Shown: in pieces, positions 1 to 64,000 of the stretch
Position numbering within the stretch: position 1 is the first letter of the stretch
Layout: each line of letters opens with the position of its first letter
Assembly (NCBI GenBank): GCA_050331295.1
Contig: JBHJGZ010000007.1
Location: forward strand, 350,422 to 414,421
DNA length: 64,000 nucleotides
Source of the DNA: Myxococcota bacterium
Lineage (GTDB): Bacteria > Myxococcota > Kuafuiibacteriia > Kuafuiibacteriales > Kuafuiibacteriaceae
Direction of reading: 5' to 3'
Notes under the pieces: generated by a model
The model's input: only the letters and a program-made list of their open reading frames with translations
Database searches by the model: none
Told to the model about the DNA's origin: nothing
Made by a program: the position numbers and the translations under genes

Positions 1-60
1 CTGGCCGGCGAGGTTCCGGAGGGTCGACTCGGCATCGGTCCAGCAGGTGCGAAACGGCTC

Positions 61-1392
61 ATGAGCATCGCGCCCGCCGCGACGCCGACGGTGACCATTG
101 ATCAGGTGGCGGATCTGCACCGTCGCCTCAAGGCTCGATCCGGACCTGGCGCTGCAAAGGAGCGAGACCGCTGGTTGAATGAGCTGATGCAACGCTGCAC
201 GCGGGAGGAGCAGGCTTACTTGGTGGGCCTGTGGACGGGTGGCCTGAGGCAGGGTGCGCTCGAGAGTTTGGTGGTTGATGCCATCGCCGACGCGGCTCGG
301 ATCCCGGTCGAGCAGGTCCGCCGAGCTCAGATGCTGGCCGCCGACATCGGAAGGGTTGCGGAACTTGCCATGACCCATGGCTCCGAAGGCCTCGCTGCCT
401 TTCGGCTGGAGCTCTTTCGACCCGTTCAACCGATGCTCGCTAGCACCGCCGAGGACATCGAAAGCGTGTTTCATCAGGTCGAGGATCCATGGATAGAGAC
501 CAAGATCGACGGCGCTCGGGTTCAGATTCACAAGGACGACGACGAAATTCGAATCTTCAGCCGGAGGTTGAACGAGGTCACCGGTCATCTACCCGACGTT
601 GTGAAGAGGATTCAGGCGCTGCCGGTGAGACGGACGATATTGGATGGAGAGACCATCGCCCTTCGAAACGATGGAACTCCTCATCCCTTCCAAGTGACGA
701 TGCGCCGCTTCGGTCGCCGCACTTCAGCGGCCGAACTTCCGCTTTCAGTCTTCATTTTCGACTGCCTGAAGGTGGACGACCAAGATCTGTGGGAGGCCCC
801 GGCTCGGCACCGGCTGGCGGCCTTGTCCGAACGGGTGCCGGAGGACCTCAGACCCCTTCGCGTGGACCATCCGAGTCAGGCGGACGCGGTCCGCTTCCTG
901 GAAGCCTGCCTTACGGCAGGCCACGAGGGGGCCATGTTGAAGTCTGGGCGAGCTGCGTACGAAGCAGGCCGAAGGGGGTCCCATTGGCTGAAGCTGAAGC
1001 ACGCTCATACCGTCGACCTGGTGGTGATCGCGGCCGAATGGGGATCGGGACGGAGACAGGGATGGCTCAGCAATCTTCATCTGGCCGCGCCGAACGAGGA
1101 GGGAACACTGGTCATGCTGGGAAAGACCTTCAAGGGACTGACCGACGAAGCATTGGCCCTCCAGACCCGCTTTCTGCTGGAGCGAGAGATCGGCCGAGAT
1201 GGCCACGTCATTCGGGTGCGCCCCGAACTGGTGGTGGAGGTGGCGTTCAGCGATGTTCAATACAGTCCACACTATCCAGGCGGTATGGCGCTTCGATTTG
1301 CCCGAGTGAAGCGGTTTCGGTTCGACAAGGGTCCGGAGAGTGCAACGCCGCTCCAAAGCGTTCGGGCCATTTACGAAGGTACGGAGGCCTGA
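61..1392 (+). CDS. ATP-dependent DNA ligase (adenylation plus OB domain)
   Basis: Motif I KxDG present (ETKIDGARVQIH); ligase motifs further downstream (FDCLKVDD, WLKLK); 443 aa. The ORF starts near the window edge, so the true N-terminus is uncertain. Confidence 0.8.
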   Translation: MSIAPAATPTVTIDQVADLHRRLKARSGPGAAKERDRWLNELMQRCTREEQAYLVGLWTGGLRQGALESLVVDAIADAARIPVEQVRRAQMLAADIGRVAELAMTHGSEGLAAFRLELFRPVQPMLASTAEDIESVFHQVEDPWIETKIDGARVQIHKDDDEIRIFSRRLNEVTGHLPDVVKRIQALPVRRTILDGETIALRNDGTPHPFQVTMRRFGRRTSAAELPLSVFIFDCLKVDDQDLWEAPARHRLAALSERVPEDLRPLRVDHPSQADAVRFLEACLTAGHEGAMLKSGRAAYEAGRRGSHWLKLKHAHTVDLVVIAAEWGSGRRQGWLSNLHLAAPNEEGTLVMLGKTFKGLTDEALALQTRFLLEREIGRDGHVIRVRPELVVEVAFSDVQYSPHYPGGMALRFARVKRFRFDKGPESATPLQSVRAIYEGTEA

Positions 1393-1430
1393 GTCTGGTC
1401 GGTCCGAAGGGTCGATCCGTCGCCTCGAGC

Positions 1431-2282
1431 TCAAGTCGGCAGGTTCAACCGCCACGCATGGATCCGCGACACGAGGAGCATTGGGTCCCGAAACACGAGG
1501 CTGCGACCGGCGGGCCCTCGTCCGTCCGTGTATACGAGCGTCCGGTAACGTGACGGGATCTTGGAAGCCAACGATTGGGACGTGTCGGCTGCAGAGTCGC
1601 GTCCACGAAAGAACAGAGCGGGAGTCCGACAGCGCCGCAAATCCACCTCGTAGACCATGCCTCGACTCCGAATCGTGCCGAGCCGCATCTGACGCGCCAA
1701 GTCCCTGACGACTCCGCGGCTCACGTCGGCATCCCAGCCGAACCAGGATGCTGGAAACCTTCCAAGGCTCCATGCCGCGCTCGATGCAAGTTGAGATGCC
1801 AAAGCTGAAGCGGTGGGGACGCGGCCGTCGGGAAAGTCATCGCTTTCCACCACCACGACGCCCTGCACCGCGGTGGGGTGCCGGGCCGCGTACAGGAGCC
1901 CCAGTTGGCCGCCGAAACCATGCCCGGCCGCGAGGATCGGAGCGTCTGGGAAGGCCGCACGAAGGGCATCCCGCTGAGCCAACAGATCGAACTCCACCAT
2001 TTCTCGATAACCGAAGTCGCCGCGGGCCGATTCGGTGCTGGTCCCATGCCCTCGAAGGTCTGCGAGCACCAGTCGGAAGCCGTGGTCGGCAGCGGCATGG
2101 CGGAGAGGAGTATAGCGACGAGCACACCGGCCCAGATCCGGCTGAAACCACAGAATGGGCGCATTGAGCGAGAGGCTGTCGGTCACCCACAAGCGGCTGC
2201 GAGGGCCATCGGCGCTCTGGACCGTCAACCATTTATCGGGAGAGACGTGCTGCTCGAGCCCTTCCTTTTCCAAGGAGCCCAT
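1431..2282 (-). CDS. alpha/beta-fold hydrolase
   Basis: 283 aa; ADLRGHGTS and AAGHGFGG nucleophile-elbow-like motifs typical of alpha/beta hydrolases. It is convergent with the ligase gene. Confidence 0.65.
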   Translation of the reverse strand: MGSLEKEGLEQHVSPDKWLTVQSADGPRSRLWVTDSLSLNAPILWFQPDLGRCARRYTPLRHAAADHGFRLVLADLRGHGTSTESARGDFGYREMVEFDLLAQRDALRAAFPDAPILAAGHGFGGQLGLLYAARHPTAVQGVVVVESDDFPDGRVPTASALASQLASSAAWSLGRFPASWFGWDADVSRGVVRDLARQMRLGTIRSRGMVYEVDLRRCRTPALFFRGRDSAADTSQSLASKIPSRYRTLVYTDGRGPAGRSLVFRDPMLLVSRIHAWRLNLPT

Positions 2283-2296
2283 GGTGCACGTGCTCC

Positions 2297-3079
2297 ATGC
2301 CCAGCCTGAACCTTCGAAACAAGTCCTGCCTGGTCACCGGCGCTTCCTCCGGGATTGGCGCGGCCATGGCTCGCGCTTTGGCCAACGCGGGGCCGCGACT
2401 CACCCTGGTAGCCCGACGACGAGAACGACTGGAACAGGTTGCGGCATCGCTCCCCGGGGCTACCGAGGTGAAGGTCGTCGTCGCCGACCTCCGGTCGGAA
2501 TCGGCGAGAGCGGAGGTCGCCCAGGCATGCCCATCGCCTGACGTTGTCATTCTCAACGCCGGCGTCAGCCAGCGGGCGCCGGTGGCGGAGATGGATATCC
2601 ATATGCTCCGAAGCATCATGGAACTGAACTTCTTTTCCGCCACGGACCTGACGTTTCGCTTCCTCCCCGGCATGCTGGAGCGAAACTTCGGTCATTTCGT
2701 GGTCATCAGCAGCGTGGTCGGCTATGTGTCCACGCCCCTACGGAGCGGCTACGCGGCTTCCAAACATGCCCTCCACGGTTTTTACGAGGCGCTCCGTGCC
2801 GAGACGGCCGGCACCGGGGTAGGCGTCACCATGGCCGTTCCCGGCTACGTCCGGACCGAGGTCGGACAACAGGCCCTCCGGCCCGATGGACCCGCGAATC
2901 ATCCGGTCGAGCCTCGGGGCATGGACCCGGACCGGGCCGCTCACCAGATCGTCGAAGCCTTGAAGCGGATGGCCCCCGAGGTCTACGTGGGAGGCACCGA
3001 ACTGGCTGCCATCTACCTTCGACGCTTCGTTCCGGCTCTGGTCCGCAGGTTCGGACCCCGCTGGGCTCCCGAAGACTGA
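2297..3079 (+). CDS. SDR family NAD(P)-dependent oxidoreductase
   Basis: N-terminal TGASSGIG Rossmann motif and catalytic YAASK (YxxxK) motif; 260 aa. Confidence 0.85.
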   Translation: MPSLNLRNKSCLVTGASSGIGAAMARALANAGPRLTLVARRRERLEQVAASLPGATEVKVVVADLRSESARAEVAQACPSPDVVILNAGVSQRAPVAEMDIHMLRSIMELNFFSATDLTFRFLPGMLERNFGHFVVISSVVGYVSTPLRSGYAASKHALHGFYEALRAETAGTGVGVTMAVPGYVRTEVGQQALRPDGPANHPVEPRGMDPDRAAHQIVEALKRMAPEVYVGGTELAAIYLRRFVPALVRRFGPRWAPED

Positions 3080-3086
3080 GCGGCGT

Positions 3087-5372
3087 TCAGAGGACTTTGG
3101 TCACCACGTCGAACAATTCCTCGGCCGTGAACGGCTTGTGGAGGAGGGGCGTCTCGGGGTCCCATCCATGCCGCTCGAGCTCGGTGCCAGGATAGCCGGA
3201 TACGAAGAGCACCCGAAGCTCCGGATTCTTTTCCTTCAGACGGCTTGCCACGGCGGGCCCCGAGATCTCCGGCATCACGACATCGGACACCAGGAGGTCG
3301 ATGGGGGTCACCGAAGCGGCGGAAATCGCTTCTTCGGCGGTGTGAACCAGCACGACGCGAAACGCCATGCGTTCCAGCATTCGCATCATGGTCTGACCCA
3401 CACCCAGATCGTCCTCCAGCACCATGATCGTTCGGCGGCGAAGCGAGGTGGGCGTAGTCGCGGTCGGAGGCAGGTCGCCGGTGGGATCTTGGTCGGTGCA
3501 CGGGAGCCAGATCCTGACCGTGGTCCCTCGTTCTGGCTGACTCTCGAGGTCCAGTGCCCCGCCGCTCTGGCGGATGATGGCGTACGATGTAGCAAGGCCC
3601 AATCCGGTTCCTTTGCCGGGTCCCTTGGTGGTGAAGAAAGGCTCGAATGCTCGTTCTACCGCCTCCGGAGCCATTCCCTGGCCATTGTCTTGGACCGTAA
3701 CCTGGCACCATCGTTCGTTCTCGCCTTGAGAAGGAAGGTGGGCCGGCGCAGATTCGGAAGAGCGCAGTTCGATCTTCACGTTCCCTCCGTCCGGCATCGC
3801 ATCACGCGCGTTGATGAGCAGGTTCATGAGAACCTGATCGAACTGGCGCGGATCGACGACCACCGTGATGGGACCCGGCTCGACGCTGATGTCCATCTTG
3901 ACCCGTTCCCCCAACATCCGACGCCACAGCGGAGCCGATTCCGCGATCAAGCCACCGATGTCGGTACGTCGCCGATGTCCCTCTTGCCTCCGGGCGACGG
4001 TGAGAAGCCGCTGCGTCATGGCTCGACCCCGTTCGGCCGCAAGAAGAATCTCGTCGACCAGTTCGTCGATCACCGAAAGCTCGTGCTCTCCTTTGAGAAG
4101 TTCGCCGCTACCAAGAATGGTCGTCAGAAGATTGTTGAAATCGTGAGCCACTCCCCCGGCCAAGCGACCAAGGCTTTCCAGGCGTTGCGCATGCTGAGCA
4201 GTTTCTCGCTCGACCCGCTGCTGCGTCACATCCTGGATCACGCCATAGAGCCGATGCTGGGAGATACTGAGTTCGTCCCGGTAGAGCCAAAGCCGCATGA
4301 AACGAGGACGTCTGGTGTCATTGCCCAACCTGGCTTCGAACTCCCACTCTCGGCGGCTGCCTTCGAACACTCGTTGAAACCCCTCGCTCACCTTCGATCG
4401 GTCCGCTGGGTCGAACATGTCCAGGAACTGCTCGATGGCGACGTCACCCCCGAGGTCAATGTTCAACACCGCCGCGGCCTGACTGGAGAGTTCGACCGTC
4501 TTATCGTCGTGAATGTAGGTGAAGCCGCCTATCTCCGCGACCTGTGCGCTGAGCTCTAGCGAACGCACGAAGCGCTCCCGACGCTCTTCTGGAGTCACAT
4601 CCCATCCTTCGACCATCATCATCGGACGCTCTTCTGAAAACGGTCGAAGCAAACAGCATGAAATCCACATTGCGGTGGGCTCCGTTTGAGACCGAAGCTT
4701 GAACTGCAGTGACGTCTGTTCCTGATGCTTCGCGCCCTTGACCGCTGCCTTCATGAGCTCCACGTCGTCTGGCTCGATGGACCACGCGTCCTGGGACCAG
4801 AGCGGTTCACCAATTCGATGACTAAAGGTTCGGCGCGCAACTTGATTGGCCTCGACGACGCACCCGTCCTCGTCGAGGATCCAAAAACAAACCGACGCGG
4901 CCCGGAAGGCACCGAGAAACATGTGGTGACGGCGACTGAGCGCCTCTTCCGTCGATTTCCTTTCGTCGATGTCCATGTGAATCGTGGTCCAGGTCATCGT
5001 GCCATCCGAGAGGCGTAGCGGTGCTCCCGTTCCCTCTAGCCAGTGGATCGATCCATCGAAGTGACGAACGCGATATTCACATCGCCAAACCGAATGATTG
5101 TGAGCCGACGACCGGAGGGTCTCTCGGAGGCGCGCACCGTCTTCCTCGAGGACGTTGGGTAGCACCGGGTCGTTCCGGGGAAGACGTTCTTCCGCTTCCA
5201 TCCCGACAATGCGGATGACGTTCGGACCCCAGTATGGAACTTCAAAGGCTCCGTCGGCAGTAAGTGAGATCCGCTGCACGAATCCCGGGAAACTCACCGG
5301 CAATTCCGAAAAACCGTCAGAAGCAGAGATACCGGCGTTCTCATCGGCTTCCGACGACCCCGGCCCGCTCAT
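3087..5372 (-). CDS. PAS-domain hybrid sensor histidine kinase with C-terminal receiver domain
   Basis: PAS repeats, HisKA H-box (GGVAHDFNNLLTTILG), HATPase_c G-boxes (DNGQGM, GTGLGL) and a REC domain (VLEDD...DVVMP). ATG at 5372 (MSGPG) lies 10 nt after the coxE stop; the longer ORF-track start at 5507 would overlap coxE. Confidence 0.85.
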   Translation of the reverse strand: MSGPGSSEADENAGISASDGFSELPVSFPGFVQRISLTADGAFEVPYWGPNVIRIVGMEAEERLPRNDPVLPNVLEEDGARLRETLRSSAHNHSVWRCEYRVRHFDGSIHWLEGTGAPLRLSDGTMTWTTIHMDIDERKSTEEALSRRHHMFLGAFRAASVCFWILDEDGCVVEANQVARRTFSHRIGEPLWSQDAWSIEPDDVELMKAAVKGAKHQEQTSLQFKLRSQTEPTAMWISCCLLRPFSEERPMMMVEGWDVTPEERRERFVRSLELSAQVAEIGGFTYIHDDKTVELSSQAAAVLNIDLGGDVAIEQFLDMFDPADRSKVSEGFQRVFEGSRREWEFEARLGNDTRRPRFMRLWLYRDELSISQHRLYGVIQDVTQQRVERETAQHAQRLESLGRLAGGVAHDFNNLLTTILGSGELLKGEHELSVIDELVDEILLAAERGRAMTQRLLTVARRQEGHRRRTDIGGLIAESAPLWRRMLGERVKMDISVEPGPITVVVDPRQFDQVLMNLLINARDAMPDGGNVKIELRSSESAPAHLPSQGENERWCQVTVQDNGQGMAPEAVERAFEPFFTTKGPGKGTGLGLATSYAIIRQSGGALDLESQPERGTTVRIWLPCTDQDPTGDLPPTATTPTSLRRRTIMVLEDDLGVGQTMMRMLERMAFRVVLVHTAEEAISAASVTPIDLLVSDVVMPEISGPAVASRLKEKNPELRVLFVSGYPGTELERHGWDPETPLLHKPFTAEELFDVVTKVL

Positions 5373-5382
5373 GTTGCGAACG

Positions 5383-6594
5383 TTAGTGAAACCGCCCCGG
5401 AAACGCAAAATGCTTGCCGTCCCGCTCCGCTCTCTCCCGATTCGGACGCGATAGCAGGCTCGCAAGTTGTTCAAGGCTTGCAAGGTCATGGACAGGACGA
5501 AAGTCATCTACGTGGGGCAAAATGGCGGCGACACCCCGAGCCTTAGGTTGAAACCCGGCGTAACGAAGCAGCGGGTTGAGCCAAACCAAGCGTCGGCAGG
5601 AACGTCGCAGGCGCGCCGTCTCCGCTCCCAGGTCAACCTCGGCGTCTCGGTCCAAACCGTCCGTGACCAACAAGACCCACGCCCCATGGGCCAAGACCCG
5701 ACGACGCCACACCCGGTTGAATTCCCGAAGGCAGCCCCCGATTCGCGTTCCACCCGACCAGTCGAGGACTTCCTGGCCAATGCGGGCCATGGCGGCGTCT
5801 GGATCGCGTTGCCGCAACCAACGCGTCACCGGAGTCAAACGTGTCCCGAAGAGGAATGTGTGCACTCGATCTCGGTCGTTGGTCACCCCGTGTATCAAAT
5901 GGAGAAACATTCGACTGTACCGCTCCATCGAACCGGAGATATCGCAGAGCACCACCAACGGTCGAGGGCGGGTTCGGGGAGTCTTCCGGCGGAGAACGAC
6001 CGCATCTCCTGCGGTTCGCAGGCTGGACTGCATGGTCTTTCTTGCGTCGATATCTTTTCCGTTTCGTCGTGGCATGGTGCGGCGAACCGGGTTCTCCGGG
6101 GTGACGCCCTTCATGCGACGCAAGGCCATTTTCACTCGTCTGAGCTCATCGCCGCTCAGCTGGTCGAAGTCCTTGTGTCGAAGGCTTTCGACGTTGGAAG
6201 CGGTCATCGCGGCATCGAAATCCAACGGGACATCCTGCTCTCGGGGTCGCGGCGGTTCTCGAGGACCTCGAAACGCTTCGTGGATGCGCGTTGCCCCGGG
6301 TTTTGCGAGATTGCGGGAGGAAACATCTTCGGCACGGGGCAGGAGCATCTCGAGGGAGGAGGAAAAGGAGGGATCCCTAAAGAATCGATCGAACGCTTCC
6401 TTGAAAAGGGCCCGCTCTTCCGATCGATGAACATAGACGGCGTGAAGTCCCCAGAAGAGCGTCTCACGGTCTTGGAGTCCCAGGCGTTCCGTCACCTGCA
6501 GAGCCAAGAGTTGGGCGTCGGGACCGGCGGAAAGCCCGAGCCGACGAAGTACCCGTCCAAAGGCCACGAGATTCTCGGTGAGGACGGTGGTCAC
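5383..6594 (-). CDS. coxE: CoxE-like VWA domain protein (Mo hydroxylase maturation)
   Basis: VWA MIDAS motif LCDISGSM; N-terminal region LTENLVAFGRVLRRLGL is typical of CoxE. Proposed GTG start at 6594 overlaps the upstream stop as GTGA; the ORF-track start at 6768 would overlap the ligase gene by 177 nt. Confidence 0.75.
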   Translation of the reverse strand: MTTVLTENLVAFGRVLRRLGLSAGPDAQLLALQVTERLGLQDRETLFWGLHAVYVHRSEERALFKEAFDRFFRDPSFSSSLEMLLPRAEDVSSRNLAKPGATRIHEAFRGPREPPRPREQDVPLDFDAAMTASNVESLRHKDFDQLSGDELRRVKMALRRMKGVTPENPVRRTMPRRNGKDIDARKTMQSSLRTAGDAVVLRRKTPRTRPRPLVVLCDISGSMERYSRMFLHLIHGVTNDRDRVHTFLFGTRLTPVTRWLRQRDPDAAMARIGQEVLDWSGGTRIGGCLREFNRVWRRRVLAHGAWVLLVTDGLDRDAEVDLGAETARLRRSCRRLVWLNPLLRYAGFQPKARGVAAILPHVDDFRPVHDLASLEQLASLLSRPNRERAERDGKHFAFPGRFH

Positions 6595-8252
6595 AGGCGA
6601 CCTTGCTCGTAGTCCTCGGCCAGTTTCACCCGCTGCAGTTTGCCGCTCGTGGTCTTGGGTATACTGGACACCGGCAAGACCAAGGACACACCGAATCCGG
6701 TTTGGGTTGTGACGACATGACGGATTTTCTGAGCCAGCGCTTCGAACGCTTCTGGACTCCTTCGCCATTGAACGAATACAGCCAGAACCTCTCGCTCCCC
6801 GTCTCGAAGCCCGACTGCGGCCACCTTGCCGATTTCTACTTCGTCCAGGCTCGACACCACGGTCTCGATATCATGTGGAAAGATGTTCTGGCCGTTGACG
6901 ATGGCCATTTCCTTACGACGACCGGCGACATGCAATTCCCCTCGATGTAGAAATCCCAGATCTCCCGTGTCGTACCAGCCGTCCACCCGCGGATCGAAGT
7001 CTCCTTCCTCGGTCCGAACACTGGAGGTGACGTTGAGCCCACGAATCCAGATCGGTCCCACGACACCGTCCTCGACCGGCTGCGGTCGGTCCGAACCATC
7101 GCCGATCCGCACTTCGGTATGCCGGATCGGTCGACCACATGGCACGATGTCCAATCGGTCCTGGTCACTGTCCGGATCTCGTACCGGATCACCGAGTCCG
7201 AGACGGGTTCGGTCCACCGATGTCTTTCGGAGTCCGGAGCCGAGCGGCGGCATGGTCACGGCCAGGCTCGCCTCCGCTAGGCCGTACACTGGAAACATCG
7301 CGTCGGGATTCAGTCCGTGAACCGCGAAAGTGTCCAAGAATCGTTTCACCAATGCATAGGAAATCGGCTCCGCGCCGTTGAAGATCACTCGAACAGGAGA
7401 CAGATCAAGACCTTCGAAACGCTCTCGTTTGTACGCTCGCAAGGTATGTTGATAAGCGAAGTTCGGGCCGCTGGTGACCGTAACCCGATGAGCAGCCGCC
7501 TCCTGAAGCCACGTTAAGGGCCGGCGAACGAAACGTTCGGTGGGCATCAAAGTGTGGTTCGTTCCTCGCATGAACGGAGTAAGATGCCCGCCAATCAGGC
7601 CCATGTCATGGGTGAGCGGCATCCATGCATGCGGTCGGTCGTCCGGTTCGAGCTGGATCGCCTCGATGATCGCGGTCGTGTTGGCGACCAGATTTCGATG
7701 CGTCAGCTTTATGCCTTTCGGTAAGCGCGTCGAGCCCGAGCTGAACTGAACGTAGGCAAGGTCGTCTGGTCGCACATCGTGATGAACACCGGATGGACCG
7801 TGCAACGAAGCTTCTCGGAGCTCGGCGACGGTCACGAGTCTGCTCTTCAGTCGAGACAGATCTCGTCCCGCTGATTCGCTCGAGGCGAACGCAGCGATTC
7901 GCTCCCAGCTTTGTTCATCCGTCACGAAGAAGGGGTCCTCGAAGAGACCGAGCACCCGCCAAACTTTTCGCTGATGCTCTTCTGTCGCCCCGGTGCTCAC
8001 CGGCACTGGAACCGCTCCGCCCAACAAGCACGCCCAAAAAAGCTCCAAGAAATCCTGTGGCGCACTCACATAGAAGCCGACGAAGTTTCCCGGTCGAACC
8101 CCTTGGCTCTGAAGGCGACCCAGACGTCGTGTCGCCCTGTCGAGCAACTCCTCGTAGGTCGTGAACACCGGGTTGGGTCCCGTCAGATACCCGATCCGAT
8201 GTTGGGGTCGGAGAGGATGCATCAGGGCATCCACCAGCGTCTCTGGTGTCAT
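6591..8252 (-). CDS. adenylate-forming enzyme (fatty acyl-AMP ligase / acyl-CoA synthetase superfamily)
   Basis: AMP-binding motifs FSSGSTRLPKG, YGLAEA, WYDTGDLG and C-terminal SGKLQR lysine; 553 aa; ATG start confirmed at 8252. Confidence 0.8.
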   Translation of the reverse strand: MTPETLVDALMHPLRPQHRIGYLTGPNPVFTTYEELLDRATRRLGRLQSQGVRPGNFVGFYVSAPQDFLELFWACLLGGAVPVPVSTGATEEHQRKVWRVLGLFEDPFFVTDEQSWERIAAFASSESAGRDLSRLKSRLVTVAELREASLHGPSGVHHDVRPDDLAYVQFSSGSTRLPKGIKLTHRNLVANTTAIIEAIQLEPDDRPHAWMPLTHDMGLIGGHLTPFMRGTNHTLMPTERFVRRPLTWLQEAAAHRVTVTSGPNFAYQHTLRAYKRERFEGLDLSPVRVIFNGAEPISYALVKRFLDTFAVHGLNPDAMFPVYGLAEASLAVTMPPLGSGLRKTSVDRTRLGLGDPVRDPDSDQDRLDIVPCGRPIRHTEVRIGDGSDRPQPVEDGVVGPIWIRGLNVTSSVRTEEGDFDPRVDGWYDTGDLGFLHRGELHVAGRRKEMAIVNGQNIFPHDIETVVSSLDEVEIGKVAAVGLRDGEREVLAVFVQWRRSPEAFEALAQKIRHVVTTQTGFGVSLVLPVSSIPKTTSGKLQRVKLAEDYEQGRL

Positions 8253-8295
8253 CGCAGCGGACCAGGCGCATGTGAGGCGAGCCGGGAGTCAAGTC

Positions 8296-9168
8296 CTACA
8301 TCGGCTCCAGAAGGCCCGCGATGCCCTCGGCCCGGAGTCTTTCGATGTCTTCCCGCACCTTCAGCACCACGCCCAAGGTCTGGTCCACGAGTTCCGGTGA
8401 CAGGCGATGTTCCCGCAGAGCCAAGATCGCGCGTGTCCAGTCCAAAGACTCGGCGACCCCCGGAACCTTGAAGAGGTCCTTGGCCCGCAGCCTTTGAACG
8501 AATGCCACCACCGATCGGGCCAATTGTTCATCGACGGCCGGATATCGGGCGCGCACGATGGCCAGTTCCCGATCCAGGTCCGGGTAGTCCACCCAGTGGT
8601 ACAGGCATCGGCGCTTGAGTGCATCATGGATCTCGCGGGTTCGGTTCGAGGTGATCACGACGACCGGGGGCCGGTCGGCCCGGATGGTCCCGATTTCGGG
8701 AATGCTGACCTGCGCGTCGGAAAGAACCTCCAGCAAGAACGCCTCGAAGGGCTCATCCGTGCGGTCCAGCTCGTCGATCAACAGAACCGGGGGCCCTTCG
8801 AGGTGAGGTTCCAACGCCTGAAGCAGGGGGCGCTTGATCAGGAACCGGTCCCCAAACACATCTGGCTCGACGCCTCGAGGTTCGGCCAGCCGGATCTCGA
8901 TCATCTGTCGAGGATAGTTCCATTCGTACACCGCGGAAGCGAGGTCGAGGCCCTCATAGCACTGAAGCCGGATCAGACGTCGACCGAGCTGCTCGGCCAG
9001 GACCTTGGCGACTTCCGTCTTTCCGACTCCGGCCTCGCCTTCCAGCAACAACGGCCTCTCCAGCTCAAAGGCCAGGTAGATCGCGGTGCACAGGTCCCTC
9101 CCAGCCACGTACTGCCCTCGCTGAAGGAGACGAGAGACCTCATCGACGTTTTGAAATGGAGCTCCCAA
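8296..9168 (-). CDS. coxD: CoxD-like MoxR-family AAA+ ATPase
   Basis: Walker A GEAGVGKT; MoxR/CoxD-like N-terminus; 290 aa; start codon is TTG at 9168. Confidence 0.85.
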   Translation of the reverse strand: MGAPFQNVDEVSRLLQRGQYVAGRDLCTAIYLAFELERPLLLEGEAGVGKTEVAKVLAEQLGRRLIRLQCYEGLDLASAVYEWNYPRQMIEIRLAEPRGVEPDVFGDRFLIKRPLLQALEPHLEGPPVLLIDELDRTDEPFEAFLLEVLSDAQVSIPEIGTIRADRPPVVVITSNRTREIHDALKRRCLYHWVDYPDLDRELAIVRARYPAVDEQLARSVVAFVQRLRAKDLFKVPGVAESLDWTRAILALREHRLSPELVDQTLGVVLKVREDIERLRAEGIAGLLEPM

Positions 9169-9186
9169 CGGTCTGACGCCAGGGAA

Positions 9187-9978
9187 TCAGGCGGCAGCGA
9201 CCGCACGGGCCGCCATGACCTTCACCAAGTGGGCGCGGTAATCGGGCCCGGCATCGAGTTCGTCCAAGAAGTCGGTCGGGTCGACCTCGATGGAGGCCAA
9301 CGCTTCGGGTGCAAAATTTTTGGAAAGGGCTCGCTCCATGTCCGTCAGGCGGAACACTTTCGGACCGGCCCCCGTCACTGCGACGCGAACCTCATCTCCC
9401 CAGGTCGCCACCATCACCCCCACGATGGCATACTTGGACGCGGGATTGGGGAACTTCGCATAAGCCGCCCGGTCGACCGCCCGAAAGTGAACTGCCGTGA
9501 TGATCTCGTCTCTTTCGAGAGCCGTCTCGAACAGGCCGGTGAAGAACGCGTCAGCGTCGATTGTGCGTTGGTCCGTCTCCACCCGTCCATCCAAGGCCAC
9601 CACCGCCGCTGGATAGTCGGCTTGCGGGTCGGCATGGGCAATCGAGCCCCCCAACGTCCCCCGATTTCGGACCTGGGCGTCCCCGATGCCGTGCGCCAAC
9701 TTCGCCAGCGCCGGAAGACTCTGTCGGATCAGGCGGGAGGTTTCCACCTCGGCATGGGTGACGCTGGCGCCTACCACCACCCGGCCGTCCCGGACCTCGA
9801 TGCCTTTCAGCTCACGCAGTCCCTTCAAGCAGATCAAGTCGCTTGGCGCGGCTAGGTCCAGCTTCATGACGGGGATCAGGCTCTGGCCCCCACCCAGGAA
9901 CTTCCCGTCCACGCGAGCCGCCAGCAATGCTTTCGCTTCTTCCACCGTCGAGGGTCGATGAAACTCGAACGATTCCAT
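9187..9978 (-). CDS. coxM: Mo-hydroxylase FAD-binding medium subunit (CoxM/CutM-like)
   Basis: FAD-binding PCMH domain with the characteristic (F/L)LGGGQSL(I/L) motif (KFLGGGQSLIP), which it shares with CoxM and XdhB-type subunits; 263 aa. Confidence 0.9.
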   Translation of the reverse strand: MESFEFHRPSTVEEAKALLAARVDGKFLGGGQSLIPVMKLDLAAPSDLICLKGLRELKGIEVRDGRVVVGASVTHAEVETSRLIRQSLPALAKLAHGIGDAQVRNRGTLGGSIAHADPQADYPAAVVALDGRVETDQRTIDADAFFTGLFETALERDEIITAVHFRAVDRAAYAKFPNPASKYAIVGVMVATWGDEVRVAVTGAGPKVFRLTDMERALSKNFAPEALASIEVDPTDFLDELDAGPDYRAHLVKVMAARAVAAA

Positions 9979-9988
9979 CCGCTATCTC

Positions 9989-12361
9989 CTATCCATCTCG
10001 TTTCGCGGTCTGGATGGCCTTCCAGACTCTCTGCGGCGTGGCCGGCATGTCGAGGTCCTTCACCCCCAAGGGTGCCAGCGCATCCAAAACGGCATTGATC
10101 ACCGCCGGCGGGCTCCCGATCGCCCCCGCTTCACCACAGCCCTTGGACCCCAAAGGATTGTGGGTGCACGGCGTCACGTGGTTTCCGGTCTTGAAGAAAG
10201 GAAGGTCGGCCGCCCGCGGCATGCAGTAGTTCATATAGCTGGCCGTGAGAAGCTGTCCCGTCTCATCGTAGGTGCAGGCTTCGTAGAGGGCCTGACCAAT
10301 GCCCTGCGCCAGACCTCCTTGAATCTGTCCGTCGACGATCAACGGATTGATGACCCGTCCCACGTCATCTGCCGCCGCCATGTCGATCAGCTGCACGACG
10401 CCGGTGTCGGGGTCCACTTCCACCTCCGCAATGTGGCATCCGCCAGGAAACGTGAAGTTCTTCGGGTCATAGAAGGAACTCTCTTCCAGGCCGGGCTCAA
10501 GCTCCTCGAGCGGGTAGTTGTGAGGAACATACGCGGAGAACGCAACCTCTGCGAAGGCCTTCTTGCGGTCCGTACCCTTCACCGCAAAATGTCCGTCCGA
10601 GAATTCGATGTCACCCGCATCGGCCTCCAGCAGATGTGCTGCAATCTTCTTTCCCTTCTCGATCACTTTCTCGGTGGCCTTCGCGATGGCGGAACCTCCG
10701 ACCGGCAGCGAACGCGAGCCATACGTCCCCATTCCGAAGGCGGTGTTCGCGGTATCGCCGTGGACGAGTTCCACGGACTCGAACGAGATCCCAAGTTTGT
10801 CCGCCACGATTTGTGCGAAAGCGGTCTCATGCCCCTGGCCGTGACTATGAGTGCCGGTGAAGACGGTCACGGAGCCAGTGGGATGAACTCGAATCGTCGC
10901 TGATTCGTACAGTCCGGCGCGAGCGCCCAGGGCACCTGCCAAGGCGGACGGCGCGAGTCCGCAGGCCTCGATATACGTCGACAAGCCGAGTCCCCGCAGC
11001 TTGCCAGCCTTCTTCGAAGCTTCTCGTCGTTTCTCGAAGTTGGCGTAATCGATCTTTTCCAGCGCGAGATCCAACGTCGCCTCGAAGTTTCCGATATCGT
11101 ATTCGAGGGCTACCGGTGTCTGATAAGGAAAGTCGCTCTCCTTGATCATGTTCTTTCGTCGAAGTTCGACCCGGTCGAATCCACATTCCCGCGCCGCCTT
11201 TTCCACCAGCCGCTCGAGTAGGTACGTCGCTTCCGGACGACCTGCCCCGCGGTAGGCATCGACCGGAGCCGTGTTCGTGAAAAAGGCCTGCACTTCGCAA
11301 TAGATGGCGGGAGTCTTGTAAACTCCAGCCAAGAGCGTAGCGTACAGATACGTGGGAACGGCCGGAGCGAACGTGGAGAGATAGGCTCCCATGTTGGCTT
11401 TGGTCTGAACCCGCAGTCCCAAGAAGTTTCCGTCAGCATCCAACGCAAGCTCGGCGTGGGACCGATGATCGCGGCCGTGCGCATCGGTTTGAAACGATTC
11501 CGTCCGCTCGGCCGTCCATTTGACCGGACGTCCCAATCTCTTGGACGCCCAGGTCACCACCGCCTCCTCGGCATAGTGGTAGATCTTCGAACCAAACCCA
11601 CCCCCGACATCGGGAGCCACGACGCGAAGTTTATGTTCGGGCAGATTGAGGACGAAAGCACCCATCAAGAGGCGGATCAGATGGGGATTCTGAGTTGTCG
11701 TATAGAGGGTATGATGGTCGGAGGACGCGTCGTACTCTCCGATGCAGCTCCGCGGCTCGATGGCATTCGGCACCACTCGGTTGTTGATCAGATCGATGGC
11801 TACGACGTGCGTAGCCTTCGAAAAGGCTGCATCGGTCGCCGCCTTGTCCCCCAACTCGAAGTCGTAGCACTGATTGCCCGGGGCCAGTTCCCAAACCAAG
11901 GGCGCATTGGGAGCGACCGCCTGTTCGAGATTCGCAACGACGGGTAGGTCCTCGTATTCCACGGCCACCGCTTTCGCGGCGGACTTCGCCTGGGCTTGAG
12001 TTTCGGCCACGACAACCGCGATCTGATCTCCGACGTGCCGGACGACGCCGTCGGCGAGGGGGGGGTGCGGCGGCTCCTTCATGGGGGAACCGTCGCGACT
12101 GTGGATCTGCCATCCGGTCGGGATGCTTCCCACCCCGTCCGCCTTCATGTGTTCGCCGGTGAGGACCGCAAGAACACCCGGTAGCTTCTCCGCATCGGAC
12201 GCGTCGACCTTCACTCGGGCGTGGGCCATCTGCGACCGAACGAAACATGCATAGGCCTGGAATGGCCGAACCATGTCATCGGTGTATTGGCCTTTGCCGG
12301 TGAGAAACCGCGTGTCCTCCTTGCGAGTGACTCGATCGCCGATCCGTCCCGCGAGTGTCAT
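9989..12361 (-). CDS. coxL: aerobic-type CO dehydrogenase-like Mo-hydroxylase large subunit, form II (AYRGAGR motif)
   Basis: Ald_Xan_dh_C/C2 domains; active-site loop [14 protein letters not shown] at 12361 ([16 protein letters not shown]) sits 2 nt after the coxS stop; the 119-codon upstream extension of the ORF is rejected. Confidence 0.9.
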
Positions 12362-12363
12362 GT

Positions 12364-12843
12364 CTACTTTGCCTCCTTCATGCTCTGAGCCGCGGCCTGC
12401 ACCGCCTTCACGATGCCGTGATATCCAGTACACCGGCAAATGTTGCCTTCGAGCCACTCGCGAATGTCGCCTTCGCTCGGTGCCGCATTGTGCTGCAGAA
12501 GGTCGAGGGCACTCATCACCATACCCGGAGTGCAATAACCGCACTGTAGGCCATGATGTTCTTTGAATGCAGCCTGAATCGGATGAAGCTCGCCATTCGA
12601 AACACCTTCGATGGTGGTGACATCGGCTCCGTCCGCTTCTACGGCCAACATGCTGCACGCCTTCACTGATCGGCCGTCCACCATCACTGTGCAGGCGCCG
12701 CACTGGCTCGTATCGCAACCGACGTGAGTGCCGGTGAGACGAAGCCGTTCCCTCAAGAGTTCAACCAGCAGCGTTTGGGACTCGACCTGGACCTCGACTC
12801 CCTTTCCGTTCACGTTCATTTGAATCGAATGCATCTTGTTCAC
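12364..12843 (-). CDS. coxS: (2Fe-2S)-binding small subunit of Mo-hydroxylase (CoxS-like)
   Basis: Plant-type ferredoxin motif [11 protein letters not shown] and second cluster motif CGYCTPG...CRCTGY; 159 aa. Confidence 0.95.
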
Positions 12844-13057
12844 CGAGTGATGGAGGCGGCGTCGAGCCGCCCGGGCCCGGAGTCTTCGGTCTCCCCCTCT
12901 CCGACGTCAAGCCGGGGCCACCCGCCCCAAACTGCGCCGTCTCGACCGGAACTTGACCGAATGCGTTAGCGCGTCGCGTCGGTCCGAAGGGAAGACCGCA
13001 TCCAAAGTGTTCGACCTATGGCGGTTTGTTCCGCAATGAGATCTGCGTTCTCCCACC
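12844..13057. promoter_or_regulatory. divergent intergenic region upstream of the coxS operon (minus) and the MFS transporter (plus)
   Basis: 214-bp gap with no convincing ORF; presumed promoter region for the cox-like operon; no motif verified. Confidence 0.25.
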
Positions 13058-14332
13058 GTGCGTCGCGCATTCACATTGGCCGCCCTCATCATGGCGGGCG
13101 AGTCCATCTACACGCTGCCCTACGCCCTTCGTCGGGACTTCGCTCCAGTGATCCTGGAGGTCAGCGAGATGTCGTCGACCGAGCTCGGGCAGCTCAGCTC
13201 GATCTTCGGAGTGTTCGCGCTCCTCTGCTACTTCCCTGGAGGGTGGATCGCAGACCGCTTTCCCGCCCGCTCCTTGATGACCTTCTCGTTGCTCAGCACC
13301 GGCGCCCTCGGTCTGGGACTGGCCACACTTCCGAGTTTTTGGGGCATGCTGATGCTGTTCGCGGCCCTTGGTATCACCACCATCCTCACGTTCTGGGCTG
13401 CGCTCATCAAGGCCACGCGTGCTTGGGGCGGCGCCACCCAGCAAGGACTGGCCTTCGGTCTCCTGGACGGAGGCCGCGGGGTCGTCGACGCCCTCTTGGC
13501 TTCGACTGCGGTACTCACCTTTTCCCTAGTCGGAGGGGACGCAGCGGGCCTTAGGGGTGTCATCCTGCTGATGGCGTCGAGTTCGACGATGGCCGGCATC
13601 TGGGTCTGGTTTGCGGTTCGGGACGATCGGAGTGTCGAATCTTCCGCTCCCGGTGGAGCCATGCCCTCTCAACTCTTGGCGGTCGTTCGAATGCCCATCA
13701 CGTGGCTTCAAGCGGTCATCATCGTCGTGAGCTTTTCCTGTTTCTGGGGCACTTTCGACCTCTCGTCCTACGCGGTGGACAGCTTCGGGTGGTCCTCCGC
13801 GTCAGCCGCGTCTCTGTCGGCCGCAACACGATGGCTCCGTCCCATTGCCGCCCTCGGGGCCGGACTTCTGGCCGATCGAACGTCGGCCACTCGCGCCATC
13901 GTGGTCTGCTTCGTGAGTCTCATCGTCTCATACGGAGCGTTCGCGACGGTTCCGAGCATCCAAGGTCCGGTGTGGATTCTTTGGGCCAATGCATCCGCGG
14001 TTTGTCTCTTCAGCTTCGCGCTTCGAGGCGTGTACTACGCCATCATGGAGGAAGCCGATGTTCCGGTCCATCTGACCGGAACCACCGTTGGCGTCGTTTC
14101 CGTACTGGGCTTCACACCCGACATCTTCGTTCCGTTGATCCTCGGCTCCCTCGTCGACGGCTATCCAGGAGGACAAGGGCACCGACTCTTCTTCGCCGGT
14201 CTCTCCGCTCTTTGCTGCGTGGGATTGGCGGCAGCGGTGTTCGCGGCGCGCCTGACCGCGAGAAGCCGGACTTCGGCCTCCACGGCTTTGGACACCGGTC
14301 GGCCTACCGAAGCGGTTCGACGCCCTTCCTGA
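13058..14332 (+). CDS. MFS transporter
   Basis: Twelve predicted hydrophobic segments and MFS-like loop motif (GGWIADRFPARS); 424 aa. Confidence 0.7.
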   Translation: MRRAFTLAALIMAGESIYTLPYALRRDFAPVILEVSEMSSTELGQLSSIFGVFALLCYFPGGWIADRFPARSLMTFSLLSTGALGLGLATLPSFWGMLMLFAALGITTILTFWAALIKATRAWGGATQQGLAFGLLDGGRGVVDALLASTAVLTFSLVGGDAAGLRGVILLMASSSTMAGIWVWFAVRDDRSVESSAPGGAMPSQLLAVVRMPITWLQAVIIVVSFSCFWGTFDLSSYAVDSFGWSSASAASLSAATRWLRPIAALGAGLLADRTSATRAIVVCFVSLIVSYGAFATVPSIQGPVWILWANASAVCLFSFALRGVYYAIMEEADVPVHLTGTTVGVVSVLGFTPDIFVPLILGSLVDGYPGGQGHRLFFAGLSALCCVGLAAAVFAARLTARSRTSASTALDTGRPTEAVRRPS

Positions 14333-15947
14333 GATCCGCCCAGGTGTCGGGTGTGTCGATATCGACATGGACGCCACCATCCCGAACCTCGATGCGCTCC
14401 ACCTCATCTCGATGTCGAGCGATCAAGCCCCGAGCCCCTTCGTCGCCCGTGACCTGTTCAAGCTCCCCGAAGAACTTCCGGCTCCACAGCACCGGATGCC
14501 CTCGCTTTCTTCCATGGGTCGGCACGCGAATGGACCCCGGCCCGTGGGGCTTGAAGTCTTCCAAGAGCGTCCGCACGTGTTCTTCACTCACGAACGGCAT
14601 GTCTCCGAGGAACACCATGACACCGTCGACTTCGGTCGGAAGTGCGCGGATGCCGGTCCGCAAGGACGTACTCATGCCCTCACCGTACCGTTCATTGTGA
14701 ACGAAGTGGCAAGGGAGACCTCGCAACGCGGCCTTCACTTCCTGATGCTCGTGTCCGGTGACCACGACCACTGGGTCAAGGCCCGCCCTGACCGCCGCTT
14801 CCACTGGATGGCGCACCATGGGCTGACCTTTCACGTTCAGCAGCAGTTTATTGCGGCCACCCATCCTCGACGAACGTCCGGCAGCCAAGATCACCGCCGA
14901 CACCGCGACCGGCGCGCTCGATTCGGCGTCGGCGTTGCCGTACTGAGAACGAGGTGTCGGACGAAGCTCCACCTCGTGCAACAGGCCCCCGACTCCCAAG
15001 CCCATCAAGTCCTGGCCCGTCACCGGGACACCGGCCGCGATGCGCCAGAGGACCCAATCGAAGCCCGACGGCTTCGAGGACCGCGCACACCCCGGCAGCC
15101 CGAGGACCGGTATGTCGAGCTTCGAACCGGCCCGTGCCAAGAGGATCAGATTTCCCGGGTCGACCGGCATTCCAAAATGATCGACACGACCTCCGGCGTG
15201 TTCCACCGCGGACGGCAATACATCTTGCCGGTCACAAATCGCCGAGGCGCCGAGAATGAGAACCAGATCGGTAGCCAGCCCGTCTCGTATCGCGCGCGCC
15301 ACCGCCTCCGGCTCGTGCTCCACCACGACCGTCCGATCGATCTCTCCGCCCAAGAATGCCAACCGGGCTCGCTGGACGTCCTCGGTCCTTTGAAGAAGGC
15401 GCGTGGAAGTGTGGTCGAATGCGGTCAATATCAGGCGCGCCCGGAGTGGGAGAAAAGGACGAACCGAAACCAAGGCTTCCCTCGCGGCCAAGGAGCGACG
15501 GACATCGGACACCACCGCCATCGGTAGCGCGAAAGGAATGATCTTGAGGGTGGCGACCATCTCCCGGGCCTCCACCGGTCGAAACGAGGCGAGCGTGGAA
15601 AGGGCCACCGCCTCGTGGGTTCGATTGAAGTCGTCGACGCCGGAACTATCGACGGTCAGCAAGCCGCGATGTTCGGCGAAGAAGTTGATGCGCCCGGTTC
15701 GCGCCGGACCGCTTCGAACCCCAGGGCCCTCTACCCAAGAACGCAGCTGCTCGGCTGCGTCGTCTTCATGAATGTCATCGGCCTCGAGCCGCACTACGGT
15801 CAGTTCTCGAACTCCTGCCCGGACCAACGACGCCAACTCCGCTGCATTCAGGCGATGGCCTTTTGGGAGGCTGATCCCGGAAACCTTCAGTTTGTGAGCC
15901 AGCAAACAAGCCTCTGCCTCCTGGACGGGAAGGTTCGAGAGCTTCAT
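14304..15947 (-). CDS. molybdopterin-binding (MoCF_biosynth-like) domain fused to MobA/MocA-like molybdenum cofactor nucleotidyltransferase
   Basis: C-terminal NTP_transf_3 motifs (VILAAGRSSRMG...NKLL, DMPFV); N-terminal MoeA/CinA-like molybdopterin-binding domain. ATG at 15947 forms an ATGA overlap with the xdhC stop; the upstream ORF extension is rejected. Confidence 0.75.
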   Translation of the reverse strand: MKLSNLPVQEAEACLLAHKLKVSGISLPKGHRLNAAELASLVRAGVRELTVVRLEADDIHEDDAAEQLRSWVEGPGVRSGPARTGRINFFAEHRGLLTVDSSGVDDFNRTHEAVALSTLASFRPVEAREMVATLKIIPFALPMAVVSDVRRSLAAREALVSVRPFLPLRARLILTAFDHTSTRLLQRTEDVQRARLAFLGGEIDRTVVVEHEPEAVARAIRDGLATDLVLILGASAICDRQDVLPSAVEHAGGRVDHFGMPVDPGNLILLARAGSKLDIPVLGLPGCARSSKPSGFDWVLWRIAAGVPVTGQDLMGLGVGGLLHEVELRPTPRSQYGNADAESSAPVAVSAVILAAGRSSRMGGRNKLLLNVKGQPMVRHPVEAAVRAGLDPVVVVTGHEHQEVKAALRGLPCHFVHNERYGEGMSTSLRTGIRALPTEVDGVMVFLGDMPFVSEEHVRTLLEDFKPHGPGSIRVPTHGRKRGHPVLWSRKFFGELEQVTGDEGARGLIARHRDEVERIEVRDGGVHVDIDTPDTWADLRKGVEPLR

Positions 15948-16681
15948 TTCCGTGCACTCCCGCCGCGCAAGACACTGACCATTTCCGCCAGCGCAGACAG
16001 CGCGACCTCTGCGGGTGCACGTCCGCCCAATGCGAGACCCAGCGGCCCGTGAAGCCGGTCCAACGCCGCTTCGTCGAAGCCCTGCTTTGCCAAACGGCGT
16101 CGGCGTGCCGCATGGGTCTTCGAGGAGCCGAGACAACCGATGTAAAAAGCGGGACTCTGAAGGGCAACTTCGAGGGCGGGGTCATCGAGTTTGGGGTCGT
16201 GGGTCAGCGTGATGACGGCGGAGCGGTGGTCGAGGGCAGCGGCTTCCAACGCTTCGTCGGGCCATGCTTCATCTATCAAAACCCCGGGAAAGCGCTCGGT
16301 CCGGCCGAACGAAGATCGTGGATCGATGACCGTGACCTCGAAGCCGAGGCCCTTCGCCATCGAGACCATGGCCTGCGCGATGTGCACCGCGCCCACGACA
16401 AAGAGGCGCAACGGTGGGTTGAAGGGCAGATAGAATACCCCGTCGATGGTGCTCGCACGGTCCCGCTCGAGGCACTCCCGTGCCCGTTCCTCCAGCTGGT
16501 CCTTGGGTGGGTTCGCCGTCATGCGATACAGCGCTTGCGTTCCGGTATCCAGTTCGGTGACCAGCACGACCGCTTCTTTGCGCGAGCGCGCGGCCAACAG
16601 AGTCTCCAAGAGCTCCCGCTTCACGTCACGGGCTCCAGCCAGATACGCACCGTACCGCCGCAAGCCAACCCGACCTCCCAA
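15944..16681 (-). CDS. xdhC: XdhC/CoxI-family Mo-cofactor insertion chaperone, C-terminal Rossmann-like domain ORF
   Basis: XdhC_C-like region (LFVVGAVHIAQAMVSMAKGLGFEVTVIDPR). It begins with TTG at 16681 in a different frame from the upstream N-domain ORF, with a 61-nt overlap; a possible ATG start is at 16522. Confidence 0.65.
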   Translation of the reverse strand: MGGRVGLRRYGAYLAGARDVKRELLETLLAARSRKEAVVLVTELDTGTQALYRMTANPPKDQLEERARECLERDRASTIDGVFYLPFNPPLRLFVVGAVHIAQAMVSMAKGLGFEVTVIDPRSSFGRTERFPGVLIDEAWPDEALEAAALDHRSAVITLTHDPKLDDPALEVALQSPAFYIGCLGSSKTHAARRRRLAKQGFDEAALDRLHGPLGLALGGRAPAEVALSALAEMVSVLRGGSARK

Positions 16682-16947
16682 GCCCGGTCATGACTGACCC
16701 CGAACTCGAGCTGCCGAGGTCGACCGGACTCCATGACATCCTTGGCCTCTTCCACCACTGCACCTTCGATGCACCCTCCGGACACCGAGCCTACGAACAA
16801 ACCGTCGTCTCGGATGGCTAGGTGACTTCCGGCGGGGCGAGGTGAAGAACCCCAGGTTTCGATGACGGTGGCGAGAGCAGTCCGATAGCCTTCGGTTCTC
16901 CATCGGTGGACGGCTTCGAGCGGGTCTACGTGCAGCTCGTCTTGCAT
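16621..16947 (-). CDS. xdhC: XdhC/CoxI-family N-terminal domain ORF
   Basis: XdhC_CoxI motif ALATVIETWGSSPRPAGSHLAI...GSVSGGCIEGAVV...GLACGG; stop at 16621-16623; ATG at 16947. Confidence 0.75.
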   Translation of the reverse strand: MQDELHVDPLEAVHRWRTEGYRTALATVIETWGSSPRPAGSHLAIRDDGLFVGSVSGGCIEGAVVEEAKDVMESGRPRQLEFGVSHDRAWEVGLACGGTVRIWLEPVT

Positions 16948-17032
16948 GCAATGACGCTAGTGCGGCTGCACGGGGCTGGCCAGGGGAGAGCGTCCGAAGC
17001 ACCGACCAAATGTTCCGTCGGCGGTTCATGGG
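16948..17032. promoter_or_regulatory. divergent intergenic region between xdhC (minus) and sufS (plus), presumed to carry both promoters
   Basis: 85-bp non-coding gap between divergently oriented starts; no motif verified. Confidence 0.25.
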
Positions 17033-18322
17033 GTGGATCCGCGACCCAATTCCACGCGGTGCGGCATACCCGAGCAGACCATTCGGGTTGACGAGGCCGG
17101 AGCATCGGCTCAGTTGGAAACAGTGGTACGGGACGAGTTCCCCGGTCTGGCCGTCGAATTCGATGGCCGACAGCTCGTGTATCTAGACAGCGCCAGCACC
17201 GCCCAGAAGCCGCGAGCGGTTCTGGATGCGGTGCAACGTGCATTGACACGAGCGGCAAACATACACCGAGGCGTGCATCGGCTGAGCGAGGAGAACACCC
17301 TCGCGTACGAAGGTGTGCGGGCCAAGGCAGCCCATGTCCTGGGGGTACGGGATCCGACGGAGATCGTCTTCACGAGAGGAACCACCGAAAGCATCAATCT
17401 CGTGGCACAGTCCTGGGCTCGCACCGAGCTGAGGTCGGGCGACCAGATCTTGCTGACCGAGCTGGAGCACCACAGCAACATCGTTCCTTGGCAATGGGTG
17501 GCGCGAAGCACCGGCGCCGAACTGGTGGTGGTTCCGGTCGAAGAGGACGGGAGCGTGCAGCTGGCCGCCTTCGAGGCACGTTTGAATCCCAACACTCGGC
17601 TGGTGGCCATCAGCCACGTCTCGAACGCACTTGGAACCGTCTTGGAGGTCGCGTCGATGGTGCGGAGCGCTCGAGCGGTCGGAGCCCTCACCCTGGTGGA
17701 TGGGGCGCAGGCAGTTCCCCACCTTCACATCGACCTCAACGACCTCGGCTGTGATTTCTACACCTTCTCTGGCCACAAGATGTACGGGCCCACCGGGGCG
17801 GGCGTCCTTTGGGCCCGGCGAGAGCTCCTCGAACGTATGCCTCCTTATCAGGGCGGCGGAGATATGATCGCGGAGGTTCGGTTCGAAGAAACGACATACA
17901 ATGCTGTGCCCCACAAGTTCGAGGCCGGAACCCCGGACATCGTCGCCGTCCTGGGACTCGGCGCCGCACTCGACTGGTGGACGGGCTTCGACCAGCAGAC
18001 GGTCCATGATCACGAAGAACGGGTCTACCGGTGCCTCGTGGAGAGCCTTCGAGACCTTCGTGGCATCCGCATGTTGGGCCCGGCGCCAAGTGCCGTGGGC
18101 GCGGTCTCCTTTCTGGTCGACGATCTTCATCCGCATGACGTGGGGACCGCCCTTGACGCCTACGGCATCGCCGTGCGGACCGGACACCACTGTGCACAGC
18201 CGCTCATGGAACGATTCGGGGTGGACGGGACGGTCCGCGCGAGCCTGGGGATCTACAATGACGAGGGGGACGTCGCGGCTCTGGTTTCCGCCCTCGAGCG
18301 TGTGCGACAGGTCCTGGCATGA
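17033..18322 (+). CDS. sufS: SufS-family cysteine desulfurase (class V aminotransferase)
   Basis: DSASTAQKP N-terminal motif, HK PLP-lysine motif (FSGHKMYGPTGAG) and active-site loop RTGHHCAQP; GTG start at 17033. Confidence 0.9.
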   Translation: MDPRPNSTRCGIPEQTIRVDEAGASAQLETVVRDEFPGLAVEFDGRQLVYLDSASTAQKPRAVLDAVQRALTRAANIHRGVHRLSEENTLAYEGVRAKAAHVLGVRDPTEIVFTRGTTESINLVAQSWARTELRSGDQILLTELEHHSNIVPWQWVARSTGAELVVVPVEEDGSVQLAAFEARLNPNTRLVAISHVSNALGTVLEVASMVRSARAVGALTLVDGAQAVPHLHIDLNDLGCDFYTFSGHKMYGPTGAGVLWARRELLERMPPYQGGGDMIAEVRFEETTYNAVPHKFEAGTPDIVAVLGLGAALDWWTGFDQQTVHDHEERVYRCLVESLRDLRGIRMLGPAPSAVGAVSFLVDDLHPHDVGTALDAYGIAVRTGHHCAQPLMERFGVDGTVRASLGIYNDEGDVAALVSALERVRQVLA

Positions 18323-18795
18323 GTGACGATCCTCAGTCGTCTTCGGCGCCTCGGTCCGTCGAAGCCTTGTACCAGGACGCCATCCTTTCCTGGGCGCGCG
18401 ACGGACGTCGCACCGGTCCCCTTCCCTCGCCTCCCCAAGACGGCGACCGGAAGACCCGCAAGGTCAATCCTTTGTGTGGAGACCGCTGCACGGTGTCGGT
18501 GCGCGGGAGCGCCGCGCGGCTCGAGATGGTCAGAACCGAGAGTCGAGGCTGTGCCATCAGCCTCGCGTCGGCGGCGCTCATGGCCGAACTGGTGGAGGGA
18601 TTGCCACCGAGTGAGGCCACAGCGCTTTTCGGAGCCCTGCGGGCCGGGCTCGAGGGCAGCACGGACGCCGCCCTACCCGAACCTCTGCGGCCGCTTCTGT
18701 CGGTGCGTCCCTTCCGGTCTCGGCACCGCTGCGCCTTGCTTCCGTGGGAAGCGCTGTCGGAGCTGATAGGTCTGGACACCTGGTCTTCGACCTAG
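18319..18795 (+). CDS. sufU: SufU/NifU-like Fe-S cluster assembly sulfur-transfer protein
   Basis: NPLCGD motif plus a downstream Cys (ESRGCAIS); 4-nt overlap with the sufS stop. Confidence 0.75.
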   Translation: MSDDPQSSSAPRSVEALYQDAILSWARDGRRTGPLPSPPQDGDRKTRKVNPLCGDRCTVSVRGSAARLEMVRTESRGCAISLASAALMAELVEGLPPSEATALFGALRAGLEGSTDAALPEPLRPLLSVRPFRSRHRCALLPWEALSELIGLDTWSST

Positions 18796-18814
18796 GAATC
18801 GACGACAAAGCGGC

Positions 18815-21466
18815 ATGAACGTCACGTATCGCGTCCAGCTCCGGGCCGAGTTCGGTTTTTCCAAAGTCGCGGACCTGGCGGACTACTGGGCTCGACTGGG
18901 CATCAGTCATATCTATCTGTCACCGATTCTTCAGTCTGCGCCGGGAAGCACGCATGGCTACGACGTGGTGGACCATTCGACGCTCAATCAGGACCTGGGT
19001 GGCGAGTCGGCATACGCAGAGATGGGGGCCGCTCTATCGGCGGCGGGCCTCAGTCAAGTTGTCGACATCGTCCCGAATCACATGGCCATCGGCACCCTGG
19101 CCAACCGCTGGTGGTGGGATGTCCTCGAGAATGGTCCCGCCAGCCGATTCGCCACCTTCTTCGATGTCGACTGGGGCGCTTCGGGCTCTCGAGATGACCG
19201 TATCTTGCTCCCTGTCCTGGGGGACCATTTCGGACGCATTCTGGAGTCCGGCGAGCTCCGGATAGAGCTTCGGTCCGGAAGGTTCGTCGGCCGCTATCAC
19301 GAAAACCTCTTCCCGGCAGCCCCGAGATCGTTGGGCCCGATCCTCCGGGACGCGAAGGAACGCTGTGGCGCCGACGTGCTCGCTTTCTTGGGCGATGCGC
19401 TGGAACGGACACCTCAGACGTACTCGACCGACCGAGATGGCGCGCGGCGCCGGCATCGGGATCAGGTGGTTCTGTATCAGATGTTCGAGGACGCATGCGC
19501 TGATGAGAGCATCGCCCGTGCCGTTGAAGCCTCAATCCGCGTTTTCAACAGTGACGTAGAACGACTCGAGACTTTCTTCGATGCGCAGAACTACCGGCTC
19601 GCGTTTTGGCAGAGCGGTCGACACGAACTCGAATACCGCCGCTTCTTCGACATCGATACCTTGGTCGGTCTCCGAATGGAGGACGAAGAAGTCTTCCAGG
19701 CAACCCACGCAAAGACCTTTCAGATGGTGGACGCCGGACACATCAGTGGTCTTCGCATCGACCACGTGGATGGACTACGGGATCCGAAGCGTTACCTCTC
19801 GATGCTCCACCGGCGAATCCCGACGGCCTGGGTCGTGGTCGAGAAAATTCTGGAACGCGATGAGCGTCTGCCTGAAGGCTGGCCATGCGCTGGCACAACC
19901 GGCTACGACTTCCTCTCTCTGGTCAACGGGTTGTGGATCAATCCCGAAGGCCTTCAGTCTCTGCACCAGGCATATCGAGCCTTCACCGAGGAGGCCATGG
20001 ACTGGGAGGAGGTCCTTACCGCATCCAAACACCGAGTCTTGCAGGACGGACTGCGTGCTGATGTCGACCGGCTCTCCTCGCTTCTGAGCCTCATCACCGA
20101 AAAGCACCGACGCCACCGCGACCACGCGCCACGTACGCTTCGACTGTTGGTGGAAACGTTCCTGATTTCGTTTCCGGTCTACCGCACGTACGTGACCCCC
20201 GCCGAGGCATCTGCGACCCTCCATGACCGCGCCACCATCGAGTCGGTTGCGGCCAGAGTCCGAGCCATGGTCCCCGAACTCGACGACGAACTCGTAGCGT
20301 GGGTGCAGGACATGCTGCTGCTACGACATCGGGGAGAACTGGAGACGGAGTTCGCGATGAGGTTTCAACAGGTCACGAGCCCGGTCATGGCGAAAGGTGT
20401 CGAAGACACCGCGATGTACCGAAACCACGCGCTTCTCGCGGCCAACGAAGTGGGCTCGAATCCCGACCATCCCACCACGAGCATCTCGACCTTCCATGGC
20501 GCCATGATGGAGGCCAGCAGCCGGATGCCGCAGACGATGCTTGCGACATCGACCCACGACACCAAGAGAAGCGAGGATGTCCGGGCTCGCCTCGCGGTCC
20601 TCTCCGAGATCCCGGACGAATGGGGTACACAAGCTGCCCAGTGGTTCGAGCTCCTGGTCACTCAAGGCTCTGGAGAAGTGGATCGCCCGACCGTGTATGC
20701 GTTTCTTCAGACCATCGTGGGTGCATGGCCCATCGACGTCGAACGCATGACCACATATATGTTCAAGCTCGTCCGAGAAGCCAAGGTTCACACGTCATGG
20801 ACCCAAAACAACACTGCCTATGAAGAACGAGTCGCGAGCTTTGTCCGGGATGCCTTTCTCGAGTCTGAGTTCTTGACCCAGGTAGAGGCGTTCGTCGCGC
20901 GCATCCGAGAAGCCGGCTGGATGAACAGCTTGGCCCAGACCTTGGTCAAGCTCACTGCCCCTGGCATCCCAGACATCTACCAGGGATGTGAGCTCTGGGA
21001 TTTCAGCCTCGTCGACCCGGACAACCGTCGTCCCGTCGACTACGAAAGACGCCGGCAACTCCTCGAACGCGTCGAGTCTGAGCGAGCGGAGGACGCCTGG
21101 GAGCGCAGAGCCGAAGGCGATCCGAAGTTCTTCGTCACGTTTCGAACCCTTCAGCTGCGCAAAACTCGACCGGAGGCTTTTGGAGACCAAGGCTCCTACC
21201 AGGCACTTCCGGTGTTGGGTGCAGATACCGAACACGTTCTCGCCTTCAGTCGAGGCGACGCGGCCGTCACCATCGTTCCGAGATGGACCCTCCGGAGAGC
21301 CCCGACCGCCATCCAAGCGTCGGTCTCACTCGGGAATGATACTTGGCGTAACGTCTTCACGGACGAGTTGGTGTCGGGCGACGTGCAAGTTGCAAACCTC
21401 TTTGCCCGGTTTCCGGTCGCTCTCCTGGAAAGAAGCCCGAATGGGAAAGGAGCTGAATCCGAATGA
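18815..21466 (+). CDS. treY: malto-oligosyltrehalose synthase
   Basis: N-terminus TYRVQL...; GH13 catalytic region; 883 aa; ATGA overlap with treZ. Confidence 0.9.
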   Translation: MNVTYRVQLRAEFGFSKVADLADYWARLGISHIYLSPILQSAPGSTHGYDVVDHSTLNQDLGGESAYAEMGAALSAAGLSQVVDIVPNHMAIGTLANRWWWDVLENGPASRFATFFDVDWGASGSRDDRILLPVLGDHFGRILESGELRIELRSGRFVGRYHENLFPAAPRSLGPILRDAKERCGADVLAFLGDALERTPQTYSTDRDGARRRHRDQVVLYQMFEDACADESIARAVEASIRVFNSDVERLETFFDAQNYRLAFWQSGRHELEYRRFFDIDTLVGLRMEDEEVFQATHAKTFQMVDAGHISGLRIDHVDGLRDPKRYLSMLHRRIPTAWVVVEKILERDERLPEGWPCAGTTGYDFLSLVNGLWINPEGLQSLHQAYRAFTEEAMDWEEVLTASKHRVLQDGLRADVDRLSSLLSLITEKHRRHRDHAPRTLRLLVETFLISFPVYRTYVTPAEASATLHDRATIESVAARVRAMVPELDDELVAWVQDMLLLRHRGELETEFAMRFQQVTSPVMAKGVEDTAMYRNHALLAANEVGSNPDHPTTSISTFHGAMMEASSRMPQTMLATSTHDTKRSEDVRARLAVLSEIPDEWGTQAAQWFELLVTQGSGEVDRPTVYAFLQTIVGAWPIDVERMTTYMFKLVREAKVHTSWTQNNTAYEERVASFVRDAFLESEFLTQVEAFVARIREAGWMNSLAQTLVKLTAPGIPDIYQGCELWDFSLVDPDNRRPVDYERRRQLLERVESERAEDAWERRAEGDPKFFVTFRTLQLRKTRPEAFGDQGSYQALPVLGADTEHVLAFSRGDAAVTIVPRWTLRRAPTAIQASVSLGNDTWRNVFTDELVSGDVQVANLFARFPVALLERSPNGKGAESE

Positions 21467-23190
21467 AGTTTGAAGTCTGGGCTCCCCATGCCCGAGGCGT
21501 AGAGCTCTGTCTGAAAACCGGCGAGCGCCACATCATGGAGCCAACCTCCCCAGCCGGATGGTGGAGTATCGACATTCGAGGCCTGAGCGGGGAGATCCGA
21601 TACGGCTTTTCGATAGATGGCGACGTCCCACTGCCGGACCCGAGGGCTCGTAGAATGCCCGATGGCGTGCATGCGCTCTCCGGCATATGGGATGCCTCCT
21701 CGTTCGAATGGACCGATCGAGGGTTTCGTGCCGCCCCGCTCTCCAGCGGGCTCATCTATGAGCTGCACGTCGGTACATTCTCCGAGGAAGGAAGTTTCGA
21801 TGGCGTGATCACCAAGCTGGACCATCTGGTCGGGCTCGGCGTGACCCATGTCGAACTCATGCCGGTCAACAGTTTCCCGGGTGCCTTCGGGTGGGGGTAC
21901 GACGGCGTCGGTCTCTTTTCGGTCTTCGAACCCTACGGCGGCCCCGATGGTCTTTGTCGACTCGTCGACGCCTGCCATCGGCGCGGTCTCGCGGTGTTGA
22001 TCGACGTTGTCTACAATCATCTCGGTCCGGAAGGAAACTATCTGGCCCGATACGGGCCCTACTTCACCGACCGGTACGAGACTCCGTGGGGCGCGGCAGT
22101 GAATCTCGATGACCGAGGTTCGGACGAAGTACGACGCTTCTTCTTGGACAACGCCAAGATGTGGGTCCGAGACTTCCATGCCGATGGATTGCGGATCGAC
22201 GCGATCCACGCACTCGCAGACGGTTCTGCGAAACATCTATTGGAGGAGATGGCCGAGGAATTCGAGTCTCTCCAAGCGGAAGTCGCGCGGCCTCTGGTCC
22301 TGGTCGCCGAGAGCGACTTGAACGACCCGCGGGTGATTCAGAGGCGACAAGCCGGCGGATTCGGGATGGATGCACAGTGGACCGACGACTTCCACCACGC
22401 CGTTCATGCCCTGATGACCGGAGAACGCCAGGGTTACTACGCCGACTTTGGCACCTGGGCGGAGGTTGCCAAGAGCCTCGAAAGCGCTTTCGTGGTGGAC
22501 GGGGTGCCATCCCGCTTTCGAGGGCGGAGACACGGTCGGTCCGTCGGCACGCTGACCGGCCATCGGTTTGTCGTCTATACCCAGACTCACGACCAGGTCG
22601 GAAACCGGGCTACCGGGGACCGTCTTGGTCACCAACTCTCGGAGGGCCGCCTCAAGATGGCCCTGGCTCTTTTGCTCATGAGTCCTTTCGTCCCCATGCT
22701 GTTCATGGGGGAGGAATGGGCAGCATCGAGTCCATTTCAGTTCTTCTGCGACTTCGGTGACCCGTCGCTGCGGGAAGCGGTCAAAGAGGGTCGCAAGAAG
22801 GAATTCGAAGCTTTCGACTGGAACATCGAGAGCCTTCCCGACCCGCTGTCGCCGGAGACCTTTGGTCGCTGCCGGCTCAATTGGGGCGAGCTGCAGGAGG
22901 CGGGTCACCGCCGCGTTCTGGAATGGGTCCGAGAGCTGGTGAGGCTACGTCGAAGTTATCCGGAATTGACGGATGGCGCCCGAGGTCGCTCGAAGGTCAG
23001 ATTCGGACCGCACTGGTTGACCATGCGGCGTGGCCGGGTCTCCCTCGCCGTCAACACCGGAGTTGATGAACTCGGCTTTTCGGACCTTCCGGGCGACGTG
23101 TTGCTCGCGCACGCGGGAGAACGTCGGTCCGATGACGGCGACGTCGTCGTGGGACCAGATGGGGTGGTCATCGTCGCTGACTCGACATGA
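21463..23190 (+). CDS. treZ: malto-oligosyltrehalose trehalohydrolase
   Basis: MKFEVWAP N-terminus; GH13 motifs DVVYNHLGPEGN, GLRIDA, QTHDQVGNR; 575 aa. Confidence 0.9.
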   Translation: MKFEVWAPHARGVELCLKTGERHIMEPTSPAGWWSIDIRGLSGEIRYGFSIDGDVPLPDPRARRMPDGVHALSGIWDASSFEWTDRGFRAAPLSSGLIYELHVGTFSEEGSFDGVITKLDHLVGLGVTHVELMPVNSFPGAFGWGYDGVGLFSVFEPYGGPDGLCRLVDACHRRGLAVLIDVVYNHLGPEGNYLARYGPYFTDRYETPWGAAVNLDDRGSDEVRRFFLDNAKMWVRDFHADGLRIDAIHALADGSAKHLLEEMAEEFESLQAEVARPLVLVAESDLNDPRVIQRRQAGGFGMDAQWTDDFHHAVHALMTGERQGYYADFGTWAEVAKSLESAFVVDGVPSRFRGRRHGRSVGTLTGHRFVVYTQTHDQVGNRATGDRLGHQLSEGRLKMALALLLMSPFVPMLFMGEEWAASSPFQFFCDFGDPSLREAVKEGRKKEFEAFDWNIESLPDPLSPETFGRCRLNWGELQEAGHRRVLEWVRELVRLRRSYPELTDGARGRSKVRFGPHWLTMRRGRVSLAVNTGVDELGFSDLPGDVLLAHAGERRSDDGDVVVGPDGVVIVADST

Positions 23191-23212
23191 GTCGAATGAG
23201 GGCGCCGCTTGC

Positions 23213-25039
23213 CTAGGACTGGGTCGACTCGGCGAGTGCGACGGACCGCTGCTTCTCCCACATTTCCGCGTACCGCCCCTGTCGCGCCAGAAGCTCCTCG
23301 TGGGAGCCCGCTTCGACGATCCTTCCGCCATCCATGACCAGGATCTGGTCCGCGTCGACGATGGTCGACAATCGATGAGCAATCATCAGCGTCGTTCGCC
23401 CTTCACTCGCCGCCCACATTTCGCTTTGGATCTCTCGTTCGGTGGCCGAGTCGAGGGCGGACGTGGCTTCGTCCAAGATGAGGATAGACGGCTGCTTCAG
23501 AAACACCCGGGCGATGGCCACGCGCTGCTTTTCGCCGCCGGAGAGCTTCAGTCCCCGCTCCCCGACCATCGTATCGTAGCCCTCGGGTGCGCTCGCTATG
23601 AAATGATGGATCTGGGCCTTCGCGGCCGCTTCCTCGATTTCTGCCTGCGTTGCGGCAGGCCGAGCGTATCGCAGGTTGTAGCTGATGGTTTCGTTGAACA
23701 ACACGGTGTCTTGGGGAACGATCCCGATTGCTCGACGCAAGGAGGCTACGGACAGCTCTCGAATGTCGGTGCCATCGATGGTGATGCGCCCATGACCGGG
23801 GTCATAGAATCGGAAGAGCAAACGCGCCACTGTCGACTTCCCCCCGCCGCTCGGTCCAACCAAGGCCACACGGTGTCCGGCCGGAATCTGGAACGAAAGG
23901 TCCCGCAGGATTCGGCGTTCCGGGACATACCCAAAACTCACGTTCTCGAATCTCACGGACCGAGGCCCGGGCCCCAACGGGCGGGAATTGGGATGGTCGA
24001 CGATGGCCGGCTGCTCACCGAAGAGGCTGAACATCTGCTCCATGTTCACGAGGGACTGTTTGACGCTGCGGTACACCCAGCCGAAAAGATTGAGCGGCTG
24101 CGCGAGCTGGATGAGATATGTATTCACCAGCACGAAGTCGCCGACACTCAGTCGACCGTCGACGATTCCGCGTGCGGCCAAGTACATGAGAAGAGTCACG
24201 CCACCGCCGATGATCAGGGCCTGTCCGCTGTTGAGAGCGGCCAGGCTCGACTGACTCTGAATCGCGGCTCGTTCGTATTCCTGAAGCGATCGGTCGTACT
24301 GCATCACCTCGAAACGCTCGTTTCCGAAGTACTTCACCGTCTCGAAATTGAGCAGGCTATCAATGGCACGGGTGCCGGCTCTGCTATCGGCCTCGTTCAT
24401 GCGACGACGGAATTTGATTCGCCATTCGGTCGTGGCGATTGTGAAACCCACGTACGCGACCACCGTCACGCCGGTGATCACGGCAAATGCGGGTTCAAAA
24501 CGACTCAGCAAGACCGCGAGGACGAGGACGAGTTCGAAGAGAGTCGGAATGACGTTGAACAGCGCAACGCCCAGAAGGCTCTGTATGGCGCTCGTTCCCC
24601 GCTCGACCGCGCGAGCCAAACCTCCCGTCTGCCGTGCCAGATGAAAACCGAGGCTCAGGCGATGGAGGTGTTCAAAAACTTCCAAGCCAGCCCGTCGCAT
24701 CGCTCGCTGGCCAACCTTCTCGAAAACCGCATCCCGCACCTGGTTGAAGAAGAGCGAACCGAAGCGAGCACTACCGTAGGCGATGATCATGGCGACGGGA
24801 ATCGTCACGGCATCATCTCCGCTCAGCGCATCGACCGCGCGCTTGTAGAAGATGGGCACCCAGACATTCAGACCCTTGGCGATCAGGATCGCAGTCATCG
24901 AAAGAACGACGCGAACTCGCAGACCCCAGGCATCCTTCGGCCACAGGTAGGGAAGGAGCTTCGCGATGGCGTGCACCGACCCTTTCATCGCCGCTCGGCA
25001 TACCTCGAAGGAGCTCGAACTGCGAGCAGGGGTCGGCAC
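23213..25039 (-). CDS. ABCB-type ABC exporter, fused permease and ATPase, Atm1/HMT-like
   Basis: N-terminal LLPYLWP motif typical of Atm1-like exporters; six TM segments; Walker A GPSGGGKST; signature LSGGEKQRVAIAR. The start may instead be at MKGS (24988). Confidence 0.85.
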   Translation of the reverse strand: MPTPARSSSSFEVCRAAMKGSVHAIAKLLPYLWPKDAWGLRVRVVLSMTAILIAKGLNVWVPIFYKRAVDALSGDDAVTIPVAMIIAYGSARFGSLFFNQVRDAVFEKVGQRAMRRAGLEVFEHLHRLSLGFHLARQTGGLARAVERGTSAIQSLLGVALFNVIPTLFELVLVLAVLLSRFEPAFAVITGVTVVAYVGFTIATTEWRIKFRRRMNEADSRAGTRAIDSLLNFETVKYFGNERFEVMQYDRSLQEYERAAIQSQSSLAALNSGQALIIGGGVTLLMYLAARGIVDGRLSVGDFVLVNTYLIQLAQPLNLFGWVYRSVKQSLVNMEQMFSLFGEQPAIVDHPNSRPLGPGPRSVRFENVSFGYVPERRILRDLSFQIPAGHRVALVGPSGGGKSTVARLLFRFYDPGHGRITIDGTDIRELSVASLRRAIGIVPQDTVLFNETISYNLRYARPAATQAEIEEAAAKAQIHHFIASAPEGYDTMVGERGLKLSGGEKQRVAIARVFLKQPSILILDEATSALDSATEREIQSEMWAASEGRTTLMIAHRLSTIVDADQILVMDGGRIVEAGSHEELLARQGRYAEMWEKQRSVALAESTQS

Positions 25040-25112
25040 TCGGCGCAGCTTCGAGAGCGTTTGTCCCTCGAGATTGTTGCCCTCCTCCGGGTAGCCTGTT
25101 CAATCTGTTGGA

Positions 25113-25715
25113 GTGACGGGTCAGTCCTATCCTGCCGCGATCGCGTTGGCCCTCGGTACCGCAGCCTGCGGCGGGCCATTTTTCGAGTCCGACACCGACG
25201 CGTCGTCTGCGGACCCCCCGCCCATGGCGCCGGACAGAGAACAAGAGTCCGTGCCTCAGGTCGGCGATGCTCCCGAGGGGAACCAAGACAATACCGGTGC
25301 GCGACTCGAGGAACGCGTCATCGAGTTGGTCAATCAGCGGCGCTCGGAAGGAAGCACCTGCGGCGGAGAACTCATGCCGCCGGTACCGTCCCTATCGGAG
25401 GACAGCCGCCTGAGCGCAGCTGCGCGTGCACATTCCGAAGACATGGCGGCGAGGAATTACTTTTCGCACCGATCTCCAGAGGGCGAAGAGCCCGCCGATA
25501 GAGCCAACTCAGCTGGGTATGGCGGCGGTTTTGGTGGGGAGAACATCGCCGCGGGCCCCTTCACGGCAGAAGACGTCATGGTCCTCTGGATGCAGTCGCC
25601 TGGCCACTGCCGCAACATCATGCGTCCTCGGTTCGAAGAGATCGGCGTCGGCTACGGCCGGAGCAGCAACGCCCGCTACGGACACTACTGGACTCAGAAG
25701 TTCGGCTCCCGCTGA
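25113..25715 (+). CDS. CAP/SCP (PR-1-like) domain lipoprotein
   Basis: Lipobox LGTAAC and CAP-like motifs (HSEDMAARNYFSH, GHYWTQ); 200 aa. Confidence 0.55.
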   Translation: MTGQSYPAAIALALGTAACGGPFFESDTDASSADPPPMAPDREQESVPQVGDAPEGNQDNTGARLEERVIELVNQRRSEGSTCGGELMPPVPSLSEDSRLSAAARAHSEDMAARNYFSHRSPEGEEPADRANSAGYGGGFGGENIAAGPFTAEDVMVLWMQSPGHCRNIMRPRFEEIGVGYGRSSNARYGHYWTQKFGSR

Positions 25716-25734
25716 ACGACAACTCCCTCTCGGA

Positions 25735-26577
25735 TCACCGCGACCCAATCAGGTCACGGATGAAGTTGGGCATCTCGAACGCCGCTTTGCACACGCCAGG
25801 ATTCAGGTATCTCAGCCGACTCGCATGCGCCGACAAACGGTCCAGGTTCAGAGGCCAAACCTCGCCTTCGGGCCGCGCCAGCGTCCAGCTCCACATACCC
25901 GCCCCGTAGATGGGCACATACCCAATGTACGGTCGGACGTCGGCAAACAGCGCTCGGAGGGCCAACTGAACATCGCGGAACACCTCCGCTTGAAGGACCG
26001 GCGACTCGCTTTGAAGGGCAAATATGCCTCGCGGTTTGAGGATTCGCCGGACATCCGCATAGAACGTGTCGTTGAACAACCCCTCGGCTGGGCCAACCGG
26101 GTCCGAGCCGTCGAGGATCACCACGTCGAAGGTTTGGTCGGGGGCCTGCGCTACCCACTTCACGCCGTCCTGAATGCGGAGTTCGAGCCTCGGATCATCG
26201 AAATGGGATGCGATGCCAGGCAGAAACTCGCGACAGACATCCACGACTTGGCCATCGATTTCCACCATGACCACTCGGTCGACCTGGGGGTGACTCAACA
26301 CCTCTCGGATGGTTCCACCGTCGCCTCCACCGATCACCAAGACGTGTTTCGGTTCGGCGACGGCACACATCGCGGGATGCACCAGCATCTCGTGATAGAA
26401 GAACTCATCTCCTTCGCTGGTCATGAACAGGCCGTCGAGAACCAGAGTACGCCCGAAGAAATCGGTCTCGATGAGGTCGATCTGCTGAAAAGCCGACCGA
26501 TTCGAAGAAAGCGTCCGACGAACCTTCACCGAGAACCGCACGCGGTCCTTGAACTCTTCCTCATACCAGTTGCCCAT
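25735..26577 (-). CDS. speE: spermidine synthase (polyamine aminopropyltransferase)
   Basis: VLVIGGGDGG motif and spermidine-synthase tetramerisation N-terminus; ATG at 26577 (MGNWYEEEF) lies 2 nt after the speH stop. Confidence 0.9.
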   Translation of the reverse strand: MGNWYEEEFKDRVRFSVKVRRTLSSNRSAFQQIDLIETDFFGRTLVLDGLFMTSEGDEFFYHEMLVHPAMCAVAEPKHVLVIGGGDGGTIREVLSHPQVDRVVMVEIDGQVVDVCREFLPGIASHFDDPRLELRIQDGVKWVAQAPDQTFDVVILDGSDPVGPAEGLFNDTFYADVRRILKPRGIFALQSESPVLQAEVFRDVQLALRALFADVRPYIGYVPIYGAGMWSWTLARPEGEVWPLNLDRLSAHASRLRYLNPGVCKAAFEMPNFIRDLIGSR

Positions 26578-26579
26578 GG

Positions 26580-26996
26580 TCAGCCTTCGTTCGATGCCTG
26601 AGGCATCCACGCACCATCAAATTGATGATCGCTCACTCTAATCGATCGCTCCCACCCCATCCCGCGGACCACGGTCAGCAGCTCGGCGCGCTCCGGCTGC
26701 AGGCCCTCCATCAGTCTTCGATGGGCGAGTTCCGGATGGCAGTCTCCGCACGTATAGAAGTCGACCGCCGCGTAGCCAGCCTCTGGCCACGTATGAATGG
26801 ACAGATGAGATTCTTCTATCACCACGACTCCGCTGATGCCTTGTGGGGAGAAACGGTGAAACACCGCTGCGACGACCGTCGCGCCGGCATCCTCGGCCGC
26901 CCGTGTGAGCAGTCTCTGAATGATATCCTTGTCGTTCAGTAGTGACGTACGGCAGCCGTGGTACTCGGCGAGCAAGTGTTGCCCACGTGTATCCAT
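26580..26996 (-). CDS. speH: S-adenosylmethionine decarboxylase proenzyme (pyruvoyl-dependent, class I)
   Basis: Self-cleavage site motif EESHLSIHTWPE; 138 aa. Confidence 0.9.
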   Translation of the reverse strand: MDTRGQHLLAEYHGCRTSLLNDKDIIQRLLTRAAEDAGATVVAAVFHRFSPQGISGVVVIEESHLSIHTWPEAGYAAVDFYTCGDCHPELAHRRLMEGLQPERAELLTVVRGMGWERSIRVSDHQFDGAWMPQASNEG

Positions 26997-27071
26997 TTCT
27001 AACGCTTCTCGACCTCCCTTCAGAAAACGTTGAGCCGTTCGGTATATCCAGAAACCGCGGAGGATGACAAC

Positions 27072-27746
27072 CTACTTGTCTCCATTGATGTCTGCCGCTT
27101 TCCAGCGCCACAGATACCAGGTTGCGACGGTTCGATGAGGCCGAAACCGTTCGCCGATCATCGCGAGCTCCGACGGTCTGGGCCGCTCCGACAGCCCCAG
27201 AACCTGCTTCGCACCGACCTGAAGGCCGAGGTCCAACGTGGGCCATACGTCGGGTCGATTCAAGGCGAAGAGCAAAAACATCTCGGCTGTCCATCGACCG
27301 ATGCCTTTCACTTGGGTGAGGTGCTCGATGATGGTCTCGTCCTCCATCTTGGAGAATCGGCGTACGGGAATTCGTCCGTCGCAGAAATGTTCCGCTAGGT
27401 CTCGCAAGTAAACCTGCTTCTGTCGGCTGAGACCGCACCATTTGAGCGTGTCTACCGACATGCCTCCACTGAGCGCATTCTTGACGCGTTCCGGAGTTAT
27501 CCGGCGATCGGGGAAGCGGTCACGAAATCGGTTAAACAGAGTCGCTGCAGTCTTGGTTGCAAGCTGCTGATTGAACAAACTCAGAACCAAGACTTGGAAG
27601 TAGTCACGCCGCCTCCGCAGGGTGCACGGCCCGACCTTTCGGATGAGAGCTTCGAAAACGGGGTCCGACGAGAGCGCTGCTTGTGCAGCGCGCCAGCGGT
27701 CGTCGGGCGGCCGGCGGTCGAACCATTCCAAGTCTCGCTCGGCCAT
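27072..27746 (-). CDS. DNA-3-methyladenine glycosylase II-like HhH-GPD base-excision enzyme
   Basis: HhH-GPD motif (LTQVKGIGRWTAEMFLLFAL ... D); 224 aa. Confidence 0.8.
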   Translation of the reverse strand: MAERDLEWFDRRPPDDRWRAAQAALSSDPVFEALIRKVGPCTLRRRRDYFQVLVLSLFNQQLATKTAATLFNRFRDRFPDRRITPERVKNALSGGMSVDTLKWCGLSRQKQVYLRDLAEHFCDGRIPVRRFSKMEDETIIEHLTQVKGIGRWTAEMFLLFALNRPDVWPTLDLGLQVGAKQVLGLSERPRPSELAMIGERFRPHRTVATWYLWRWKAADINGDK

Positions 27747-27790
27747 CGCGTCTCATGTTCCTCTCGGCCATCGGAACCCGCCATTCGAGC

Positions 27791-28390
27791 TCACGCGATG
27801 GCGCGCTCGAAAGCAGCCTTGACTGCAGGTCGCTGTCCAACCCGCTCAACCCACGCAAACAAGCCGGGCCGCTCTTCCGCAGTTTGCCCGAACCGGGTCG
27901 GGTCTCGTGTCCAGGGAAACAGGGCCATGTCAGCGATGGTGTACGCGTCGCCAGCAATGAAGGGTCTGCTTCGCAATTGACCATCCATGACCTTCAACAG
28001 TCGCGTTGCCTCGCTGAAGTACCGCTCCCGCGCATATCGATTGTCGGGAGCCGCGTCTCGGAAGTGGTTGGCTTGGCCGAACATGGGCCCGACGCCACCC
28101 ATCTGAAACATCAACCAAGACAAGACTCGACCCCGATCCGGGTACGAGGGTGGAAGAAAGCGCCCGAACTTCTCGGCCAGGTAGAACAGAATGGCTCCTG
28201 ATTCGAAAACCACAGTCTTTTCGTCCACCAGTGCCGGTATCTTTTGATTCGGATTGATGCGGGTGTATTCCTCGCTCTTCTGCGCCCCTCGCCCCAGATT
28301 GACCGCGGCAAGCTCGAACGAAACACCCAGTTCTTCTAAAAGGATCAAAGGCTTGAAGCCATTGGGTGTCGTCCACGTATAGAGCTTCAC
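27791..28390 (-). CDS. glutathione S-transferase family protein
   Basis: N-terminal thioredoxin-like GST domain (ESGAILFYLAEKFG) and C-terminal helical domain; 199 aa. Confidence 0.85.
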   Translation of the reverse strand: MKLYTWTTPNGFKPLILLEELGVSFELAAVNLGRGAQKSEEYTRINPNQKIPALVDEKTVVFESGAILFYLAEKFGRFLPPSYPDRGRVLSWLMFQMGGVGPMFGQANHFRDAAPDNRYARERYFSEATRLLKVMDGQLRSRPFIAGDAYTIADMALFPWTRDPTRFGQTAEERPGLFAWVERVGQRPAVKAAFERAIA

Positions 28391-28498
28391 GCATCTACCG
28401 TCGCCCGCACCTCGGGCGATGAACAGAAAAAGCCGTCAGCGCTTCACGATCGGGAAGCACCGGCCAATTTTTGGGCGTTCCGACAACCAAGCCGACCA

Positions 28499-28936
28499 TC
28501 AATGCGCTTCGTCGAGCTCGATCTCGTCGACCAGCGCGATGACGTCCTTCACCAGCACGACGCGGAGCTTGTCGTCCCAGGGCACCGCAAGACCTTTCTC
28601 CTTCACGAAGAGGATGCGAGAGCCGTGCGGCACGCCGGAGACGTTTCTTCCGAAACCCTCGTCTTCGTCGTCGGGAGCGGCCCGAGCGACCTCGACGACT
28701 TCCGCATAGGCGACCGAAGTTGCGGCATCCCGAGCACCGGCGGGGAGGATGAGCCCGGACGAGGTCCGGTCCTCGCTGGGTATCAGTCGAACCAACACGC
28801 GAGGTCCCAGCGGCATCACGTGACGGGTGATCCGAGGCCGGGACTCATCGGTCGCTTCGGTTTCCTCGGGCGGCGGGTCCGCGTCGCCGTCCTCTCGTTT
28901 GTCCGAACTCGAAGCGAGCTCCTCTTTCCATCTCAT
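28499..28936 (-). CDS. GroES (Cpn10)-family co-chaperonin paralog with acidic N-terminal extension
   Basis: Core LGPRVLVRL...TSSGLILP...ILFVKEKG...IALVDE matches the Cpn10 pattern; preceded by a D/E-rich segment. The start may be at 28936 (MRWKE) or 28816 (MPLGP). Confidence 0.55.
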   Translation of the reverse strand: MRWKEELASSSDKREDGDADPPPEETEATDESRPRITRHVMPLGPRVLVRLIPSEDRTSSGLILPAGARDAATSVAYAEVVEVARAAPDDEDEGFGRNVSGVPHGSRILFVKEKGLAVPWDDKLRVVLVKDVIALVDEIELDEAH

Positions 28937-28972
28937 CGTGACTCCGTACCTCGAAGAGCGTAATCTTCTCCG

Positions 28973-30160
28973 GTGTCGAGTATCCTGACTTCCGCACTGG
29001 ATGTCCTGCTCGAGCTCAGCCCCTGGCTTCTTCTGGGGGCAGCCGCCGCCACTCTGCTGCACCGTGTACTGCCTCGGGGATTTGCATCCCGAAATCTGGT
29101 CGGGCCCTGGGGCGTGGTGAAGGCGGTTTTGATCGGCGTGCCGTTGCCCCTGTGTAGTTGCGGGGTTCTCCCTACGGGGTTGAGCCTGCACAAAGACGGG
29201 GCCAGTCGCGGAGCCACGGTCGGATTCCTGGTATCAACCCCTCAGACCGGCGTGGATTCGGTGTTGGTGAGCGCGAGCTTCCTCGGCTGGCCGTTCGCGT
29301 TGGCCAAGCTCGCAGCAGCCGGCATCACCGGGCTCCTCGGCGGATTTCTCACCGATGCCGTGGTCCACGATGCCAGCGCGCAGGCCCCTGAACCCGCTTC
29401 GAAGGGCCTCCGACCGAGCTGGCGAGAGAGCTTCACCCACGGGCTCGAGGTCGTCCGGATGGTTCTCCCCTGGGCGTGGGTCGGCATCGCGGTTTCCGCC
29501 ATCCTGAGCGCGCTGGTACCCCAAGAGGTCTGGCTCGAGCTGCGGACCCAAAGCCCCTGGCTGCTGATGCTGGTCGCCTTGGGGCTCTCGCTTCCCCTAT
29601 ATGTTTGTGCCACTGGGTCGGTCCCCATCGCCGCGACGCTGGTGGCTCATGGATTCCCGGTGGGTGCGGCCCTGGTCTTCTTGATGGCTGGGCCCGCCAC
29701 GAACGCCGGCACCCTCGGAGCCCTCTGGCGGAATTGGGGGGCGAAGAGCACCTTCGTCTACCTTTTGGTGATCGTGGCCGGAAGCCTGGGGTTCGGATGG
29801 GTCATGACCGACCTCTCCGTGGTCCGCGAGGTTCCGGGAAGCCACGTGCACTTCGACGCCTTCCGAGTCTTGGCCGCGCTCGTCATCACCGCCTTTACCG
29901 TCGAATGGTTGTGGGGCCGGCTTCGAACGTGGGTGGGTCGGTTCGGGCCTGTCGAGCGCGAGGTTCAACTGAAGGTGAGCGGGATGCACTGCGGTGGGTG
30001 CGCGCGTAAGTTGCAAGATAGCCTTCTCACGGTCCCCGGCGTTCATCACGCTTCGGTGGACTCGGACCAGGGCATCGCGGTGGTTCGGGGGCCGGCCGAC
30101 GTGACGGCCTTGGTGGACCGGATCCGGCGTGCCGGCTTCGAAGCTCAGTCTCCCTCCTGA
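28973..30160 (+). CDS. SO_0444-family putative Cu/Zn efflux permease with C-terminal heavy-metal-associated (HMA) domain
   Basis: Polytopic permease with CSCG motif and a C-terminal HMA domain carrying GMHCGGCARK. Confidence 0.7.
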   Translation: MSSILTSALDVLLELSPWLLLGAAAATLLHRVLPRGFASRNLVGPWGVVKAVLIGVPLPLCSCGVLPTGLSLHKDGASRGATVGFLVSTPQTGVDSVLVSASFLGWPFALAKLAAAGITGLLGGFLTDAVVHDASAQAPEPASKGLRPSWRESFTHGLEVVRMVLPWAWVGIAVSAILSALVPQEVWLELRTQSPWLLMLVALGLSLPLYVCATGSVPIAATLVAHGFPVGAALVFLMAGPATNAGTLGALWRNWGAKSTFVYLLVIVAGSLGFGWVMTDLSVVREVPGSHVHFDAFRVLAALVITAFTVEWLWGRLRTWVGRFGPVEREVQLKVSGMHCGGCARKLQDSLLTVPGVHHASVDSDQGIAVVRGPADVTALVDRIRRAGFEAQSPS

Positions 30161-30174
30161 GTCTTCCTCGGGTC

Positions 30175-31158
30175 TCACTCCCGCTGCGCCTCGAGAAGGG
30201 CACGAGCGCCGAGCGAAGGCGTCAGATCCCCCGAAGCGACCCGTTCTTCGATCTCGGGCAAGAGTTTGGATACGCGCGGATGTCGATGAAACGTCTCGAT
30301 GAGCACCTCCTCGACCGTGGCGTGCAGCCACTCGATCCGTTGCTCCCGACGACGAGCGGTGAATCGCCCGGTTTGCAGCATGATTTCGCGATGGCGAAAG
30401 ACGTCTTGCTTCACCTGTTCGATGCCTTCCCCCGTTTGTGCGCTGGTGAGACGAATCGGGGGGATCCAGGGGCTGTCGTGGGGTACGAACACCCCGACCG
30501 CAGCCCGCAGGTCCGCAGCGGCGGAACGCGCTCGAATGACGTTGTCGCCATCCGCTTTGGTCAGGGCGAGGACATCGGCGAACTCCAGGATGCCTCGCTT
30601 GATGCCCTGAATGTCGTCACCGGCGCCGGCGAGGCAGAGCAGCAGGAACGTATCGACCATGGTGGACACGGAGCTTTCGCTCTGCCCGACCCCGACCGTC
30701 TCCACCAAGACGATGTCGTACCCGGCGGCCTCCACCAGCTCGATGGACTCCCGGGTCCGCCGAGCCACCCCGCCCAAGGTTCCGCCGGACGGAGACGGTC
30801 GGACGAATGCATGGGCGTGACGACTCAGGCGAGCCATCCGCGTCTTGTCGGCCATGATGCTGCCCCCGGTTCGGATGCTGCTCGGGTCAACCGCCAAGAC
30901 CGCCACTCGATGCCCCTGCTCCACCAGGCTCATCCCGAATGTCTCGATGAAGGTGGACTTGCCCACACCAGGAACGCCACTGATGCCCAAGCGAATCGCC
31001 GGGGGGTCGGGAGGTCGTAGAGCGCTCAGCAGCTCCAGAGCCTCGGTTCGGTGCTGGGGTCTGCCGCTTTCCACCAAGGTGATGGCACGCGCCAGCGATG
31101 CCCGATGACCCGAAAGGACGCCGCGCGCCAACTCCGCGGGCGGCGGTCGAGCATTCAA
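30175..31158 (-). CDS. meaB: methylmalonyl-CoA mutase-associated GTPase MeaB/ArgK
   Basis: G1 motif [10 protein letters not shown]3 [11 protein letters not shown]4 TKADGD; TTG start overlaps the mutB stop as TTGA. Confidence 0.9.
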
Positions 31159-33314
31159 GCCGGATGCTCCCGCGTTTCCAGATCCGATACCATTGCCTTC
31201 AACAACTCTGCCGCAGCCTTGGAAATCACGGTTCCTGGTGGAAAAATCGCCCGCGCGCCGGCGTCCATCAGCGCCTGATGATCGTCGGGTGGAATCACGC
31301 CACCCACCACGACACCGATGTCTTCACGCCCTTCGGCCCGCAAGGCTTCGACCAGGGCCGGAACCAGCGTCAGATGCCCCGCCGCCAGCGAGCTGATTCC
31401 AACGATGTGCACGTCGTTCTCGACCGCCTGGGTGGCTGTTTCCTCCGGGGTCTGGAACAACGGACCGATGTCGACGTCGAATCCGAGGTCGGCAAAAGCA
31501 GAAGCAATCACCTTTTGACCGCGGTCGTGACCGTCTTGGCCCATCTTGGCCACCATGATGCGAGGCTTCCGGCCTTCCAGCGCTTCGAAGCGACGGACCA
31601 GCTGGTCCACCTCCTCGAGGGATTCGCTGGCCGAGCCCAATGAGCGCCGATAGATTCCGGTCACGGTCTCGGTGGACGCCTGATGTCGACCGAACACCTT
31701 TTCGAGCGCTGAACTGATCTCTCCCACCGTCGCCCCGACGCGAGCTGCAGCCACGGAGAGCCCCAGCAGGTTGCCCTCCCCGGTTTCGGCTGCCCGCGTG
31801 AGCGAGTCGAGGGCAATGGCGACCGCCGGCTCTTCTCGCTCCGACTTCAGCTTGTTGAGCCGCGCCAGCTGTCCTTCTCTGACCGTCCGATTGTCGACCT
31901 TCAAAACGGGAACCGTCTCCGGCTCTTCCAAGGGGAATTTGTTGAGGCCGACCACCGTCTGCACACCCGAGTCGATGCGGGCTTGGGCCTCGGCGGCAGC
32001 TTCCTCGATCCGAAGCTTGGGTAGGCCCTTCTCGATGGCTCGCGCCATGCCGCCGTGGGATTCGACTTCATCGATGTGGGCCTGAGCTTTTGCCGCGAGA
32101 TCGGCCGTTAGCCGCTCCAAGAACCAGCTGCCACCCCAAGGGTCGACCGGCCGTGTGCATCCCGCCTCATGCTGAAGAATGAGTTGGGTGTTGCGGGCGA
32201 TGCGAGCACTGAAGTCCGTCGGAAGTGCAAGCGCCTCGTCGAAGGAATTGGTGTGAAGGCTCTGTGTATGTCCATGAACCGCCGCCAAGGCTTCGACCGC
32301 GGTCCGCCCGACGTTGTTGTAAACATCCTGGGCCACCAGGCTCCAACCGGAGGTCTGACAGTGGGTGCGAAGCATGGTGGACTTCGGATTCTCGGGGCCA
32401 AAGGCGGACATCGCACGGTGCCACAAAAGACGGGCGGCCCTCAGTTTCGCTACCTCCATGAAGTAGTTCATGCCGATGCCGAAGAAGAACGAGAGCCGTG
32501 GAGCAAAAGCATCGACGGTCAATCCAGCGTTTCGTCCCGCGCGGACGTACTCGATCCCATCCGCCAACGTGTATGCGAGTTCGAGGTCGGCGGTCGCACC
32601 TGCCTCCTGCATGTGGTAGCCGCTGATCGAAATGCTGTTGAAGCGCGGCATGTGCTCGGCGGTAAACGCGAATATGTCACTCACGATGCGCATCGAAGGC
32701 TTCGGCGGGTAGATGTACGTGTTTCTCACCATGAATTCTTTCAGGATGTCGTTTTGAATGGTTCCTGAAAGTTGAGCCGGCTTCACACCCTGCTCTTCGG
32801 CCGCGACGATATAGAGCGCCATCACCGGCAGTACGGCGCCGTTCATGGTCATCGACACGCTCATCTGGTCGAGGGGTATTCCACTAAAAAGAGTCCGCAT
32901 ATCCTCGATGCTATCGATGGCCACACCAGCCATCCCAACATCTCCGGATACACGGGGATGGTCGCTGTCGTATCCACGATGGGTGGCGAGGTCGAAAGCG
33001 ACGGACAGGCCCTTTTGACCAGCCAACAGGTTTCGCCGGTAGAACGCGTTCGAAGCTTCAGCGGTGGAGAATCCAGCGTACTGACGAATCGTCCAGGGCC
33101 GGCTTAGGTACATGGTGGCGTATGGACCACGGACGTACGGCGGCAGTCCCGGAAACGCGGCAAGATGGTCCAGTCCACGGACGTCCTCCGGTCCATAACT
33201 CGAGCGGACGTCGATCCCTTCGGGCGTCCGCCAGTCTTCCCGTTTCGGTCCGGACCATTTCTCCGGCGGACGGTCCGCGTGCAGGGGCAACGTATGAAAT
33301 TCAGGCAGACTCAC
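31155..33314 (-). CDS. scpA: methylmalonyl-CoA mutase large (alpha) subunit, B12-binding
   Basis: Full MCM catalytic barrel plus C-terminal B12-binding motif ([15 protein letters not shown]); 719 aa. Confidence 0.95.
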
Positions 33315-33327
33315 TGCTCAACCTCCC

Positions 33328-35313
33328 TCACTGTTCATCTTCCAACTGACGCCAGGTCGAGTTCAAGAACGCCAAGACGTCGTCCCCCAACCTCACGGAT
33401 GCTTGAATGTAGGACGAGAGCGCCTCCGGAGGCGCACCTGCGAGTCCGATCCATCGAGCCCCCCCCGCCGAGAGAGCTCTGACCGCATCGGCTCCAGAGG
33501 CCGCGTAGTCTTCGTCGCGCCCACACAAGACACACAGGGCGCAGCCCGCCTCGGCAATCTTCTCTGGGGGCCCGACCACCGCCTCCAGGCCCCCAGCCGC
33601 CAGAAGATTGGTCATCCACGAAACGCGGCCTCCGTGGTCTTTCGGGGCCCCCAGGGCCGCCAGATAGACCTGGGGTCGGCGGCCAGTGGCAGACAGAACC
33701 CGGTCGCTTTGGTCTCGAAGGACCTCGAAATCCGTAGCCCACCGAAACCTTCGGAGCGCCGGCATGGCGTCGAAGCGCTCACCTCCATCGGGCCGCAGGA
33801 TATCTTGCACATCAGAGACCTCGGCCAACGCCTTGTCGAAGTCGGCGGCCTCGAAAGCCCCCCAAGACGGCCCTTCGACGATGCGTTGGGATTCCTCGAA
33901 GCGACTCTCTAGTCCCTCGTCGACTTCCAGGTTCGGGTACTCCGAGACTCCGACGATCGAGACCTGGCGACGGGCGATCCGTTCGCGAAGGCGCAACCGC
34001 TGACTATTGACCCGCTCTTGGAGTTGGCCGGAGAGCAAGCTTTGAACGAGGCCTCCCTCCCGCTCGACCTGCTGCATCGCTGCCCATCCAGCCTCCGCCA
34101 TCTGGGCGGTCCTTGCTTCGACGTAGTAGGACCCACCCGCTGGGTCGGCGACGTGGCCTATCCTCGATTCTTCTTGCAACATTACTTGCAGATTACGAGC
34201 CAGTCGACGGGAAGACTCTTCAGGTCCGTGGGCTGCGTGGTCGTAAGGAAGAGCAATGATGGAGTGGGCGCCTCCCATGGCTGCCCCGATGGTCGAGGCG
34301 GCAAGCCTGATGTGATTGGTCGGCAAATCTCTCCGGGTGAACATGGACGTCAAGGGCATCGCCTCGACACTCAAATGGGTCAGCGCTTCAGGAGAACCGA
34401 GCGCTTCAAAGATGCGTTCCAGGCCCCGTCGAAAAGCGCGGAACTTGCAGACCGTTTCGAAGACATCGGGTCCAGCCGCCAATCGCAGTTCCATCCGGCC
34501 CAGCACCGAGGCCGGCGCGATGCCCTGGTCGTCGAAGATCCGGGCCAACTCGATGATATGGGACAGACCGCAACCGAGCTCCAAGTCGACGTCAGCCCCG
34601 ACCTCGGGCCAGATGGCCACATCGATTCGGCCCGGCTTGACCTTCGGAAATCGTTCGACGCACCGATGGGCGAGACGCGCGAAGCTCTTTCGAATCTCCG
34701 CCCACGGCCCCGGAAGCGCTCCGTGCCGCACCCATGAGGCAATGGGGTCTGCACCGAGTCCACCCTTGATGGCTTCGCCTGCCGTTTCGCTCTTTTCAAA
34801 CGCGCGCAAGAGCCCCAAACCCGTAGGTAGCCAGGCCACGCCAGGCTCCAAATGAGCGCCGGCGAGGTCGAGCTGGATGTCCCGAATCACGCTTCGAAAG
34901 TCCGAGGGTCGAAGGAGCTCCACCCCGCCCGTCCACCGGGCGCCGGCCCCTCGCAGCCGAGGCTCGAGCACGAACAGGACCTCGTGGGCTCCGCGTTGCA
35001 GGTCGCTCAGGGCCTGACGGCGCGCATCATCCACGGAACCTGCCGCGACCGGAGAACGAATCAGCCATGCCGGCTCGGTCGCCCAACCGCGAACCGCGGG
35101 CGTGGGCTGACCGGAGGGCAGATGCTGAGCCCCGTATACGGGCTCCATCACCAGCCCCCGGACCGTTTTCCGAAGCTTGGTGGGCGAAAGGCCCAAGCGC
35201 GACAGCTCTGCTTCGAAGGCCTCCCAAGAGGCCTCAGTCTCCCCTGAGGATGTCGACGAAACCACGTGAGGATACGACGCCGGGACACGTATTGGGTCAA
35301 CCCGTGGAGCCAC
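33328..35313 (-). CDS. mutA: methylmalonyl-CoA mutase small (beta) subunit
   Basis: MCM-fold lacking the B12 DxHxxG motif; sits directly upstream of the alpha subunit; 661 aa. True start may be downstream of the first M. Confidence 0.8.
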   Translation of the reverse strand: MAPRVDPIRVPASYPHVVSSTSSGETEASWEAFEAELSRLGLSPTKLRKTVRGLVMEPVYGAQHLPSGQPTPAVRGWATEPAWLIRSPVAAGSVDDARRQALSDLQRGAHEVLFVLEPRLRGAGARWTGGVELLRPSDFRSVIRDIQLDLAGAHLEPGVAWLPTGLGLLRAFEKSETAGEAIKGGLGADPIASWVRHGALPGPWAEIRKSFARLAHRCVERFPKVKPGRIDVAIWPEVGADVDLELGCGLSHIIELARIFDDQGIAPASVLGRMELRLAAGPDVFETVCKFRAFRRGLERIFEALGSPEALTHLSVEAMPLTSMFTRRDLPTNHIRLAASTIGAAMGGAHSIIALPYDHAAHGPEESSRRLARNLQVMLQEESRIGHVADPAGGSYYVEARTAQMAEAGWAAMQQVEREGGLVQSLLSGQLQERVNSQRLRLRERIARRQVSIVGVSEYPNLEVDEGLESRFEESQRIVEGPSWGAFEAADFDKALAEVSDVQDILRPDGGERFDAMPALRRFRWATDFEVLRDQSDRVLSATGRRPQVYLAALGAPKDHGGRVSWMTNLLAAGGLEAVVGPPEKIAEAGCALCVLCGRDEDYAASGADAVRALSAGGARWIGLAGAPPEALSSYIQASVRLGDDVLAFLNSTWRQLEDEQ

Positions 35314-35332
35314 GGATGTTACGCCTCCTCCG

Positions 35333-35674
35333 ATGATTGAGCTTCCCTCCTCAGCTCCGATGGCCCGTTATCAAAGCTATATCCAGGAGCTAGAGGCCTT
35401 ACATGGCTGGTCGGGAGTGGACCTCGTCCACAACTGCTTCCTGATGGGTGAGGAGGTGGGGGAACTGTTCAAGGCGGTTCGGAAATACGAAAGTCTGTTC
35501 TCGGACGCCCGTGTCGGCTCTGTAGGCGACGCTGGGAGCGCCAAGACCGAAGTCGCGGAAGAGCTCGTGGACGTTTTCAACTACCTTTTGGCCATCGCGA
35601 ACCGTCTCGACATCGACCTCGAGGCCGCGTTTCGGGAGAAAAATGAAGTCAATCAGGGCCGCAGGTGGACATGA
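35333..35674 (+). CDS. MazG-like nucleotide pyrophosphohydrolase domain protein
   Basis: MazG EExxE motif (MGEEVGELFKAVRK ... EELVDVFNYLLAIA); 113 aa. Confidence 0.7.
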   Translation: MIELPSSAPMARYQSYIQELEALHGWSGVDLVHNCFLMGEEVGELFKAVRKYESLFSDARVGSVGDAGSAKTEVAEELVDVFNYLLAIANRLDIDLEAAFREKNEVNQGRRWT

Positions 35675-35698
35675 ATCGGGTTTGCCTGGGTACTCAGG

Positions 35699-36931
35699 TC
35701 AGTACAGTATCCGGCTCTTGATCGTGCCAGGGAGGTTTTGAAGTTGTTCTTGAAGAGCTGGTGAGGTCTCTCGGTCGACATCGATGACGACATAACCGAG
35801 CTCGGGTGTCGTCTGAAGATATTGACCCAGAACGTTTGCCTCTGTCTCTGCGATGGCTCGGTTTATTGCCCCCAATACGCCGGGTTGATTTCGGTGAATG
35901 TTGAGCAGACGATGAGTGTTCTCTTTCACTGGCAAACTGATGTTGGGGAAGTTGACGGCTCCTAGGGTCACGCCTTGGTCGCTGTACTGAACCAACTTGT
36001 TCGAAACTTCGACCCCGATGTTTCGTTGGGCTTCGGTCGTGCTTCCTCCGATATGTGGGGTCAAAATCACGTTGGGCAGCCCCTGCAACGGACTCTCGAA
36101 ACGTTCTTCCTTGGACTTGGGCTCCCTAGGAAAGACGTCGACGGCGGCTCCCAACAGATGACCCGACCGGATGGCCTCTGCCAGGTCTTCGATCACCACC
36201 ACGTTCCCTCGAGAGGCATTGATCAAACAGGCTCCTTTCTTCATCTGGGCCAGCCTGCGATGGTCGATCATGTTGGCGGTGTCCGGCGCCTGTGGCACGT
36301 GAAGCGTGACCACGTCACAATCGGGAAGAAGCTCTTCCAGACTGTTTATCTGGCGTGCGTTTCCCATGGGGAGCTTCGGCTCGATGTCGTAATACAAAAC
36401 GCGTAAGCCGAAGGCTTCGGCCAGGATGGAGACCTGCGATCCGATGTGGCCATAACCGACGATGCCCAATGTCCGCCCGCGGAGTTCGTGGCTCCCCGAG
36501 GCCGACTTGAGCCATTCTCCACGATGTGCCGCCGCGTTCTTGTCCCCCAGCCCCCGCAGCAACATCACGGTTTCGGCCAAGACGAGCTCCGCGACACTTC
36601 GAGTGTTCGAATGTGGGGCATTGAAGACCGGGATGCCTCTCGAGGCAGCCGCTGCAAGATCGACTTGATTGACGCCGATGCAAAAGCATCCGACCGCCAT
36701 GAGGCGACGTGCCTTCTCTACCACTTCGTCGCTCAGCTGGGTCCGGGAGCGAATGCCCACCATGTGCGCACCCCGCAGGGCTTCTTCGAGCTCTCGACCC
36801 GTCAGTGACGTCTCCAGGCGTCGAACATTCGCGTATCCAAAGCGCGCCAGGTTCTCCACGGCGGTCTCGTGAATGCCTTCGAGCAACAAGATGTGAATTT
36901 TCTCTTTCGGGAAGGAAAGCTTTTTGCTCAC
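35699..36931 (-). CDS. serA: D-3-phosphoglycerate dehydrogenase with C-terminal ACT domain
   Basis: NAD-binding GIVGYGHIGSQV; catalytic His/Glu region; C-terminal ACT domain; 410 aa. Confidence 0.9.
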   Translation of the reverse strand: MSKKLSFPKEKIHILLLEGIHETAVENLARFGYANVRRLETSLTGRELEEALRGAHMVGIRSRTQLSDEVVEKARRLMAVGCFCIGVNQVDLAAAASRGIPVFNAPHSNTRSVAELVLAETVMLLRGLGDKNAAAHRGEWLKSASGSHELRGRTLGIVGYGHIGSQVSILAEAFGLRVLYYDIEPKLPMGNARQINSLEELLPDCDVVTLHVPQAPDTANMIDHRRLAQMKKGACLINASRGNVVVIEDLAEAIRSGHLLGAAVDVFPREPKSKEERFESPLQGLPNVILTPHIGGSTTEAQRNIGVEVSNKLVQYSDQGVTLGAVNFPNISLPVKENTHRLLNIHRNQPGVLGAINRAIAETEANVLGQYLQTTPELGYVVIDVDRETSPALQEQLQNLPGTIKSRILY

Positions 36932-38325
36932 GGAAACACCTTTCCTGGATTCAACAACCCCTCGGGGTCCATCGCATTCTTGAGGCTTCGAAACAGCGAC
37001 AACTCAGCGGGGCTGCGACTGTACTCGAGGTAGTCGCGCTTGAGGAGTCCGATGCCATGTTCAGCCGAAATGCTTCCACGATGGGCACGGACCAATTCGA
37101 ACAGGACGCGGTCGGCTTGATGGCAGACGTCCAAGAAAGCCTGAACCTCCCAGTCTTCGGGCTTCATGATGTTGATGTGCACGTTGCCGTCGCCGACATG
37201 CCCGAACAGGTATGCGCCAAAATGGGGATATCGTTCAGCCAGGGTCCGTTCGAGATCGTCCACGAAGTCCGGAAGTCCCGAGACTGGAAGGGCCACGTCG
37301 TTCTTGTGCAGAAAACCGGCCTTGGACAGCGATTCACTGATGCCCTCCCGGACTGCCCAAAGGTCTCTGGACTGCTTCGACGACTCTGCCAACACCCCGT
37401 CCGACACCAGTCCCTTGGAAAAAACAGATTCCAGCCAGTTCTCGGCCCCCGAACCCGAGTCGAGCGGCTCGAGTTCCACCAACACGTACGCCGCACTCGG
37501 CCGGGAAAAAGGTGAGGTTGCAGCCCCTTGGGCGCTCACGACGTCCATACACCGATCACTGAGAAACTCGAATGCCATCAGCTGAAAGCCAGTCGCCGAC
37601 CGAGCACTTCGGAAGAGCTCCAACGCCGGCCGGAGGCCGTCCACCGCGAGAAGAGCGACCCGGGTTTCGGAGGGAAGACGAGTGAGCTTGAGGGTGGCGG
37701 CGGTGATGACGCCAAGCGTTCCTTCGCTTCCGATGAACAGATGGCGAAGGTCGATACCTGTGTTGTTCTTCTCCAGCGCTCCGTTGAGAACGAGCGTTTC
37801 ACCGGTCATGGTCAAGACCTCGAGGCCGAGTACCCACTGGCGGGTCAAACCGTAGCGAACCACTCGAATGCCCCCAGCGTTGGTGGCGATGTTTCCGCCA
37901 ATCTGACTCGAGCCCGCGGAGGCAAAATCCACCGGCCAGGTGAGCCCCTCGGTTGCCGCATGCTCGTGCACTGCCGCGGTGACGGCACCTGCGCCCACAC
38001 GAACCGTCCGGGCGACCGCGTCCACCGGATCCAGCTTTCGGATTCGGTCCAGGCTCAACACCACTTCTCCTCGCGCCGCGACGGCGCCTCCCGCGAGGCC
38101 CGTTCGCCCGCCCGACGGAACGACGGCCCAGCGATGCTCGCGGGCGAGCCGAATGAATCGGGCTACCTCATCAGAGTCTCGAGGAAAGACGACCGCACTC
38201 GGCTCCGGGTGGTAGACCCTGGTCCAGTCGCGTCCGTAGGTTGCGAGATCGGAAGCCTCCACCGAAACAAAGCCGGAATCGAAATGGGTCTCGATGAGCT
38301 TCAGACCCGCGTTGCTCAGGGTCAT
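36928..38325 (-). CDS. FAD-linked oxidase, D-2-hydroxyacid / D-2-hydroxyglutarate dehydrogenase-like (GlcD family)
   Basis: FAD_binding_4 domain (AVVPSGGRTGLAGGA) plus FAD-oxidase C-terminal domain; 465 aa; ATGA overlap with the serA start. Confidence 0.8.
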   Translation of the reverse strand: MTLSNAGLKLIETHFDSGFVSVEASDLATYGRDWTRVYHPEPSAVVFPRDSDEVARFIRLAREHRWAVVPSGGRTGLAGGAVAARGEVVLSLDRIRKLDPVDAVARTVRVGAGAVTAAVHEHAATEGLTWPVDFASAGSSQIGGNIATNAGGIRVVRYGLTRQWVLGLEVLTMTGETLVLNGALEKNNTGIDLRHLFIGSEGTLGVITAATLKLTRLPSETRVALLAVDGLRPALELFRSARSATGFQLMAFEFLSDRCMDVVSAQGAATSPFSRPSAAYVLVELEPLDSGSGAENWLESVFSKGLVSDGVLAESSKQSRDLWAVREGISESLSKAGFLHKNDVALPVSGLPDFVDDLERTLAERYPHFGAYLFGHVGDGNVHINIMKPEDWEVQAFLDVCHQADRVLFELVRAHRGSISAEHGIGLLKRDYLEYSRSPAELSLFRSLKNAMDPEGLLNPGKVFP

Positions 38326-38411
38326 GGCGTGTTCTCAACCGGATTGCCGGGACGAGCAAGCAAAGCCGTCCTTGACGAACTGAATCTTCCGAGGGCGCGG
38401 AAGCTACCCGG

Positions 38412-39245
38412 TCAGGTCGGCTTTCGGAAGTGCAGGATCCCCCAGGCCAGGTGACCGGCGTGACCGGCATCGACCCAGTGCTGTAGCCCGGCCTTCATGT
38501 TGGCCAGATATTCCGGACGGCAGGTCGCGCTGAGCTTCGTTTCGTTTTCTTCCAGAACCCGCTTCACCCGCGCGTAGTGGCGAGGCAACTGATGAGAATG
38601 ATCCTCCACCGAGACTTCGACGAGACCAAGCTCTTTCGCGAGCCGACGATACAGCTGAAAAGACCCCATCTCTTCCAAATGAATGCGAGCGAGGACCGGC
38701 CCCAGAACACCACTCGGACAGTCATCTGATTGCATCGGGTCGGTGAAGATGAAGTCGCCTCCCGGTCTGAGCACCCGGAAGACCTCTTGCAACACTTGAG
38801 CTTTCCGTCCGCTGTGCAGGATACTATCCTGACACCAAACCACATCATACTCGGCGTCGGCCTCGGGGATCGACTCGAACGCTGCGTCGACCACTCGGAT
38901 CCGGTCGGCAAGGCCCGACTCCTCGTTCATCGAGCGATTTCTTTGATTTTGCGTCTCGCTCAGGTTCAGCGCGACAACCTGCTGAAGGTTATAGGTCTGG
39001 GTCAGAAATCGAGCGGCGCCGCCGTATCCGGCGCCGATGTCCAGCAGCCGCGTGTCTGGCGTCCAGCTGACCTTCTCTGCCATGGCCTGCACCGTTCGAC
39101 GACTCGCATCCCGAATCGGCTCGTCGTCGGAGCGATACAGCCCGACGTGGATATCCTCTCCACCCCACACCTGAAAGTAGAAGTTATCGGCGTCGTCGCT
39201 ATTGTAGTATTCCTGCGCGACCTTGGTGATTCCGGTATGTGTCAT
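38412..39245 (-). CDS. sarcosine/dimethylglycine N-methyltransferase-like class I SAM methyltransferase
   Basis: SAM motif LLDIGAGYGGAARFL; N-terminal YYNSDDADNFYFQVWGGEDIHVGLY segment as in glycine-betaine-pathway SDMTs; 277 aa. Confidence 0.65.
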   Translation of the reverse strand: MTHTGITKVAQEYYNSDDADNFYFQVWGGEDIHVGLYRSDDEPIRDASRRTVQAMAEKVSWTPDTRLLDIGAGYGGAARFLTQTYNLQQVVALNLSETQNQRNRSMNEESGLADRIRVVDAAFESIPEADAEYDVVWCQDSILHSGRKAQVLQEVFRVLRPGGDFIFTDPMQSDDCPSGVLGPVLARIHLEEMGSFQLYRRLAKELGLVEVSVEDHSHQLPRHYARVKRVLEENETKLSATCRPEYLANMKAGLQHWVDAGHAGHLAWGILHFRKPT

Positions 39246-39314
39246 GGCCCATTCTCTTCGGCACCTCTCGGCACCATGATGTCTTCAACGAGATTGTGAA
39301 AAGCGGGAATCGAC

Positions 39315-40136
39315 TCACTCATCCACGTTGTATTCGGCTTCTTGTACGTAGCGCTTAGAGGCCACATGAATGAAGAAATCGGGGTCGTCGGTACGATAGG
39401 TCTCGTGAAAGTCTCCGAACGTTTCGACGTGCTGAAATCCAACCTCGAACAAGAGTCGCCGCACATAGTTCCTGCGAAGCGGAAACATGTTCAGATGGAA
39501 GGTGGACTGGTCCGGAAAGGTGTAACGAAATCGAGCCAAGCCATCGTCGACATAGTCAGGCTCCGCGCTTACATTGTCGCCACAGTAGTAATATTTATGC
39601 TTCGTCGTGAAGCCGCGGTCGAGTATCGCGTCGTAGTTTCGCTGATCGAGGATCAGCAGCCCATCATGCCGCAGGGCAGCGTAGAACTCCGCCAGGGTCT
39701 TTCTTCGATCACGCTCTGAAAACAGATGCGTAAATGAGTTTCCTAGACAGATCACGGCATCGTATTTCCCGTACAAATCTCGATTCAGCCACCGCCAGTC
39801 TGCGTGGACGGTCTGAAGAATCTGATTGTGTTTCCGACCGTTCTCGAATGCCTTGGCCAACATTTCCGGTGAACCGTCGACAGACGTGACCTTGAAGCCT
39901 TCCTTCAGCAAGCGCACCGAATGGAAGCCCGTTCCGGTTGAAACGTCCAAGATCTTGCGCTTGCCATGTTGCCGGAGGGTGTCGATGAAAAAACGACCCT
40001 CGCTCTCGGCTCGGGCTTCCCAGTCGATGAGCAGGTCCCACTTCCCCACGAAAGAATGGACGTATTCGTTGGTGTATTGGTCCGTATCTCGAACCTCGAT
40101 CGGGTTGCCTTCGTAAACTTGTTGTTGGTCCTTCAC
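39315..40136 (-). CDS. glycine/sarcosine N-methyltransferase (GNMT family)
   Basis: Strong resemblance to glycine N-methyltransferases (ILDVSTGTGFHSVRLLKEGFKVTSVDGSPEML, ICLGNSFTHL); 273 aa. Confidence 0.7.
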   Translation of the reverse strand: MKDQQQVYEGNPIEVRDTDQYTNEYVHSFVGKWDLLIDWEARAESEGRFFIDTLRQHGKRKILDVSTGTGFHSVRLLKEGFKVTSVDGSPEMLAKAFENGRKHNQILQTVHADWRWLNRDLYGKYDAVICLGNSFTHLFSERDRRKTLAEFYAALRHDGLLILDQRNYDAILDRGFTTKHKYYYCGDNVSAEPDYVDDGLARFRYTFPDQSTFHLNMFPLRRNYVRRLLFEVGFQHVETFGDFHETYRTDDPDFFIHVASKRYVQEAEYNVDE

Positions 40137-40181
40137 AGGACGCTCCTTCCACCTGGTGTCGGTCTCGGTTACCTATGCAGC

Positions 40182-41354
40182 CTAGGTTCTTACGTCAACC
40201 GGGCGTTTCCCGCCGACACGGCATGGGAGGTTGGCACGCAGCCGCTGAGCCGCCTCTCGAGCCTCTGGTGCGGTGTCCGCTAACACCGTGATGTGCCCCA
40301 TTTTTCGGCCGGCGCGCGCTTCATCCTTGCCGTACAAGTGAAGGAACGAGCGGCCATCTTTCAAAATGATCGACCAATTGGGCTCCTTCCCTCCGCGCCA
40401 AAGATCTCCCATCAAATTCACCATCGCTGCAGGCTGTTTCATCCGCAGCGACGGAATCGGAAAGCCGCAAACGGCTCGCAGCTGAAGCTCGAATTGGCCG
40501 ATGTTGAATGCGTCGACCGTCAAATGACCGCTGTTGTGGGGCCTAGGAGCCAGTTCATTGATCAGGAAGGATCCATCTCGAAGATGAAACATCTCGACAC
40601 ACATGACGCCACGAACATCGAGAGCGGTCATCACCCCTTTGGCGATGTCGAGGGCGGTGTCGGCTTGTTTCGCGGGCAGCTCGGCCGGACAATGTGTAGT
40701 GTCCAAGACATGGTTGGCGTGGAGGTTCTCGAAAACGGGATATGCGGCCACCGAGCCGTCTTCGCCTCGGCCCGCTACTACCGAAACTTCTCTTTCGAAG
40801 TCGATGGTGGCCTCGGCGATCGCGACCGGTCGGTCGTGTTCGGACCAGGCTTTCGTCGCGTCGTCGTCGGGACGGAGCCGCCGTTGACCTTTCCCATCAT
40901 AGCCAGACCGAACCGTCTTGAGGACGATGTCGCCCCCCAAAGCCTCTCTTGCTGCATGAAGCTCTGAGACCGATTCCACGGAGCGGAACGGCGTTACCGG
41001 GAAACCAAGCGTTCGAAGGGTCGTCTTCTCCTGGAGACGGTCCTGCGCTATCGACAGCACGCCTGGTCGCGGGAAGACGGGGACGCGTTCGGAACACCAT
41101 TCAGCGGTCCTTACGGGCACGCTTTCGAACTCGTACGTGACAAGGTCCACGCTTTCCGCGAATCGACGCACCCGCTCGAGATCTCCGTAGTCGCCGACGA
41201 TTTCTTCGTTGGCCGCCTGGCCAGCTGGTCCTCGGGCGTCGGGTGCGTAAACCACCGTCTTGACCCCGAGTCGATGTGCCACCAAGGCGAGCATCCGACC
41301 CAGTTGTCCACCTCCGAGGACTCCGAGACGCAACTGAGAGAGCGCTCGATTCAT
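40182..41354 (-). CDS. purK: N5-carboxyaminoimidazole ribonucleotide synthase
   Basis: ATP-grasp enzyme with PurK N-terminus ([14 protein letters not shown]); 390 aa. Confidence 0.9.
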
Positions 41355-41851
41355 GGAAGCGACTCGTTGATCACGCGCTCTCTTTGAGCATTTCGGTACT
41401 CACGAAGCCGCTCCACGATGCGAGGCTCGCTGCGACCCAAGATGGAGGCGGCGAGAAGGGCGCCGTTGATCGCGCCGGCCTTGCCTATCGCCATCGTGGC
41501 CACCGGAATTCCGGCGGGCATCTGATTGATGGAAAGCAGGGAATCGAGGCCGTTCAGGGCTCTGCTCTTCACCGGAACGCCAATGACGGGAAGCAAGGTC
41601 TCGGAGGCGGTCATTCCGGGGAGGTGAGCCGCCCCTCCGGCTCCCGCGATGATGACAGACAAGCCACGTTGCTCGGCGGTTCGGGCATATTCGACCATCA
41701 GTTCGGGCGTCCGGTGGGCCGAGACAACACGACATTCATGACCAATTCCGAGCTCTTGTAGGGTCTGATGGGCATACACCATGCAAGCGTCCCAGTCACT
41801 CTTCGAGCCCATGATGACGCCGACCCTCGGCGCCTCGGAATCATGGAGCAT
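41351..41851 (-). CDS. purE: N5-carboxyaminoimidazole ribonucleotide mutase
   Basis: PurE motifs [11 protein letters not shown] and SAHRTP; probable start at MLHDSE (41851) rather than the ORF-track 41893. Confidence 0.9.
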
Positions 41852-41899
41852 GACCGCATGATGGCTGGGGACATCCATTTGTCCAACCCTCAATTTGGC

Positions 41900-43453
41900 T
41901 CAAATTCGCGTTCCTTTACCCACACGCGCCTTGAGGGATCGCACTCGCGAGCGGATCGCATCCAGCTCCTCCGGCTTCTTGCGGTCGATGTTCTTCAGTT
42001 GGAGGGCCATCCGCTGGTTGCTCTGTAGCTGATCGCGGTGACGAACCAAGAAATCCCAGTAGAGCGTCGTGAACGGACAGGCCTCCTCCCCGACTGCTTT
42101 CTTTGGATCGTACGGACAAGTCGAACAGAACGGACCCATCTTTTGGATGTATTTTCCGGTTGCGACATACGGCTTCGTCCCAACGATCCCTCCATCTCCA
42201 TACTGACTCATGCCCAGCGTGTTCGGGAGAGAGACCCAGTCGACCGCGTCGACGTACATTTTCATGTGCCACTCGTGGAATCGGTAGGGATGCACCCCCC
42301 ACAACTGAGAGAAGAGCCCCAACACCATCAGGCGATGGATGTGATGAGCGTAACCGATCCGCAAGACTGCCTGCATTGAATCGTGCACGCACTTCATGTC
42401 GGTTTGCCCATCCCAAAAGAAAGAAGGCAGCTCGGCTTTTGCCCGCAGCGCATTCTTTCTTGCATAGCCTGGCATATGACTATTGTATATTCCTCTTATG
42501 AACTCTCGCCAACCCAGAATCTGCCGGACAAATCCTTCTACGCTGTTCAATGGTGCTTTCTGCTGTTCGTAGGCGCGCACCGCCCGGTCCACACAGTCGC
42601 GGGGCGAAAGGAGCTTCGTGTTGAGGAGCGCAGACAAACGGCTGTGAAACAACACTGCGTCCCCCTCCGTCATCGCGTCTTGGAAACGTCCAAAATTGGG
42701 TAAGGCCTTCTTGATGAACCCATCGAGGTGCTCGAGGGCGGCCGCACGGGTCACCGGAAGACTGAAGGTTCGCGCATCACCGGGATTCTCGGGGAACCGA
42801 TTCTCGACCATCGAGATGACCTGCTTCGTGATGGTGTCCGGCTCGAAACTCGGCAACGGACGAAGGTCGGACGGCGGACCATCGTTCCCAAAAGACTCTC
42901 GATTTGCTTTGTCAAAGTTCCACTCGCCCCCCTCCGGCCGCCCGTCTTCGTCGACGAGAATCGAGAAGTCTTTTCTCAGCTTTCGATAGAAATATTCGAG
43001 CACCAGCTCTTTCTTGCCTCGGCTCCAGTCTTCAAAAGCTTCGCTGCTGCAATAAAAGTGTCGATCGGGGCGTAGTTCGATGTCGATGCCGCGATGTTCG
43101 GCCGCAGCAAAGACCTGTTCGCGAACCCGATGGTCGCCCGGCTCGACGAGCACCAGTCGTTCCGGTCCCAGCCTTTTGATGTCTTGGCTGAGCACCTCTC
43201 GAAAGGAGGAACCTCGGTCCTTCTCCGCCGATGCGTGGAGTTGGTGGTAAGCGATGGCACGCCCGGCATCGCGCTGCTGAGCGGCGAAGTGACGCATGGC
43301 GGCGAGAAAGAACGTCACCTTGTGCTGGTGAACATGAGCGGTCTCCTCCTCAACCTCCGCCATCCACACCCGGTCTCGTTCGTTGTCGAAGTCATCGAAC
43401 ACCGCACTCTCGGCGTCGAGCTGGTCGCCGAAGATGACGACGAGGTTTCGCAT
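41900..43453 (-). CDS. cryptochrome/photolyase family protein, FeS-BCP / (6-4) photolyase-like
   Basis: PhrB-like N-terminus MRNLVVIFGDQL; FAD-binding domain; C-terminal Cys cluster (CSTCPYDP...ACPF) consistent with a 4Fe-4S FeS-BCP photolyase. Confidence 0.8.
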   Translation of the reverse strand: MRNLVVIFGDQLDAESAVFDDFDNERDRVWMAEVEEETAHVHQHKVTFFLAAMRHFAAQQRDAGRAIAYHQLHASAEKDRGSSFREVLSQDIKRLGPERLVLVEPGDHRVREQVFAAAEHRGIDIELRPDRHFYCSSEAFEDWSRGKKELVLEYFYRKLRKDFSILVDEDGRPEGGEWNFDKANRESFGNDGPPSDLRPLPSFEPDTITKQVISMVENRFPENPGDARTFSLPVTRAAALEHLDGFIKKALPNFGRFQDAMTEGDAVLFHSRLSALLNTKLLSPRDCVDRAVRAYEQQKAPLNSVEGFVRQILGWREFIRGIYNSHMPGYARKNALRAKAELPSFFWDGQTDMKCVHDSMQAVLRIGYAHHIHRLMVLGLFSQLWGVHPYRFHEWHMKMYVDAVDWVSLPNTLGMSQYGDGGIVGTKPYVATGKYIQKMGPFCSTCPYDPKKAVGEEACPFTTLYWDFLVRHRDQLQSNQRMALQLKNIDRKKPEELDAIRSRVRSLKARVGKGTRI

Positions 43454-43503
43454 GCTGGCCTCCTTAGCCGAAAGTTGCGCGACCCTGCATGAGTTGCGCG
43501 ATT

Positions 43504-44937
43504 TCAGAGGATAGGCGCGAAAAGACGCGCGACCCCGTCCCTGAGTCTGCACGGGAGCGAACGGGCGTCCAGGTCCGCGGCGGTGAGCCGCCGTGCAGTC
43601 CCGATCCGATGGTCCACGAGGTCCGCCATCTGGCGGCCGAAGAGCTGGTCATAGGCTTCCACATCCAGTTCGAAGTTCAGTCGATACGACCGAGGGTCCC
43701 AGTTGCCCGAACCAAACAAAACCCAACACTCGTCGACCACCATCAACTTGGAATGGTCGAACGGCGGCGGACTCAGCCACACTCGACAGACGTCGACCAT
43801 GGTTCGGATCTGACCCCACATCGCCCATTGAACGAAAGGAAGGTTGCAACGAGCCGGGATGACGACATCGACCTGGACACCTCGAAGAGCGGCCGTAGCC
43901 AGGGCGGATTGCAGCGACTGGTCGGGAAGGAAATAGGGGGTCAAGATACGGACGCTCCGCTCCGCGCAAGCCAACCCGGCGAGATAGGCCCCGAGGAGTT
44001 GGTCCAGATCTTCGTCCGGTCCATCCGAGATGGTGCGCGCCCAGGGAGCCGAGGGTTCGCATCCGCTCCCTGCATCATTGACCGTGGGCAAGTCGAACCG
44101 GTCCCCGCCTGCGAACGTCCAATCTTCCCAGAAGACCTGGTGCAACTGGCCTACCAACGGCCCCATGACGCGAAAGTGCAGATCTCGCACCGGTCTTTTG
44201 GGCCGAGCCGCAAGCTGATGTCCCACCCTGATGTTGATGCCGCCGGTGAACCCCACCTCGTCGTCGACCACCAGGATCTTGCGATGGGTCCGCAGATTCA
44301 GGTACGCAAACGACCTCAGGCCCGCCGGCAGAAAACGACGAACCCGAACGCCTCTTCGTCGGAGGGTGCGAAGGACGGTGGGCCAGCTGTACCGAAGTCC
44401 GGCGTCGTCGGCCAGCACCCGAACCTCGACCCCGCGAGCTTGGGCCTGGGCCAATCGCTCGATGAAGCCCTCTCCGGCCAGGTCGCGGTCAAAAATGTAT
44501 GTGGACAGGCTAATGGAGGATTCAGCCCGTTCGATGGCCTCCCACATGGCGGGATAGGCCTCGTCGCCATCCACCAGGACGTCGACGCGGGGGAGTGCAA
44601 CCCTAGGAAAGCGGCAAAGCGCGTCCAGACTGCGGACCAATCCGGGTGGACCGGAGACCGGGGTCGGTTTTGGGGGCGGCGACGGTGCGGGACGAGGTCC
44701 ACGAAGCCGAAAAGCGGTACGGCGGATCCGGTTGATCCCGAGGGTAAGGTACAGGAGTGCGCCCACCAGCGGCGCGAGGACGATCACGCCGAGCCAGCCC
44801 GCTGCCGCTCGCTCGTCGCGCTTGGTCAAGATCACGTGAACCGATGCGCCCAGAAGTCCCCCGACCGACACCAACGCCACCCCATAGGCCCATGGCGTGG
44901 GGACTCCCAGGGCCAAGAATGACACAATGCGCTCCAC
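43504..44937 (-). CDS. cls: cardiolipin synthase (PLD superfamily)
   Basis: Two N-terminal TM helices and two HKD motifs (HRKILVVDD...GGINI; HSKLMVVDE...GSGNWD); 477 aa. Confidence 0.9.
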   Translation of the reverse strand: MERIVSFLALGVPTPWAYGVALVSVGGLLGASVHVILTKRDERAAAGWLGVIVLAPLVGALLYLTLGINRIRRTAFRLRGPRPAPSPPPKPTPVSGPPGLVRSLDALCRFPRVALPRVDVLVDGDEAYPAMWEAIERAESSISLSTYIFDRDLAGEGFIERLAQAQARGVEVRVLADDAGLRYSWPTVLRTLRRRGVRVRRFLPAGLRSFAYLNLRTHRKILVVDDEVGFTGGINIRVGHQLAARPKRPVRDLHFRVMGPLVGQLHQVFWEDWTFAGGDRFDLPTVNDAGSGCEPSAPWARTISDGPDEDLDQLLGAYLAGLACAERSVRILTPYFLPDQSLQSALATAALRGVQVDVVIPARCNLPFVQWAMWGQIRTMVDVCRVWLSPPPFDHSKLMVVDECWVLFGSGNWDPRSYRLNFELDVEAYDQLFGRQMADLVDHRIGTARRLTAADLDARSLPCRLRDGVARLFAPIL

Positions 44938-45041
44938 CTCGCGTCCTCACATGTTGCCGATCAGAGTCGATCCTGCCACATAGCGAACCCGAAATGGGCC
45001 CCGGCGTCGTTTCGGTTCCGGAGGTTCCAGGAGGAGTCCAC

Positions 45042-45584
45042 ATGTCACGTTACGTGGTCCGGACGCTGACGCCCGACGATTTCCCTACTTTGATGGACCT
45101 GGAAGAGCGTCTTTTCGGCAGCGCTCGTGAGGGAGTCCTCGGGCCCTACTATGTAAGGCTGTGCTGCGACTTCTTCGGCGAGTCCTGCTTCTTGGTATTC
45201 GTGGATGACGAGGCGGTCGGCTATCTCCTTTCCTTCGTGAAGGGTCGAGAGGCGTACTGTACGACCCTCGCCATTTCGAAGGCCTTTCAAGGCTCACGGG
45301 TCATCGTCAAGCTGCTGAGCGAATTCATCAACACCATGGACAGGATGGTGGATTCCGTATGGTTCACCGTCGAAGAAGACAACGAAGCAGCTCGTAACCT
45401 CCACGCCATGCTGGGCGCCAAAGAGATCGAAGAGCGGCAGGACTTTTACGGGCCTGGCTCCCATCGGATCGTGTCCCGAATCGACCGACCCGACTTCGAG
45501 CGGCTTCGATCCCGATTCGAACGCATCGGACTCCTCGGAGAACGGCGGGCGGCACGAAAGAATGCGTCCGCAGGCGCCCGGTGA
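45042..45584 (+). CDS. GNAT family N-acetyltransferase
   Basis: GNAT fold with acetyl-CoA-binding motif region; starts at MSRYVV (45042). The Arg/Pro-rich upstream ORF extension is rejected. GTGA overlap with the downstream acyltransferase. Confidence 0.65.
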   Translation: MSRYVVRTLTPDDFPTLMDLEERLFGSAREGVLGPYYVRLCCDFFGESCFLVFVDDEAVGYLLSFVKGREAYCTTLAISKAFQGSRVIVKLLSEFINTMDRMVDSVWFTVEEDNEAARNLHAMLGAKEIEERQDFYGPGSHRIVSRIDRPDFERLRSRFERIGLLGERRAARKNASAGAR

Positions 45585-46339
45585 CGCCCCGTCTGCTCGA
45601 TTTGAAGCTCGGCCGAGCCGCGAGGAGGGTGCAGCGTACCCTGGAACGTGTGCGCGAGACCGCGCTGCGGTCCGACGCCTTACCCGAGCGCTGGCTCGAT
45701 GGTCTCGACGACCGGGTTCAGAACTTTGGAGAGATTTGCCGGGTGGTCATGCACTCCCACAACATCGTGGTTCATGTGTCCGGGGCCCTGCCCGGATCAC
45801 GGTCGGTGGTGATGTCGAACCACCTGAGCTATCTGGACCCGTTGATCATCTCGGCGTTCGTTCCTGCCGTCCCCATCGCCAAGTCTGAGGTGGAAGCGTG
45901 GCCGATCGTGGGTCCCGCAGCTCAGCGATTCGGAGTCCTCTTTACCCAGCGAACGCGTCCGGAGCAGGGGGCCACGGTCCTCCGATGTTGTCTGCGTGCA
46001 CTGGACCGGGGCGTGTCCATTCTCAATTTTCCGGAAGGCACCACCAGCTTTGGCGAAACCGTTCTGCCCCTGAAGAGGGGCCTGTTTGGAATAGCTCGCA
46101 GGGCGCAGGCCCCCGTGGTTCCCACGGTACTGCGATTTGAAGACCGAGCCATGTGTTGGGTCGGGGATCAGGGCTTCATCCCCCACTATGCGGGCCTACT
46201 CCGCAGAGAGCAGACGGTGACGCACCTGGCCTTTGGCGACCCGATTCCGCCCCAGAATTTTGACTCGCCGGAAGCCCTGCGCGACGCAACGCGAAACGCC
46301 ATGATGGCCCTGAGACGGAGTCACTTCGGGGAACGCTGA
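45581..46339 (+). CDS. lysophospholipid (1-acyl-sn-glycerol-3-phosphate) acyltransferase, PlsC family
   Basis: HX4D motif NHLSYLDP and FPEGTT motif; GTG start at 45581. Confidence 0.8.
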   Translation: MTPRLLDLKLGRAARRVQRTLERVRETALRSDALPERWLDGLDDRVQNFGEICRVVMHSHNIVVHVSGALPGSRSVVMSNHLSYLDPLIISAFVPAVPIAKSEVEAWPIVGPAAQRFGVLFTQRTRPEQGATVLRCCLRALDRGVSILNFPEGTTSFGETVLPLKRGLFGIARRAQAPVVPTVLRFEDRAMCWVGDQGFIPHYAGLLRREQTVTHLAFGDPIPPQNFDSPEALRDATRNAMMALRRSHFGER

Positions 46340-46443
46340 GTACCCCGTCTCGGGGCACGGGCAAACTTTCACATTCGGTTCGATCTGGCCGATTTGTCCA
46401 AACCTACATCGGTTCGACCGCGCAGTTTGTTCATAATCGTGTC

Positions 46444-47349
46444 GTGAAGCGGCGAACCGATCTCTTGCCAGGGTACCTGGACCTGGCCGGGCTGGTGCAT
46501 TCCTGGGAACAGGTGGCCCAAAGGGGCCGCGCAGACATGCTGGTCGCGGGGCACTCGGTGGAAGGGCGACCGATTCCCGCCTATGGATTCGGGCCTCGCA
46601 CCGGGGTCCCGATCTTCCTTACTGCCCTCATGCATGGCGACGAGCTGATCGGCGGACTCGCTCTCCTGCACGCACTCCGCCGACTGGTCGACGAAGGGCG
46701 AGCCATTTTGGATGAGACGCGGCTGGTGGTGATGCCCATCGTGAATCCGGACGGCGTGCGTCGTACGTTTTCAAGGATGCGGGCCGGCCGCGCCATCGGA
46801 TGGAGAAAGAATGCGCGGGGTGTGGACCTCAACCGGAACTTCGAGGTGGTGACTCGAGGTATGTTTCGCCACCCCTTTTCTGGCTCCCGACGCCCATCTT
46901 CGCTCCACTACATGGGTCCTTCGGCCATGTCGGAACCGGAGACGCGAGCGGTCGCTCGTGTGGCCCGTCGGGTCAAACCGAGCTTGGCCTTGGCCTTTCA
47001 CAGCTTCGGCAATCTGCTTTTGTATCCGTGGGCCTTCACACGAACACCGTCACGCTACCGCGACGAGTATCGGCGCCTGGGAAGAGGGTTCGTGAGTTGT
47101 CAGGACCGTCCCTATCGCATGGTCCAGTCGTGCGGCCTATACCCCACTCTCGGTGACCTCGATGACTGGCTCGAAGACCGTCTGCACGTCCGGGCGATGA
47201 CGGTGGAGGTGAGTCGTCCCGAGCGGTCCTTGTTCACATCATTCGCCTTTCTTCACCCGATCCGGTGGATGAATCCGAGCAACATCTCGGGAGCACTGGA
47301 GAACGTCGCCCCAGGGATCGTCGCGCTGCTTCATGCTGCGCTCGCCTAG
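46444..47349 (+). CDS. M14-family zinc carboxypeptidase-like protein
   Basis: HGDELIG (HxxE), NRNF and HSFG motifs. Confidence 0.7.
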   Translation: MKRRTDLLPGYLDLAGLVHSWEQVAQRGRADMLVAGHSVEGRPIPAYGFGPRTGVPIFLTALMHGDELIGGLALLHALRRLVDEGRAILDETRLVVMPIVNPDGVRRTFSRMRAGRAIGWRKNARGVDLNRNFEVVTRGMFRHPFSGSRRPSSLHYMGPSAMSEPETRAVARVARRVKPSLALAFHSFGNLLLYPWAFTRTPSRYRDEYRRLGRGFVSCQDRPYRMVQSCGLYPTLGDLDDWLEDRLHVRAMTVEVSRPERSLFTSFAFLHPIRWMNPSNISGALENVAPGIVALLHAALA

Positions 47350-47417
47350 CCGCTCACGGATTCCGCCGGGCGAAAGACGGCGGATGCGGCATGTGGACCC
47401 GGGCGCCAGACCTCGGC

Positions 47418-47642
47418 CTACCGATCCTCGCGCTGCGACGGCCTGCGTTCGATGCGCTGCACGGCCGCCATGACCTGCGTGCAGCGAAGAACCTGCACCG
47501 CGTGAGCTCCTCCGATGAGGACCATACCCAGCAAAAGCGTGGAAGGCCCGATCGCGCCTCCACACACCTTGCACCCGGTGAGCGCTTCAAAGCCGAACGC
47601 CAGGAGCGTCGAAAGGCCACATGCCATCAAGAACGACGTCAT
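47418..47642 (-). CDS. hypothetical small Cys-containing membrane protein (two predicted TM helices)
   Basis: 74-aa ORF with GC-rich third codon positions and two hydrophobic segments; no other support. Confidence 0.3.
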   Translation of the reverse strand: MTSFLMACGLSTLLAFGFEALTGCKVCGGAIGPSTLLLGMVLIGGAHAVQVLRCTQVMAAVQRIERRPSQREDR

Positions 47643-47721
47643 GGAGGCACTCTACACCGGGTCCAGTCTCAGATCTCGAACTTTGCCCGCCCTCTCCAGG
47701 CCGCACCGGACGGATGCACCA

Positions 47722-48390
47722 CTATCGCCCATCTTGCGCCCTTCCCTCCTCCGCCCGGTCTGACATTCGAGTCGGGCGCGGATCAAAACGGTCCGCATTG
47801 CGGGCCAGGTCGGTGATCGCCTTCTCCGTGGCCTCCTCCACCAAAGCGGACAGGGCGTGCACGGCTTCGGGGATGGAATCGGTACCCACGTCTCTCGTCT
47901 CGTCGAACGAGCGGGACCACAGGACCTCCCCATCGGAAAAGCGAGTCATTCGGAGGTCGACGGAAAAGTGGGCCCTGATCTGGGTGGCAAATTCTCGCAC
48001 CTCGATGGCCCGCAGGTCTCCAGAAAGCACGAAGTCCGGTCGCTCCGAAAGCTGCCTCGTCACGCCCAAGAACAGGTCATGCTGCGCCAGCGACTGGGCA
48101 AGATGGTCGCTCACCATGACGTGGGGGCGAACGGCCCAGAGGTTGCTCTGACTGTATCGCAGCTGAATGTCGCTCATCCGTATGACCAGCTGAACTTTGT
48201 CGTAGGCGGTCTCGGGCGTCATGTCTCGAACGCGAACGGTTCCCTGGATGGCTCGATTCAACTGCCGATGAGGCTGCGGAGGGCGAAGGACGTAGTAGTT
48301 GCGGCGCAATTCTCGTGCACCGAGGCAACCGACCAAAGACCCAGTCAGAACCAGGAGGGCACACCTCGATCCCATCTTCCACGCGCTCAC
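47722..48390 (-). CDS. ABC-type transport auxiliary lipoprotein (PqiC/YmbA-like, DUF330)
   Basis: Lipobox LTGSLVGC; size and position downstream of an MCE protein; 4-nt overlap with that upstream gene. Confidence 0.65.
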   Translation of the reverse strand: MSAWKMGSRCALLVLTGSLVGCLGARELRRNYYVLRPPQPHRQLNRAIQGTVRVRDMTPETAYDKVQLVIRMSDIQLRYSQSNLWAVRPHVMVSDHLAQSLAQHDLFLGVTRQLSERPDFVLSGDLRAIEVREFATQIRAHFSVDLRMTRFSDGEVLWSRSFDETRDVGTDSIPEAVHALSALVEEATEKAITDLARNADRFDPRPTRMSDRAEEGRAQDGR

Positions 48391-49421
48391 TCGGTGACCT
48401 CGGTACCGCGGATGAGCAGCGAGGGGTCTTGCGCTATCAGCCGACTGAACTCCCGAAGGTCTTCACTCGCCTCTCGGATCTCTTTGAGTGACAAGACGAA
48501 GTCTTCGCGGCTCGCCCGCAGTAGAAGGTCGGTGTCGTCCAGGATCGATGCCATGCGTCGCAAGGCCAGCTGCGCCTCGGCGACCACCTCTCCGAACTGC
48601 TCCGGAGCCAGAATGTCGTCCAGGTTCTTGGACGCCGACGCCACCGACTTCACGATGATGCGAACCTCGTCTTCATCGATGGCTTCCAACAACCGATGGA
48701 GGCGTTGAGCCGTCTTCCGGTACGTAACGAGGAGAGCTTTGGTCTCCGGCTCTAGCCGATCCATGGCCAGACGACTTCGATTCATCAGTTTCTCGGCTGC
48801 GCGCAGGGTCGCCGTGGCTTGCTCCACCCCCGACTTCGTGGGCTGTTCGAGCTCTTTCAGGGCGTGATTGGTGTCGACCACGAGCTGATCGAAGTGGTCC
48901 AAGAGGCGCTCGACCCGCTTTCGGTTCGCGGTCTTCGTCCATTGAGCGATGCGCTCGGTCAGCACCATCACCCGCTCTGCGATTTCCTCTGCACGGTCAC
49001 CCAGCTGACCCACGAACGATGGAGTGCTGGGAATCTCCGAGCCTTCGTCGATCATTCCCGCGCGAGGATCCCCTGGAACCAAGTTCACGGTGCGAAGGCC
49101 GGTTAGGCCCGAAAGGTCGATCACCGCCTCGGTGCCCTCGTAAAGCACCACCTCCGGGTCGACCGCGAGGGTCACTCTGATCAGTTGAGGATCTTCTGAA
49201 TCGATCTCCATCCTTTGGACCGATCCAATCCTGAACCCTTGATATCTGACCGCAGACCCTTCCTCCAGTCCGGCCACGCTCTCGTCGAACTTCACGGTGT
49301 ACTGGTCTGGTCGACTGAACAATTGCAGGCCGGCCAGGATGACGATGGCCGAGAATACCAAAACCGCACCGGTCGCCAGAAAAGCGGTGAGTCGAAACCG
49401 TTCGGCCCGCGTGAGGTTCAT
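48387..49421 (-). CDS. MCE-family (MlaD/PqiB-like) substrate-binding protein
   Basis: N-terminal TM anchor and MCE domain (YTVKFDESVAGLEEGSAVRYQGFRIGSV); C-terminal coiled-coil-like region. Confidence 0.8.
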   Translation of the reverse strand: MNLTRAERFRLTAFLATGAVLVFSAIVILAGLQLFSRPDQYTVKFDESVAGLEEGSAVRYQGFRIGSVQRMEIDSEDPQLIRVTLAVDPEVVLYEGTEAVIDLSGLTGLRTVNLVPGDPRAGMIDEGSEIPSTPSFVGQLGDRAEEIAERVMVLTERIAQWTKTANRKRVERLLDHFDQLVVDTNHALKELEQPTKSGVEQATATLRAAEKLMNRSRLAMDRLEPETKALLVTYRKTAQRLHRLLEAIDEDEVRIIVKSVASASKNLDDILAPEQFGEVVAEAQLALRRMASILDDTDLLLRASREDFVLSLKEIREASEDLREFSRLIAQDPSLLIRGTEVTE

Positions 49422-50215
49422 GCCGGCTCCCCGCTCTCTTCTCCTTGGAAATATCGAAGCAGACTCTCGCCCCGGGCGTCGTTCGACCCAGAACGACCGA
49501 AAAAGGCCTTGGCGGTGGGATGCTCGGAGGCTTCGGCTTCCGCCAACGTCCCGTCCACCGCGACCCGCCCCCGGTCGAGCATCAGAACCCGGTCGGCGAT
49601 GTTACGGATGCTGGCGAGTTCGTGAGTCACGACGACGATCGCGACGCCAAAACGGTCGCGAAGGTCCAGCAATGTTCGGTCCAGAGAGGCCGAAGTCACC
49701 GGATCGAGTCCGGCGCTCGGCTCGTCGCAGAAGAGGATCTCCGGATCCAGTGCCATAGCCCTCGCCAGCGCCGCCCGCTTCTTCATACCGCCCGAAAGCT
49801 CTGACGGAAAGCGGTGCTCTGCCCCGTCGAGCCCGAGCAGACGCAACTTGAGTCGGACGATCTCATCGATCACTGATCCCGGCAAGTCTGTGTGCTGACT
49901 CAAAGGGAGTGAAACATTCTCCAGCAAGCTCATGCTATTGAGCAGTGCGCTACCCTGAAACAGCATCCCGATCCGGCGAAAGAGGGCCTCGCGCTCGCCT
50001 TCGTCCGCGTCGGGAAGCGACGTCCCGAGTAGACGTACGGTTCCAGACGCCGGCGTCAAAAGGCCGATCAGGTGCTTGAGCAAAGTCGTTTTTCCGCTTC
50101 CGGACCCTCCGAGGATGACTCTCACTTCCCCCGGATCCACGGATAGATCGATGCCGTCGAGAACGGTGCGCTCCCCATACCGCGCAACCAGATCCGTCGC
50201 GTCGACCATGCCCAT
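49418..50215 (-). CDS. ABC transporter ATP-binding protein (MlaF-like)
   Basis: Walker A GGSGSGKTT, signature LSGGMKKRAALARA, Walker B ILFCDEP; start at MGMVDA. The 44-codon upstream ORF extension overlaps the permease gene and is rejected. Confidence 0.9.
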   Translation of the reverse strand: MGMVDATDLVARYGERTVLDGIDLSVDPGEVRVILGGSGSGKTTLLKHLIGLLTPASGTVRLLGTSLPDADEGEREALFRRIGMLFQGSALLNSMSLLENVSLPLSQHTDLPGSVIDEIVRLKLRLLGLDGAEHRFPSELSGGMKKRAALARAMALDPEILFCDEPSAGLDPVTSASLDRTLLDLRDRFGVAIVVVTHELASIRNIADRVLMLDRGRVAVDGTLAEAEASEHPTAKAFFGRSGSNDARGESLLRYFQGEESGEPA

Positions 50216-50217
50216 CT

Positions 50218-51306
50218 TCAGACCAGGACCAGAATGATGTTTGCGATGGCATCGGCCGCAATGATGGCGAAGATGCTGTTGACGACGCTGCGGGTCGTGC
50301 TGCGACCCACCGCGTCGCTTCCTCCCGACGTGGCAAAGCCGCACCACGCCCCTACGATGATTATCAAGACCGCGAACACGAAGCTCTTGACCATCCCTCC
50401 CACGAAATCGCCGAGCAGAACGGCCGTGGACACGCGATTCAGATACGGGTCCACGGCGATGTCCAAGTAGGAAATCGACACCGTTAATCCACCGAGTATA
50501 CCGAACAGCATTCCGTAGATGGTCAACAGTGGCATGGCGACGAGGATGGCCAACACCTTGGGTACGACCAGGAAGCGCACGGGATGGATGCCCATGATCC
50601 GGAGCGCATCGACTTCTTCGGTGATGACCATCGTCCCTATCTCCGCCGCCACCGCCGAACCGGAGCGTCCGGCCACGGCGATCGCGGTCATCAGGGGACC
50701 AATTTCCTTGACCACCGAAATACCTACCAAATCCGCAACGAACAAGCTGGCTCCGAACTGTCGAAGCTGAGCCGCGCTGAGCAATGCCAGCGTCGCACCG
50801 ATCAGGTACATGATGGTCCCCACCACCGCAAACGCGCCGGCACCCATCTGCGACAGCTCATATCCAAAAGAGGACCACCTTAGTTTTCGCGGCGCCCTGA
50901 ATGCTTCGAAGACGAAAAAGAGGGTGTCGGCGCACAGGCGCATGACCTCCATGAACACGGCCCAGGAAAAGGAAGATGCGCGGCGAACGCTCGGGGCAGT
51001 CGGCTCCGTGTAGCCGGCCGGGAAGATGCGGAGCGTTTGTCGGACAGCGGGCGACATACCTCGAACCTCGAGTCGACGACCGTGAGCACGAAGATCTCGA
51101 TCGAGTCTGGACAACAATGCGACTCCAGCGCTGTCCACGCTGTCGACGTCCGACATGTCCAGACACACGCCACCGGTCTCCTTGGAGAGTCTCGCATAGA
51201 GTGCACCGACGGTTTCCCGGTCCAATGACCCTTTAAGATGCGTCACTGCTGGCTGTCGCGTGTCGTCGGGAGACTGGGTGGATGGCGCAGTCACGGTTTC
51301 GACCAC
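50218..51306 (-). CDS. MlaE-family ABC permease with N-terminal STAS (MlaB-like) domain fusion
   Basis: About 100-aa STAS/anti-sigma-antagonist-like N-terminal region (LDMSDVDSVDSAGVALL) followed by MlaE permease TM core (EVDALRIMGIHPV). Confidence 0.8.
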   Translation of the reverse strand: MVETVTAPSTQSPDDTRQPAVTHLKGSLDRETVGALYARLSKETGGVCLDMSDVDSVDSAGVALLSRLDRDLRAHGRRLEVRGMSPAVRQTLRIFPAGYTEPTAPSVRRASSFSWAVFMEVMRLCADTLFFVFEAFRAPRKLRWSSFGYELSQMGAGAFAVVGTIMYLIGATLALLSAAQLRQFGASLFVADLVGISVVKEIGPLMTAIAVAGRSGSAVAAEIGTMVITEEVDALRIMGIHPVRFLVVPKVLAILVAMPLLTIYGMLFGILGGLTVSISYLDIAVDPYLNRVSTAVLLGDFVGGMVKSFVFAVLIIIVGAWCGFATSGGSDAVGRSTTRSVVNSIFAIIAADAIANIILVLV

Positions 51307-51308
51307 CC

Positions 51309-52049
51309 CTATGCTTCGGGGCGGTACTTGATACTACAGCCCAGAGCCTTGGTCTCGGAAACCGGCACCGCCGCGCCCTTCGACACCGCCTCGATGGCAT
51401 CCTTCAGGTACTTCTTCTTCACGGCTTGCGGTGCCTGAGCGTTGTCATCGATCGTTCCGCGGTATACCAGCTTGCGCTCTCCATCGAAGAGAAAAATCTC
51501 CGGCGTCTTGTCCGCTCCGAAGGCTCTCCCCACCTCGGACGTAGCGTCCACCACGTACGGATACTCCATGCCCGCGCGCTGTGCCCGTTCCTTCATCTCC
51601 TCGATCCCGTCCTCCGGATAGGCCTTCGGGTCATTTGGATTCACGGCGATGACGCCAATGCCTTTCTTCTGCGCTGAATTTCCCAGAGCGACTGTACGCG
51701 CCTCCCACGCCTTGACCCAAGGACAGTGGTTGCATGTGAAGATCACCAGCAAACCCTTCTCGGTGGCCGCCGAATCCAAGGAATGTTCCTCGTCGTCAGT
51801 CCCCACCATCTTCACGTCCCCGCCAGGCAGCAGTACTCCCAACGAGATCTTGGATGGTTGGACTCCTTGCGTGCCCGGGGCGGCCTTGGCGGTCCCGGTC
51901 CCACCGTAGGATGGTATCGCTGGCGCTTCTCCATCCTTTTTGCCCGAACAGCCGACCGGGAGCAGCAAGAGCCCCAGTATCACCAACGCCCAAAGATGGG
52001 TCGACTTCGATTCATGGATGCAGGTTGCGTAGTCGGATACGATTCTCAT
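51309..52049 (-). CDS. thioredoxin-like (redoxin/TlpA-family) lipoprotein
   Basis: Lipobox LLPVGCSG and CxxC-type motif TCNHCPW in a thioredoxin fold. Confidence 0.7.
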   Translation of the reverse strand: MRIVSDYATCIHESKSTHLWALVILGLLLLPVGCSGKKDGEAPAIPSYGGTGTAKAAPGTQGVQPSKISLGVLLPGGDVKMVGTDDEEHSLDSAATEKGLLVIFTCNHCPWVKAWEARTVALGNSAQKKGIGVIAVNPNDPKAYPEDGIEEMKERAQRAGMEYPYVVDATSEVGRAFGADKTPEIFLFDGERKLVYRGTIDDNAQAPQAVKKKYLKDAIEAVSKGAAVPVSETKALGCSIKYRPEA

Positions 52050-52071
52050 CGAGATGATTCTCCTTTCGATC

Positions 52072-52797
52072 TCACGTTGACTTGGCCTCGACCAGCTCCT
52101 GCAGGCTCGTCCTCAGCTCTTCCTCTTTCACTTTGCCCATCCACGACTTCACCCGATCTCCATTCCGGTCGAAGATGACGGTGGCGGGAAGTGCTCCGTT
52201 CCACTCGGGGTGCACCGCGTTGATGAACGCGTCGTCTGGGCCTACCTTGATGTAGCTCGGAAGATCCGCGTTTTGTTCTCGCAAGAATCTCACCGCTTCG
52301 TCTCGCTCACTGTCGAAGTCCGTACTCACGAACATCAGGCTCACTCCACGCTTCTGGAACGACCGCGTCACCGACTGCACATATGGAAACTCCTCGCGAC
52401 ACGGACCGCACCACGTGGACCACACGTTCAAAACTACGAAGTCGGCGTCTCGAGCACGGATTCGGTCGAACAGTTCATCGGCCGAGACCTCGATCAACGC
52501 TTCGGCTTCCCTCGATTCGGACGGTGGTGGCACTCGTGCAACCCGAGGCTCGGAGTCGGTACATGCACTCACCAGGGCCAGCGCGAAAGTCGCCCCTCCG
52601 AGCTGGCTCCACGAACGCCACCGCGACCTCGCACCCCCCCAGGACTCTCCTCGACGTCTCGGGGACGTGATCTCCTCCGAAAATCCAAACCCACCCGAAC
52701 GGGCCGTGCCCTGAGCTGCTCTGTGCACCCGGCGGCCTTTACCAAGAAACGGCGCCCCAACCCAGTCTTTCGCATCTTCATGGGGCGATGATGTCAT
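52072..52797 (-). CDS. TlpA-family thiol-disulfide oxidoreductase
   Basis: WCGPC active-site motif with hydrophobic anchor ATFALALVSAC. Start uncertain; M at 52797 avoids overlap with the upstream methyltransferase. Confidence 0.65.
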   Translation of the reverse strand: MTSSPHEDAKDWVGAPFLGKGRRVHRAAQGTARSGGFGFSEEITSPRRRGESWGGARSRWRSWSQLGGATFALALVSACTDSEPRVARVPPPSESREAEALIEVSADELFDRIRARDADFVVLNVWSTWCGPCREEFPYVQSVTRSFQKRGVSLMFVSTDFDSERDEAVRFLREQNADLPSYIKVGPDDAFINAVHPEWNGALPATVIFDRNGDRVKSWMGKVKEEELRTSLQELVEAKST

Positions 52798-52805
52798 GTC
52801 GCCCT

Positions 52806-53528
52806 CTAGGATGCTCGCGAGGCTACGAGCAAATAACGGTACATTGGACGCCATCCAAGCAAGCGCACATCCAGACCTGCCGCCGTGGCAAGGGCGTGAA
52901 GCTCGTCTCTCGTGAAACCTCGATTGACGGAAAGGGGAGCATCATTTCGAACGAAAGGGGACCGTGAAAGCACGCGGGTGACCGCCTTGATGGCCGCATA
53001 GGCCACCGGATGCCTATGGAGATCATTGACGACGATCCCTCTCCGACCGACCCTGGCCATCTCACGCAACATCCTCACGGCTCCTTCGTCATCGAAGTGA
53101 TGGAGCGTGAGCGACATGTGAACGATGTCCCAACTCCGGTCGGGCTCGTCGAACAGGTCCCCTTGTCGAAATGTGACATTGGGATGACCGTTCGAGCATT
53201 CTTCGGCGTACTCGACCGCGGCCGAGCTCAACTCGAGACCTTGAACCCGAATATCGCGTTCGGCGCGCTGTGCCCAGGCCGCCAGATAGCGGGCGAAGTC
53301 TCCGCCTCCGGAACCGACGTCCAAGACCGCTAGAGGTTGGTCGTCCGTGACGACCAGGCATCGCACCCCTTCGAGGCTCACGGCGTGGCCGCCCAGTCGA
53401 AGATTGATCTGCTCCAGCTCTTCGTACACACGGAAGAGTTCGTGGCGTGGGGCAGACGGGTCGTCCATGAGCTCATCGTCGGCCACCCGGTAGGGACGAT
53501 ACCCGAGCCATTGTTCAAGAAGGCTCAT
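52806..53528 (-). CDS. class I SAM-dependent methyltransferase
   Basis: SAM-binding motif VLDVGSGGGDFARYLA; 240 aa; 14-nt overlap with the upstream regulator gene. Confidence 0.75.
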   Translation of the reverse strand: MSLLEQWLGYRPYRVADDELMDDPSAPRHELFRVYEELEQINLRLGGHAVSLEGVRCLVVTDDQPLAVLDVGSGGGDFARYLAAWAQRAERDIRVQGLELSSAAVEYAEECSNGHPNVTFRQGDLFDEPDRSWDIVHMSLTLHHFDDEGAVRMLREMARVGRRGIVVNDLHRHPVAYAAIKAVTRVLSRSPFVRNDAPLSVNRGFTRDELHALATAAGLDVRLLGWRPMYRYLLVASRAS

Positions 53529-54915
53529 GATTGTCCTCGATCCGCTCCAGCTTGCGATACAAGGTCCGACGGTCCAAGCCGAGCACCTGAGCGGCTCGAG
53601 TCTTATTGCCGTTGACCGCTTTCAGGACCTTTCGAATGTATCTCGTTTCCAGAACTTCGAGACTCGGCATGCGGTCCGGATCTTCCACATCCACCAAGAG
53701 GTGGGTGCTCTGGTAGCGTCGAATCTTGTCGGGAAGGTCATCGACCATGACTTGATCGTACGGCGTCAAGGTCACGGCGCGTTCGATGCTATTCTCCAGC
53801 TCACGCACGTTTCCTGGCCACTCGTACTCCAGAAGTCGCTGAGCTGCACTGGCCGATAAGCCTTTCACCGGTCGGTTTGCCCGGATCGCAAATCGCTCCA
53901 CGAAGTATTGCGCCAGCAGCAGGATGTCGTTCGCCCGTACCCGGAGGGGCGGCACCTGGATCTGAACGACATTGATCCGATAGAAAAGGTCGTCACGAAA
54001 GGCGCCCCGCTCCACCAGCGCCTCTAAGTCTTTGTTCGTCGCGGCCAGGATACGCGCATCGACCTCGACCTCCTGGTCCCCTCCCACCGGACGAAGCCGT
54101 CCATCTTGCAGCACGCGTAGCAATTTAGCCTGCATCTCGAGCGGCATCTCTGCGATCTCATCGAGAAAGATGGTTCCACCGTCCGCTCGAAGGAACAGGC
54201 CCTGACGAGGGGTACCCGCATCGGTGAATGCTCCCTTGAGGTGACCGAACAGTTCGGCCTCCATGAGGGACGCCGGCACCGCCGCACAGTTCAGAGCCAC
54301 GAACTCACGGTTGGCCCGTGGGCTACGACGATGGATCGCCCGGGCCACGAGTTCTTTGCCAGTCCCCGATTCTCCAGTAATGAGCACGGTAGCCTGGCCT
54401 TCGGCCACGCGCTCGACCAGTTCGTAGACTCTCTTCATGGCCGGGCTGGTTCCGACAAACTCCTCGGCGCTCTGAGCGCCGACCACCGACCGCAGCCGCT
54501 TCACCTCTTCGCTCAGCTCCTTGTGCCGAACCGCGCGATCGAGAGCCAATCCCAAGGCCTGCATGTCCACCGGCTTGGTCAAGAAGTCGTAGGCTCCGGC
54601 TCGGATCGCGGCTACCGCGGACTCCATGCTGCCGTAGGCCGTGAACACCAGGACTGGGACGTGGGGGCGATTGAGGACGATACGTTCGCACAAGGCGAGA
54701 CCGGAGCTCCGCTCCAATTGCAGGTCGGTCAGAACGACGTCGACATCGTCCCGCTCCAACAAGGAAAGCGCGCCCTCCGCGCCGGTTCGGGTCAGGACTT
54801 CATATCCCCTCCCGGACATGTACTGCTCCACGAGCTCCAGTGTGCTCGGGTCGTCATCAATGACGAGCACCCTGGGAGGGCCCCCCGGCGATTGTGGTCC
54901 GGCCATCGCCGCCAT
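53515..54915 (-). CDS. sigma-54-dependent response regulator (NtrC family: REC, AAA+ and Fis-type HTH domains)
   Basis: REC domain (VLVIDDD...D); sigma-54 interaction domain with GESGTGKE and GAFTDA (GAFTGA-like); C-terminal HTH. Confidence 0.9.
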   Translation of the reverse strand: MAAMAGPQSPGGPPRVLVIDDDPSTLELVEQYMSGRGYEVLTRTGAEGALSLLERDDVDVVLTDLQLERSSGLALCERIVLNRPHVPVLVFTAYGSMESAVAAIRAGAYDFLTKPVDMQALGLALDRAVRHKELSEEVKRLRSVVGAQSAEEFVGTSPAMKRVYELVERVAEGQATVLITGESGTGKELVARAIHRRSPRANREFVALNCAAVPASLMEAELFGHLKGAFTDAGTPRQGLFLRADGGTIFLDEIAEMPLEMQAKLLRVLQDGRLRPVGGDQEVEVDARILAATNKDLEALVERGAFRDDLFYRINVVQIQVPPLRVRANDILLLAQYFVERFAIRANRPVKGLSASAAQRLLEYEWPGNVRELENSIERAVTLTPYDQVMVDDLPDKIRRYQSTHLLVDVEDPDRMPSLEVLETRYIRKVLKAVNGNKTRAAQVLGLDRRTLYRKLERIEDNHEPS

Positions 54916-54992
54916 GACACGCCATCGACTATCGTAAGCGGGTCCCCGTGACCATCGGGAAAGTCCGAAGGACGTTGCACGTCCAGCAGTGC

Positions 54993-55976
54993 CTATCCGA
55001 TGGGCTGATGGATGAAGGGCCGAGAAACCTCGTCGAGAGCGCGCATCTCCGCATCCGACAACTCCAGCTGCATCGCCATCGCATTCTCACGCGCCCGTGG
55101 GGCCGACCTGGCTCCCACCACGGCGAAGAGTTGCCGACCATGGACGCGTAACGTCCAGGCCAGGGCGACCTGCGCCGGCGTCGCTGTGTGTCGTTCTGCG
55201 ATCTCCCTCAGCGCATCGATCACCGGCGCAGAGCGCCGAAGGACGGAGCCGCGCCACTTCGGGAGCAAACGCTTGGGCATGGGCAATCGCTCGAGCTTGG
55301 TCGGGTCGTCATGATAGCTCCCCGTGAGCAATCCTTGTTCGAGGGCGGAAGTGGCCACGATACTCACTCCCCGCTTTTGGCAGGCCTGCAGGACGCCATT
55401 CGCCTCGATACGTCGGTCCAGCAGACTGAACTTCAGCTGGTTCGATGCCAAGACGAGATCCATCTCCTTGAGGGTGCGCGCCGCCCTCATGATCTTGTCG
55501 GCATCGTAGTGGCACACTCCTACCGCACGGATCCGCTTTCTCTTGACGAGAATACCCAGGTTTCGGACCACCGCCTCCACAGGCGACAGAGAACCGGGAT
55601 GATGGGCTTGGTGGAGGTCTACGGGGAACGGTCGGAGGGCGTCTTCCCTATCCCGAAAACTATCGAGCACGGAGGGAGAAGTGCGGAGAAACGGCGACCA
55701 CTTGGTCGCTACCACGACCGAACCGACCGTGGAGCCCGCCTCCGAGAGCGCATCAGCCAACGCGCGCTCGGAGAACCCGCTCCCGTAGGCCTCGGCCGTA
55801 TCGAACCAGGAAATCCCATGTTCCAGCGACACCCGAACGACAGCGCGAACCGCATCCTGGTCCATCCCCGGCCAATACGCTCCCGCCAGCCCGCGACCAC
55901 CCGAGAAATGCCAACAACCGAGGCCGATCGCACTCAACCGAAGACTCGTTCGTCCCAGATTTCGAAGTTCGGGCAT
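54993..55976 (-). CDS. aldo/keto reductase
   Basis: AKR N-terminus LGRTSLRLSAIGLGCW and catalytic tetrad region (FDTAEAYG). Confidence 0.85.
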   Translation of the reverse strand: MPELRNLGRTSLRLSAIGLGCWHFSGGRGLAGAYWPGMDQDAVRAVVRVSLEHGISWFDTAEAYGSGFSERALADALSEAGSTVGSVVVATKWSPFLRTSPSVLDSFRDREDALRPFPVDLHQAHHPGSLSPVEAVVRNLGILVKRKRIRAVGVCHYDADKIMRAARTLKEMDLVLASNQLKFSLLDRRIEANGVLQACQKRGVSIVATSALEQGLLTGSYHDDPTKLERLPMPKRLLPKWRGSVLRRSAPVIDALREIAERHTATPAQVALAWTLRVHGRQLFAVVGARSAPRARENAMAMQLELSDAEMRALDEVSRPFIHQPIG

Positions 55977-56067
55977 CCGTGGGCGCTGTTACATCGAAAG
56001 TTGGTCGGGCGCGACCGATTCCCGCGTTGAAGCTGGAAGCGCCATCTGATCGTGGCACACTCGTTCC

Positions 56068-57267
56068 GTGTTGGCGATGGCCCTGCTTCCTTTGGTCCTC
56101 GGGGTCGAGCGACCCGTCCATACCCGCGCGGGCATCCTGCCGGTTGAGGTCCTGGACCAACTCACGCGGCGAGGAGACGTCGCACTCATCGAATCTCGGC
56201 CCGACTCGGGGTGCCGACAAGTGATGTTGTTGTCACGCTTCGAGCAGTCGCCGGAGCGGGTGTTCGAAGCATTCGTCGACATCCAATCTTATCCCGAGGC
56301 GATGTCGGTTCTTTCTTCCATTACCGTCCTCGATCAAGACGATGGCCTGCTCGCCTATCGATGGCTCGCATCCATACCCCCGGTCATCCGATTGACGGGC
56401 GTTCGTCTTCAGCGTGCCAAGCGTCCGGTCCTGATCGAGGTCAGAGGACACTCGGGACACTTGAGAGGTACCCGGGAGCGGATCGAATTCTATCCGGTTC
56501 CCGGCGGCACCCTGGTCGCTTTGTACCGAGGACTCGATGTGGACACCGGAGGGTGGCTGGTCCGAGCCTTCATGGGCATCGATCCGTCGATGGAGCAAGG
56601 CCTCACGCTTGCCTCATTGATGATTCACATGAACGGCATACGACGGCGTCTCGACCCCGACCCCGAACAACGGACCGACTCGTTCGCGGAATCTGGTCCG
56701 CGCCCCTCGCTTCATTCCCTCGGCCTCGGAACGACCTCGCTTCCGCATGAGGCGGTCGCGCCGATGCTCGAACTGGGGACACTCGCCCTGATCGAGTCCA
56801 CCGACGCCGGTCGTGTCCGCCAAGTGGCGTTACTCACGTCAGTGGAGGCCCCCTCAACCCGCGTTCGGGAGGTAGTCGCCGCACCACAGAGATATCCGGA
56901 GTTCATCTCGAGCCTGAAGGATCAATCAGCGGAACTTCGGGCGGATGGCTCTTTGGACCTGACCTGGCACATCAAGGTCCCGATGGTGAGCATGAAGGGG
57001 ACTTCGCGAATGGATTTTCTCGACGACGGAAGCATCGAAGTCCGAACCACCAGCGGAGACATCGCGGACGGCCTTTGGCGATGGGAGTTTCATTCAGTGG
57101 GCGAGGAGAGATCGATTCCGGTGTTGTACGTCTATCACGATCTTCGCAAGTCTTCGTTCGTCACGGGTCTGCTTCTGGAAGCCGAACCCCTTCTCGAGCA
57201 CGGGATGGTGGGAGCGTCGGGAGCGATTGCCCTGTCGAGCATGAAGACGAGAGCGGAAACACGATGA
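56068..57267 (+). CDS. hypothetical protein with two tandem START-fold (SRPBCC-like) repeat domains and a putative signal peptide
   Basis: Clear internal duplication (GDVALIESRPDSGCRQVMLLSRFEQSPERVFEAFVDIQSYPE versus GTLALIESTDAGRVRQVALLTSVEAPSTRVREVVAAPQRYPE); hydrophobic N-terminus. Confidence 0.5.
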   Translation: MLAMALLPLVLGVERPVHTRAGILPVEVLDQLTRRGDVALIESRPDSGCRQVMLLSRFEQSPERVFEAFVDIQSYPEAMSVLSSITVLDQDDGLLAYRWLASIPPVIRLTGVRLQRAKRPVLIEVRGHSGHLRGTRERIEFYPVPGGTLVALYRGLDVDTGGWLVRAFMGIDPSMEQGLTLASLMIHMNGIRRRLDPDPEQRTDSFAESGPRPSLHSLGLGTTSLPHEAVAPMLELGTLALIESTDAGRVRQVALLTSVEAPSTRVREVVAAPQRYPEFISSLKDQSAELRADGSLDLTWHIKVPMVSMKGTSRMDFLDDGSIEVRTTSGDIADGLWRWEFHSVGEERSIPVLYVYHDLRKSSFVTGLLLEAEPLLEHGMVGASGAIALSSMKTRAETR

Positions 57268-58055
57268 TGAACGGCGCCACCTACGCGGTGGGAGACGTCC
57301 AAGGCTGCGCCTTGACGCTCCACCGACTGCTCGACGCCATTTCGTTCCGCCCCGGAGTGGATCGGCTTTGGCTCGTTGGCGACCTCGTGAATCGAGGTCG
57401 GCACAACGTCGAGGTATTGCGGACTCTCCGTCAACTCCAGGCCACCGCTGTCCTCGGTAACCACGACCTTCTGCTGCTGGCGGCCGCGGCCGGCTTCGCT
57501 TCGCTTGGACGAACCGATAGCGTGCAGGACGTCCTGACGGCCCCAGACCGTCATGAACTCCTCGAATGGCTCCGCTCACGACCTCTTTTTCATTGCGAGG
57601 GTGGATGGGCCATGGTCCACGCCGGTTTTCGCCCCGACTGGACCACGGAGGAGATCATTCGACGAGCCCGCCGTGCCGGTGCGGCGGTGATGCAAAGAGG
57701 CATTCTGCGGCACTGGAAGGCGGCCAAGCCATCCTCTCCCTCCCTCGAGATCTTGGAGGACCTCCGGACCTTCACGACGATCCGGATGGTGGACGCGGCC
57801 GGCACCCCCACCGGATTCAAGGGACCGCCCGAAGAAGCCCCCTCCGGTCAAATCCCGTGGTTCGAGCGACACGGAGGCATTTCGTCGGCCCGGGTCGTGT
57901 TCGGTCATTGGGCCGCCCTGGGTCATCGAGATCTCGGACGCTTTGTCAGCCTGGATTCCGGGGCGGTGTGGGGCAAGAGCCTCACGACCCTGCGTCTGGA
58001 CGACGGTCGTGTGTTTCGAGTGCCCACCGTGCGCGAAGATCTTCCCTCCTTCTGA
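57264..58055 (+). CDS. apaH: symmetrical bis(5'-nucleosyl)-tetraphosphatase (Ap4A hydrolase)
   Basis: ApaH N-terminus TYAVGDVQGC and metallophosphatase motifs GDLVNRG, GNHD; ATGA overlap with the upstream gene. Confidence 0.85.
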   Translation: MMNGATYAVGDVQGCALTLHRLLDAISFRPGVDRLWLVGDLVNRGRHNVEVLRTLRQLQATAVLGNHDLLLLAAAAGFASLGRTDSVQDVLTAPDRHELLEWLRSRPLFHCEGGWAMVHAGFRPDWTTEEIIRRARRAGAAVMQRGILRHWKAAKPSSPSLEILEDLRTFTTIRMVDAAGTPTGFKGPPEEAPSGQIPWFERHGGISSARVVFGHWAALGHRDLGRFVSLDSGAVWGKSLTTLRLDDGRVFRVPTVREDLPSF

Positions 58056-58109
58056 CGCCTCGTTCGGGGTTGTCAGCCGAAGATCTCGGTCTCACGCTAT
58101 CGGCCGCCG

Positions 58110-58574
58110 ATGAAGGTTTTGTTCGTCTGCTTGGGAAACATCTGCCGGTCTCCCACCGCGGAGGGCGTTTTTCGTTCGCTGGCTGAAGAAGCTGGCGTCG
58201 GTGTAGAGGTCGATTCGGCCGGCACCGGAGCGTGGCACGAAGGAGAGCCACCAGACCGACGCATGAGAGCCGCTGCGCAACGACGGGGCTACCTGCTGGA
58301 TGGTCGCGCTCGCCGAATCGAAGTGGAAGACTTCTTCCGTTTCGATGTCGTGGTGGCCATGGACCGGTCCAACTATCAAGATATCCAGGCTCTACGGCCC
58401 TCGAATGCCAGAGCCCGATTGGTCTTGTTTCGGGATTTCGACCCGACCGCACCCGGAATGGACACCCCGGACCCCTACTACGGAGGCCCCGAGGGCTTCG
58501 ATGAGGTGGTCCGCATCGTCGAACGCACCGGACGAAGTATCCTCGAAGCCCACCGTGCTGGAAGGCTCCCGTGA
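58110..58574 (+). CDS. low-molecular-weight protein-tyrosine phosphatase
   Basis: P-loop CLGNICRS (CX5R) and DPYY motif; 154 aa. Confidence 0.9.
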   Translation: MKVLFVCLGNICRSPTAEGVFRSLAEEAGVGVEVDSAGTGAWHEGEPPDRRMRAAAQRRGYLLDGRARRIEVEDFFRFDVVVAMDRSNYQDIQALRPSNARARLVLFRDFDPTAPGMDTPDPYYGGPEGFDEVVRIVERTGRSILEAHRAGRLP

Positions 58575-59428
58575 ACGACAACTCGTCTTTCGAGCACCTC
58601 TTGCGGCGCTGCGGACTGTCCGAGCGGGTGCTTTCGGTCCAGAAGCTTTCGGGAGGCGACATCAGTCAGGCGTTTCTCGTACACACCCAGCACGGTCCAC
58701 TCTTCGCGAAGGTGAACCACGAGGTTGGTCTATCGTTTGAACCCGAAGCCCTGAGTCTCCGCCTCATGGCCGAGGTCTGTCACATCCTTCGCATACCAGA
58801 GGTGTTGGGCCTGTGTTCCACCACCGAGGAGGGTCCTGGCGCCCTGGTTCTCTCGTATGTCGAGCGAGGACCAACCGGCGGAGACTTTGAGGTCTCTCTG
58901 GCGGAGGGCTTGGCAGAAATGCATCGAGCCACCGCACCCAGCTTCGGTTTTCCATGCGAGACGTACTGCGGCGCAACGATTCAGCCCAATCCTTGGACCG
59001 ATTCCTGGTCGACCTTCTTCGTCGAGCATCGCCTTCGACATCACGCGAGTCTCATGATGAGCCGGGGTCGCATCGCTCACACCCGCGTGTTCGACCAAAT
59101 CGAACCGGACCTTCCGGAGCCCGGCACACCGGCCTTGATCCATGGCGATCTTTGGTCGGGCAACATCATGGCCGATATGAACGGGCGACCGGTCCTCATC
59201 GATCCAGCGGCGTACTACGGTTGCCCGGAGGCGGAGCTCGGTATGCTTACTTGGCTAGGGGGCCGAAGTGAAACCTTCTACCGAACATATGGTGAAGCGT
59301 GCGGTCTTCCCTCCGACTGGCGACAACGCAACCCACTGTACCAGCTGGTCCACGTCATGAACCACGCGACGCTCTTCGGTGGCAGCTACGTCGACCAAGC
59401 GATTCGGCTCGCTCAGCGGCTCACGTAA
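58571..59428 (+). CDS. fructosamine kinase family protein
   Basis: Fructosamine/ketosamine-3-kinase-like motifs (HGDLWSGN, LIDPAAYYG); 4-nt overlap with the phosphatase stop. Confidence 0.8.
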   Translation: MNDNSSFEHLLRRCGLSERVLSVQKLSGGDISQAFLVHTQHGPLFAKVNHEVGLSFEPEALSLRLMAEVCHILRIPEVLGLCSTTEEGPGALVLSYVERGPTGGDFEVSLAEGLAEMHRATAPSFGFPCETYCGATIQPNPWTDSWSTFFVEHRLRHHASLMMSRGRIAHTRVFDQIEPDLPEPGTPALIHGDLWSGNIMADMNGRPVLIDPAAYYGCPEAELGMLTWLGGRSETFYRTYGEACGLPSDWRQRNPLYQLVHVMNHATLFGGSYVDQAIRLAQRLT

Positions 59429-60449
59429 CGTCCTCTTCAAAGTCGATGACGACTTTGCCGAATGCGCCGCCCTGGGAGAGGGCCTCCATCGCTCGCGGTG
59501 CTTCGGCGAAGGGAAAGCGATGGGATACGACCGGGCGAAGCTGGTGGTGCTCGATCGCTTCATTCATCCGCAGGAAATCTTGACGATTGCCGACCAAAAC
59601 CCCCTGCAGACGAACGTTCTGCATCACCACCGGCAATACATTGAACGGAAGCTCTGCTCCCCCCAAGACACCGATCATCGCGATGAAGCCGCCGGGCCGA
59701 ATGCAGCGAACGGACTGATTCAGAGTGTTCGCTCCACCCAGTTCCACGACGTGGGTGACCCCTTGCTTGTTCGTGAGGGCGAGGACCTCCCGAAACCATT
59801 CCGGCTGCTTGGTATAGTTGATGCCAGCCCACGCTCCGAGTTCCTCCGCTTGCCGGAGGCGCTCATCGGAGGAAGACAACAAGATCACGCGGGCACCCTG
59901 CATGACCGCAAACTGTAGTGCAAAGAGGGCCACGCCGCCGGTTCCTTGAATCAACACCGTGTCCGACGAAGACAGGCTTCCTTGCGCCACCAGCGCCGAC
60001 CACGCGGTAAGGGCTGCACAGGGCAAGGTGGCGCCTTCGACAAAACTGAGATGTTCGGGCAGTCGCACGAGTTCGTGGGGATGGAGCACCGTCGTCTCCT
60101 GAAGCATCCCCGGCAGGGGTCCCCCCCGGGTCTGACGGATCCGGTCTCGCGACGGAACCGGCCATCCCTGCCAGTCCTGGAAGAACGTCGCGGCGACCCG
60201 GTCACCGACCTTCCATTCAGTGACCCGCTCTCCTACCGCGACCACCTCTCCCGCGCCGTCGGAAAGTGGCACCAACGGCAGGGGCTGCTTCGGGTTGTAG
60301 AGCCCCTTCACCATCAAGGCATCCCGGTAGTTGATGGAGCAAGCCTTGACCCGAACCTTTACCTGCTCCGGGCCGAGATCCGGATCCGGAAGCTCCACCC
60401 GCTGAAGATGCTCCATGCCAAAGCTGGAAATCTGCCACGCCGACGACAT
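59421..60449 (-). CDS. MDR-family NAD(P)H-dependent oxidoreductase (quinone oxidoreductase / Zn-ADH-like)
   Basis: GroES-like ADH_N domain plus Rossmann GTGGVALFALQ; 342 aa. Confidence 0.85.
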   Translation of the reverse strand: MSSAWQISSFGMEHLQRVELPDPDLGPEQVKVRVKACSINYRDALMVKGLYNPKQPLPLVPLSDGAGEVVAVGERVTEWKVGDRVAATFFQDWQGWPVPSRDRIRQTRGGPLPGMLQETTVLHPHELVRLPEHLSFVEGATLPCAALTAWSALVAQGSLSSSDTVLIQGTGGVALFALQFAVMQGARVILLSSSDERLRQAEELGAWAGINYTKQPEWFREVLALTNKQGVTHVVELGGANTLNQSVRCIRPGGFIAMIGVLGGAELPFNVLPVVMQNVRLQGVLVGNRQDFLRMNEAIEHHQLRPVVSHRFPFAEAPRAMEALSQGGAFGKVVIDFEEDVT

Positions 60450-60453
60450 CTAC

Positions 60454-62436
60454 CTAATCTCCTTCCCAGCGGAAGAACACGCCGGCCAAAGGCGGCAGGA
60501 CGATGTGAGCACTATACGGTCGACCGTGGACTTCCCGCTCTTCCGCTTCGATCTCTCCGAAGTTCCCCATTCCTGAACCCCCATACACATCCGCATCGCC
60601 GTTGAAAATCTCGGCCCACCGTCCCCCCCTGGGCAACCCGATAACGAAATCGGTTCGAGGAACTGGAGTGAAGTTGAATGCAGCCACCACGAGCTGGTCA
60701 CCGCCATCTCCCTTGCGGAGCATGATGACCGTACTCGCCTCCCAGTCGTTGCAGTCTATCCACTCGAAACCGCGGGGGTCGAAGTCCAAGGTATGGAGAG
60801 CCGGTTCCAATCGATGCAATCGATTGAGGTCCGATACGCACCGCATCAACCCGCTGTGGGTAGGATCTGAAAGGAGATGCCAATCCAGGCTGCCGTCGTG
60901 ATTCCATTCGCGACCCTGTCCGAACTCTCCTCCCATGAACACCAGCTTCTTCCCCGGCGTGGCGTGCATATACGCATAAAGAAGCCGGAGATTGGCGAGT
61001 TTTTGCCAGTGGTCACCCGGCATCTTGCCGTATAGAGAGCCCTTACCGTGGACGACTTCGTCATGACTGAGAGGCATGACGAAGTTTTCGTTGTAAGCAT
61101 ATAGTCCACGGAACGTGAGTTGATTGTGGTGATACTTTCGATGGATCGGATCATGGGAAAAATAGTCGAGAGTATCGTGCATCCACCCCATGTCCCATTT
61201 CATGGTGAATCCCAATCCCCCGAGTTCGATGGGCCGCGACACCATGGGCCATGCAGTGGATTCTTCGGCGATGGTCACCGCTCCCGGAAATTCGGCATGG
61301 ACGGTGCGGTTCAGCTGCCGGAGAAAGTCCATCGCTTGAAGATTTTCACGGCCCCCGTACTCGTTCGGGATCCACTCACCGTCTTGGCGGGAATAGTCCA
61401 AGTACAGCATCGAAGCGACTGCATCCACTCGGAGACCGTCCGCGTGGAACTCATCCAACCAATAGCAAGCGGAGCTCATGAGGAAGGACCGGACTTCGAA
61501 CCGGCCATAGTTGAAGATCGCGCTCTTCCAATCCGGATGGTAGCCCTGACGCGGATCCGCGTGCTCGTAGACGTGGGTTCCATCGAAGTACACCAGGCCA
61601 TGTTCGTCGGTTGGGAAATGCGAGGGTACCCAATCGAGGATCACGCCCAACCCGTTTTGATGCAGTACGTCGATCAAGTACTTGAGATCCTCGGGCGACC
61701 CGTACCGCGATGAAGGACAGAAATAACCCGTCGTTTGGTAGCCCCAGGATGCGAAGAAGGGATGCTCCATCACCGGCAGAAGTTCCACGTGGGTGAAGCC
61801 GGTGTCCTGCAGGTGCCGGACCAGCCACTCGGCGAGCTCTCGATAGTTCAGAGACCGGTTTTGGTCTTCTGGCACTCTGCGCCATGACCCGGTGTGGCAC
61901 TCATAGATGCTCATGGGGCGTCGCATGGGACTGGTCGCGCTCCTTGCATTCATCCAGTCTTGGTCGTTCCACCGATACGTACCCTCGTGCACCAAGGACG
62001 CGGTGCTGGGCGGTATCTCGTTGTTGCGGGCCAAAGGATCCGCCTTGTCGACGATGTAGTCTCCGACCCGAGACTGAATTCGGTATTTGTAGCGGCTCCC
62101 GAGGGGTACGTCCTCGACGAAGGCTTCCCAAAGGCCAGAGCCGCCGACGGGGTTCAAGGACGTCCCATCCGGCCTCCAGTCGTTGAAGTCGCCCACGACG
62201 CGGACGTTCTGGGCGTTCGGAGCCCAAACTCCGAAAACCACCCCGCCGTCGCTGGGATGAGCTCCCAGGCATCGATACAAGCGCGTGTGCGTGCCTTCGT
62301 TGAACAGATGAAGGTCGAGTTCGCCGATCAGCGTCTTTTCCACGGTACCCGTCCCTAAGTCGAGCGTGGTCGAATGGGAATCGCCAATCGCGGGTTCGAG
62401 ACCCGAATGCTGGGGACCGTTGCCTTCCCCTCCCAA
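60454..62436 (-). CDS. glgB: 1,4-alpha-glucan branching enzyme
   Basis: CBM48 N-terminus (VVGDFNDWRP) and GH13 catalytic core (GLRVDAV, EFGQGREW); 660 aa. Confidence 0.9.
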   Translation of the reverse strand: MGGEGNGPQHSGLEPAIGDSHSTTLDLGTGTVEKTLIGELDLHLFNEGTHTRLYRCLGAHPSDGGVVFGVWAPNAQNVRVVGDFNDWRPDGTSLNPVGGSGLWEAFVEDVPLGSRYKYRIQSRVGDYIVDKADPLARNNEIPPSTASLVHEGTYRWNDQDWMNARSATSPMRRPMSIYECHTGSWRRVPEDQNRSLNYRELAEWLVRHLQDTGFTHVELLPVMEHPFFASWGYQTTGYFCPSSRYGSPEDLKYLIDVLHQNGLGVILDWVPSHFPTDEHGLVYFDGTHVYEHADPRQGYHPDWKSAIFNYGRFEVRSFLMSSACYWLDEFHADGLRVDAVASMLYLDYSRQDGEWIPNEYGGRENLQAMDFLRQLNRTVHAEFPGAVTIAEESTAWPMVSRPIELGGLGFTMKWDMGWMHDTLDYFSHDPIHRKYHHNQLTFRGLYAYNENFVMPLSHDEVVHGKGSLYGKMPGDHWQKLANLRLLYAYMHATPGKKLVFMGGEFGQGREWNHDGSLDWHLLSDPTHSGLMRCVSDLNRLHRLEPALHTLDFDPRGFEWIDCNDWEASTVIMLRKGDGGDQLVVAAFNFTPVPRTDFVIGLPRGGRWAEIFNGDADVYGGSGMGNFGEIEAEEREVHGRPYSAHIVLPPLAGVFFRWEGD

Positions 62437-62445
62437 AAAAACGCG

Positions 62446-64000
62446 TCAAGGCCCGCGAAAAGGAGCGGATCCCAACGTTTCGACCACCACCGGCTCGTCA
62501 GCCGCTCCCAGCCCAGACGACTTAGGGCCGAGGACCCAAAGCCCCACCCCCGGAATCGCGAATGTACCGGAGTGTACGGTTGTTCCTCCCTCAGGGTCGC
62601 AGGCAGCCTCCGAGGACAACACCACGTGCCATTCCCCTGGCGGGAGCTCGACGGTTTGACCTCGGTCCGAGAAACTGGCTACCGCGACCCAGCCGGGCCA
62701 CTCCATTCGAAAGACGCTCTCTTCGAATACGGTTCCGCTGGCGGATCCCTTCGCCAAACGCGCCCGGAGTTCCAAAAGGGCACGAACGTACTCTTCATTC
62801 TCAATCCGAGTGGCCTCCGGGAGCGCCTCAGGATCGAGAATGGAGGCTCGAAACACCTCGACACCAGAGGGGTCGGGGGGATCATTTTTCCATCCGAACG
62901 TGCGCACCTGTCGCTCGCGCCCTCGCTTGACGGCGCTTCGGAGATCGGCGTCACCGTAGTCGACGAAAAAGTAGAACGGTTTCGTCTCACCGTACTCTTC
63001 CCCCATGAACAACAGCGGGACCCACGGAGACAGCAGCACGACCGCAAGTGCGACCCGGTGTCGCTCGAATCCGATCAAGCTGGGGAGACGGGCACCATCG
63101 GGCCGATTCCCAATCTGGTCGTGATTCTGGGAATACACCACCAGCTGAGAAGCTTCGATGCCGTCGAGGGCGCGACCGTGCCGGCGATTGCGGAAGCGGC
63201 TCCTGCTCCCTTCGTATGCGGCGCCGCGCTCCCAAGCCTTCCGAACGTCCTCCAACGTGCCGAAATCTGCGTAGTAGCCGGCCGTCTCATCCGTGAGAAA
63301 GGCATGAAGTGCGTGGTGCAAGTCTTCGGCCCACATGGCGTCGAGCCCGTAGCCGGTACGCCGGACATAGCGAGGATCGTTTTGATCGCTCTCTGCGATG
63401 AGAACAATCCGGCGGTCCTCCTCGGTTTCCAGTCGTCGTACAGCCTGCGAAAGCTCCTCCAAGATATGCATCGGACTTCGATCGAGGATCAGGTCGACCG
63501 CGTCGAGTCGGAGTCCATCGATACGATAGTCCCGGACCCATTCCAGTGCGTTTTGGATGATGAAGCGCCGAACCTGGTCGCTGTGCGCCGAGTCGAAATT
63601 GAATCCGTCACCCCAGGGCGTTCGAAAGAACTTGGAGAAGTACGGACCATACTCGTGCAGATAGTTCCCCTCCGGACCCAAGTGATTGTACACGACGTCC
63701 AGGATCACCGAGAGGCCTTCTCGATGACAGGCATCCACGAAGCCCTTCAGGGCATCTGGACCGCCGTAACTTTCGTGGACGGAATAGAGATACACGCCGT
63801 CGTAGCCCCAGTTGCGCAAGCCGGGGAAAGAAGCGACGGGCATCAACTCCACAGCGGTGATACCCAGTCTCTTCAAGTGCGGAAGTTTCGACGAAGCCGC
63901 GGTGAGGTCTCCTTGGGGGGTGAACGTCCCGATGTGCATCTCGTAGAAAACGGCCTCCGGCAAGTGGAGACCGGGGTGCTCATGAGCCCATGGATATTCG
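62446..64000 (-). CDS. treZ: malto-oligosyltrehalose trehalohydrolase paralog (GH13), 5' end beyond the window
   Basis: Collinear with the first treZ (DVVYNHLGPEGNY, GLRLDAV, QNHDQIGNR) at roughly 50% identity by eye; the ORF is open to the window end. Confidence 0.8.
   Translation of the reverse strand, partial: EYPWAHEHPGLHLPEAVFYEMHIGTFTPQGDLTAASSKLPHLKRLGITAVELMPVASFPGLRNWGYDGVYLYSVHESYGGPDALKGFVDACHREGLSVILDVVYNHLGPEGNYLHEYGPYFSKFFRTPWGDGFNFDSAHSDQVRRFIIQNALEWVRDYRIDGLRLDAVDLILDRSPMHILEELSQAVRRLETEEDRRIVLIAESDQNDPRYVRRTGYGLDAMWAEDLHHALHAFLTDETAGYYADFGTLEDVRKAWERGAAYEGSRSRFRNRRHGRALDGIEASQLVVYSQNHDQIGNRPDGARLPSLIGFERHRVALAVVLLSPWVPLLFMGEEYGETKPFYFFVDYGDADLRSAVKRGRERQVRTFGWKNDPPDPSGVEVFRASILDPEALPEATRIENEEYVRALLELRARLAKGSASGTVFEESVFRMEWPGWVAVASFSDRGQTVELPPGEWHVVLSSEAACDPEGGTTVHSGTFAIPGVGLWVLGPKSSGLGAADEPVVVETLGSAPFRGP

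Follow-up and report, generated by a model that had tools for sequence, protein, structure and literature searches.

A probable form-II molybdenum hydroxylase cluster (coxS-coxL-coxM) from an uncultured Myxococcota bacterium, with a fatty acyl-AMP ligase-like gene between coxD and coxE

Which class of molybdenum (Mo) hydroxylase does a coxS-coxL-coxM cluster of an uncultured Myxococcota bacterium encode, what might the enzyme oxidise, and do the genes interleaved with it belong to the enzyme system? These questions are raised by positions 3087-12843 of a 64 kb stretch of DNA (GCA_050331295.1, JBHJGZ010000007.1:350422-414421), analysed over its full length of 64,000 nucleotides and termed here the window. 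All cluster genes lie on the minus strand in the order coxS-coxL-coxM-coxD-FAAL-coxE-hybrid kinase, where FAAL stands for a fatty acyl-AMP ligase-like gene, and every intergenic gap from coxS to the kinase gene is 43 nt or less. Pfam E-values across these genes range from 1e-9 to 1e-95, thus the domain assignments are not a matter of chance. The small-subunit gene coxS (12364..12843; Fer2_2 E=2.7e-35, Fer2 E=2.7e-9) accounts for two [2Fe-2S] clusters through eight cysteines in two canonical patterns (C40/45/48/60 and C98/101/133/135), and can start either at ATG 12834 (156 aa) or at GTG 12843 (159 aa). Two nucleotides past its stop, with GGAGG just 5′, lies the ATG of coxL (9989..12361), which encodes the molybdopterin-binding large subunit of 790 aa with Ald_Xan_dh_C, MoCoBD_1 and MoCoBD_2 matches. 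The FAD-binding medium subunit of 263 aa is encoded by coxM (9187..9978; FAD_binding_5 E=2.1e-46, and CO_deh_flav_C at E=3.5e-5, slightly under its cut-off), and is followed by coxD (8296..9168), a MoxR-type AAA+ ATPase of 290 aa from a TTG start with AAA and AAA_5 matches, Walker A GEAGVGKT and Walker B VLLIDE.

The initial annotation had placed the cluster among the form-II, CO dehydrogenase (CODH)-like Mo hydroxylases on account of its gene order and an AYRGAGR motif in place of the Cu-binding loop, and both features are indeed present. AYRGAGR occupies CoxL residues 369-375 (11237..11257, minus strand). In alignment with three form-I enzymes of known structure it stands opposite AYACSFR/AYRCSFR, with glycine at the position of the Cu-ligating cysteine, and the form-I loop is flanked by one additional residue on either side. 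The same alignment to form-I CoxL retains Gln and Glu at the active-site positions: Gln224 (TTQNPH; codon 11690..11692, minus strand) aligns to the Gln of FQAPH in 1n5w_B and Glu744 (GCGEAG; codon 10130..10132, minus strand) to the Glu of GVGES, and we take them to be the counterparts of the Mo=O-contacting Gln240 and the catalytic Glu763 of the Oligotropha carboxidovorans enzyme. Among the 120 closest CoxL homologues, the loop reads AYRGAGR in 75, AVRGAGR in 43 and ALRGAGR in two. AYRGAGR together with the coxSLM order is the published definition of form II (PMC13203968), and the motif is also described in PMC13240472.

Every discriminating test for form I turned out negative. CoxL scores under the trusted NCBIfam cut-offs of both TIGR02416 (677.7 vs. 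991.15) and NF040766 (590.9 vs. 950), and the cluster proteins stay under the cut-off of every NCBIfam equivalog model. Its best solved relative is the form-I CODH of Mycobacterium smegmatis (8uem_A) at 41.7% identity, below the 55% that Cordero et al. use as the identity line for form-I CoxL (PMC6794299). In a neighbour-joining tree, distance-based only and without bootstrap, that took in four form-I sequences, quinoline 2-oxidoreductase (Qor) and NdhL, CoxL falls inside the AYRGAGR/S-L-M clade; form I is the sister group of this clade, and Qor and NdhL branch outside. A form-I Mo-Cu CODH was hence rejected on the glycine in place of the Cu-ligand cysteine, the S-L-M instead of M-S-L order and the TIGR02416 and NF040766 scores. 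Of the form-I accessory genes, coxD, coxE and an XdhC-type gene are present here and coxG is not (no homologue anywhere in the 64 kb window); they do not discriminate between forms I and II, since many form-II loci have such accessory genes too. We conclude that this is probably a typical form-II coxS-coxL-coxM Mo hydroxylase cluster, in which the FAAL and kinase genes are interleaved neighbourhood genes.

Could such an enzyme nevertheless be a genuine CODH, if a slow or low-affinity one, that oxidises CO without Cys-bound copper or with copper held otherwise, at a site built by CoxD and CoxE as in form I? The nearest relatives with solved structures belong to form I, which is also the sister group of the clade; moreover, coxD and coxE, which are required for the form-I cluster (PMC4240915), are kept in about half of form-II loci, and some strains with form II only are reported to oxidise CO, namely Foliimonas (PMC12582533) and Kyrpidia (PMC7248562). 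However, the Cu-ligating cysteine is missing from a loop one residue shorter on each side, and the Qor loop AYRGVGF aligns to it without a gap, indicating that AYRGAGR is a generic hydroxylase loop. Isolates with form II only often show no CO uptake (PMC13203968), recent work suggests that the physiological substrate is not CO (PMC6794299), and the TIGR02416 and NF040766 scores given above point the same way, so that we regard a CODH as unlikely.

For the form-II enzyme that we prefer, a mechanism can be proposed from knowledge of the family. CoxL would bind a molybdopterin-cytosine-dinucleotide cofactor with a terminal sulfido ligand and would lack copper, because glycine replaces the Cu-binding cysteine. 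In substrate hydroxylation at Mo, Glu744 would serve as the base while Gln224 makes contact with the oxo group. Electrons would then flow via both [2Fe-2S] clusters in CoxS and next the FAD in CoxM into the respiratory chain. In form I, CoxD serves in sulfuration, and CoxE and the XdhC-like CoxF in Cu insertion (PMC4240915). Here, CoxD (AAA+) and CoxE (VWA) may carry out a late active-site step, probably sulfuration and not copper insertion.

The earlier description of a full maturation module holds only when genes beyond the reported span are included. Divergent from coxS is an MFS transporter gene (13058..14332, plus strand; MFS_1), and across it on the minus strand lie a fusion of a MocA-type Mo cofactor cytidylyltransferase with an N-terminal molybdopterin-binding-like domain (14304..16136; NTP_transf_3 E=1.3e-46, MoCF_biosynth) and an XdhC/CoxF/CoxI-type chaperone (15944..16956; XdhC_CoxI E=1.2e-26, XdhC_C E=2.2e-40) that is split over two ORFs, one for the N-domain (16621..16947) and one for the Rossmann domain (15944..16681). 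Divergent from xdhC are a class-V cysteine desulfurase (17033-18322; Aminotran_5 E=9e-138) and a NifU_N-like scaffold protein (18262-18795; NifU_N E=5.8e-8), together spanning 17033..18795 on the plus strand. MocA would supply the cytosine dinucleotide cofactor, while the split XdhC with the neighbouring desulfurase and NifU-like protein may serve in cofactor sulfuration and insertion, the latter pair being the probable sulfur donor. The MocA fusion, which scores 173 bits against the 186-bit cut-off of TIGR03310, also occurs in related cox loci, and the split XdhC recurs in one of them (L081) as well as in Azospirillum lipoferum 4B and Microvirga ossetica. In locus L088, XdhC-desulfurase-NifU-MocA-CoxG-S-L-M-D-E runs on one strand, so that the desulfurase and NifU-like genes, flanked by xdhC and mocA, are there part of the cox operon.

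The cluster had been thought of special interest as a complete example of its type, a view that we do not share. More than 100 database clusters with at least 69% CoxL identity are spread over several phyla, including Myxococcota, Acidobacteriota, Gemmatimonadota and Proteobacteria, and complete sets also occur in cultured bacteria such as A. lipoferum 4B and M. ossetica, which lend themselves far better to study than a MAG does. Of 80 related genome loci, 78 have the S-L-M order; coxD-coxE directly follows it in 27 of the 55 whose downstream flank reaches 3 kb or more, and in all but one of these 27 the aligned coxD and coxE segments are no more than 321 nt apart. CoxD itself shares 58-78% identity with its counterparts encoded after coxM in related loci. 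The cluster is thus an ordinary member of a very common form-II type, and its sole unusual point is the FAAL gene between the two maturation genes. The initial annotation, which correctly listed coxD and coxE, overlooked this gene and took the two to be tightly spaced. Insertions are also seen in other loci: in L006, coxD and coxE are separated by genes that look toxin-like on sequence inspection, and extra genes lie between coxM and coxD in L067 and A. lipoferum 4B, indicating that the operon tolerates inserted genes.

The FAAL-like gene (6591..8252, minus strand; AMP-binding E=1.3e-53) encodes 553 aa, starts 43 nt past the coxD stop, and its own stop overlaps the GTG start of coxE (GTGA). 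The product has intact adenylation motifs (SSGSTRLPKG, YGLAE and PKTTSGK), matches the fatty acyl-AMP ligase PRK09192 best among NCBIfam models (371 bits vs. a cut-off of 600), and in pairwise alignment carries within residues ~325-375 a FAAL-type segment of ~45 residues that is missing from an ordinary acyl-CoA ligase. No carrier domain is fused to it, nor did tblastn find a carrier homologue in the 64 kb window. Downstream lie coxE (5383..6594, minus strand; VWA_CoxE E=1.5e-67), a VWA-domain maturation protein of 403 aa with the MIDAS motif DISGS at residue 218, and, 10 nt after its stop, a cytoplasmic hybrid histidine kinase of 761 aa (3087..5372, minus strand; PAS_3, PAS, HisKA, HATPase_c and REC). 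The sensor kinase was thus rightly noted, but it is not a cox-specific feature, being found in none of the 80 related cox loci.

That said, what are the FAAL and kinase genes doing here? In two Myxococcota loci without cox genes (L084 and L085), the order ABC-MFS-MFS-FAAL-kinase-hydrolase-DNA ligase is found, and in L084 the kinase orthologue (47% identity) adjoins FAAL and lacks the first ~255 residues with their two PAS domains. Given this pairing in cox-less relatives, we read both genes as local backbone and not as cox components. The MFS transporter, with orthologues of 53-59% identity in L081, L084 and L085, is likewise part of a conserved local backbone. From such sequence comparison, FAAL and the kinase look like prior neighbourhood genes that were interleaved with cox genes by local rearrangement, rather than components of the enzyme system. 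Both run in the same direction as the cox genes and are probably transcribed together with them; the cox genes may have been gained around FAAL or else lost from L084 and L085.

A functional tie is a less likely alternative. FAAL separates coxD from coxE in two lineages 15% apart in CoxL, and in the window it is translationally coupled to coxE: L081 retains the S-L-M-D-FAAL-E-kinase order with 85% CoxL and 75% FAAL identity. FAAL, and perhaps the kinase, an SDR and the hydrolase, would then be coupled to the Mo enzyme, in that a lipid-type aldehyde is oxidised to an acid and adenylated by FAAL, and the kinase senses the substrate or redox state through its two extra PAS domains. The GTGA overlap, the intact adenylation motifs, the PAS-bearing N-terminal extension of the kinase in cox-bearing loci and the SDR, which lies between kinase and hydrolase only in those loci, agree with such coupling, whereas FAAL and kinase orthologues stand side by side without cox genes in L084 and L085, an orthologous FAAL occurs in none of the 80 other form-II loci nor in L088 or L089, no carrier partner was detected in the window, and this FAAL type is scarce with only about ten database clusters. 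We therefore consider the coupling very improbable; if true, FAAL, the PAS-extended kinase and the SDR as working parts would offer the first hint at what a form-II enzyme acts on.

Form-II enzymes were described as having no established substrate, in agreement with the literature to mid-2026 (PMC13240472; PMC6794299). Our leading guess, tentatively held, is a small aldehyde and not CO, and it derives from sub-threshold HMM similarity and gene context, the latter in relatives of only 59-67% identity. The archaeal glyceraldehyde dehydrogenase/oxidoreductase models (NF041018-NF041020) are the best or near-best NCBIfam models for all three subunits, each close to but under the cut-off (NF041018, 671 vs. 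790; beta, 205.5 vs. 350; gamma, 231 vs. 290). As for context, coxSLM genes of 59% identity lie in PQQ alcohol-dehydrogenase islands of Phaeobacter, Pseudosulfitobacter and Sulfitobacter, the last with the run pedF-SBP-coxG-S-L-M, and in a single Longimicrobiales locus (L041) a PQQ dehydrogenase gene directly precedes coxS; none is present in the 64 kb window. By analogy, the Roseobacteraceae PQQ islands suggest that form-II CoxSLM enzymes in general might be aldehyde oxidoreductases acting downstream of alcohol dehydrogenases. Hydroxylation of an N-heterocycle or other aromatic compound, as by Qor, nicotine dehydrogenase or 6-hydroxypseudooxynicotine dehydrogenase, is quite unlikely, although CoxL strongly matches the structures of Qor (1t3q, E=2e-151) and Pno (7dqx, E=2e-135) and shares an AYRGxG loop with Qor. 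CoxL is ~42% identical to Qor and ~36% to NdhL, both outside its clade in the tree, and no recurrent catabolic pathway genes for such compounds lie beside the cluster. Furthermore, CoxL conservation of at least 69% across four phyla argues for a common housekeeping-type substrate and not a niche xenobiotic.

Among known systems, the form-I Mo-Cu CODHs of O. carboxidovorans (CoxMSL, 1n5w), Hydrogenophaga pseudoflava (CutMSL, 1ffu) and M. smegmatis (8uem) share the three-subunit architecture, cofactor domains, aligned Gln/Glu and coxD/coxE-type accessory genes, and differ in AYRCSFR with its Cu-ligand cysteine, the longer loop and the M-S-L order (M-S-L-G in a Deinococcus form-I locus); form-I CoxL is 40-45% identical to CoxL here. 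Qor has the same fold and subunit set, and lies outside the clade of forms I and II. The solved structure 4zoh from a Sulfolobus-type archaeon, related to the archaeal glyceraldehyde dehydrogenases, matches at E=1e-115, and this cluster is set apart from those dehydrogenases by its sub-cut-off scores, bacterial source and coxD/coxE accessory genes. FAAL-ACP didomain proteins are 42-48% identical to the FAAL-like protein over the full adenylation domain, and unlike it have a carrier (PP-binding) domain. The putative form-II ("BMS-type") clusters on plasmid AZO_p3 of A. lipoferum 4B (AZOLI_RS22080-22120) and on a plasmid of M. ossetica (BB934_RS35340-35400) differ in that here FAAL parts coxD from coxE, coxG is absent, and XdhC and MocA lie upstream across the divergent MFS gene instead of downstream. 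They are alike in AYRGAGR, the S-L-M order, a coxM followed by MoxR and VWA genes, and a split XdhC with a MocA-type gene nearby, at 61-69% CoxL identity.

Seven genes of interest lie within positions 3087-12843 of the window, all on the minus strand. The first three are coxS (12843 or 12834..12364), a small subunit with two [2Fe-2S] domains and eight cysteines in canonical spacing, coxL (12361..9989), a 790-aa large subunit with a hammerhead and two Moco-binding domains, and coxM (9978..9187), the FAD-binding subunit. They are followed by coxD (9168..8296), a MoxR-type AAA+ ATPase with Walker A GEAGVGKT and Walker B VLLIDE, then by a gene for a 553-aa AMP-binding, fatty-acyl-AMP-ligase-like enzyme (FAAL; 8252..6591), by coxE (6594..5383), a VWA_CoxE protein with the MIDAS motif DISGS, and by a hybrid kinase of PAS-PAS-HisKA-HATPase-REC architecture (5372..3087). 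Gene calls and domain matches agree with the initial annotation on the minus-strand S-L-M order, coxD, coxE and the kinase. It had also described coxD and coxE as tightly spaced, which is incorrect because the 1.66-kb AMP-binding gene, which it missed, separates the two. Adjacent genes are 2 nt (coxS/coxL), 10 nt (coxL/coxM), 18 nt (coxM/coxD), 43 nt (coxD/FAAL) and 10 nt (coxE/kinase) apart, with a 4-nt overlap (GTGA) between FAAL and coxE, and these short spacings make a single seven-gene transcription unit from coxS to the kinase plausible. Simple scans of 2200-13600, uninformative for such a high-GC genome, detected no promoter-like site, and terminator-like sites were as frequent as expected from shuffling. 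A second cox paralogue was not found in the window.

The FAAL protein holds every adenylation core motif and, relative to an ordinary acyl-CoA ligase, an extra segment; its best NCBIfam matches are fatty acyl-AMP ligases, under their cut-offs. Orthologues with at least 63% identity form only about ten database clusters, all without a carrier domain and, where the source is named, all from Myxococcota, and the next relatives (42-48% identity) are FAAL-ACP fusions. Searching the window by tblastn with the ACP tails of these fusions returned no significant match to a carrier protein. An AMP-binding gene adjoining coxE in the related cox locus L088 was considered as an orthologue and rejected at 24% identity.

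The order S-L-M-D-FAAL-E-kinase-SDR-hydrolase is kept in one sister lineage (L081; CoxL 85%, FAAL 75% identity). Two loci from more distant Myxococcota, L084 and L085 (FAAL 66-67%), read ABC transporter-MFS-MFS-FAAL-kinase-hydrolase-DNA ligase-ADH and hold no cox, xdhC, mocA or desulfurase genes; the FAAL gene of L084 is flanked by only 31 and 108 nt. Their ABC transporter, one MFS gene, FAAL, kinase, hydrolase and DNA ligase are all orthologous to window genes, and in the related cox locus L089 an orthologous DNA ligase (7722-9278) lies directly upstream of coxS. Judged from gene order, a conserved backbone is interleaved with the cox and maturation genes at three or four points, through either piecemeal loss of these genes from L084/L085 or rearrangement in the lineage of the window. 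In these Myxococcota loci, the ATP-dependent DNA ligase (61-1392 in the window, plus strand) keeps synteny with the cox/FAAL neighbourhood, which makes it useful as an anchor when the cox/FAAL rearrangements are reconstructed.

Since FAAL and the kinase are present in genomes without neighbouring cox genes and occur in none of 80 other form-II loci, we read both as passengers. Neither should be taken for a cox component, and this includes the kinase that the initial annotation had attached to the operon. Two observations qualify this reading: the overlap of the FAAL stop with the coxE start is real, and the kinases of the two cox-bearing loci are longer at the N terminus by about 255 residues, which include two PAS domains and are missing from the orthologues in cox-less loci (compared with L084:11737-13290). 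The FAAL insertion is the only unusual element of the cluster and is best explained by local genome rearrangement.

The "full maturation module" claimed for the operon is real only in part: coxD and coxE are in the reported span, the remainder lies upstream past a divergent MFS transporter gene, and coxG is absent, with no homologue in the 64-kb window. This remainder consists of a MocA-type cytidylyltransferase fused to a molybdopterin-binding-like domain (16136..14304, minus strand), an XdhC chaperone (16956..15944, minus strand) split into two overlapping ORFs for the N-domain (108 aa) and the Rossmann domain (239 aa), and a divergent class-V cysteine desulfurase with a NifU_N-like protein (17033-18795). 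Unlike the fused XdhC of L088, the split form recurs in L081, Azospirillum lipoferum 4B and Microvirga ossetica, and it is therefore a family trait and not a frameshift error. After the NifU-like gene come two large alpha-amylase-family genes (18815-23190, plus strand) of 883 aa and 575 aa. The second contains CBM_48 and DUF3459; the pair could encode TreY/TreZ-type enzymes of trehalose synthesis and seems to have no connection with the cox cluster. In O. carboxidovorans, CoxD is required to sulfurate the [MoO3] site, and copper insertion needs CoxE and the XdhC-like CoxF (PMC4240915). As the Cu-binding cysteine is missing from the window CoxL, the maturation set would here serve to give the cytosine dinucleotide cofactor a terminal sulfido ligand and to maintain that ligand.

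A complete form-II operon with its maturation genes had been put forward as something new to characterise; it turns out to be the common state of the family. The exact CoxL protein is already deposited at NCBI, named "xanthine dehydrogenase family protein" and assigned to a Myxococcota MAG. In the database search, all of the 8000 best-matching candidates scored had E <= 1e-50, and the best 120 clusters, 69-100% identical to CoxL, come from Myxococcota, Acidobacteriota and Proteobacteria. A genome scan with one genome per species yielded 587 confirmed loci, and among the best 80 of these, which we examined, 78 have the S-L-M order. Where at least 3 kb follow coxM (55 loci), coxD and coxE lie directly downstream in 27, coxD only in 3 and neither in 25, the last mostly from Acetobacteraceae and relatives. 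In all but one of the 27 loci with both genes (26), no more than 321 nt separate the aligned coxD and coxE segments. The exception is a Holophagales MAG (L006:14100-16000), where about 2.5 kb lie between the two genes. On inspection, this gap carries small genes resembling toxin-antitoxin modules, namely a MazF/PemK-like toxin ORF and, with a small partner upstream, a PIN-domain-like ORF; it is a further example of foreign genes being tolerated between coxD and coxE. Between coxM and coxD, an alphaproteobacterial locus has an extra 208-aa ORF of uncertain family (L067:13193-13819) and an Azospirillum locus a DUF4160/DUF2442 pair (L096:15279-15795); a "TIGR02466 family protein" is annotated within a Deinococcus form-I cluster (L091).

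A compact version on one strand, XdhC-cysteine desulfurase-NifU-MocA-CoxG-CoxS-L-M-D-E, is found in L088 (74% CoxL identity), and the same gene set occurs in the cultured A. lipoferum 4B (67%, split XdhC included) and M. ossetica (61%). ORF clustering over the 80 loci, noisy from high-GC antisense ORFs, showed only cox accessory genes (coxD, coxE, coxG, XdhC, MocA) to recur widely and gave no general substrate-specific neighbour; by inspection, an Acetobacteraceae subgroup also repeatedly has Dpp/Opp-type ABC transporter genes and a D-amino-acid-oxidase-like flavoprotein. The window cluster is real and correctly classified, and belongs, as an ordinary member, to a family that is very large and already recognised.

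Form II is defined in print by motif and gene order (PMC13203968; PMC12582533), and the window cluster matches on both, so that the form-II assignment of the initial annotation was correct and amounts to a textbook description of a known, widespread class. CoxL scores below the cut-offs of the form-I equivalog TIGR02416 (677.7 bits against 991), of NF040766 (590.9 against 950) and of the archaeal glyceraldehyde dehydrogenase alpha subunit (671 against 790) in NCBIfam; the best matches of CoxS and CoxM are glyceraldehyde dehydrogenase models, again under cut-off. Its 41.7% identity to M. smegmatis CoxL is under the 55% at which Cordero et al. divide form I from form II (PMC6794299). In a neighbour-joining tree of four form-I sequences, Qor, pAO1 NdhL, cultured S-L-M representatives and thirteen close homologues, the window CoxL falls inside an AYRGAGR clade that is sister to form I, with Qor outside, and not in a clade of known specificity.

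In the form-I active-site motifs, a Gln and a Glu occupy the positions that align with Gln224 (TTQNPH) and Glu744 (GCGEAG) of the window CoxL, and we take these two residues to be the counterparts of Gln240 and Glu763 in the O. carboxidovorans enzyme. Measured against the 118 other closest homologues, CoxL deviates from their 90% consensus at only 14 positions, among them T223 beside Gln224 and C742 beside Glu744, both common to the 85% relative. Near the active site, S223T, V742C and V750S depart from the clade consensus in the window and this relative, and T223 and S750 are the form-I state. A clade-specific active-site change with altered function was considered and set aside, since 14 deviating positions are too little to argue for it.

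The activity of form II is called unresolved in the literature to June 2026 (PMC13240472): isolates with form II only often show no CO uptake (PMC13203968), and a few such strains consume CO (PMC12582533; PMC7248562). We commit to reading the window enzyme as a hydroxylase that works without copper, depends on a sulfido ligand and has something other than CO as its physiological substrate. Two weak, independent lines make a small aldehyde the leading candidate. The first is that all three subunits come near the threshold of archaeal glyceraldehyde dehydrogenase models. The second is that 59%-identical coxSLM genes sit in an island with a PQQ-dependent dehydrogenase of the methanol/ethanol family, pqqABCDE and cytochrome c-550 pedF in Roseobacteraceae, namely Phaeobacter gallaeciensis pP73_a (L092/L094), Pseudosulfitobacter pseudonitzschiae P2 (L095) and a Sulfitobacter pontiacus plasmid (L097), the last with pedF, a binding protein, coxG, coxS, coxL and coxM contiguous on one strand. 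In one Longimicrobiales MAG, a PQQ dehydrogenase (L041:7752-9326) lies directly upstream of coxS. This context suggests an aldehyde-oxidising role; our literature search found no published link of form-II cox with PQQ/ped/xox clusters. The window holds no PQQ dehydrogenase, so for its enzyme the aldehyde lead is drawn from relatives. The residual novel reading, in which FAAL and the kinase work together with the Mo enzyme or form-II enzymes as a class are aldehyde oxidoreductases, is very unlikely for this locus.

The true substrate of form II has been an open question since the mid-2000s, and its CoxL is regularly miscounted as a marker of CO oxidation in metagenomes. With an uncultured MAG as its source and equivalents in cultured bacteria, the window locus offers no easier way to test the question; the one transferable lead, orthologous coxSLM in Roseobacteraceae PQQ alcohol-dehydrogenase operons pointing to aldehydes, is testable in culture. 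The value of the locus is mainly negative, in that the annotation it calls for is Cu-free xanthine-oxidase-family hydroxylase, not CO dehydrogenase. The VAYRCSFR Cu-binding loop is absent from its CoxL: in HMMER alignments, AYRGAGR (residues 369-375) aligns with the AYACSFR/AYRCSFR of three solved form-I structures, 8uem from M. smegmatis, 1ffu from H. pseudoflava and 1n5w from O. carboxidovorans, and as sequence matches these are already unambiguous. The form-I loop carries the Cu-ligating Cys where the window CoxL has Gly, and is longer by one residue on either side, whereas the AYRGVGF loop of quinoline 2-oxidoreductase (1t3q) aligns with that of the window CoxL without a gap.

Follow-up and report, generated by a model that had tools for sequence, protein, structure and literature searches.

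The cox cluster examined here raises the question of whether an adenylate-forming enzyme has become part of a molybdenum-hydroxylase pathway. Its gene lies between coxD and coxE in a Myxococcota genome, within the 64,000-nt stretch of DNA that was analysed as a whole (hereafter the window). The initial annotation proposed that the enzyme activates a carboxylate for the hydroxylase, in analogy to ligases of furoyl-CoA and 4-hydroxybenzoyl-CoA metabolism, or acts in cofactor or active-site maturation. Our results point in another direction. The enzyme appears to be of the fatty acyl-AMP ligase (FAAL) type, a class of the ANL superfamily, and coxD-ligase-coxE is probably the gene order of a single lineage, in which the ligase is functionally separate from the cox genes.

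On the minus strand of the window, the cluster reads coxS-coxL-coxM-coxD-ligase-coxE. It comprises a coxS-like 2Fe-2S subunit (12364..12843; Fer2_2, 2.7e-35), a form-II coxL-like molybdopterin subunit (9989..12370) with MoCoBD_1 and MoCoBD_2 domains and the AYRGAGR signature in its translation, a coxM-like FAD-binding subunit (9187..9978; PF00941, 2.1e-46), and a coxD-like MoxR AAA ATPase of 290 aa (8296..9168) that matches Pfam AAA and AAA_5 as well as the NCBIfam MadB-family ATPase model. The ligase gene (6591..8252) starts with ATG and encodes 553 aa without a fused carrier domain; as initially described, its reading frame is intact and matches the AMP-binding family (Pfam PF00501, E = 1.3e-53). 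It is followed by a coxE-like VWA protein of 403 aa (5383..6594; PF05762 VWA_CoxE, E = 1.5e-67), which is 36–52% identical to CoxE of 80 genomes. A PAS histidine kinase with a receiver domain, recognized from its Pfam domains, comes next on the same strand (3087..5372), and an independent gene call from another assembly places its start 10 nt past coxE. On the other side of the cluster, an MFS transporter is encoded on the plus strand (13058..14332; MFS_1, 5.3e-22). The large subunit scored 678 bits against TIGR02416, under the cut-off of 991, and 360 bits against the 4-hydroxybenzoyl-CoA reductase alpha model (cut-off 994.55); in this NCBIfam search it was nearer to the CO dehydrogenase and glyceraldehyde dehydrogenase models than to the latter.

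The same arrangement was found in a diverged relative from another metagenome (contig L001; 64–85% protein identity), and in both the ligase begins 43–46 nt past coxD. Misassembly was ruled out, as the order is common to eight contigs with an identical ligase and to L001. A pseudogene was ruled out as well, given the intact reading frame and the conservation of every catalytic motif. The window contained no second cox cluster or ligase paralogue, and an Rfam scan of positions 1–20000 gave no match.

The junction with coxE is as the initial annotation described it. The TGA stop of the ligase (6593-6591) and the GTG start of coxE (6594-6592) share the GTGA at 6591..6594 on the minus strand, read directly from the junction CAA GGT CGC CTG TGA CCA. 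From the sequence, the GTG at 6594 is the only plausible start, because this reading places the conserved N-terminal motif of CoxE (L..N...F.R.LR..GL) from residue 5 onwards, and because reading by eye found no in-frame start codon in the ~30 codons upstream. Moreover, ATG 6768, the sole other upstream start found, would overlap 58 ligase codons without homology, and the next downstream GTG would truncate the conserved motif. This is further supported by an independent gene caller, which in another assembly arrived at a 403-aa CoxE with a 4-nt overlap. Translation of coxE in the window thus probably depends on that of the ligase. The corresponding coxE start of L001 is an ATG located 60 nt past the ligase stop, and an in-frame GTG overlapping the ligase TGA is also present there, so that conservation of the overlap is not clear. 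In any case, the overlap is an expression link and no evidence of shared chemistry.

The proposed identity as an adenylate-forming enzyme was confirmed and can be narrowed to the FAAL type, which the initial annotation had mentioned. The ANL core motifs (A3 SSGSTxxPKG, A5 YGLAE, A7 TGD, A8 GRxK and the lysine of A10 PKTxSGK) are present as FSSGSTRLPKG, YGLAEA, YDTGDLG, GRRKE and PKTTSGKLQR, with no variation at their core positions among 24 relatives. FAAL models were the top NCBIfam matches, led by NF006624 with 371 bits; the ligase stays below the curated cut-off of every one of them (600 for NF006624), but since these models describe particular subfamilies, such a score excludes those subfamilies and not the FAAL class. 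The best sequence matches in the PDB were 6ULX and EcFAAL (3PBK). Structure prediction agreed with this assignment: in a search with the AF2 model (pLDDT 87), the top 39 Foldseek matches in the PDB were all FAAL-class or FAAL-like adenylation domains, among them LpFAAL, McyG, the olefin synthase FAAL, FadD32 and FadD23, and FAAL-class matches ranked ahead of any CoA ligase (EcFAAL 3PBK, E = 6.5e-46). The ligase also carries a FAAL insertion, taken as a stretch of at least ~20 residues that follows the A5 motif within the N-terminal domain. Compared with E. coli FadD, 27 residues (~346–372) are inserted at the FAAL-specific site, and this segment aligns to EcFAAL with a one-residue gap only.

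In EcFAAL, W224, M231 and F279 together with the helix T252-R258 block the canonical CoA pocket, which accounts for its rejection of CoA (PMC8460268). By alignment, these correspond to W210, M217, F265 and T238-R244 (TERFVRR) of the ligase, and the 24 relatives show no variation at the three bulky residues or at T238, F241, R243 and R244, which make up four of the seven helix positions. E. coli FadD has A/L, F and T at the three pocket sites and a shorter helix segment. The alternative phosphopantetheine pocket of EcFAAL is guarded by T83, P107, P226 and T252. Judged by alignment only, P226 and T252 match P212 and T238, both invariant, while T83 aligns to A64, beside P65, and P107 falls in a 4-residue loop absent from the ligase, with P82 and P84 nearby.

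The C-terminus of the ligase lies directly after the A10 motif. The carrier domains of 109 relatives were used to build an HMM, which found no carrier protein in the six-frame ORFs of the window and of the orthologue loci L001, L002, L004, L006, L007 and L008, a search that covered the loci themselves. The nearest relatives outside the clade are FAAL-ACP didomain proteins, with 42–48% identity over the full adenylation region, an uncharacterised family that is widespread in metagenomes of Gammaproteobacteria and Bacteroidota. By its sequence and predicted fold, the ligase is thus a stand-alone FAAL type, an ACP-less branch of the FAAL-ACP family. A metagenome scan with the ligase-clade alignment and two very conserved peptides retrieved only distant members of the FAAL-ACP family (37–45% identity) and no further contexts of ligase orthologues. 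These served as a negative control for cox linkage, and none of 82 FAAL-ACP loci had a cox gene nearby. A P450 gene lies directly upstream of the FAAL-ACP gene in 59 of 63 loci; the two form a very conserved two-gene cassette, of which we found no description.

If the ligase served the hydroxylase or its maturation, one might expect it at the coxD-coxE junction of other genomes. It was found at none of 77 other informative CoxE loci, which span Alpha- and Betaproteobacteria, Bdellovibrionales and Myxococcota MAGs. At all 77, coxD lies upstream on the same strand and abuts coxE or nearly so; the median gap is 77 nt, and no gap is big enough for a 553-aa gene. In L023, the coxD-coxE junction holds an inositol-monophosphatase-like ORF. 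A literature search on coxD/coxE clusters with acyl-CoA synthetases, and on MadB and MadC as NCBIfam names, gave no relevant result.

Conversely, the ligase is found mostly without cox genes. Its orthologues are 63–75% identical and occur in five genomic contexts, as sampled in nine loci, and cox genes surround the ligase only in the window and in L001. Two of ten orthologue clusters are cox-flanked, and the seven of the other eight that were looked up are all cox-free. Four loci (L002, L003, L006 and L171) show the cox-free order MFS-ligase-kinase, and the three long contigs among them also show a hydrolase and a DNA ligase gene. These neighbours are related to the genes that flank the cox/ligase block in the window, where the MFS transporter and the histidine kinase belong to the same conserved backbone: in L002 and L006, identities to the window are 54% for the MFS protein, 46–48% for the kinase, 46% for the hydrolase and 55–57% for the DNA ligase. 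The MFS gene of L001 is 59% identical to that of the window, and kinase orthologues follow the ligase in L001, L002, L006 and L171. The remaining loci (L004, L007, L008 and L172) represent three further contexts, again cox-free. In a neighbour-joining tree, the cox-flanked loci form one terminal pair (98% bootstrap). With 51% support, the tree favours neither the presence nor the absence of cox genes in the common ancestor of the two locus types, cox and MFS. JBCBRU, a Myxococcota MAG among the 77 other genomes, carries coxSLMDE on contig L009 and its ligase orthologue on a separate contig, L008.

The ligase also has a conserved upstream element. TTGACW lies 29–35 nt ahead of the likely ligase start in all nine orthologue loci; measured from the called starts, it begins 26–41 nt upstream, in all five contexts. 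In the window, it is a −35-box-like TTGACT (8287..8292, minus strand) inside the coxD-ligase spacer, 3 nt past the coxD stop and 34 nt ahead of the ligase ATG. The motif is rare, with 9 occurrences in the window against 42.7 expected and a frequency of 7.5e-5 per strand position across the loci. This position hints at a putative promoter of the ligase's own. No consistent −10 hexamer was found at spacings of 14–19, and in positions 3000–13200 a sigma-70 scan gave no promoter-like site and a terminator scan only background levels of terminator-like sites. As a clade, these ACP-less FAALs of Myxococcota combine a strikingly conserved upstream hexamer with an acceptor that was not found near the orthologues.

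How did the ligase come to lie between coxD and coxE? One possibility is that its gene entered the coxD-coxE spacer of an existing coxSLMDE operon; the alternative is that the cox genes came together around a ligase that was already there. The universal contiguity of coxD and coxE elsewhere, the other insertion at this junction in L023 and the ligase's own TTGACW element are consistent with such an insertion. However, the outer flanks (MFS on one side; kinase, hydrolase and DNA ligase on the other) are the same as in the cox-free ligase loci, which indicates that the ligase has remained in its original place. Nor did we find direct or inverted repeats or scars flanking the ligase, as a mobile insertion might leave, or any compositional anomaly (GC is not anomalous, and GC3 is 0.65, like coxE, with neighbours at 0.67–0.77). 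Insertion of the ligase therefore seems unlikely, and whichever block moved, the function of the ligase would be independent of cox.

Functional partnership with the hydroxylase fares less well. If the ligase activated the carboxylate on which the form-II Mo-hydroxylase acts, giving a thioester or an adenylate, this would fit its retention in the operon of two diverged genomes, and the idea gains some appeal from the fact that form-II CoxL-like enzymes have no known substrate. An organic-anion-type MFS transporter adjoins the cluster, and in loci without cox genes an MFS gene lies 31 nt ahead of the ligase, which suggests an imported carboxylate. Yet most orthologues have no cox neighbours, the other coxD-coxE pairs do without the ligase in 77 of 77 cases, no carrier protein was found nearby, and the large subunit falls short of the 4-hydroxybenzoyl-CoA reductase model. 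Furthermore, the FAAL-type features predict rejection of CoA and argue against the acyl-CoA formation that the furoyl-CoA and 4-hydroxybenzoyl-CoA analogy requires (PMC8460268). We consider this proposal quite unlikely. In a maturation role, the ligase would act together with CoxD (the ATPase) and CoxE (the VWA protein) in assembly of the active site or cofactor, where it might adenylate or acylate an intermediate or a protein of this process. Such a role is suggested by its place exactly between two maturation genes and by its overlap with the coxE start. A component of the Cox maturation module should be regularly present next to coxD and coxE, however, and no such gene occurs in the 77 other clusters. 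Orthologous ligases persist in loci or genomes without an adjacent cox gene, the enzyme has no features beyond those of a standard FAAL, and L023 illustrates that the junction can hold an unrelated gene. A maturation role thus appears hardly credible. It is also very unlikely that a CoA-rejecting FAAL was recruited into the operon to work with the hydroxylase, through delivery of an acyl-adenylate or carrier-bound substrate or through modification of a maturation factor. If it were true, starting coxE off the ligase stop would reflect a stoichiometric partnership, and CoxD/CoxE maturation would for the first time be linked to an adenylating step; a ligase working with the Mo-hydroxylase would also offer a rare hint as to what form-II CoxL-like enzymes act on.

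The functional part of the initial annotation is therefore not supported. It had named a lineage-specific insertion, absent from orthologous clusters and independently expressed, as the finding that would speak against it, and our results largely amount to this: the position of the ligase is lineage-restricted, the 77 other coxD-coxE junctions lack it, its orthologues lie mostly outside cox clusters, and it has its own promoter-like hexamer, although the overlap with coxE in the window is real.

In the reading that we favour, a FAAL-type ligase functionally separate from cox, the enzyme would adenylate a fatty acid or another hydrophobic carboxylic acid, hold the acyl-AMP and reject CoA, and transfer the acyl group to a nucleophile, either a phosphopantetheine arm or some other one, whose gene lies elsewhere. 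It would belong to a backbone of MFS transporter, ligase, histidine kinase, alpha/beta hydrolase and DNA ligase, which is cox-free in related genomes. The coxSLMD-coxE block is ligase-free everywhere else examined, and the two blocks would have been combined only in the window genome and its sister. The ligase would have kept its conserved TTGACW, possibly as a promoter, and coxE of the window genome would have acquired a start that overlaps the stop codon of the ligase. Some points speak against this reading. The arrangement has been kept for some time, since the tight packing is found in two genomes diverged to 64–85% protein identity, and coxE expression in the window looks dependent on the ligase. 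Even so, coxD-ligase-coxE looks like an accident of gene order and not a new part of a Mo-enzyme pathway. The case serves mainly as a caution: genes with no functional connection can come to be tightly packed in an operon and can even share a stop/start overlap, and such cases can be settled by surveying synteny.

In canonical form-II clusters, the genes follow the same order, coxS-coxL-coxM-coxD-coxE, and the proteins of 80 other genomes are 36–76% identical to those of the window, but only in the window and L001 are coxD and coxE split by a 1.66-kb gene. Ligases that feed enzymes of the xanthine dehydrogenase family do exist, namely 4-hydroxybenzoate-CoA ligase with 4-hydroxybenzoyl-CoA reductase and furoyl-CoA synthetase with furoyl-CoA dehydrogenase. 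In these systems, too, an adenylate-forming enzyme stands beside a three-subunit Mo/FeS/FAD hydroxylase. Their ligases are CoA-ligating ANL enzymes, however, whereas the window ligase has CoA-rejecting FAAL features, and its hydroxylase is of the form-II CoxL type and not of the 4-hydroxybenzoyl-CoA reductase type. Ligases of the HbaA/HmfD type would show an open CoA pocket without a FAAL insertion and a conserved co-occurrence with the hydroxylase; the window ligase shows neither, and its pairing is not conserved.

The closer likeness is to the FAALs. The FAAL-ACP didomain proteins have the same insertion and motifs as the ligase clade, but carry a C-terminal carrier domain of ~100 aa that the clade lacks. 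EcFAAL (3PBK) and the Legionella FAAL (3KXW), the best structural matches (28–30% identity, TM about 0.75), likewise have the two-domain ANL fold and all adenylation motifs, and share the insertion, the FAAL helix and the bulky W/M/F residues with the ligase. Unlike these stand-alone FAALs, the ligase has no ACP, PKS or NRPS nearby and is instead embedded in a Mo-hydroxylase operon.

The ligase gene, which encodes an AMP-binding protein of 553 aa (6591-8252), does lie between coxD and coxE, as the initial annotation had stated, and forms part of a compact minus-strand cluster in the window, which derives from an uncultured Myxococcota bacterium. This cluster comprises coxS (12364-12843), a form II coxL (9989-12370) with the AYRGAGR motif seen in translation, coxM (9187-9978), coxD encoding a MoxR-type AAA ATPase (8296-9168), the ligase after a spacer of 43 nt, and coxE encoding a VWA_CoxE protein (5383-6594); no coxF-like gene follows coxE in the window. 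The same gene order was found on 8 contigs with an identical ligase protein, and also on L001, a diverged contig from a different metagenome whose cluster proteins are 64-85% identical to those of the window. Hence, an assembly artefact can be ruled out. The ligase has an unremarkable base composition and no flanking repeats, and our scan of the cluster revealed no outstanding promoter-like or terminator-like signals and no match to an Rfam family. Upstream of the cox cluster, past a divergent MFS gene, the window encodes a fusion of MoCF_biosynth and a MocA-type molybdenum cofactor cytidylyltransferase (14304-16136, minus strand) and an XdhC-family maturation factor (15944-16681, minus strand). 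These ORFs overlap by ~190 nt, so the true start of the fusion gene is probably further downstream than that of its ORF.

The GTGA overlap between the ligase stop and the coxE start is borne out by the window sequence. The ligase ends in CTG TGA, where the G of CTG and the TG of TGA form a GTG at 6594-6592. This GTG is the credible coxE start, because it lies 4 residues ahead of the conserved N-terminal motif of CoxE, no in-frame start codon was seen by eye in the ~30 codons upstream, and an independent gene caller made an identical 403-aa CoxE call with a 4-nt overlap in another assembly. The first start of the coxE ORF is an ATG at 6768. On L001, coxE was called from an ATG 60 nt past the ligase stop, yet a GTG overlapping the ligase TGA lies in frame with this ATG, which follows 63 nt downstream (9653-9718). 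Since L001 thus offers two possible coxE starts, the overlap is not clearly conserved even within this pair.

The ligase is a member of the fatty acyl-AMP ligase (FAAL) class rather than a CoA ligase. The best NCBIfam models were FAAL models, with every score under the curated cut-off (best 371 vs. 600). The best sequence matches in the PDB were the keto-acid-selecting adenylation domain 6ULX, the E. coli FAAL 3PBK, McyG and a Legionella FAAL. When an AlphaFold2 model of the ligase (mean pLDDT 87.3) was used as Foldseek query, the top 39 hits were FAAL-class structures, and the first CoA ligases (MatB chimeras) appeared at rank 40. Alignment with E. coli FadD, which is a bona fide acyl-CoA ligase, shows a 27-residue insertion at ~346-372 in the ligase and its relatives. 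It falls in the stretch from the A5 motif to the following strand, which is the FAAL-specific insertion site. EcFAAL rejects CoA via W224, M231, F279 and the FAAL-specific helix T252-R258 (Patil et al., 2021; PMC8460268). These align to W210, M217, F265 and T238-R244 of the ligase, where W210, M217, F265 and the helix positions T238, F241, R243 and R244 are invariant across 24 relatives. Two of the four guards of the alternative phosphopantetheine pocket (P212, T238) are conserved, and the other two fall in loops of different length. All adenylation motifs are intact, including the A10 lysine, so that the gene looks functional. FAALs are common in Myxococcota, with an average of 2.8 per genome (PMC12820801).

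Grouped by their neighbours, the ligase orthologues occupy five contexts: coxD-ligase-coxE (window, L001); MFS-ligase-kinase with a constant 31-nt MFS-ligase spacer (L002, L003, L006, L171); CoA_binding_2, epimerase, ligase and sigma factor (L004, L005); a 524-533-aa gene without assigned family followed by the ligase (L007, L172); and sigma factor-ligase-PhoX (L008). The three long MFS-type contigs (L002, L003, L006) also have a hydrolase and a DNA ligase downstream. MFS-type flanks are orthologous to genes outside the cox/ligase block of the window (MFS 54%, kinase 46-48%, hydrolase 46%, DNA ligase 55-57% identity), and these shared outer flanks indicate a home locus that the ligase occupies with or without cox genes. 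In a neighbour-joining tree (300 bootstraps), the two cox-flanked ligases paired at the tips (98%), the MFS-type trio formed a separate clade (97%), and the branching between them had only 51% support. A PAS/HisKA/HATPase/receiver hybrid kinase (3087-5372, minus strand) starts ~10 nt past the coxE stop in the window. Its orthologue directly follows the ligase in cox-free loci, and hence this kinase belongs to the ligase backbone, outside the cox block. Cox-free loci of three diverged genomes encode a second MFS transporter, and exactly 31 nt separate its end from the start of the ligase (L002 7969-8001; L006 7300-7332; L171 180-212). With 85 bits against a cut-off of 320, this transporter has weak similarity to L-lactate and oxalate/formate transporters, which suggests a transporter-ligase pair handling an imported carboxylate.

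TTGACT or TTGACA was found upstream of the ligase in all nine orthologue loci aligned, regardless of the upstream gene. In eight of them (window, L001, L002, L004, L006, L008, L171, L172), 29-35 nt separate the end of the hexamer from the start codon. At L007 it lies nearer to the called start, which may be wrong, since this protein has an N-terminal extension. These genomes strongly avoid TTGACW: 42.7 +/- 6.7 copies would be expected in the window, yet only 9 are present (~4.7-fold depleted), the frequency across all loci is 7.5e-5 per strand position, and L001, L171 and L172 each have no copy besides the one before the ligase. The chance of a hexamer within a 16-nt range is ~1.2e-3 per locus. 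The window copy (TTGACT, 8287-8292, minus strand) lies 3 nt past the coxD stop codon and matches the sigma-70 -35 consensus. No Shine-Dalgarno sequence was found before the ligase ATG in the window, and the hexamer-to-start distance would fit a leaderless or very short-leader transcript. Because no consistent -10 hexamer accompanies TTGACW, we only infer that it may be the ligase's own promoter.

Our results are best explained by a resident stand-alone FAAL gene that became sandwiched in a form II cox-like operon in one Myxococcota lineage. Alternatively, the ligase might activate the substrate of the Mo-hydroxylase or act in its maturation, as the initial annotation had proposed. Operon membership of the ligase has outlasted 15-36% protein divergence between the window genome and L001, and in the window the coxE start depends on the ligase reading frame. 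Both proposals are weakened, however, because the pairing is not conserved and the ligase persists without cox neighbours; synteny surveys centred on the ligase and on the cox genes both indicate that the two are not linked. Substrate activation is further at odds with the CoA-rejecting architecture and with a large subunit of non-acyl-CoA type, which scored 360 bits against the 4-hydroxybenzoyl-CoA reductase alpha model (cut-off 994.55). All readings together, a real functional link to the cox system seems rather improbable.

Our cox-centred survey, a CoxE scan of one genome per species, yielded 80 loci at 36-52% identity. coxD was directly upstream of coxE on the same strand in all 77 loci with upstream sequence, where the gap between the aligned segments had a median of 77 nt and a maximum of 1116 nt. 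None of these 77 other junctions had room for the ligase or similarity to it. The closest cox locus, L009 from a Myxococcota MAG, reads MocA-coxSLMDE, and this assembly holds its ligase orthologue on another contig (L008). A single larger gap, in the Proteobacteria groundwater MAG locus L023 (8847-9788, plus strand), contains an unrelated inositol-monophosphatase-like ORF with the motif WILDPVDGTEDF. This is the only intervening gene among the 77, and evidently the coxD-coxE junction can occasionally take unrelated passenger genes.

Close relatives of the ligase comprise ~10 clusters at 63-75% identity, of which the named ones are Myxococcota MAGs; beyond these, identity falls to <=48%. At these lower identities, the relatives belong to a large family of ~655-aa FAAL-ACP didomain proteins, with a carrier domain after the A10 motif. 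Cox genes were absent from the available flanks of all 82 didomain loci. Upstream DNA was long enough in 63 loci, and in 59 of these a cytochrome P450 lies directly upstream of the didomain gene. The P450 (431 aa) and FAAL-ACP genes form a very conserved two-gene cassette (L089 5706-8977; L090 5690-8944; also L091-L170) in Gammaproteobacteria, Bacteroidota and many metagenomes. Its P450 matched no NCBIfam model above cut-off, and a search of the literature for the cassette returned no account of it. In contrast to the didomain family, the window clade ends right after A10, without a carrier domain, and an HMM of the didomain family's carrier domain matched neither the window nor any of six orthologue loci (L001, L002, L004, L006, L007, L008). 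Of remaining interest are the acceptor for this ACP-less clade, the conserved hexamer and a possible, though improbable, link to the form II Mo-hydroxylase. The enzyme is a stand-alone FAAL, an already known class, and the cluster is of a known type with a rare variation in gene order.

Follow-up and report, generated by a model that had tools for sequence, protein, structure and literature searches.

Does the sufS–sufU pair encoded divergently from xdhC in this 64-kb stretch of DNA (the window, i.e., the whole stretch that was analyzed) sulfurate Moco, or is it a housekeeping Fe-S assembly pair? A preliminary description of the locus took the former view, proposing a dedicated Moco-sulfuration module, and each element that it named (sufS–sufU on one side, xdhC and a cytidylyltransferase fusion on the other) was found at the coordinates it had given. 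The most likely role of sufS–sufU, as we infer it from gene context and conserved residues, is to provide the sulfur atom by which molybdenum enzymes of the CO-dehydrogenase type are activated. On balance, the two genes are probably a paralogous desulfurase/shuttle pair that was co-opted for the maturation of molybdopterin-cytosine-dinucleotide (MCD) hydroxylases, and not the cell's Fe-S assembly desulfurase. The module comprises the following features:

14304–15947, minus strand: molybdopterin-binding-like/MocA-type Moco cytidylyltransferase fusion, 547 aa
15944–16624, minus strand: C-terminal half of xdhC (XdhC_C, Rossmann domain), 226 aa; PF13478, 138 bits
16621–16947, minus strand: N-terminal half of xdhC (XdhC_CoxI), a separate ORF of 108 aa; PF02625, 93 bits
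16948–17122, no strand: divergent xdhC/sufS intergenic region
17033–18322 (17123 as alternative start), plus strand: sufS, type II (SufS-family) cysteine desulfurase
18319–18795, plus strand: sufU, divergent zinc-type sulfur-transfer protein, translationally coupled to sufS

The fusion had been described as ATGA-coupled to a single xdhC gene. The coupling stands, as the fusion's ATG overlaps the TGA of the C-terminal xdhC half, but xdhC itself is two ORFs, the GTG start of the C-terminal half overlapping the TGA stop of the N-terminal one (GTGA). The identical split occurs in two independent assemblies (L001, which is the window, and L002) and also in loci L004, L090, and L099. The N-terminal half carries a GGC motif (SVSGGCIEG) and is 63–75% identical to the sufS-adjacent XdhC of other loci. 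Within the fusion, MoCF_biosynth covers residues 194–293 (27.8 bits) and NTP_transf_3 residues 351–514 (159 bits); the top NCBIfam match is MocA (TIGR03310; 173.3 bits, cutoff 186.45, over model positions 1–186 of 188), and residues 348–543 match solved MocA/MobA-related proteins. From the xdhC start (16947) to sufS, the previously described gap of 85 bp holds with the longest sufS ORF (GTG at 17033, end at 18322, 429 aa) and becomes 175 bp with the start in the NCBI model for the identical protein (GTG at 17123, 399 aa). The intergenic region presumably holds a bidirectional promoter; it showed no sigma-70-like site, no terminator, no Rfam match, and no motif in common with eight other loci.

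Both plus-strand proteins retain the residues expected of a sulfur-transfer pair. SufS matches Aminotran_5 (Pfam, E = 9e-138), exceeds the TIGR01979 (SufS) cutoff of 475.1 with 530.6 bits, and has SufS enzymes as its nearest solved structures, including those of B. subtilis (5j8q/5xt5; E ~1e-121). Alignment with B. subtilis SufS shows that the PLP lysine (SGHKMYGPTG) and the catalytic cysteine (RTGHHCAQPL, an RxGHHCA-type motif) are kept, as is the HPHD histidine. Only Aminotran_5-type domains were found in SufS, and a MOSC domain was detected neither there nor in the other window ORFs scanned. The sufU ATG overlaps the sufS TGA (gcATGAgt), so that a dedicated sulfur acceptor adjoins the desulfurase. 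SufU matches NifU_N (Pfam, 33.8 bits) and lies under the TIGR01994 cutoff (77 vs 92.5 bits), with a match that spans model positions 2–136 of 137. Its Zn ligands Cys-Asp-Cys-Cys (C53, D55, C78, and C138) do not vary across an alignment of 49 sequences and correspond to the B. subtilis SufU motifs NPxCGD, GxGC, and RxxC; Cys78 and Cys138 are 60 residues apart, so the long stretch that separates the second cysteine from the third is present. The AF2 model (pLDDT 90.7) superimposes in Foldseek on B. subtilis SufU 6jzw with a TM of 0.88, and on 6jzv/6jzw at TM 0.86–0.90 and rmsd 1.5–1.7 Å. Window SufU shares only 33% identity with a housekeeping SufU from a myxobacterium, which is itself 47–59% identical to SufUs of other phyla; on these identities it is a strongly diverged, fast-evolving protein.

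XdhC-like proteins (YqeB) are a hallmark of Se-dependent Mo hydroxylase systems, which favors reading the SufS-like protein as a selenocysteine lyase that would deliver selenium to a Se-dependent molybdenum hydroxylase. SufS/CsdB enzymes do show selenocysteine lyase activity—PDB 1jf9 and 1i29 were named “selenocysteine lyase” by their depositors—yet the window protein passes the SufS model and reaches 175 bits with the SclA model (cutoff 525), its SufU partner has an intact Cys/Zn site typical of sulfur transfer, and the window annotation contains no selD or yqeC-type gene. Selenium delivery is therefore extremely improbable, and a sulfur-transferring pair is the reading carried forward here.

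The probable client of such a pair is encoded in the same window, where the following features were annotated:

5383–6768, minus strand: coxE-like VWA protein (VWA_CoxE, E = 2e-67); maximal ORF, true start uncertain
8296–9168, minus strand: coxD-like AAA+ ATPase (AAA and AAA_5 domains)
9187–9978, minus strand: coxM-like FAD subunit (FAD_binding_5; NCBIfam matches to XO-family FAD subunits)
9989–12361, minus strand: coxL-like molybdopterin large subunit, form-II type (Ald_Xan_dh_C, MoCoBD_1, MoCoBD_2)
12364–12834, minus strand: coxS-like [2Fe-2S] small subunit (Fer2 and Fer2_2 domains)
13091–14332, plus strand: MFS transporter (MFS_1, E = 5e-22), between the maturation genes and coxS

A CoxL-like protein, CoxS, and CoxM—the subunits of an XO-family enzyme—are thus encoded by a form-II CO-dehydrogenase-like coxSLM operon 3.5 kb away from the module. 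The enzyme had been called adjacent: it is indeed CO-dehydrogenase-like and nearby, but the plus-strand MFS gene intervenes. This MFS gene is not conserved across loci; L005, L088, and L101 instead have moeA adjoining the mocA fusion. The window coxL product, which is probably the client enzyme of the module, has the active-site loop AYRGAGR (form-II type) vs AYRCSFR in form I, and scores 677 bits against a TIGR02416 cutoff of 991. Assignment as a form I Mo-Cu CO dehydrogenase is ruled out by this score and by the loop, which is without the Cu-binding Cys of AYxCSFR. As to Fe-S assembly, tblastn with SufB, SufC, and SufD agreed with the reported absence of sufBCD nearby: there was no sufB or sufD within the 64-kb window and no sufC, the only matches being weak ones (30–32%) to unrelated ABC ATPases. 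Nor did Pfam reveal any Fe-S assembly gene among the other large ORFs of the window.

Is this arrangement peculiar to one genome? Among its 120 best homologues, window SufS belongs to a monophyletic clade of 11 members, all Polyangia MAGs, with moderate support (NJ bootstrap 71/100 in a 53-taxon set). In all nine clade members with readable contigs (the window/L001, L004, L005, L088 from Labilithrix, L089, L090, L099, L100, and L101), xdhC is divergently adjacent and sufU directly downstream, though these loci are statistically non-independent and the linkage could stem from one ancestral rearrangement. Other flanking genes are reshuffled between the clade loci, which indicates that the xdhC–sufS–sufU linkage outlived extensive rearrangement. 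A separate sample, five metagenome contigs retrieved through a nucleotide motif that encodes the peptide FEARGCMIA of SufU, gave the same picture: xdhC or coxD/E lies beside sufSU in 5/5, and sufBCD is absent from all of them. Downstream of sufS–sufU and on the same strand, coxD and coxE follow in L089, L090, L097, and L100 (in the last with an opposite-strand LytTR gene intervening), and coxG-coxM-coxS-coxL come after coxD/coxE in L089, L090, and L100; coxG follows sufS–sufU in L005 and L101. In L090, CoxL has the motif VAYRCSFR of form I and is a genuine Mo-Cu CO dehydrogenase of that form, and the CoxD homologue of this cluster is 55% identical to the CoxD-like protein of the window.

Housekeeping relatives present a different setting. 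Across 80 control SufS loci from GTDB (47–56% identity), searched for XdhC, MocA, and Cox within 10 kb at E ≤ 1e-3, not one match was obtained, and nearly all of these loci show a sufBCDS(U)(T) arrangement. The sister lineage P0031 and the myxobacterial P0010 and P0006 all lie in suf operons with no Moco gene nearby, and the related housekeeping SufS of Myxococcota belong to Rrf2-sufBCDSU-sufT operons. Moreover, the SufS clade stands at 56% to myxobacterial housekeeping SufS vs 60% for housekeeping SufS between phyla, i.e., it is more diverged than housekeeping SufS across phyla. If sufSU were simply an ordinary housekeeping pair parted from sufBCD, its position beside xdhC would be meaningless. 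Orphan sufS(U) genes of this kind do exist, since ~5–6 of ~72 evaluable control loci have no sufBCD upstream of sufS (e.g., L033, L051, L056, L062, and L064). However, the persistence amid reshuffled flanks of linkage to xdhC in every readable clade member and to xdhC or coxD/E in every motif-selected contig, the 0/80 controls with Moco genes nearby, the several loci in which sufSU is co-directional with coxDEG-MSL, and the excess divergence of the clade make this explanation very unlikely. By the contrast between clade and controls, the xdhC–sufS arrangement exceeds chance, and the earlier suggestion that it marks Moco sulfuration rather than housekeeping Fe-S assembly is supported by its conservation in the clade, by the cox co-direction, and by the suf-operon setting of housekeeping relatives. 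As judged from these sequence comparisons, sufS–sufU most likely represents a small myxobacterial lineage kept beside xdhC rather than beside Fe-S assembly genes.

Dedication to a molybdenum enzyme would also be consistent with service to its Fe-S centers, that is, to the two [2Fe-2S] clusters of CoxS, with sufSU acting in sulfur supply or SufU as a scaffold. In every other setting SufS and SufU form a pair for Fe-S assembly, most linked loci encode a CoxS-type [2Fe-2S] subunit, and M. tuberculosis SufU was crystallised with a [2Fe-2S] cluster (PDB 9dcl), so that family membership alone does not make an Fe-S role for a SufU improbable. The invariant neighbor, however, is xdhC with the MoCF/MocA gene and not coxS. 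Specifically, in the Labilithrix MAG (L088), where moaA, moeA, the mocA fusion, and xdhC are the neighbors of sufSU, Fe-S subunit genes (hence coxS) and cox structural genes are absent within 8 kb, a Moco-only context that ties sufSU to the cofactor and not to an Fe-S subunit; in L099, only XdhC genes were seen around sufSU. Neither the SufBCD scaffold nor a SufA/SufT carrier accompanies sufSU in any linked locus. We therefore regard service to the Fe-S centers as unlikely but credible, and sulfuration of the cofactor as the better account.

A cofactor-directed role could also fall at an earlier step. Molybdopterin (MPT) synthesis requires a cysteine desulfurase, and in E. coli the sulfur for the MPT dithiolene reaches MoaD, as a thiocarboxylate, via IscS/TusA. 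That sufSU supplies the dithiolene sulfurs by way of MoaD thiocarboxylation is in keeping with this general need and with the presence next to the module of moaA and moeA in L088 and of moeA in L005 and L101. Yet the gene tables of the linked loci contain no moaD, moaE, or moeB (ThiS/MoaE/ThiF families), and the constant partners XdhC and CoxD/E are known for sulfuration and insertion of the finished cofactor, for the XO family only (PMC2997495, PMC4240915). Dithiolene supply is for these reasons distinctly unlikely, which returns us to sulfuration of the finished cofactor.

A pathway for such sulfuration can be proposed. The MocA domain of the fusion, a domain assignment supported by the matches above, would convert Mo-MPT to MCD, and the split XdhC chaperone, by analogy with its family, would bind the product. 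SufS would take the sulfur of L-cysteine as a persulfide on its conserved HHCAQP cysteine. The Cys loop of type II SufS is short and buried and the enzyme depends on an acceptor, so the persulfide would pass to Cys53 of Zn-bound SufU by a B. subtilis-type ligand swap, for which the conserved SufU Zn ligands and the SufS HPHD histidine provide the basis. The conserved adjacency of the genes suggests that SufU then delivers sulfur to Mo on the XdhC-bound cofactor, generating a cyanolysable Mo=S; form-I relatives would instead arrive at the bridging sulfide of Mo-S-Cu, formed jointly with CoxD/E. In the last step, the CoxL-like subunit would receive the sulfurated cofactor from XdhC. Synthesis of the chaperone and of the sulfur donor may be coupled by divergent transcription from their short shared intergenic region.

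Set against known systems, the pair resembles SufS–SufU of the B. subtilis SUF machinery (5xt5, 6jzw) in its families, ATGA-type coupling, catalytic Cys and Lys, Zn ligands, ligand-swap His, and fold (TM 0.88). It differs in having no sufBCD partner, in its Moco maturation neighbors, and in a SufU below the family cutoff. In B. subtilis, paralogous desulfurases are also encoded beside their own sulfur acceptors (YrvO–MnmA and NifZ–ThiI), and the placement of a desulfurase gene next to the specific acceptor served is common to these pairs and the locus studied here; those, however, are type I enzymes in tRNA thiolation and are not known to involve either SufU or Moco. In E. coli FdhD–IscS, a cofactor-binding chaperone similarly receives a desulfurase persulfide that yields a Mo-sulfido ligand, though there the chaperone is FdhD, the cofactor bis-MGD (for formate dehydrogenases), and the desulfurase the housekeeping IscS (PMC10609526). 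The eukaryotic ABA3/MOCOS/HxB proteins are, like the proposed module, dedicated XO-family sulfurases in which sulfur moves from a PLP domain to a Moco-binding module, and their desulfurase domain lies nearer SufS than NifS/IscS (PMC13653126); theirs is a single polypeptide with a C-terminal MOSC domain, whereas here SufS, SufU, and XdhC are separate and MOSC is lacking.

The R. capsulatus XdhC–NifS4 system, which the preliminary description invoked, is a genuine precedent: an XdhC-family chaperone of an XO-family enzyme works with a PLP cysteine desulfurase, NifS4, which sulfurates the XdhC-bound Moco by swapping an oxo for a sulfido ligand before insertion (Neumann et al., 2007; PMC2997495, PMC13653126). 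NifS4, however, is essential, has other cellular roles, and is not dedicated (PMC2997495), whereas in the myxobacterial loci a type II SufS particular to the clade is accompanied by a SufU shuttle and encoded next to xdhC in all nine readable cases; judging from the MocA fusion, MCD is presumably the cofactor in these loci, and the enzymes served would be of the CoxL type. Lastly, the coxDEF(G) genes of O. carboxidovorans offer a parallel in context, with a CoxD-like AAA+ protein, a CoxE-like VWA protein, an XdhC-like protein, and CoxG accompanying coxMSL, although the window enzyme belongs to form II (AYRGAGR) rather than to the Cu-containing form I. In O. carboxidovorans, Mo is sulfurated in a defined step of [CuSMoO2] site maturation, but the origin of the sulfur in the CuSMo site of CODH is described as unknown (PMC4240915) and the cluster contains no desulfurase; to this set of genes, the myxobacterial clusters add sufS–sufU.

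The preliminary description proposed that sufS and sufU, with xdhC and a cytidylyltransferase fusion gene, make up a dedicated module for sulfuration of the molybdenum cofactor (Moco), and each element that it listed was found when the window was mapped from the ORF listing, Pfam, NCBIfam and public gene calls:

5383–6768, minus strand: coxE-like VWA gene
6591–8252, minus strand: AMP-binding enzyme
8296–9168, minus strand: coxD-like AAA+ gene
9187–9978, minus strand: coxM
9989–12361, minus strand: coxL-like gene
12364–12834, minus strand: coxS
13091–14332, plus strand: MFS transporter
14304–15947, minus strand: MoCF_biosynth/MocA fusion
15944–16624, minus strand: xdhC C-domain (XdhC_C, 226 aa)
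16621–16947, minus strand: xdhC N-domain (XdhC_CoxI, 108 aa)
17033 or 17123 to 18322, plus strand: sufS (17123 is the NCBI start, 399 aa)
18319–18795, plus strand: sufU
18815–21466, plus strand: treY
21463–23190, plus strand: treZ

The sequence itself bears out the described coupling, as the start of the fusion gene overlaps the XdhC_C stop in an ATGA; the sufS stop and sufU start also share an ATGA. The 85-bp spacer between xdhC and sufS runs from the xdhC start (16947) to the first GTG of the sufS ORF (17033); it measures 175 bp if the NCBI start is used, and alignment of the SufS N-terminus favours neither start. As had been described, sufBCD is not nearby—sufB and sufD are absent from the window and similarity to SufC is of a weak, ABC-ATPase type—and no other Fe-S assembly genes occur among its remaining large ORFs. 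The CoxL-like subunit carries an AYRGAGR loop (i.e., “form II,” CODH-like), not the Cu-binding AYRCSFR, and scores under the CODH equivalog cutoff.

Several other genes of the window deserve record. The AMP-binding (acyl-CoA-ligase-like) gene at 6591–8252 (minus strand) separates the coxD-like from the coxE-like gene in the form-II cluster and may be a clue to the substrate or pathway of its enzyme. The products of treY and treZ (malto-oligosyltrehalose synthase and trehalohydrolase) each exceed their NCBIfam cutoff; treY begins 19 bp past sufU on the same strand, a placement of treYZ not kept in the closest relative (L004), and more alpha-glucan genes (GlgB-like and alpha-amylase family) lie at the window end (60454–63963, minus strand). 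Elsewhere, an ArsP-type permease has a heavy-metal-associated (HMA) domain fused at its C-terminus (28973–30160, plus strand), and a Cpn10/GroES domain is confined to the last ~95 residues of a maximal ORF of 230 aa (28499–29191, minus strand), the long N-terminal extension of which is probably an ORF artefact, because the public gene call is 145 aa. Genes for both methylmalonyl-CoA mutase subunits (large and small) with a MeaB GTPase (30175–35313, minus strand) are ordinary and unrelated to the sufSU finding.

The xdhC gene is present as described, though not as a single gene: XdhC_CoxI and XdhC_C are two translationally coupled ORFs (15944–16947, minus strand), with the XdhC_C GTG overlapping the XdhC_CoxI TGA (GTGA). 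The split recurs in two independent assemblies (L001, the window locus, and L002) and in other organisms (L004, L090, L099), whereas xdhC is one fused ORF of 327–353 aa in L005, L088, L089, L100 and L101. Given this distribution, the split is a recurrent or lineage-specific gene fission and not an assembly error. Over its first ~340 aa (residues 1–345), the MocA fusion gives no more than a marginal MoCF_biosynth match (27.8 bits), and in L089 (5755–6741) this part, lacking the MocA domain, is a stand-alone 328-aa protein adjoining xdhC; it looks like a module of its own, poorly characterised, that handles the cofactor. Four loci have another XdhC gene, a distant paralogue (33–37% identical to the divergent XdhC), convergent to sufU (L093, 1852–2601; L094, 105–845; L095, 224–952; L099, 3532–4386), such that sufS-sufU there lies between XdhC genes.

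The persulfide of type II SufS desulfurases is unloaded onto an acceptor, either SufU or SufE, which these enzymes require. The window SufS passes its family cutoff (530.6 vs. 475.1 bits), retains the PLP lysine, the RTGHHCAQP cysteine and the HPHD histidine, and has type II desulfurases, including Bacillus subtilis SufS, as its nearest solved structures. A function as selenocysteine lyase or in selenium delivery was considered and is rejected on the family scores and the absence of selD-type genes from the window annotation. The window SufU falls under its family cutoff (77 vs. 92.5 bits) and shares 33% identity with a myxobacterial housekeeping SufU (i.e., one of a suf operon), which is itself 47–59% identical to SufUs of other phyla. 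Nevertheless, Cys53, Asp55, Cys78 and Cys138 are invariant in the SufU alignment, and the AF2 model (pLDDT 90.7) superimposes on B. subtilis SufU at 1.5–1.7 Å (TM 0.86–0.90). As the catalytic and ligand residues are kept and the SufU model matches the B. subtilis protein, both products look catalytically competent.

In a neighbor-joining tree of the best 120 homologues, the window SufS falls within an 11-member clade (bootstrap 71/100 on a 53-taxon subset). For all nine members with contigs that could be read, xdhC is divergently adjacent to sufS (~20–200 bp apart) and sufU lies directly downstream:

L001, the window: arranged as in the gene map
L004, 63% identity: xdhC divergent to sufS, sufU downstream
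L005, 61% identity: sufU, then coxG
L088, Labilithrix MAG: moaA, moeA, mocA fusion, xdhC
L089, metagenome contig (JGI): sufSU, coxD-E, an opposite-strand LytTR gene, coxG-M-S-L
L090, MAG contig (ENA and NCBI): sufSU, coxD-E-G-M-S-L, with CoxL of form I (VAYRCSFR)
L099, ENA metagenome contig, one cluster member being from a Polyangiaceae MAG: second xdhC convergent to sufU
L100, metagenome contig (Logan): LytTR, then coxDEG-MS
L101, MAG contig (NCBI): moeA, mocA fusion and xdhC, divergent from sufS, sufU, coxG

The core is thus xdhC, the mocA fusion, sufS and sufU, and the genes outside it vary by locus. Two other uses of the sulfur were considered. Supply of Fe-S clusters to CoxS is plausible in principle, given that a [2Fe-2S] SufU structure exists (PDB 9dcl), but is a poor fit to loci such as L088 and L099, in which sufSU has only cofactor genes around it. 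Provision of sulfur for the molybdopterin dithiolene is improbable, as moaD, moaE and moeB are linked in no locus. In two of the form-I clusters a LytTR-domain protein is encoded among the sufSU and cox genes (L089, 11875–12666; L100, 5939–6718; both minus strand) and may be a cluster-specific regulator.

A search with SufU returned the L004 protein at 56% identity, P0127 (another homologue) at 48% and all further matches at 36–46%, a range that does not sort linked from housekeeping types. Given this strong divergence, an independent sample was drawn by DNA motif scan instead of homologue search, with JGI metagenomes screened for sequences that code for FEARGCMIA, a SufU peptide typical of the clade. 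Five short contigs emerged, all five with xdhC or coxD/coxE beside sufS-sufU and none with sufBCD. As controls, we used 80 SufS loci among the matches listed, from GTDB species representatives of many phyla (47–56% identity) and from genomes other than the MAG of the window; within about 10 kb, none had an XdhC, MocA or Cox match at E ≤ 1e-3, and almost all were (Rrf2)-sufB-sufC-sufD-sufS(-sufU)(-sufT) operons. That a housekeeping sufSU pair lies beside xdhC by chance is therefore contradicted (9/9 and 5/5 linked vs. 0/80 controls). The linked lineage is small (1–3 members per 90% cluster, so far uncultured Polyangia only) and one ancestral event may account for its conserved linkage, so the linkage is evidence of retention and not of repeated origin.

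Missing sufBCD alone is not diagnostic; the invariant Moco-maturation context is. Orphan sufS genes occur in about 5–6 of the ~72 evaluable control loci, and in one of these (L064) sufSU is flanked by an AMP-binding enzyme, ABC transporter parts and MdoG, nothing Moco-related, which leads us to reject orphan status as a sign of a Moco role. The nearest outgroup in the first SufS tree is a small lineage with P0031, encoded in a sufD-sufS-sufU-sufT operon of a Myxococcota MAG (L098). Two further myxobacterial SufS, P0010 and P0006 (the latter from another MAG than the window's), belong to complete Rrf2-sufBCDSU-sufT operons. The SufB of one of these operons is 91–92% identical to SufBs labelled Polyangiales—a search with a myxobacterial SufB gave at least 120 matches, those listed having identities of 91% or more and none being attributable to the window's MAG—so housekeeping-type operons occur in the order that includes Labilithrix. 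Myxobacterial housekeeping suf operons have upstream of them, divergently oriented, genes for another class-V aminotransferase (some 400 aa, NifS/IscS-like) and for an Fe-S carrier of the A type (L006, 1783–2988 and 217–561; L091, 1631–2827 and 1239–1583, respectively), and such genomes thus typically carry several cysteine desulfurases. Linked SufS share 67% identity among themselves and 56% with myxobacterial housekeeping SufS, whereas the latter share 81% inside Myxococcota and 60% with other phyla; by these identities the linked clade behaves like an old, faster-evolving paralogue.

Within the window, no Rfam family, including the Moco riboswitch, was matched. The xdhC-sufS spacer contains no sigma-70-like promoter or terminator and only short, chance-level inverted repeats, and no 8-mer of the spacer is common to more than three of nine loci.

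Xanthine-oxidase-family enzymes become active when their Mo centre is sulfurated, and the sole bacterial donor of this sulfur known to us is the essential, multi-purpose NifS4 of Rhodobacter capsulatus. There, XdhC binds and protects Moco and offers it to this cysteine desulfurase, which swaps an oxo for a sulfido ligand prior to cofactor insertion (PMC2997495, PMC13653126, PMC10609526); Moco sulfuration is not the only task of NifS4, an essential enzyme (PMC2997495). The origin of the sulfur in aerobic CO dehydrogenase is stated to be unknown (PMC4240915). Considering the domain identities, residue conservation, gene coupling and retained linkage observed here, the most economical reading is a route from cysteine through SufS and SufU to an XdhC-bound cofactor and on to CoxL, in which we infer each transfer step as well as co-regulation. 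Specifically, the MocA domain of the fusion would make molybdopterin-cytosine-dinucleotide (MCD) upstream of the sulfur route, cysteine sulfur would form a persulfide on SufS, pass to Cys53 of SufU and thence to the Mo of XdhC-held MCD, and the sulfurated cofactor would be inserted from XdhC into CoxL. Where the cluster is of form I, the sulfur would go instead to a Mo site assisted by CoxD/E.

A desulfurase/shuttle pair tied to xdhC and coxDEG is a concrete, testable candidate donor for CO dehydrogenase sulfur. Recombinant Mo hydroxylases and CODHs often come in an inactive desulfo form, and co-expression of cognate XdhC, SufS and SufU could aid the production of fully sulfurated, active enzymes of both kinds. 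Full-text literature searches that paired XdhC, coxL or Moco with a cysteine desulfurase, SufS or SufU turned up no systems beyond NifS4, IscS/FdhD and eukaryotic ABA3, and no account of a desulfurase gene within an xdhC or cox cluster. While the mechanism class is already known, the novelty appears to lie in the putatively dedicated pair of type II SufS and SufU, its fixed xdhC linkage and its occurrence in CODH clusters of form I. We give about an even chance to a bolder reading, in which this Polyangia-specific pair of paralogues would be the first Moco sulfurase of bacteria to be dedicated to that task: SufU would ferry persulfide to XdhC-bound MCD, a role apart from Fe-S assembly, and in form-I clusters the pair would donate the sulfur of the Mo-S-Cu site in aerobic CO dehydrogenase, the donor of which has long been unknown. 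If true, the role of SufU would widen past Fe-S assembly, and the pair would be a separate-protein bacterial counterpart of the eukaryotic Moco sulfurase.

Follow-up and report, generated by a model that had tools for sequence, protein, structure and literature searches.

Why should the genes for making the osmolyte glycine betaine from glycine lie directly ahead of the genes that open serine biosynthesis? The question is raised by a 64-kb stretch of DNA from an uncultured member of the Myxococcota (hereafter the window, i.e., all 64,000 nucleotides analysed), in which four consecutive genes encode a glycine/sarcosine N-methyltransferase (GSMT), a sarcosine/dimethylglycine N-methyltransferase (SDMT), an FAD-dependent enzyme of the D-2-hydroxyglutarate dehydrogenase (D2HGDH) type and the D-3-phosphoglycerate dehydrogenase SerA (Table 1). 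A sequence-only reading of this string had proposed that it coordinates the supply of serine and glycine carbon with betaine synthesis. Such coupling would make metabolic sense because serine supplies the glycine skeleton via serine hydroxymethyltransferase (SHMT) and can also, through one-carbon units, be a source of the methyl groups.

The best explanation of the locus, to which we assign a probability of about 0.6, is a composite operon of two older modules in which the betaine cassette was inserted once and all four genes are co-transcribed. GSMT and SDMT would turn glycine into glycine betaine through three SAM-dependent methylations, and type II SerA with the D2HGDH-type flavoenzyme would form the entry into the phosphorylated serine pathway. 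There, SerA would reduce 2-oxoglutarate to D-2-hydroxyglutarate and thereby pull the oxidation of 3-phosphoglycerate, which is unfavourable by itself, and the flavoenzyme would return the D-2-hydroxyglutarate to 2-oxoglutarate.

Table 1. Genes and candidate promoter of the betaine-serine string and its flanks, in order of transcription of the string (positions in the window).
Feature	Position	Strand	Details
purE	41351-41893	minus	Upstream flank; TIGR01162/NF004676 scores (purE and purK) above cut-offs
purK	40182-41354	minus	Upstream flank; TIGR01162/NF004676 scores (purE and purK) above cut-offs
Candidate promoter, purK-GSMT junction	40137-40198	minus	-35 TTGACG 40198-40193; 17-nt spacer; TAGGTA 40175-40170
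GSMT, glycine/sarcosine N-methyltransferase	39315-40136	minus	273 aa; GTG start; AAGGAG ribosome-binding site upstream
SDMT, sarcosine/dimethylglycine N-methyltransferase	38412-39245	minus	277 aa
FAD-dependent D-2-hydroxyglutarate dehydrogenase-type enzyme	36928-38325	minus	465 aa
serA, type II (E. coli-type, ACT domain) D-3-phosphoglycerate dehydrogenase	35699-36931	minus	410 aa; GTG start
MazG/PRA-PH-like small ORF	35333-35674	plus	113 aa; gene call and weak Pfam matches; bounds the string downstream

Four enzymes of two pathways

All four open reading frames of the earlier reading are present, and their identities are backed by family models, matches to solved structures and active-site residues. 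Two details of that reading had to be corrected. The string does not start with GSMT, given that this gene is directly preceded, on the same strand, by purE, purK and a DPRP gene. In addition, the overlap between the FAD-enzyme stop codon and the serA start codon reads GTGA, not ATGA.

GSMT scores 477 bits against the NCBIfam model NF051855 (curated equivalog cut-off 350 bits) across model positions 1-258 of 259, and its best solved structure is the GSMT of Methanohalophilus portucalensis (PDB 5h02; 401 bits, 65% identity). The nine substrate- and cofactor-binding residues described for the latter enzyme (Y26, R43, L132, N134, H138, R167, Y185, Y206 and M218; PMC5146677) are all found in the window GSMT, at window position minus 1, and do not vary in the GSMT alignment. 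The predicted role of the enzyme is to methylate glycine and sarcosine with SAM. SDMT matches the NCBIfam model NF041675 over its full length with 382 bits, under the cut-off of 550 bits. However, this cut-off is too narrow to decide the matter because the orthologues of Halothece (364 bits) and Dactylococcopsis (368 bits) and the fused protein of Haloechinothrix (431 bits) fall below it as well. The best solved structure for SDMT is the Galdieria enzyme (PDB 2o57; 256 bits over residues 8-275), and identity to the pair of Halothece and Dactylococcopsis is 70-71% for the window GSMT and 52% for the window SDMT. Halothece is also the genus of the characterised Aphanothece halophytica strain.

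The FAD enzyme consists of the Pfam domains FAD_binding_4 and FAD-oxidase_C and finds its best solved structures in 3pm9 (311 bits) and human D2HGDH (300 bits), followed by glycolate oxidase (206 bits), LctD (179 bits) and LDHD (176 bits). The zinc and catalytic residues of human D2HGDH (R386, H434, H441, E475 and H476; PMC7801405) are present as R326, H376, H383, E422 and H423, all invariant among 120 homologues. The human enzyme binds the C5-carboxylate of its substrate through T390, K401, Y432 and N443, a site that separates D2HGDH from GlcD and D-lactate dehydrogenase (D-LDH), which carry small or hydrophobic residues in place of the lysine and asparagine (PMC7801405). Our alignment of the glycolate oxidase 9qgz agrees, with Y/T/A/L at the four sites. 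In the window enzyme, this lysine and asparagine are kept as K341 and N385, again invariant among the 120 homologues, and serine and phenylalanine replace T390 and Y432, as they do in 3pm9. Despite two of four residues differing, the pattern favours a D2HGDH, though these two replacements make a preference for D-2-hydroxyglutarate, rather than for D-malate or D-lactate, no more than presumptive.

SerA scores 639 bits against PRK11790 (cut-off 404 bits) and 491 bits against the E. coli SerA structure (PDB 1yba), with 2-Hacid_dh and 2-Hacid_dh_C domains and a single C-terminal ACT domain. Its residues H347, N349 and N367 align with the serine-binding H344, N346 and N364 of the E. coli enzyme, as defined in PMC6300728. 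The allosteric serine site is thus intact, so that a rise in transcription need not raise flux.

The coupling between SerA and D2HGDH that had been invoked for this locus is indeed part of the literature: the reduction of 2-oxoglutarate is a trait of type II phosphoglycerate dehydrogenases (PMC9504171), and serA is among the commonest genes in bacterial d2hgdh neighbourhoods (PMC8651671). The coupled system itself was described in Pseudomonas stutzeri and P. aeruginosa (Zhang et al. 2017, as summarised in PMC9504171 and PMC8651671). As in these species, the type II, ACT-domain SerA of the window adjoins a single-subunit FAD enzyme of the D2HGDH type. In contrast to the Pseudomonas couple, the Myxococcota pair is predicted from sequence, deviates at the positions of human T390 and Y432, is preceded by betaine-synthesis genes and has no genes for ETF or ETF-QO partners within the 64-kb window.

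Two other assignments of these enzymes would change the meaning of the string. If the methyltransferases were natural-product or other small-molecule enzymes that merely resemble GSMT and SDMT, there would be no betaine module at all, and both the low SDMT score and the source annotations, which name nothing narrower than "class I SAM-dependent methyltransferase", would fit. We consider this hardly credible given the GSMT score above an equivalog cut-off, the complete set of M. portucalensis residues, the equal failure of Halothece SDMT orthologues at the same cut-off, the identity to the Halothece and Dactylococcopsis pair and the BCCT betaine transporters that GSMT-SDMT pairs adjoin in other genomes; the two proteins group with characterised betaine enzymes, as had been proposed, and their pairing is conserved. 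Alternatively, the FAD enzyme could be a glycolate or D-lactate oxidase whose glyoxylate product would be transaminated to glycine and feed betaine synthesis directly. The glcD model TIGR00387 is its top-scoring NCBIfam match, one source names a homologue (P0197) "glycolate oxidase subunit GlcD", and half of the human C5-carboxylate residues are replaced. However, the scores against the GlcD models are far under their cut-offs (284 versus 568 bits for TIGR00387, 186 versus 897 bits for PRK11230), the gene has neither glcE nor glcF as a neighbour in the window, K341 and N385 do not vary, and the pairing with serA extends across the Myxococcota, with or without betaine genes. An oxidase of this kind is therefore very unlikely, and the clustering with D2HGDH instead of GlcD or D-lactate dehydrogenase expected by the earlier reading holds up on both structure scores and the retained lysine and asparagine.

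Two independent modules joined in a single clade

Each half of the string is a unit in its own right. Of at least 594 GSMT loci in GTDB genomes, the best 80 were inspected. In 78 of these, from many phyla, GSMT is immediately followed by SDMT, and the two are fused in 28 of the 80, as opposed to the separate proteins of the window. The commonest neighbour is a BCCT betaine transporter (30/80). Only one of these 80 (L001, a member of the clade described below) has the FAD enzyme and serA near GSMT, and no close homologues of the genes flanking the window string occur near GSMT outside this clade; the juxtaposition of betaine and serine genes is seen in 0 of 78 GSMT loci outside the clade. Conversely, four Myxococcota contexts (L086, L087, L089 and L090) hold the FAD enzyme-serA pair without methyltransferases. 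The two genes adjoin in all 10 contexts that were checked gene by gene, and serA is close by in 19 of 48 metagenome loci of the FAD enzyme, with GSMT or SDMT in 0 of 47 such loci outside the clade. The string thus joins two independent two-gene modules. The first can be likened to the GSMT-SDMT pathways of Halorhodospira halochloris, A. halophytica/Halothece, M. portucalensis and Thioalkalivibrio versutus, with which it shares the order GSMT then SDMT. However, known cassettes stand alone or beside a BCCT transporter, whereas that of the window sits inside a purEK-d2hgdh-serA string. The parts are well known, and what is new, and of modest interest, is their lineage-specific combination.

The same string occurs in one uncultured Myxococcota clade only, comprising the window and the loci L092, L085/L001, L091 and L093, with the cassette always between purK and the gene for the FAD enzyme. 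The order purE-purK-[GSMT-SDMT]-FAD enzyme-serA is kept in the window, L085, L091 and L001; in L093 and L092, purK is directly upstream at the contig edge, though the truncated 5' ORF of L092 is unannotated and only assumed to be purK. One sister lineage, L088, has purK followed by the FAD-enzyme gene after 4 nt, i.e., an empty site at which the cassette was lost or is lacking. A tree of the FAD enzyme and SerA groups these lineages as ((window,L092),L085),(L091,L088), with 100% bootstrap support for the pair of L091 and L088. The tree of GSMT and SDMT recovers the clade as monophyletic (100%) and branches in the same order within it, and GC3 is equal in the cassette and its flanks.

The cassette of this clade has a single origin, and because its tree agrees with that of the flanks, the data point to a cassette that was acquired once and then passed on vertically. 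In the composite-operon explanation, a mobile betaine cassette would have been inserted behind purK and ahead of d2hgdh in the purE-purK-d2hgdh-serA string of the ancestor of the clade, with vertical inheritance ever since except for one loss, in L088. Mobility of this kind is in line with horizontal transfer of GSMT among phyla, Myxococcota included (PMC10742547). The adjacency is real and inherited within the clade: the string persisted in four or more divergent lineages (proteins about 70-81% identical) while the region downstream of serA was rearranged. As the linkage is one evolutionary event, its recurrence among these lineages cannot be used as a statistic.

Operon signs and a candidate promoter

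The four genes lie on the same strand with short gaps and no terminator between them. In the window, the gaps measure 69 nt (GSMT-SDMT), 86 nt (SDMT-FAD enzyme) and -4 nt (FAD enzyme-serA), and purK ends 45 nt ahead of GSMT. The corresponding gaps of the relatives are tighter still (-4/35/-4, -8/7/8 and 4/8/-4 nt; range -8 to 35 nt), and where the SDMT-FAD enzyme junction is tightest, its 7-8 nt leave no room for a separate promoter. The window gaps of 69 and 86 nt are long enough for promoters of their own. Terminator-like sites occur at chance frequency only, intergenic folds are no more stable than those of shuffled sequence, and Rfam yields no match.

Upstream of GSMT, all four clade sequences compared share the motif TTGACG-N17-TAnnnn in an intergenic alignment that is just 52% identical overall, and in the window its -35 hexamer sits within the 3' end of purK. 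A generic promoter scan did not list this site because its -10 hexamer is weak. We regard the motif as a candidate GSMT promoter; together with the short gaps of the relatives, it suggests co-transcription, in which case the four genes would share one transcript started just upstream of GSMT, possibly joined by read-through from purEK. This unit likely ends in the window at the MazG/PRA-PH-like ORF because the latter is on the opposite strand. Homologues of this ORF (65-69% identical) are found in every clade member, with flipped orientation in L085/L001. Possible further members of a dedicated betaine regulon, i.e., glyA, metK, ahcY or a betaine transporter gene, are absent from the 64-kb window.

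Coordinated supply or hitch-hiking

If the four genes are read as one transcript, the capacity for serine entry and the clearance of D-2-hydroxyglutarate would rise alongside betaine synthesis. The short gaps of the relatives and the conserved motif make such coordinated serine supply plausible, and the same logic applies to Halothece sp. PCC 7418, where betaine synthesis from glycine calls for more flux through phosphoglycerate dehydrogenase (PGDH), phosphoserine phosphatase (PSP) and SHMT, and all three are up in salt-acclimated, betaine-making cells (PMC9374696). However, the link in Halothece is a regulon of dispersed genes observed by RNA-seq, whereas that of the window is a physical, operon-like string read from DNA only. 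The supply hypothesis of the earlier reading therefore survives in part: it gains from a string that was kept with very short gaps as its proteins diverged to about 70% identity, and it loses from the restriction to one clade, the one origin and a sister lineage without the cassette.

The main competing explanation is neutral hitch-hiking, in which the cassette happened to land between purK and d2hgdh within a housekeeping operon, both modules are regulated and used independently, and their adjacency has no physiological meaning. It draws on the single origin of the linkage, on its absence from the other GSMT loci (80 best of at least 594) and other FAD-enzyme loci examined, on the clean absence of the cassette from L088, on the company of BCCT transporters instead of serine genes elsewhere, on the proneness of GSMT to horizontal transfer (PMC10742547) and on the two longer gaps of the window string. 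Against it speak the retention of the string in four or more divergent lineages despite rearrangement downstream of serA, an SDMT-FAD enzyme gap too small for a promoter in relatives, and modules that no terminator-like structure separates. Hitch-hiking has a real chance of being right, if one well short of even, and we prefer the composite operon. Two points against the latter are that a linkage of single origin could persist through plain operon inertia and that, as L088 shows, the d2hgdh-serA pair works when the cassette is missing.

A stronger version of the composite operon would be self-supplying: a promoter ahead of GSMT under osmotic control would drive d2hgdh-serA too, so that upon salt induction both the committed step of the serine pathway and the clearance of its stoichiometric by-product D-2-hydroxyglutarate would scale with osmolyte demand, and selection may favour the linkage. 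We hold this only tentatively and would not expect it on balance. If true, it would be the first case of a SerA-D2HGDH couple recruited to a stress regulon, and a natural counterpart of metabolic engineering that co-expresses a serine-pathway enzyme with betaine methyltransferases. Waditee et al. (2007, J Biol Chem) reportedly did so with A. halophytica genes. A functional linkage would also imply that the insertion site alone can wire a horizontally acquired osmolyte cassette into the precursor supply of its host. It would offer a natural test of whether SerA-D2HGDH becomes limiting at the high serine flux of de novo betaine synthesis, and suggest to pathway engineers a compact set of four genes with which betaine could be made from central carbon. 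Should the linkage lack a function, the locus would still be a clean, dated case in which uncultured Myxococcota gained and lost a cassette at one defined place in the chromosome.

Gene order and enzyme identities

The sequence-only reading had described a minus-strand string of a glycine/sarcosine N-methyltransferase (GSMT), a sarcosine/dimethylglycine N-methyltransferase (SDMT), an FAD-linked oxidase and serA, and our ORF listing and family scans confirm it with minor corrections: where the oxidase stop codon meets the start of serA, the overlap had been given as ATGA, but the four shared letters are GTGA. Within the window, minus-strand genes run unbroken from the photolyase-related DPRP gene through serA, with gaps of 45 nt (purK-GSMT), 69 nt (GSMT-SDMT) and 86 nt (SDMT-oxidase). 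By exact sequence match the window lies on contig CAZSEC010000002.1 of the Myxococcota metagenome-assembled genome GCA_964605845.1, whose public gene calls agree with our listing. Beyond the small MazG-like ORF follow the small and large subunits of methylmalonyl-CoA mutase and meaB.

Features of the window, with positions and strand
Feature	Position	Strand	Remark
TreY	18815-21466	+	TIGR02401, 929 bits
TreZ	21463-23190	+	TIGR02402, 714 bits
823-aa ORF	23030-25501	+	no family match
ABC transporter	23213-25039	-	opposite the 823-aa ORF
CAP-domain protein	25113-25715	+
Spermidine synthase	25735-26610	-
Small MazG-like ORF	35333-35674	+	next after serA
serA	35699-36931	-
FAD-linked oxidase	36928-38325	-
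SDMT	38412-39245	-
GSMT	39315-40136	-
purK	40182-41354	-
purE	41351-41893	-
Photolyase-related DPRP gene	41900-43552	-
477-aa ORF	43489-44922	+	opposite the phospholipase-D gene
Phospholipase-D gene, 477 aa	43504-44937	-
GlgB-like branching enzyme	60454-62436	-

In its NCBIfam equivalog model the GSMT reaches 477 bits, above the cut-off of 350, and it shares 65% identity with the crystallised GSMT from Methanohalophilus. Diverse GSMT homologues were aligned, and by this alignment the window GSMT retains all nine Methanohalophilus residues to which the structure paper gives a role in binding SAM, binding substrate or transferring the methyl group (PMC5146677). The SDMT aligns over its full length with NF041675 at 382 bits against a cut-off of 550, and its closest solved structure is the Galdieria SDMT. 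We rejected the sub-threshold score as an argument against SDMT identity: GSMT-adjacent SDMTs of Dactylococcopsis and of Halothece, the genus to which the characterised enzyme of Aphanothece halophytica belongs, score lower still (364-368 bits), so the cut-off is too narrow to count against membership. It shuts out every GSMT-adjacent SDMT that we tested, including those at 6539-7372 of locus L052 and 4522-5355 of locus L036, so that in automatic annotation they remain generic methyltransferases. The equivalog score, the nine residues and the Galdieria match together make the predicted assignment of both methyltransferases to the betaine pathway well supported.

For the FAD enzyme, bit scores are highest for the 3pm9 protein (311) and human D-2-hydroxyglutarate dehydrogenase (D2HGDH; 300), followed by glycolate oxidase (206), LctD (179) and LDHD (176). 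In human D2HGDH, residues R386, H434, H441, E475 and H476 are common to all 2-hydroxyacid flavoenzymes, while T390, K401, Y432 and N443 bind the C5-carboxylate of D-2-hydroxyglutarate (D-2-HG) and give way to other residues in GlcD and D-LDH (PMC7801405). The alignment gives R326, H376, H383, E422 and H423 for the shared set of the window enzyme and S330, K341, F374 and N385 for the C5-carboxylate set, of which K341 and N385 are invariant among 120 homologues and the other two are conservative substitutions relative to the human enzyme; the corresponding four sites of glycolate oxidase 9qgz read Y, T, A and L. Despite the two substituted specificity sites, the residue pattern favours a D2HGDH and, like the scores, agrees with the proposal that the enzyme would be D2HGDH-like rather than GlcD- or Dld-like. 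SerA, which carries an ACT domain, is of type II as in E. coli and scores 639 bits (cut-off 404); its allosteric serine site is intact.

Two modules with separate neighbourhoods

Coupling of SerA and D2HGDH has been described (PMC9504171) and serA ranks among the most frequent d2hgdh neighbours (PMC8651671), in keeping with the sequence-only reading, which had presented the pairing as a known coupling. The identities given to the enzymes, like the SerA-D2HGDH reading, are well supported and already known; what is new is the clade-specific merger of the GSMT-SDMT cassette with this serine-entry pair.

The tblastn census of GSMT among GTDB species representatives covered the best 80 of at least 594 loci with 10-kb flanks. 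SDMT lies immediately 3' of GSMT in 78 of these 80, and the FAD enzyme and serA are found near GSMT in one only, the Myxococcota locus L001, which is syntenic with the window over the whole string. The most frequent neighbour of the cassette is a BCCT-family betaine transporter (30/80; e.g., L028, 8042-9574, or L002 from another Myxococcota genome, 11626-13146, and 28 other loci), which is found neither in the window nor in the string of its clade. At locus L018, a 26%-identity match upstream of GSMT looked like a second, independent link to serA and was rejected as PdxB. GSMT and SDMT form one fused ORF of ca. 555-595 aa, with both NCBIfam domains in one protein, in 28 of the same best 80 genomes, for the most part Nitrospirales plus some Actinomycetes (L061, 10001-11665; L029, 9932-11629; L031; L034; and about 24 other loci).

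The nearest homologues of the FAD enzyme are all from Myxococcota. At four such loci (L086, L087, L089 and L090), serA lies directly downstream of it or convergent with it, in unrelated surroundings from which the methyltransferases are absent. A metagenome scan added 48 FAD enzyme loci, 19 of them with serA nearby and only L093 with the full string; GSMT or SDMT was found at none of the remaining 47.

Origin and inheritance of the junction

Two loci of the same uncultured clade, L085 (same lineage as L001) and L091, repeat the order purE-purK-GSMT-SDMT-FAD enzyme-serA. In two further loci, L092 and L093, the four-gene string is present and just the end of an upstream gene is left at the contig edge; that gene is purK by tblastn in L093 and unannotated in L092. 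At L088, 4 nt separate the end of PLD-DPRP-purE-purK from the FAD enzyme and serA, and the methyltransferases are absent. Past serA, this locus has a ketopantoate-reductase-like gene, a RES/Xre toxin-antitoxin pair and a Na+/H+ exchanger (8626-12137) in place of the mutase genes; the string is therefore more stable than what surrounds it.

In a bootstrapped neighbor-joining tree of the FAD enzyme and SerA, the clade resolves as ((window,L092),L085),(L091,L088), with L091 and the cassette-free L088 as sisters at 100%. The GSMT and SDMT tree recovers the cassette of the clade as monophyletic at 100% with unchanged internal order. The simplest reading is a single insertion in the ancestor of the clade that was then inherited vertically and later lost once, in L088, though homologous recombination between relatives may instead have spread the cassette. 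GSMT is known to move between phyla, Myxococcota included, according to published phylogenies (PMC10742547); composition gives no signal of recent horizontal transfer, with GC3 of 0.65-0.70 for GSMT and SDMT against 0.66-0.71 for the flanking genes.

The MazG/PRA-PH-like gene (113 aa) that separates serA from the mutase genes runs opposite to serA in the window, L092, L088 and L091 and co-directionally with it in L085 (8699-9037) and L001 (14345-14680), a small local inversion inside the clade. The window purK encodes 390 aa against 375-386 aa in relatives, its C-terminus being 4-15 residues longer, and its 3' end (40182-40200, minus strand) spans a CGGTTGACG element that is intergenic in L085 and L092.

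Transcription and possible role of the adjacency

Gaps within the string of relatives are short (-4/35/-4, -8/7/8 and 4/8/-4 nt), and before GSMT the gap is longer in every case (45-137 nt in four sequences). Upstream of GSMT, TTGACG-N17-TAnnnn is kept in all four sequences in an otherwise poorly conserved alignment. Rfam at gathering thresholds found no SAM, SAH or glycine riboswitch or other known RNA element in the 64 kb, the scan for terminators or attenuators between the string genes stayed at chance level, and neither the three gap sequences nor the region 3' of serA form folds more stable than those of shuffled sequence. Judging from this arrangement, the string is probably transcribed as one unit; the gaps of the window itself are long enough that they could hold separate promoters.

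In favour of a functional link, the string has persisted even as its proteins drifted apart to ca. 70% identity and the region past serA was rearranged. Glycine is made from serine by SHMT, and this reaction and glycine cleavage feed C1 units to SAM regeneration; SerA would therefore be the point of entry for the carbon that betaine takes from glycine, and its methyl carbons can come by the same route. Type II SerA also forms one D-2-HG per turnover that needs re-oxidation. This metabolic argument, drawn from established pathways, is coherent. In Halothece, expression of PGDH, PSP and SHMT rises upon salt acclimation (PMC9374696).

Against a functional link, the adjacency is one evolutionary event, is unrepeated in any other lineage sampled among the best 80 of at least 594 GSMT loci, and L088 manages without the cassette. 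metK, ahcY, glyA and metF are, like a betaine transporter, absent from the 64-kb window, and SAM-cycle or C1 genes are not among the ten most frequent neighbour families of those best 80 of at least 594 loci. The coordinated serine/glycine supply for betaine that had been suggested from gene order draws support from the short gaps in relatives, the retention of the string and the coherent metabolism and is weakened by the single origin and the cassette-free relative; the string may plausibly serve precursor supply.

Elsewhere in the window, treY and treZ, which overlap by 4 nt, represent trehalose as a second compatible-solute pathway ca. 12 kb from the betaine genes, and a GlgB-like branching enzyme is also encoded. 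Genes for a spermidine synthase, which also draws on SAM, and a CAP-domain protein are located in the stretch from the trehalose genes to the mutase operon. The long plus-strand ORFs of 477 and 823 aa that mirror real genes on the opposite strand are probably artefacts of high GC content.
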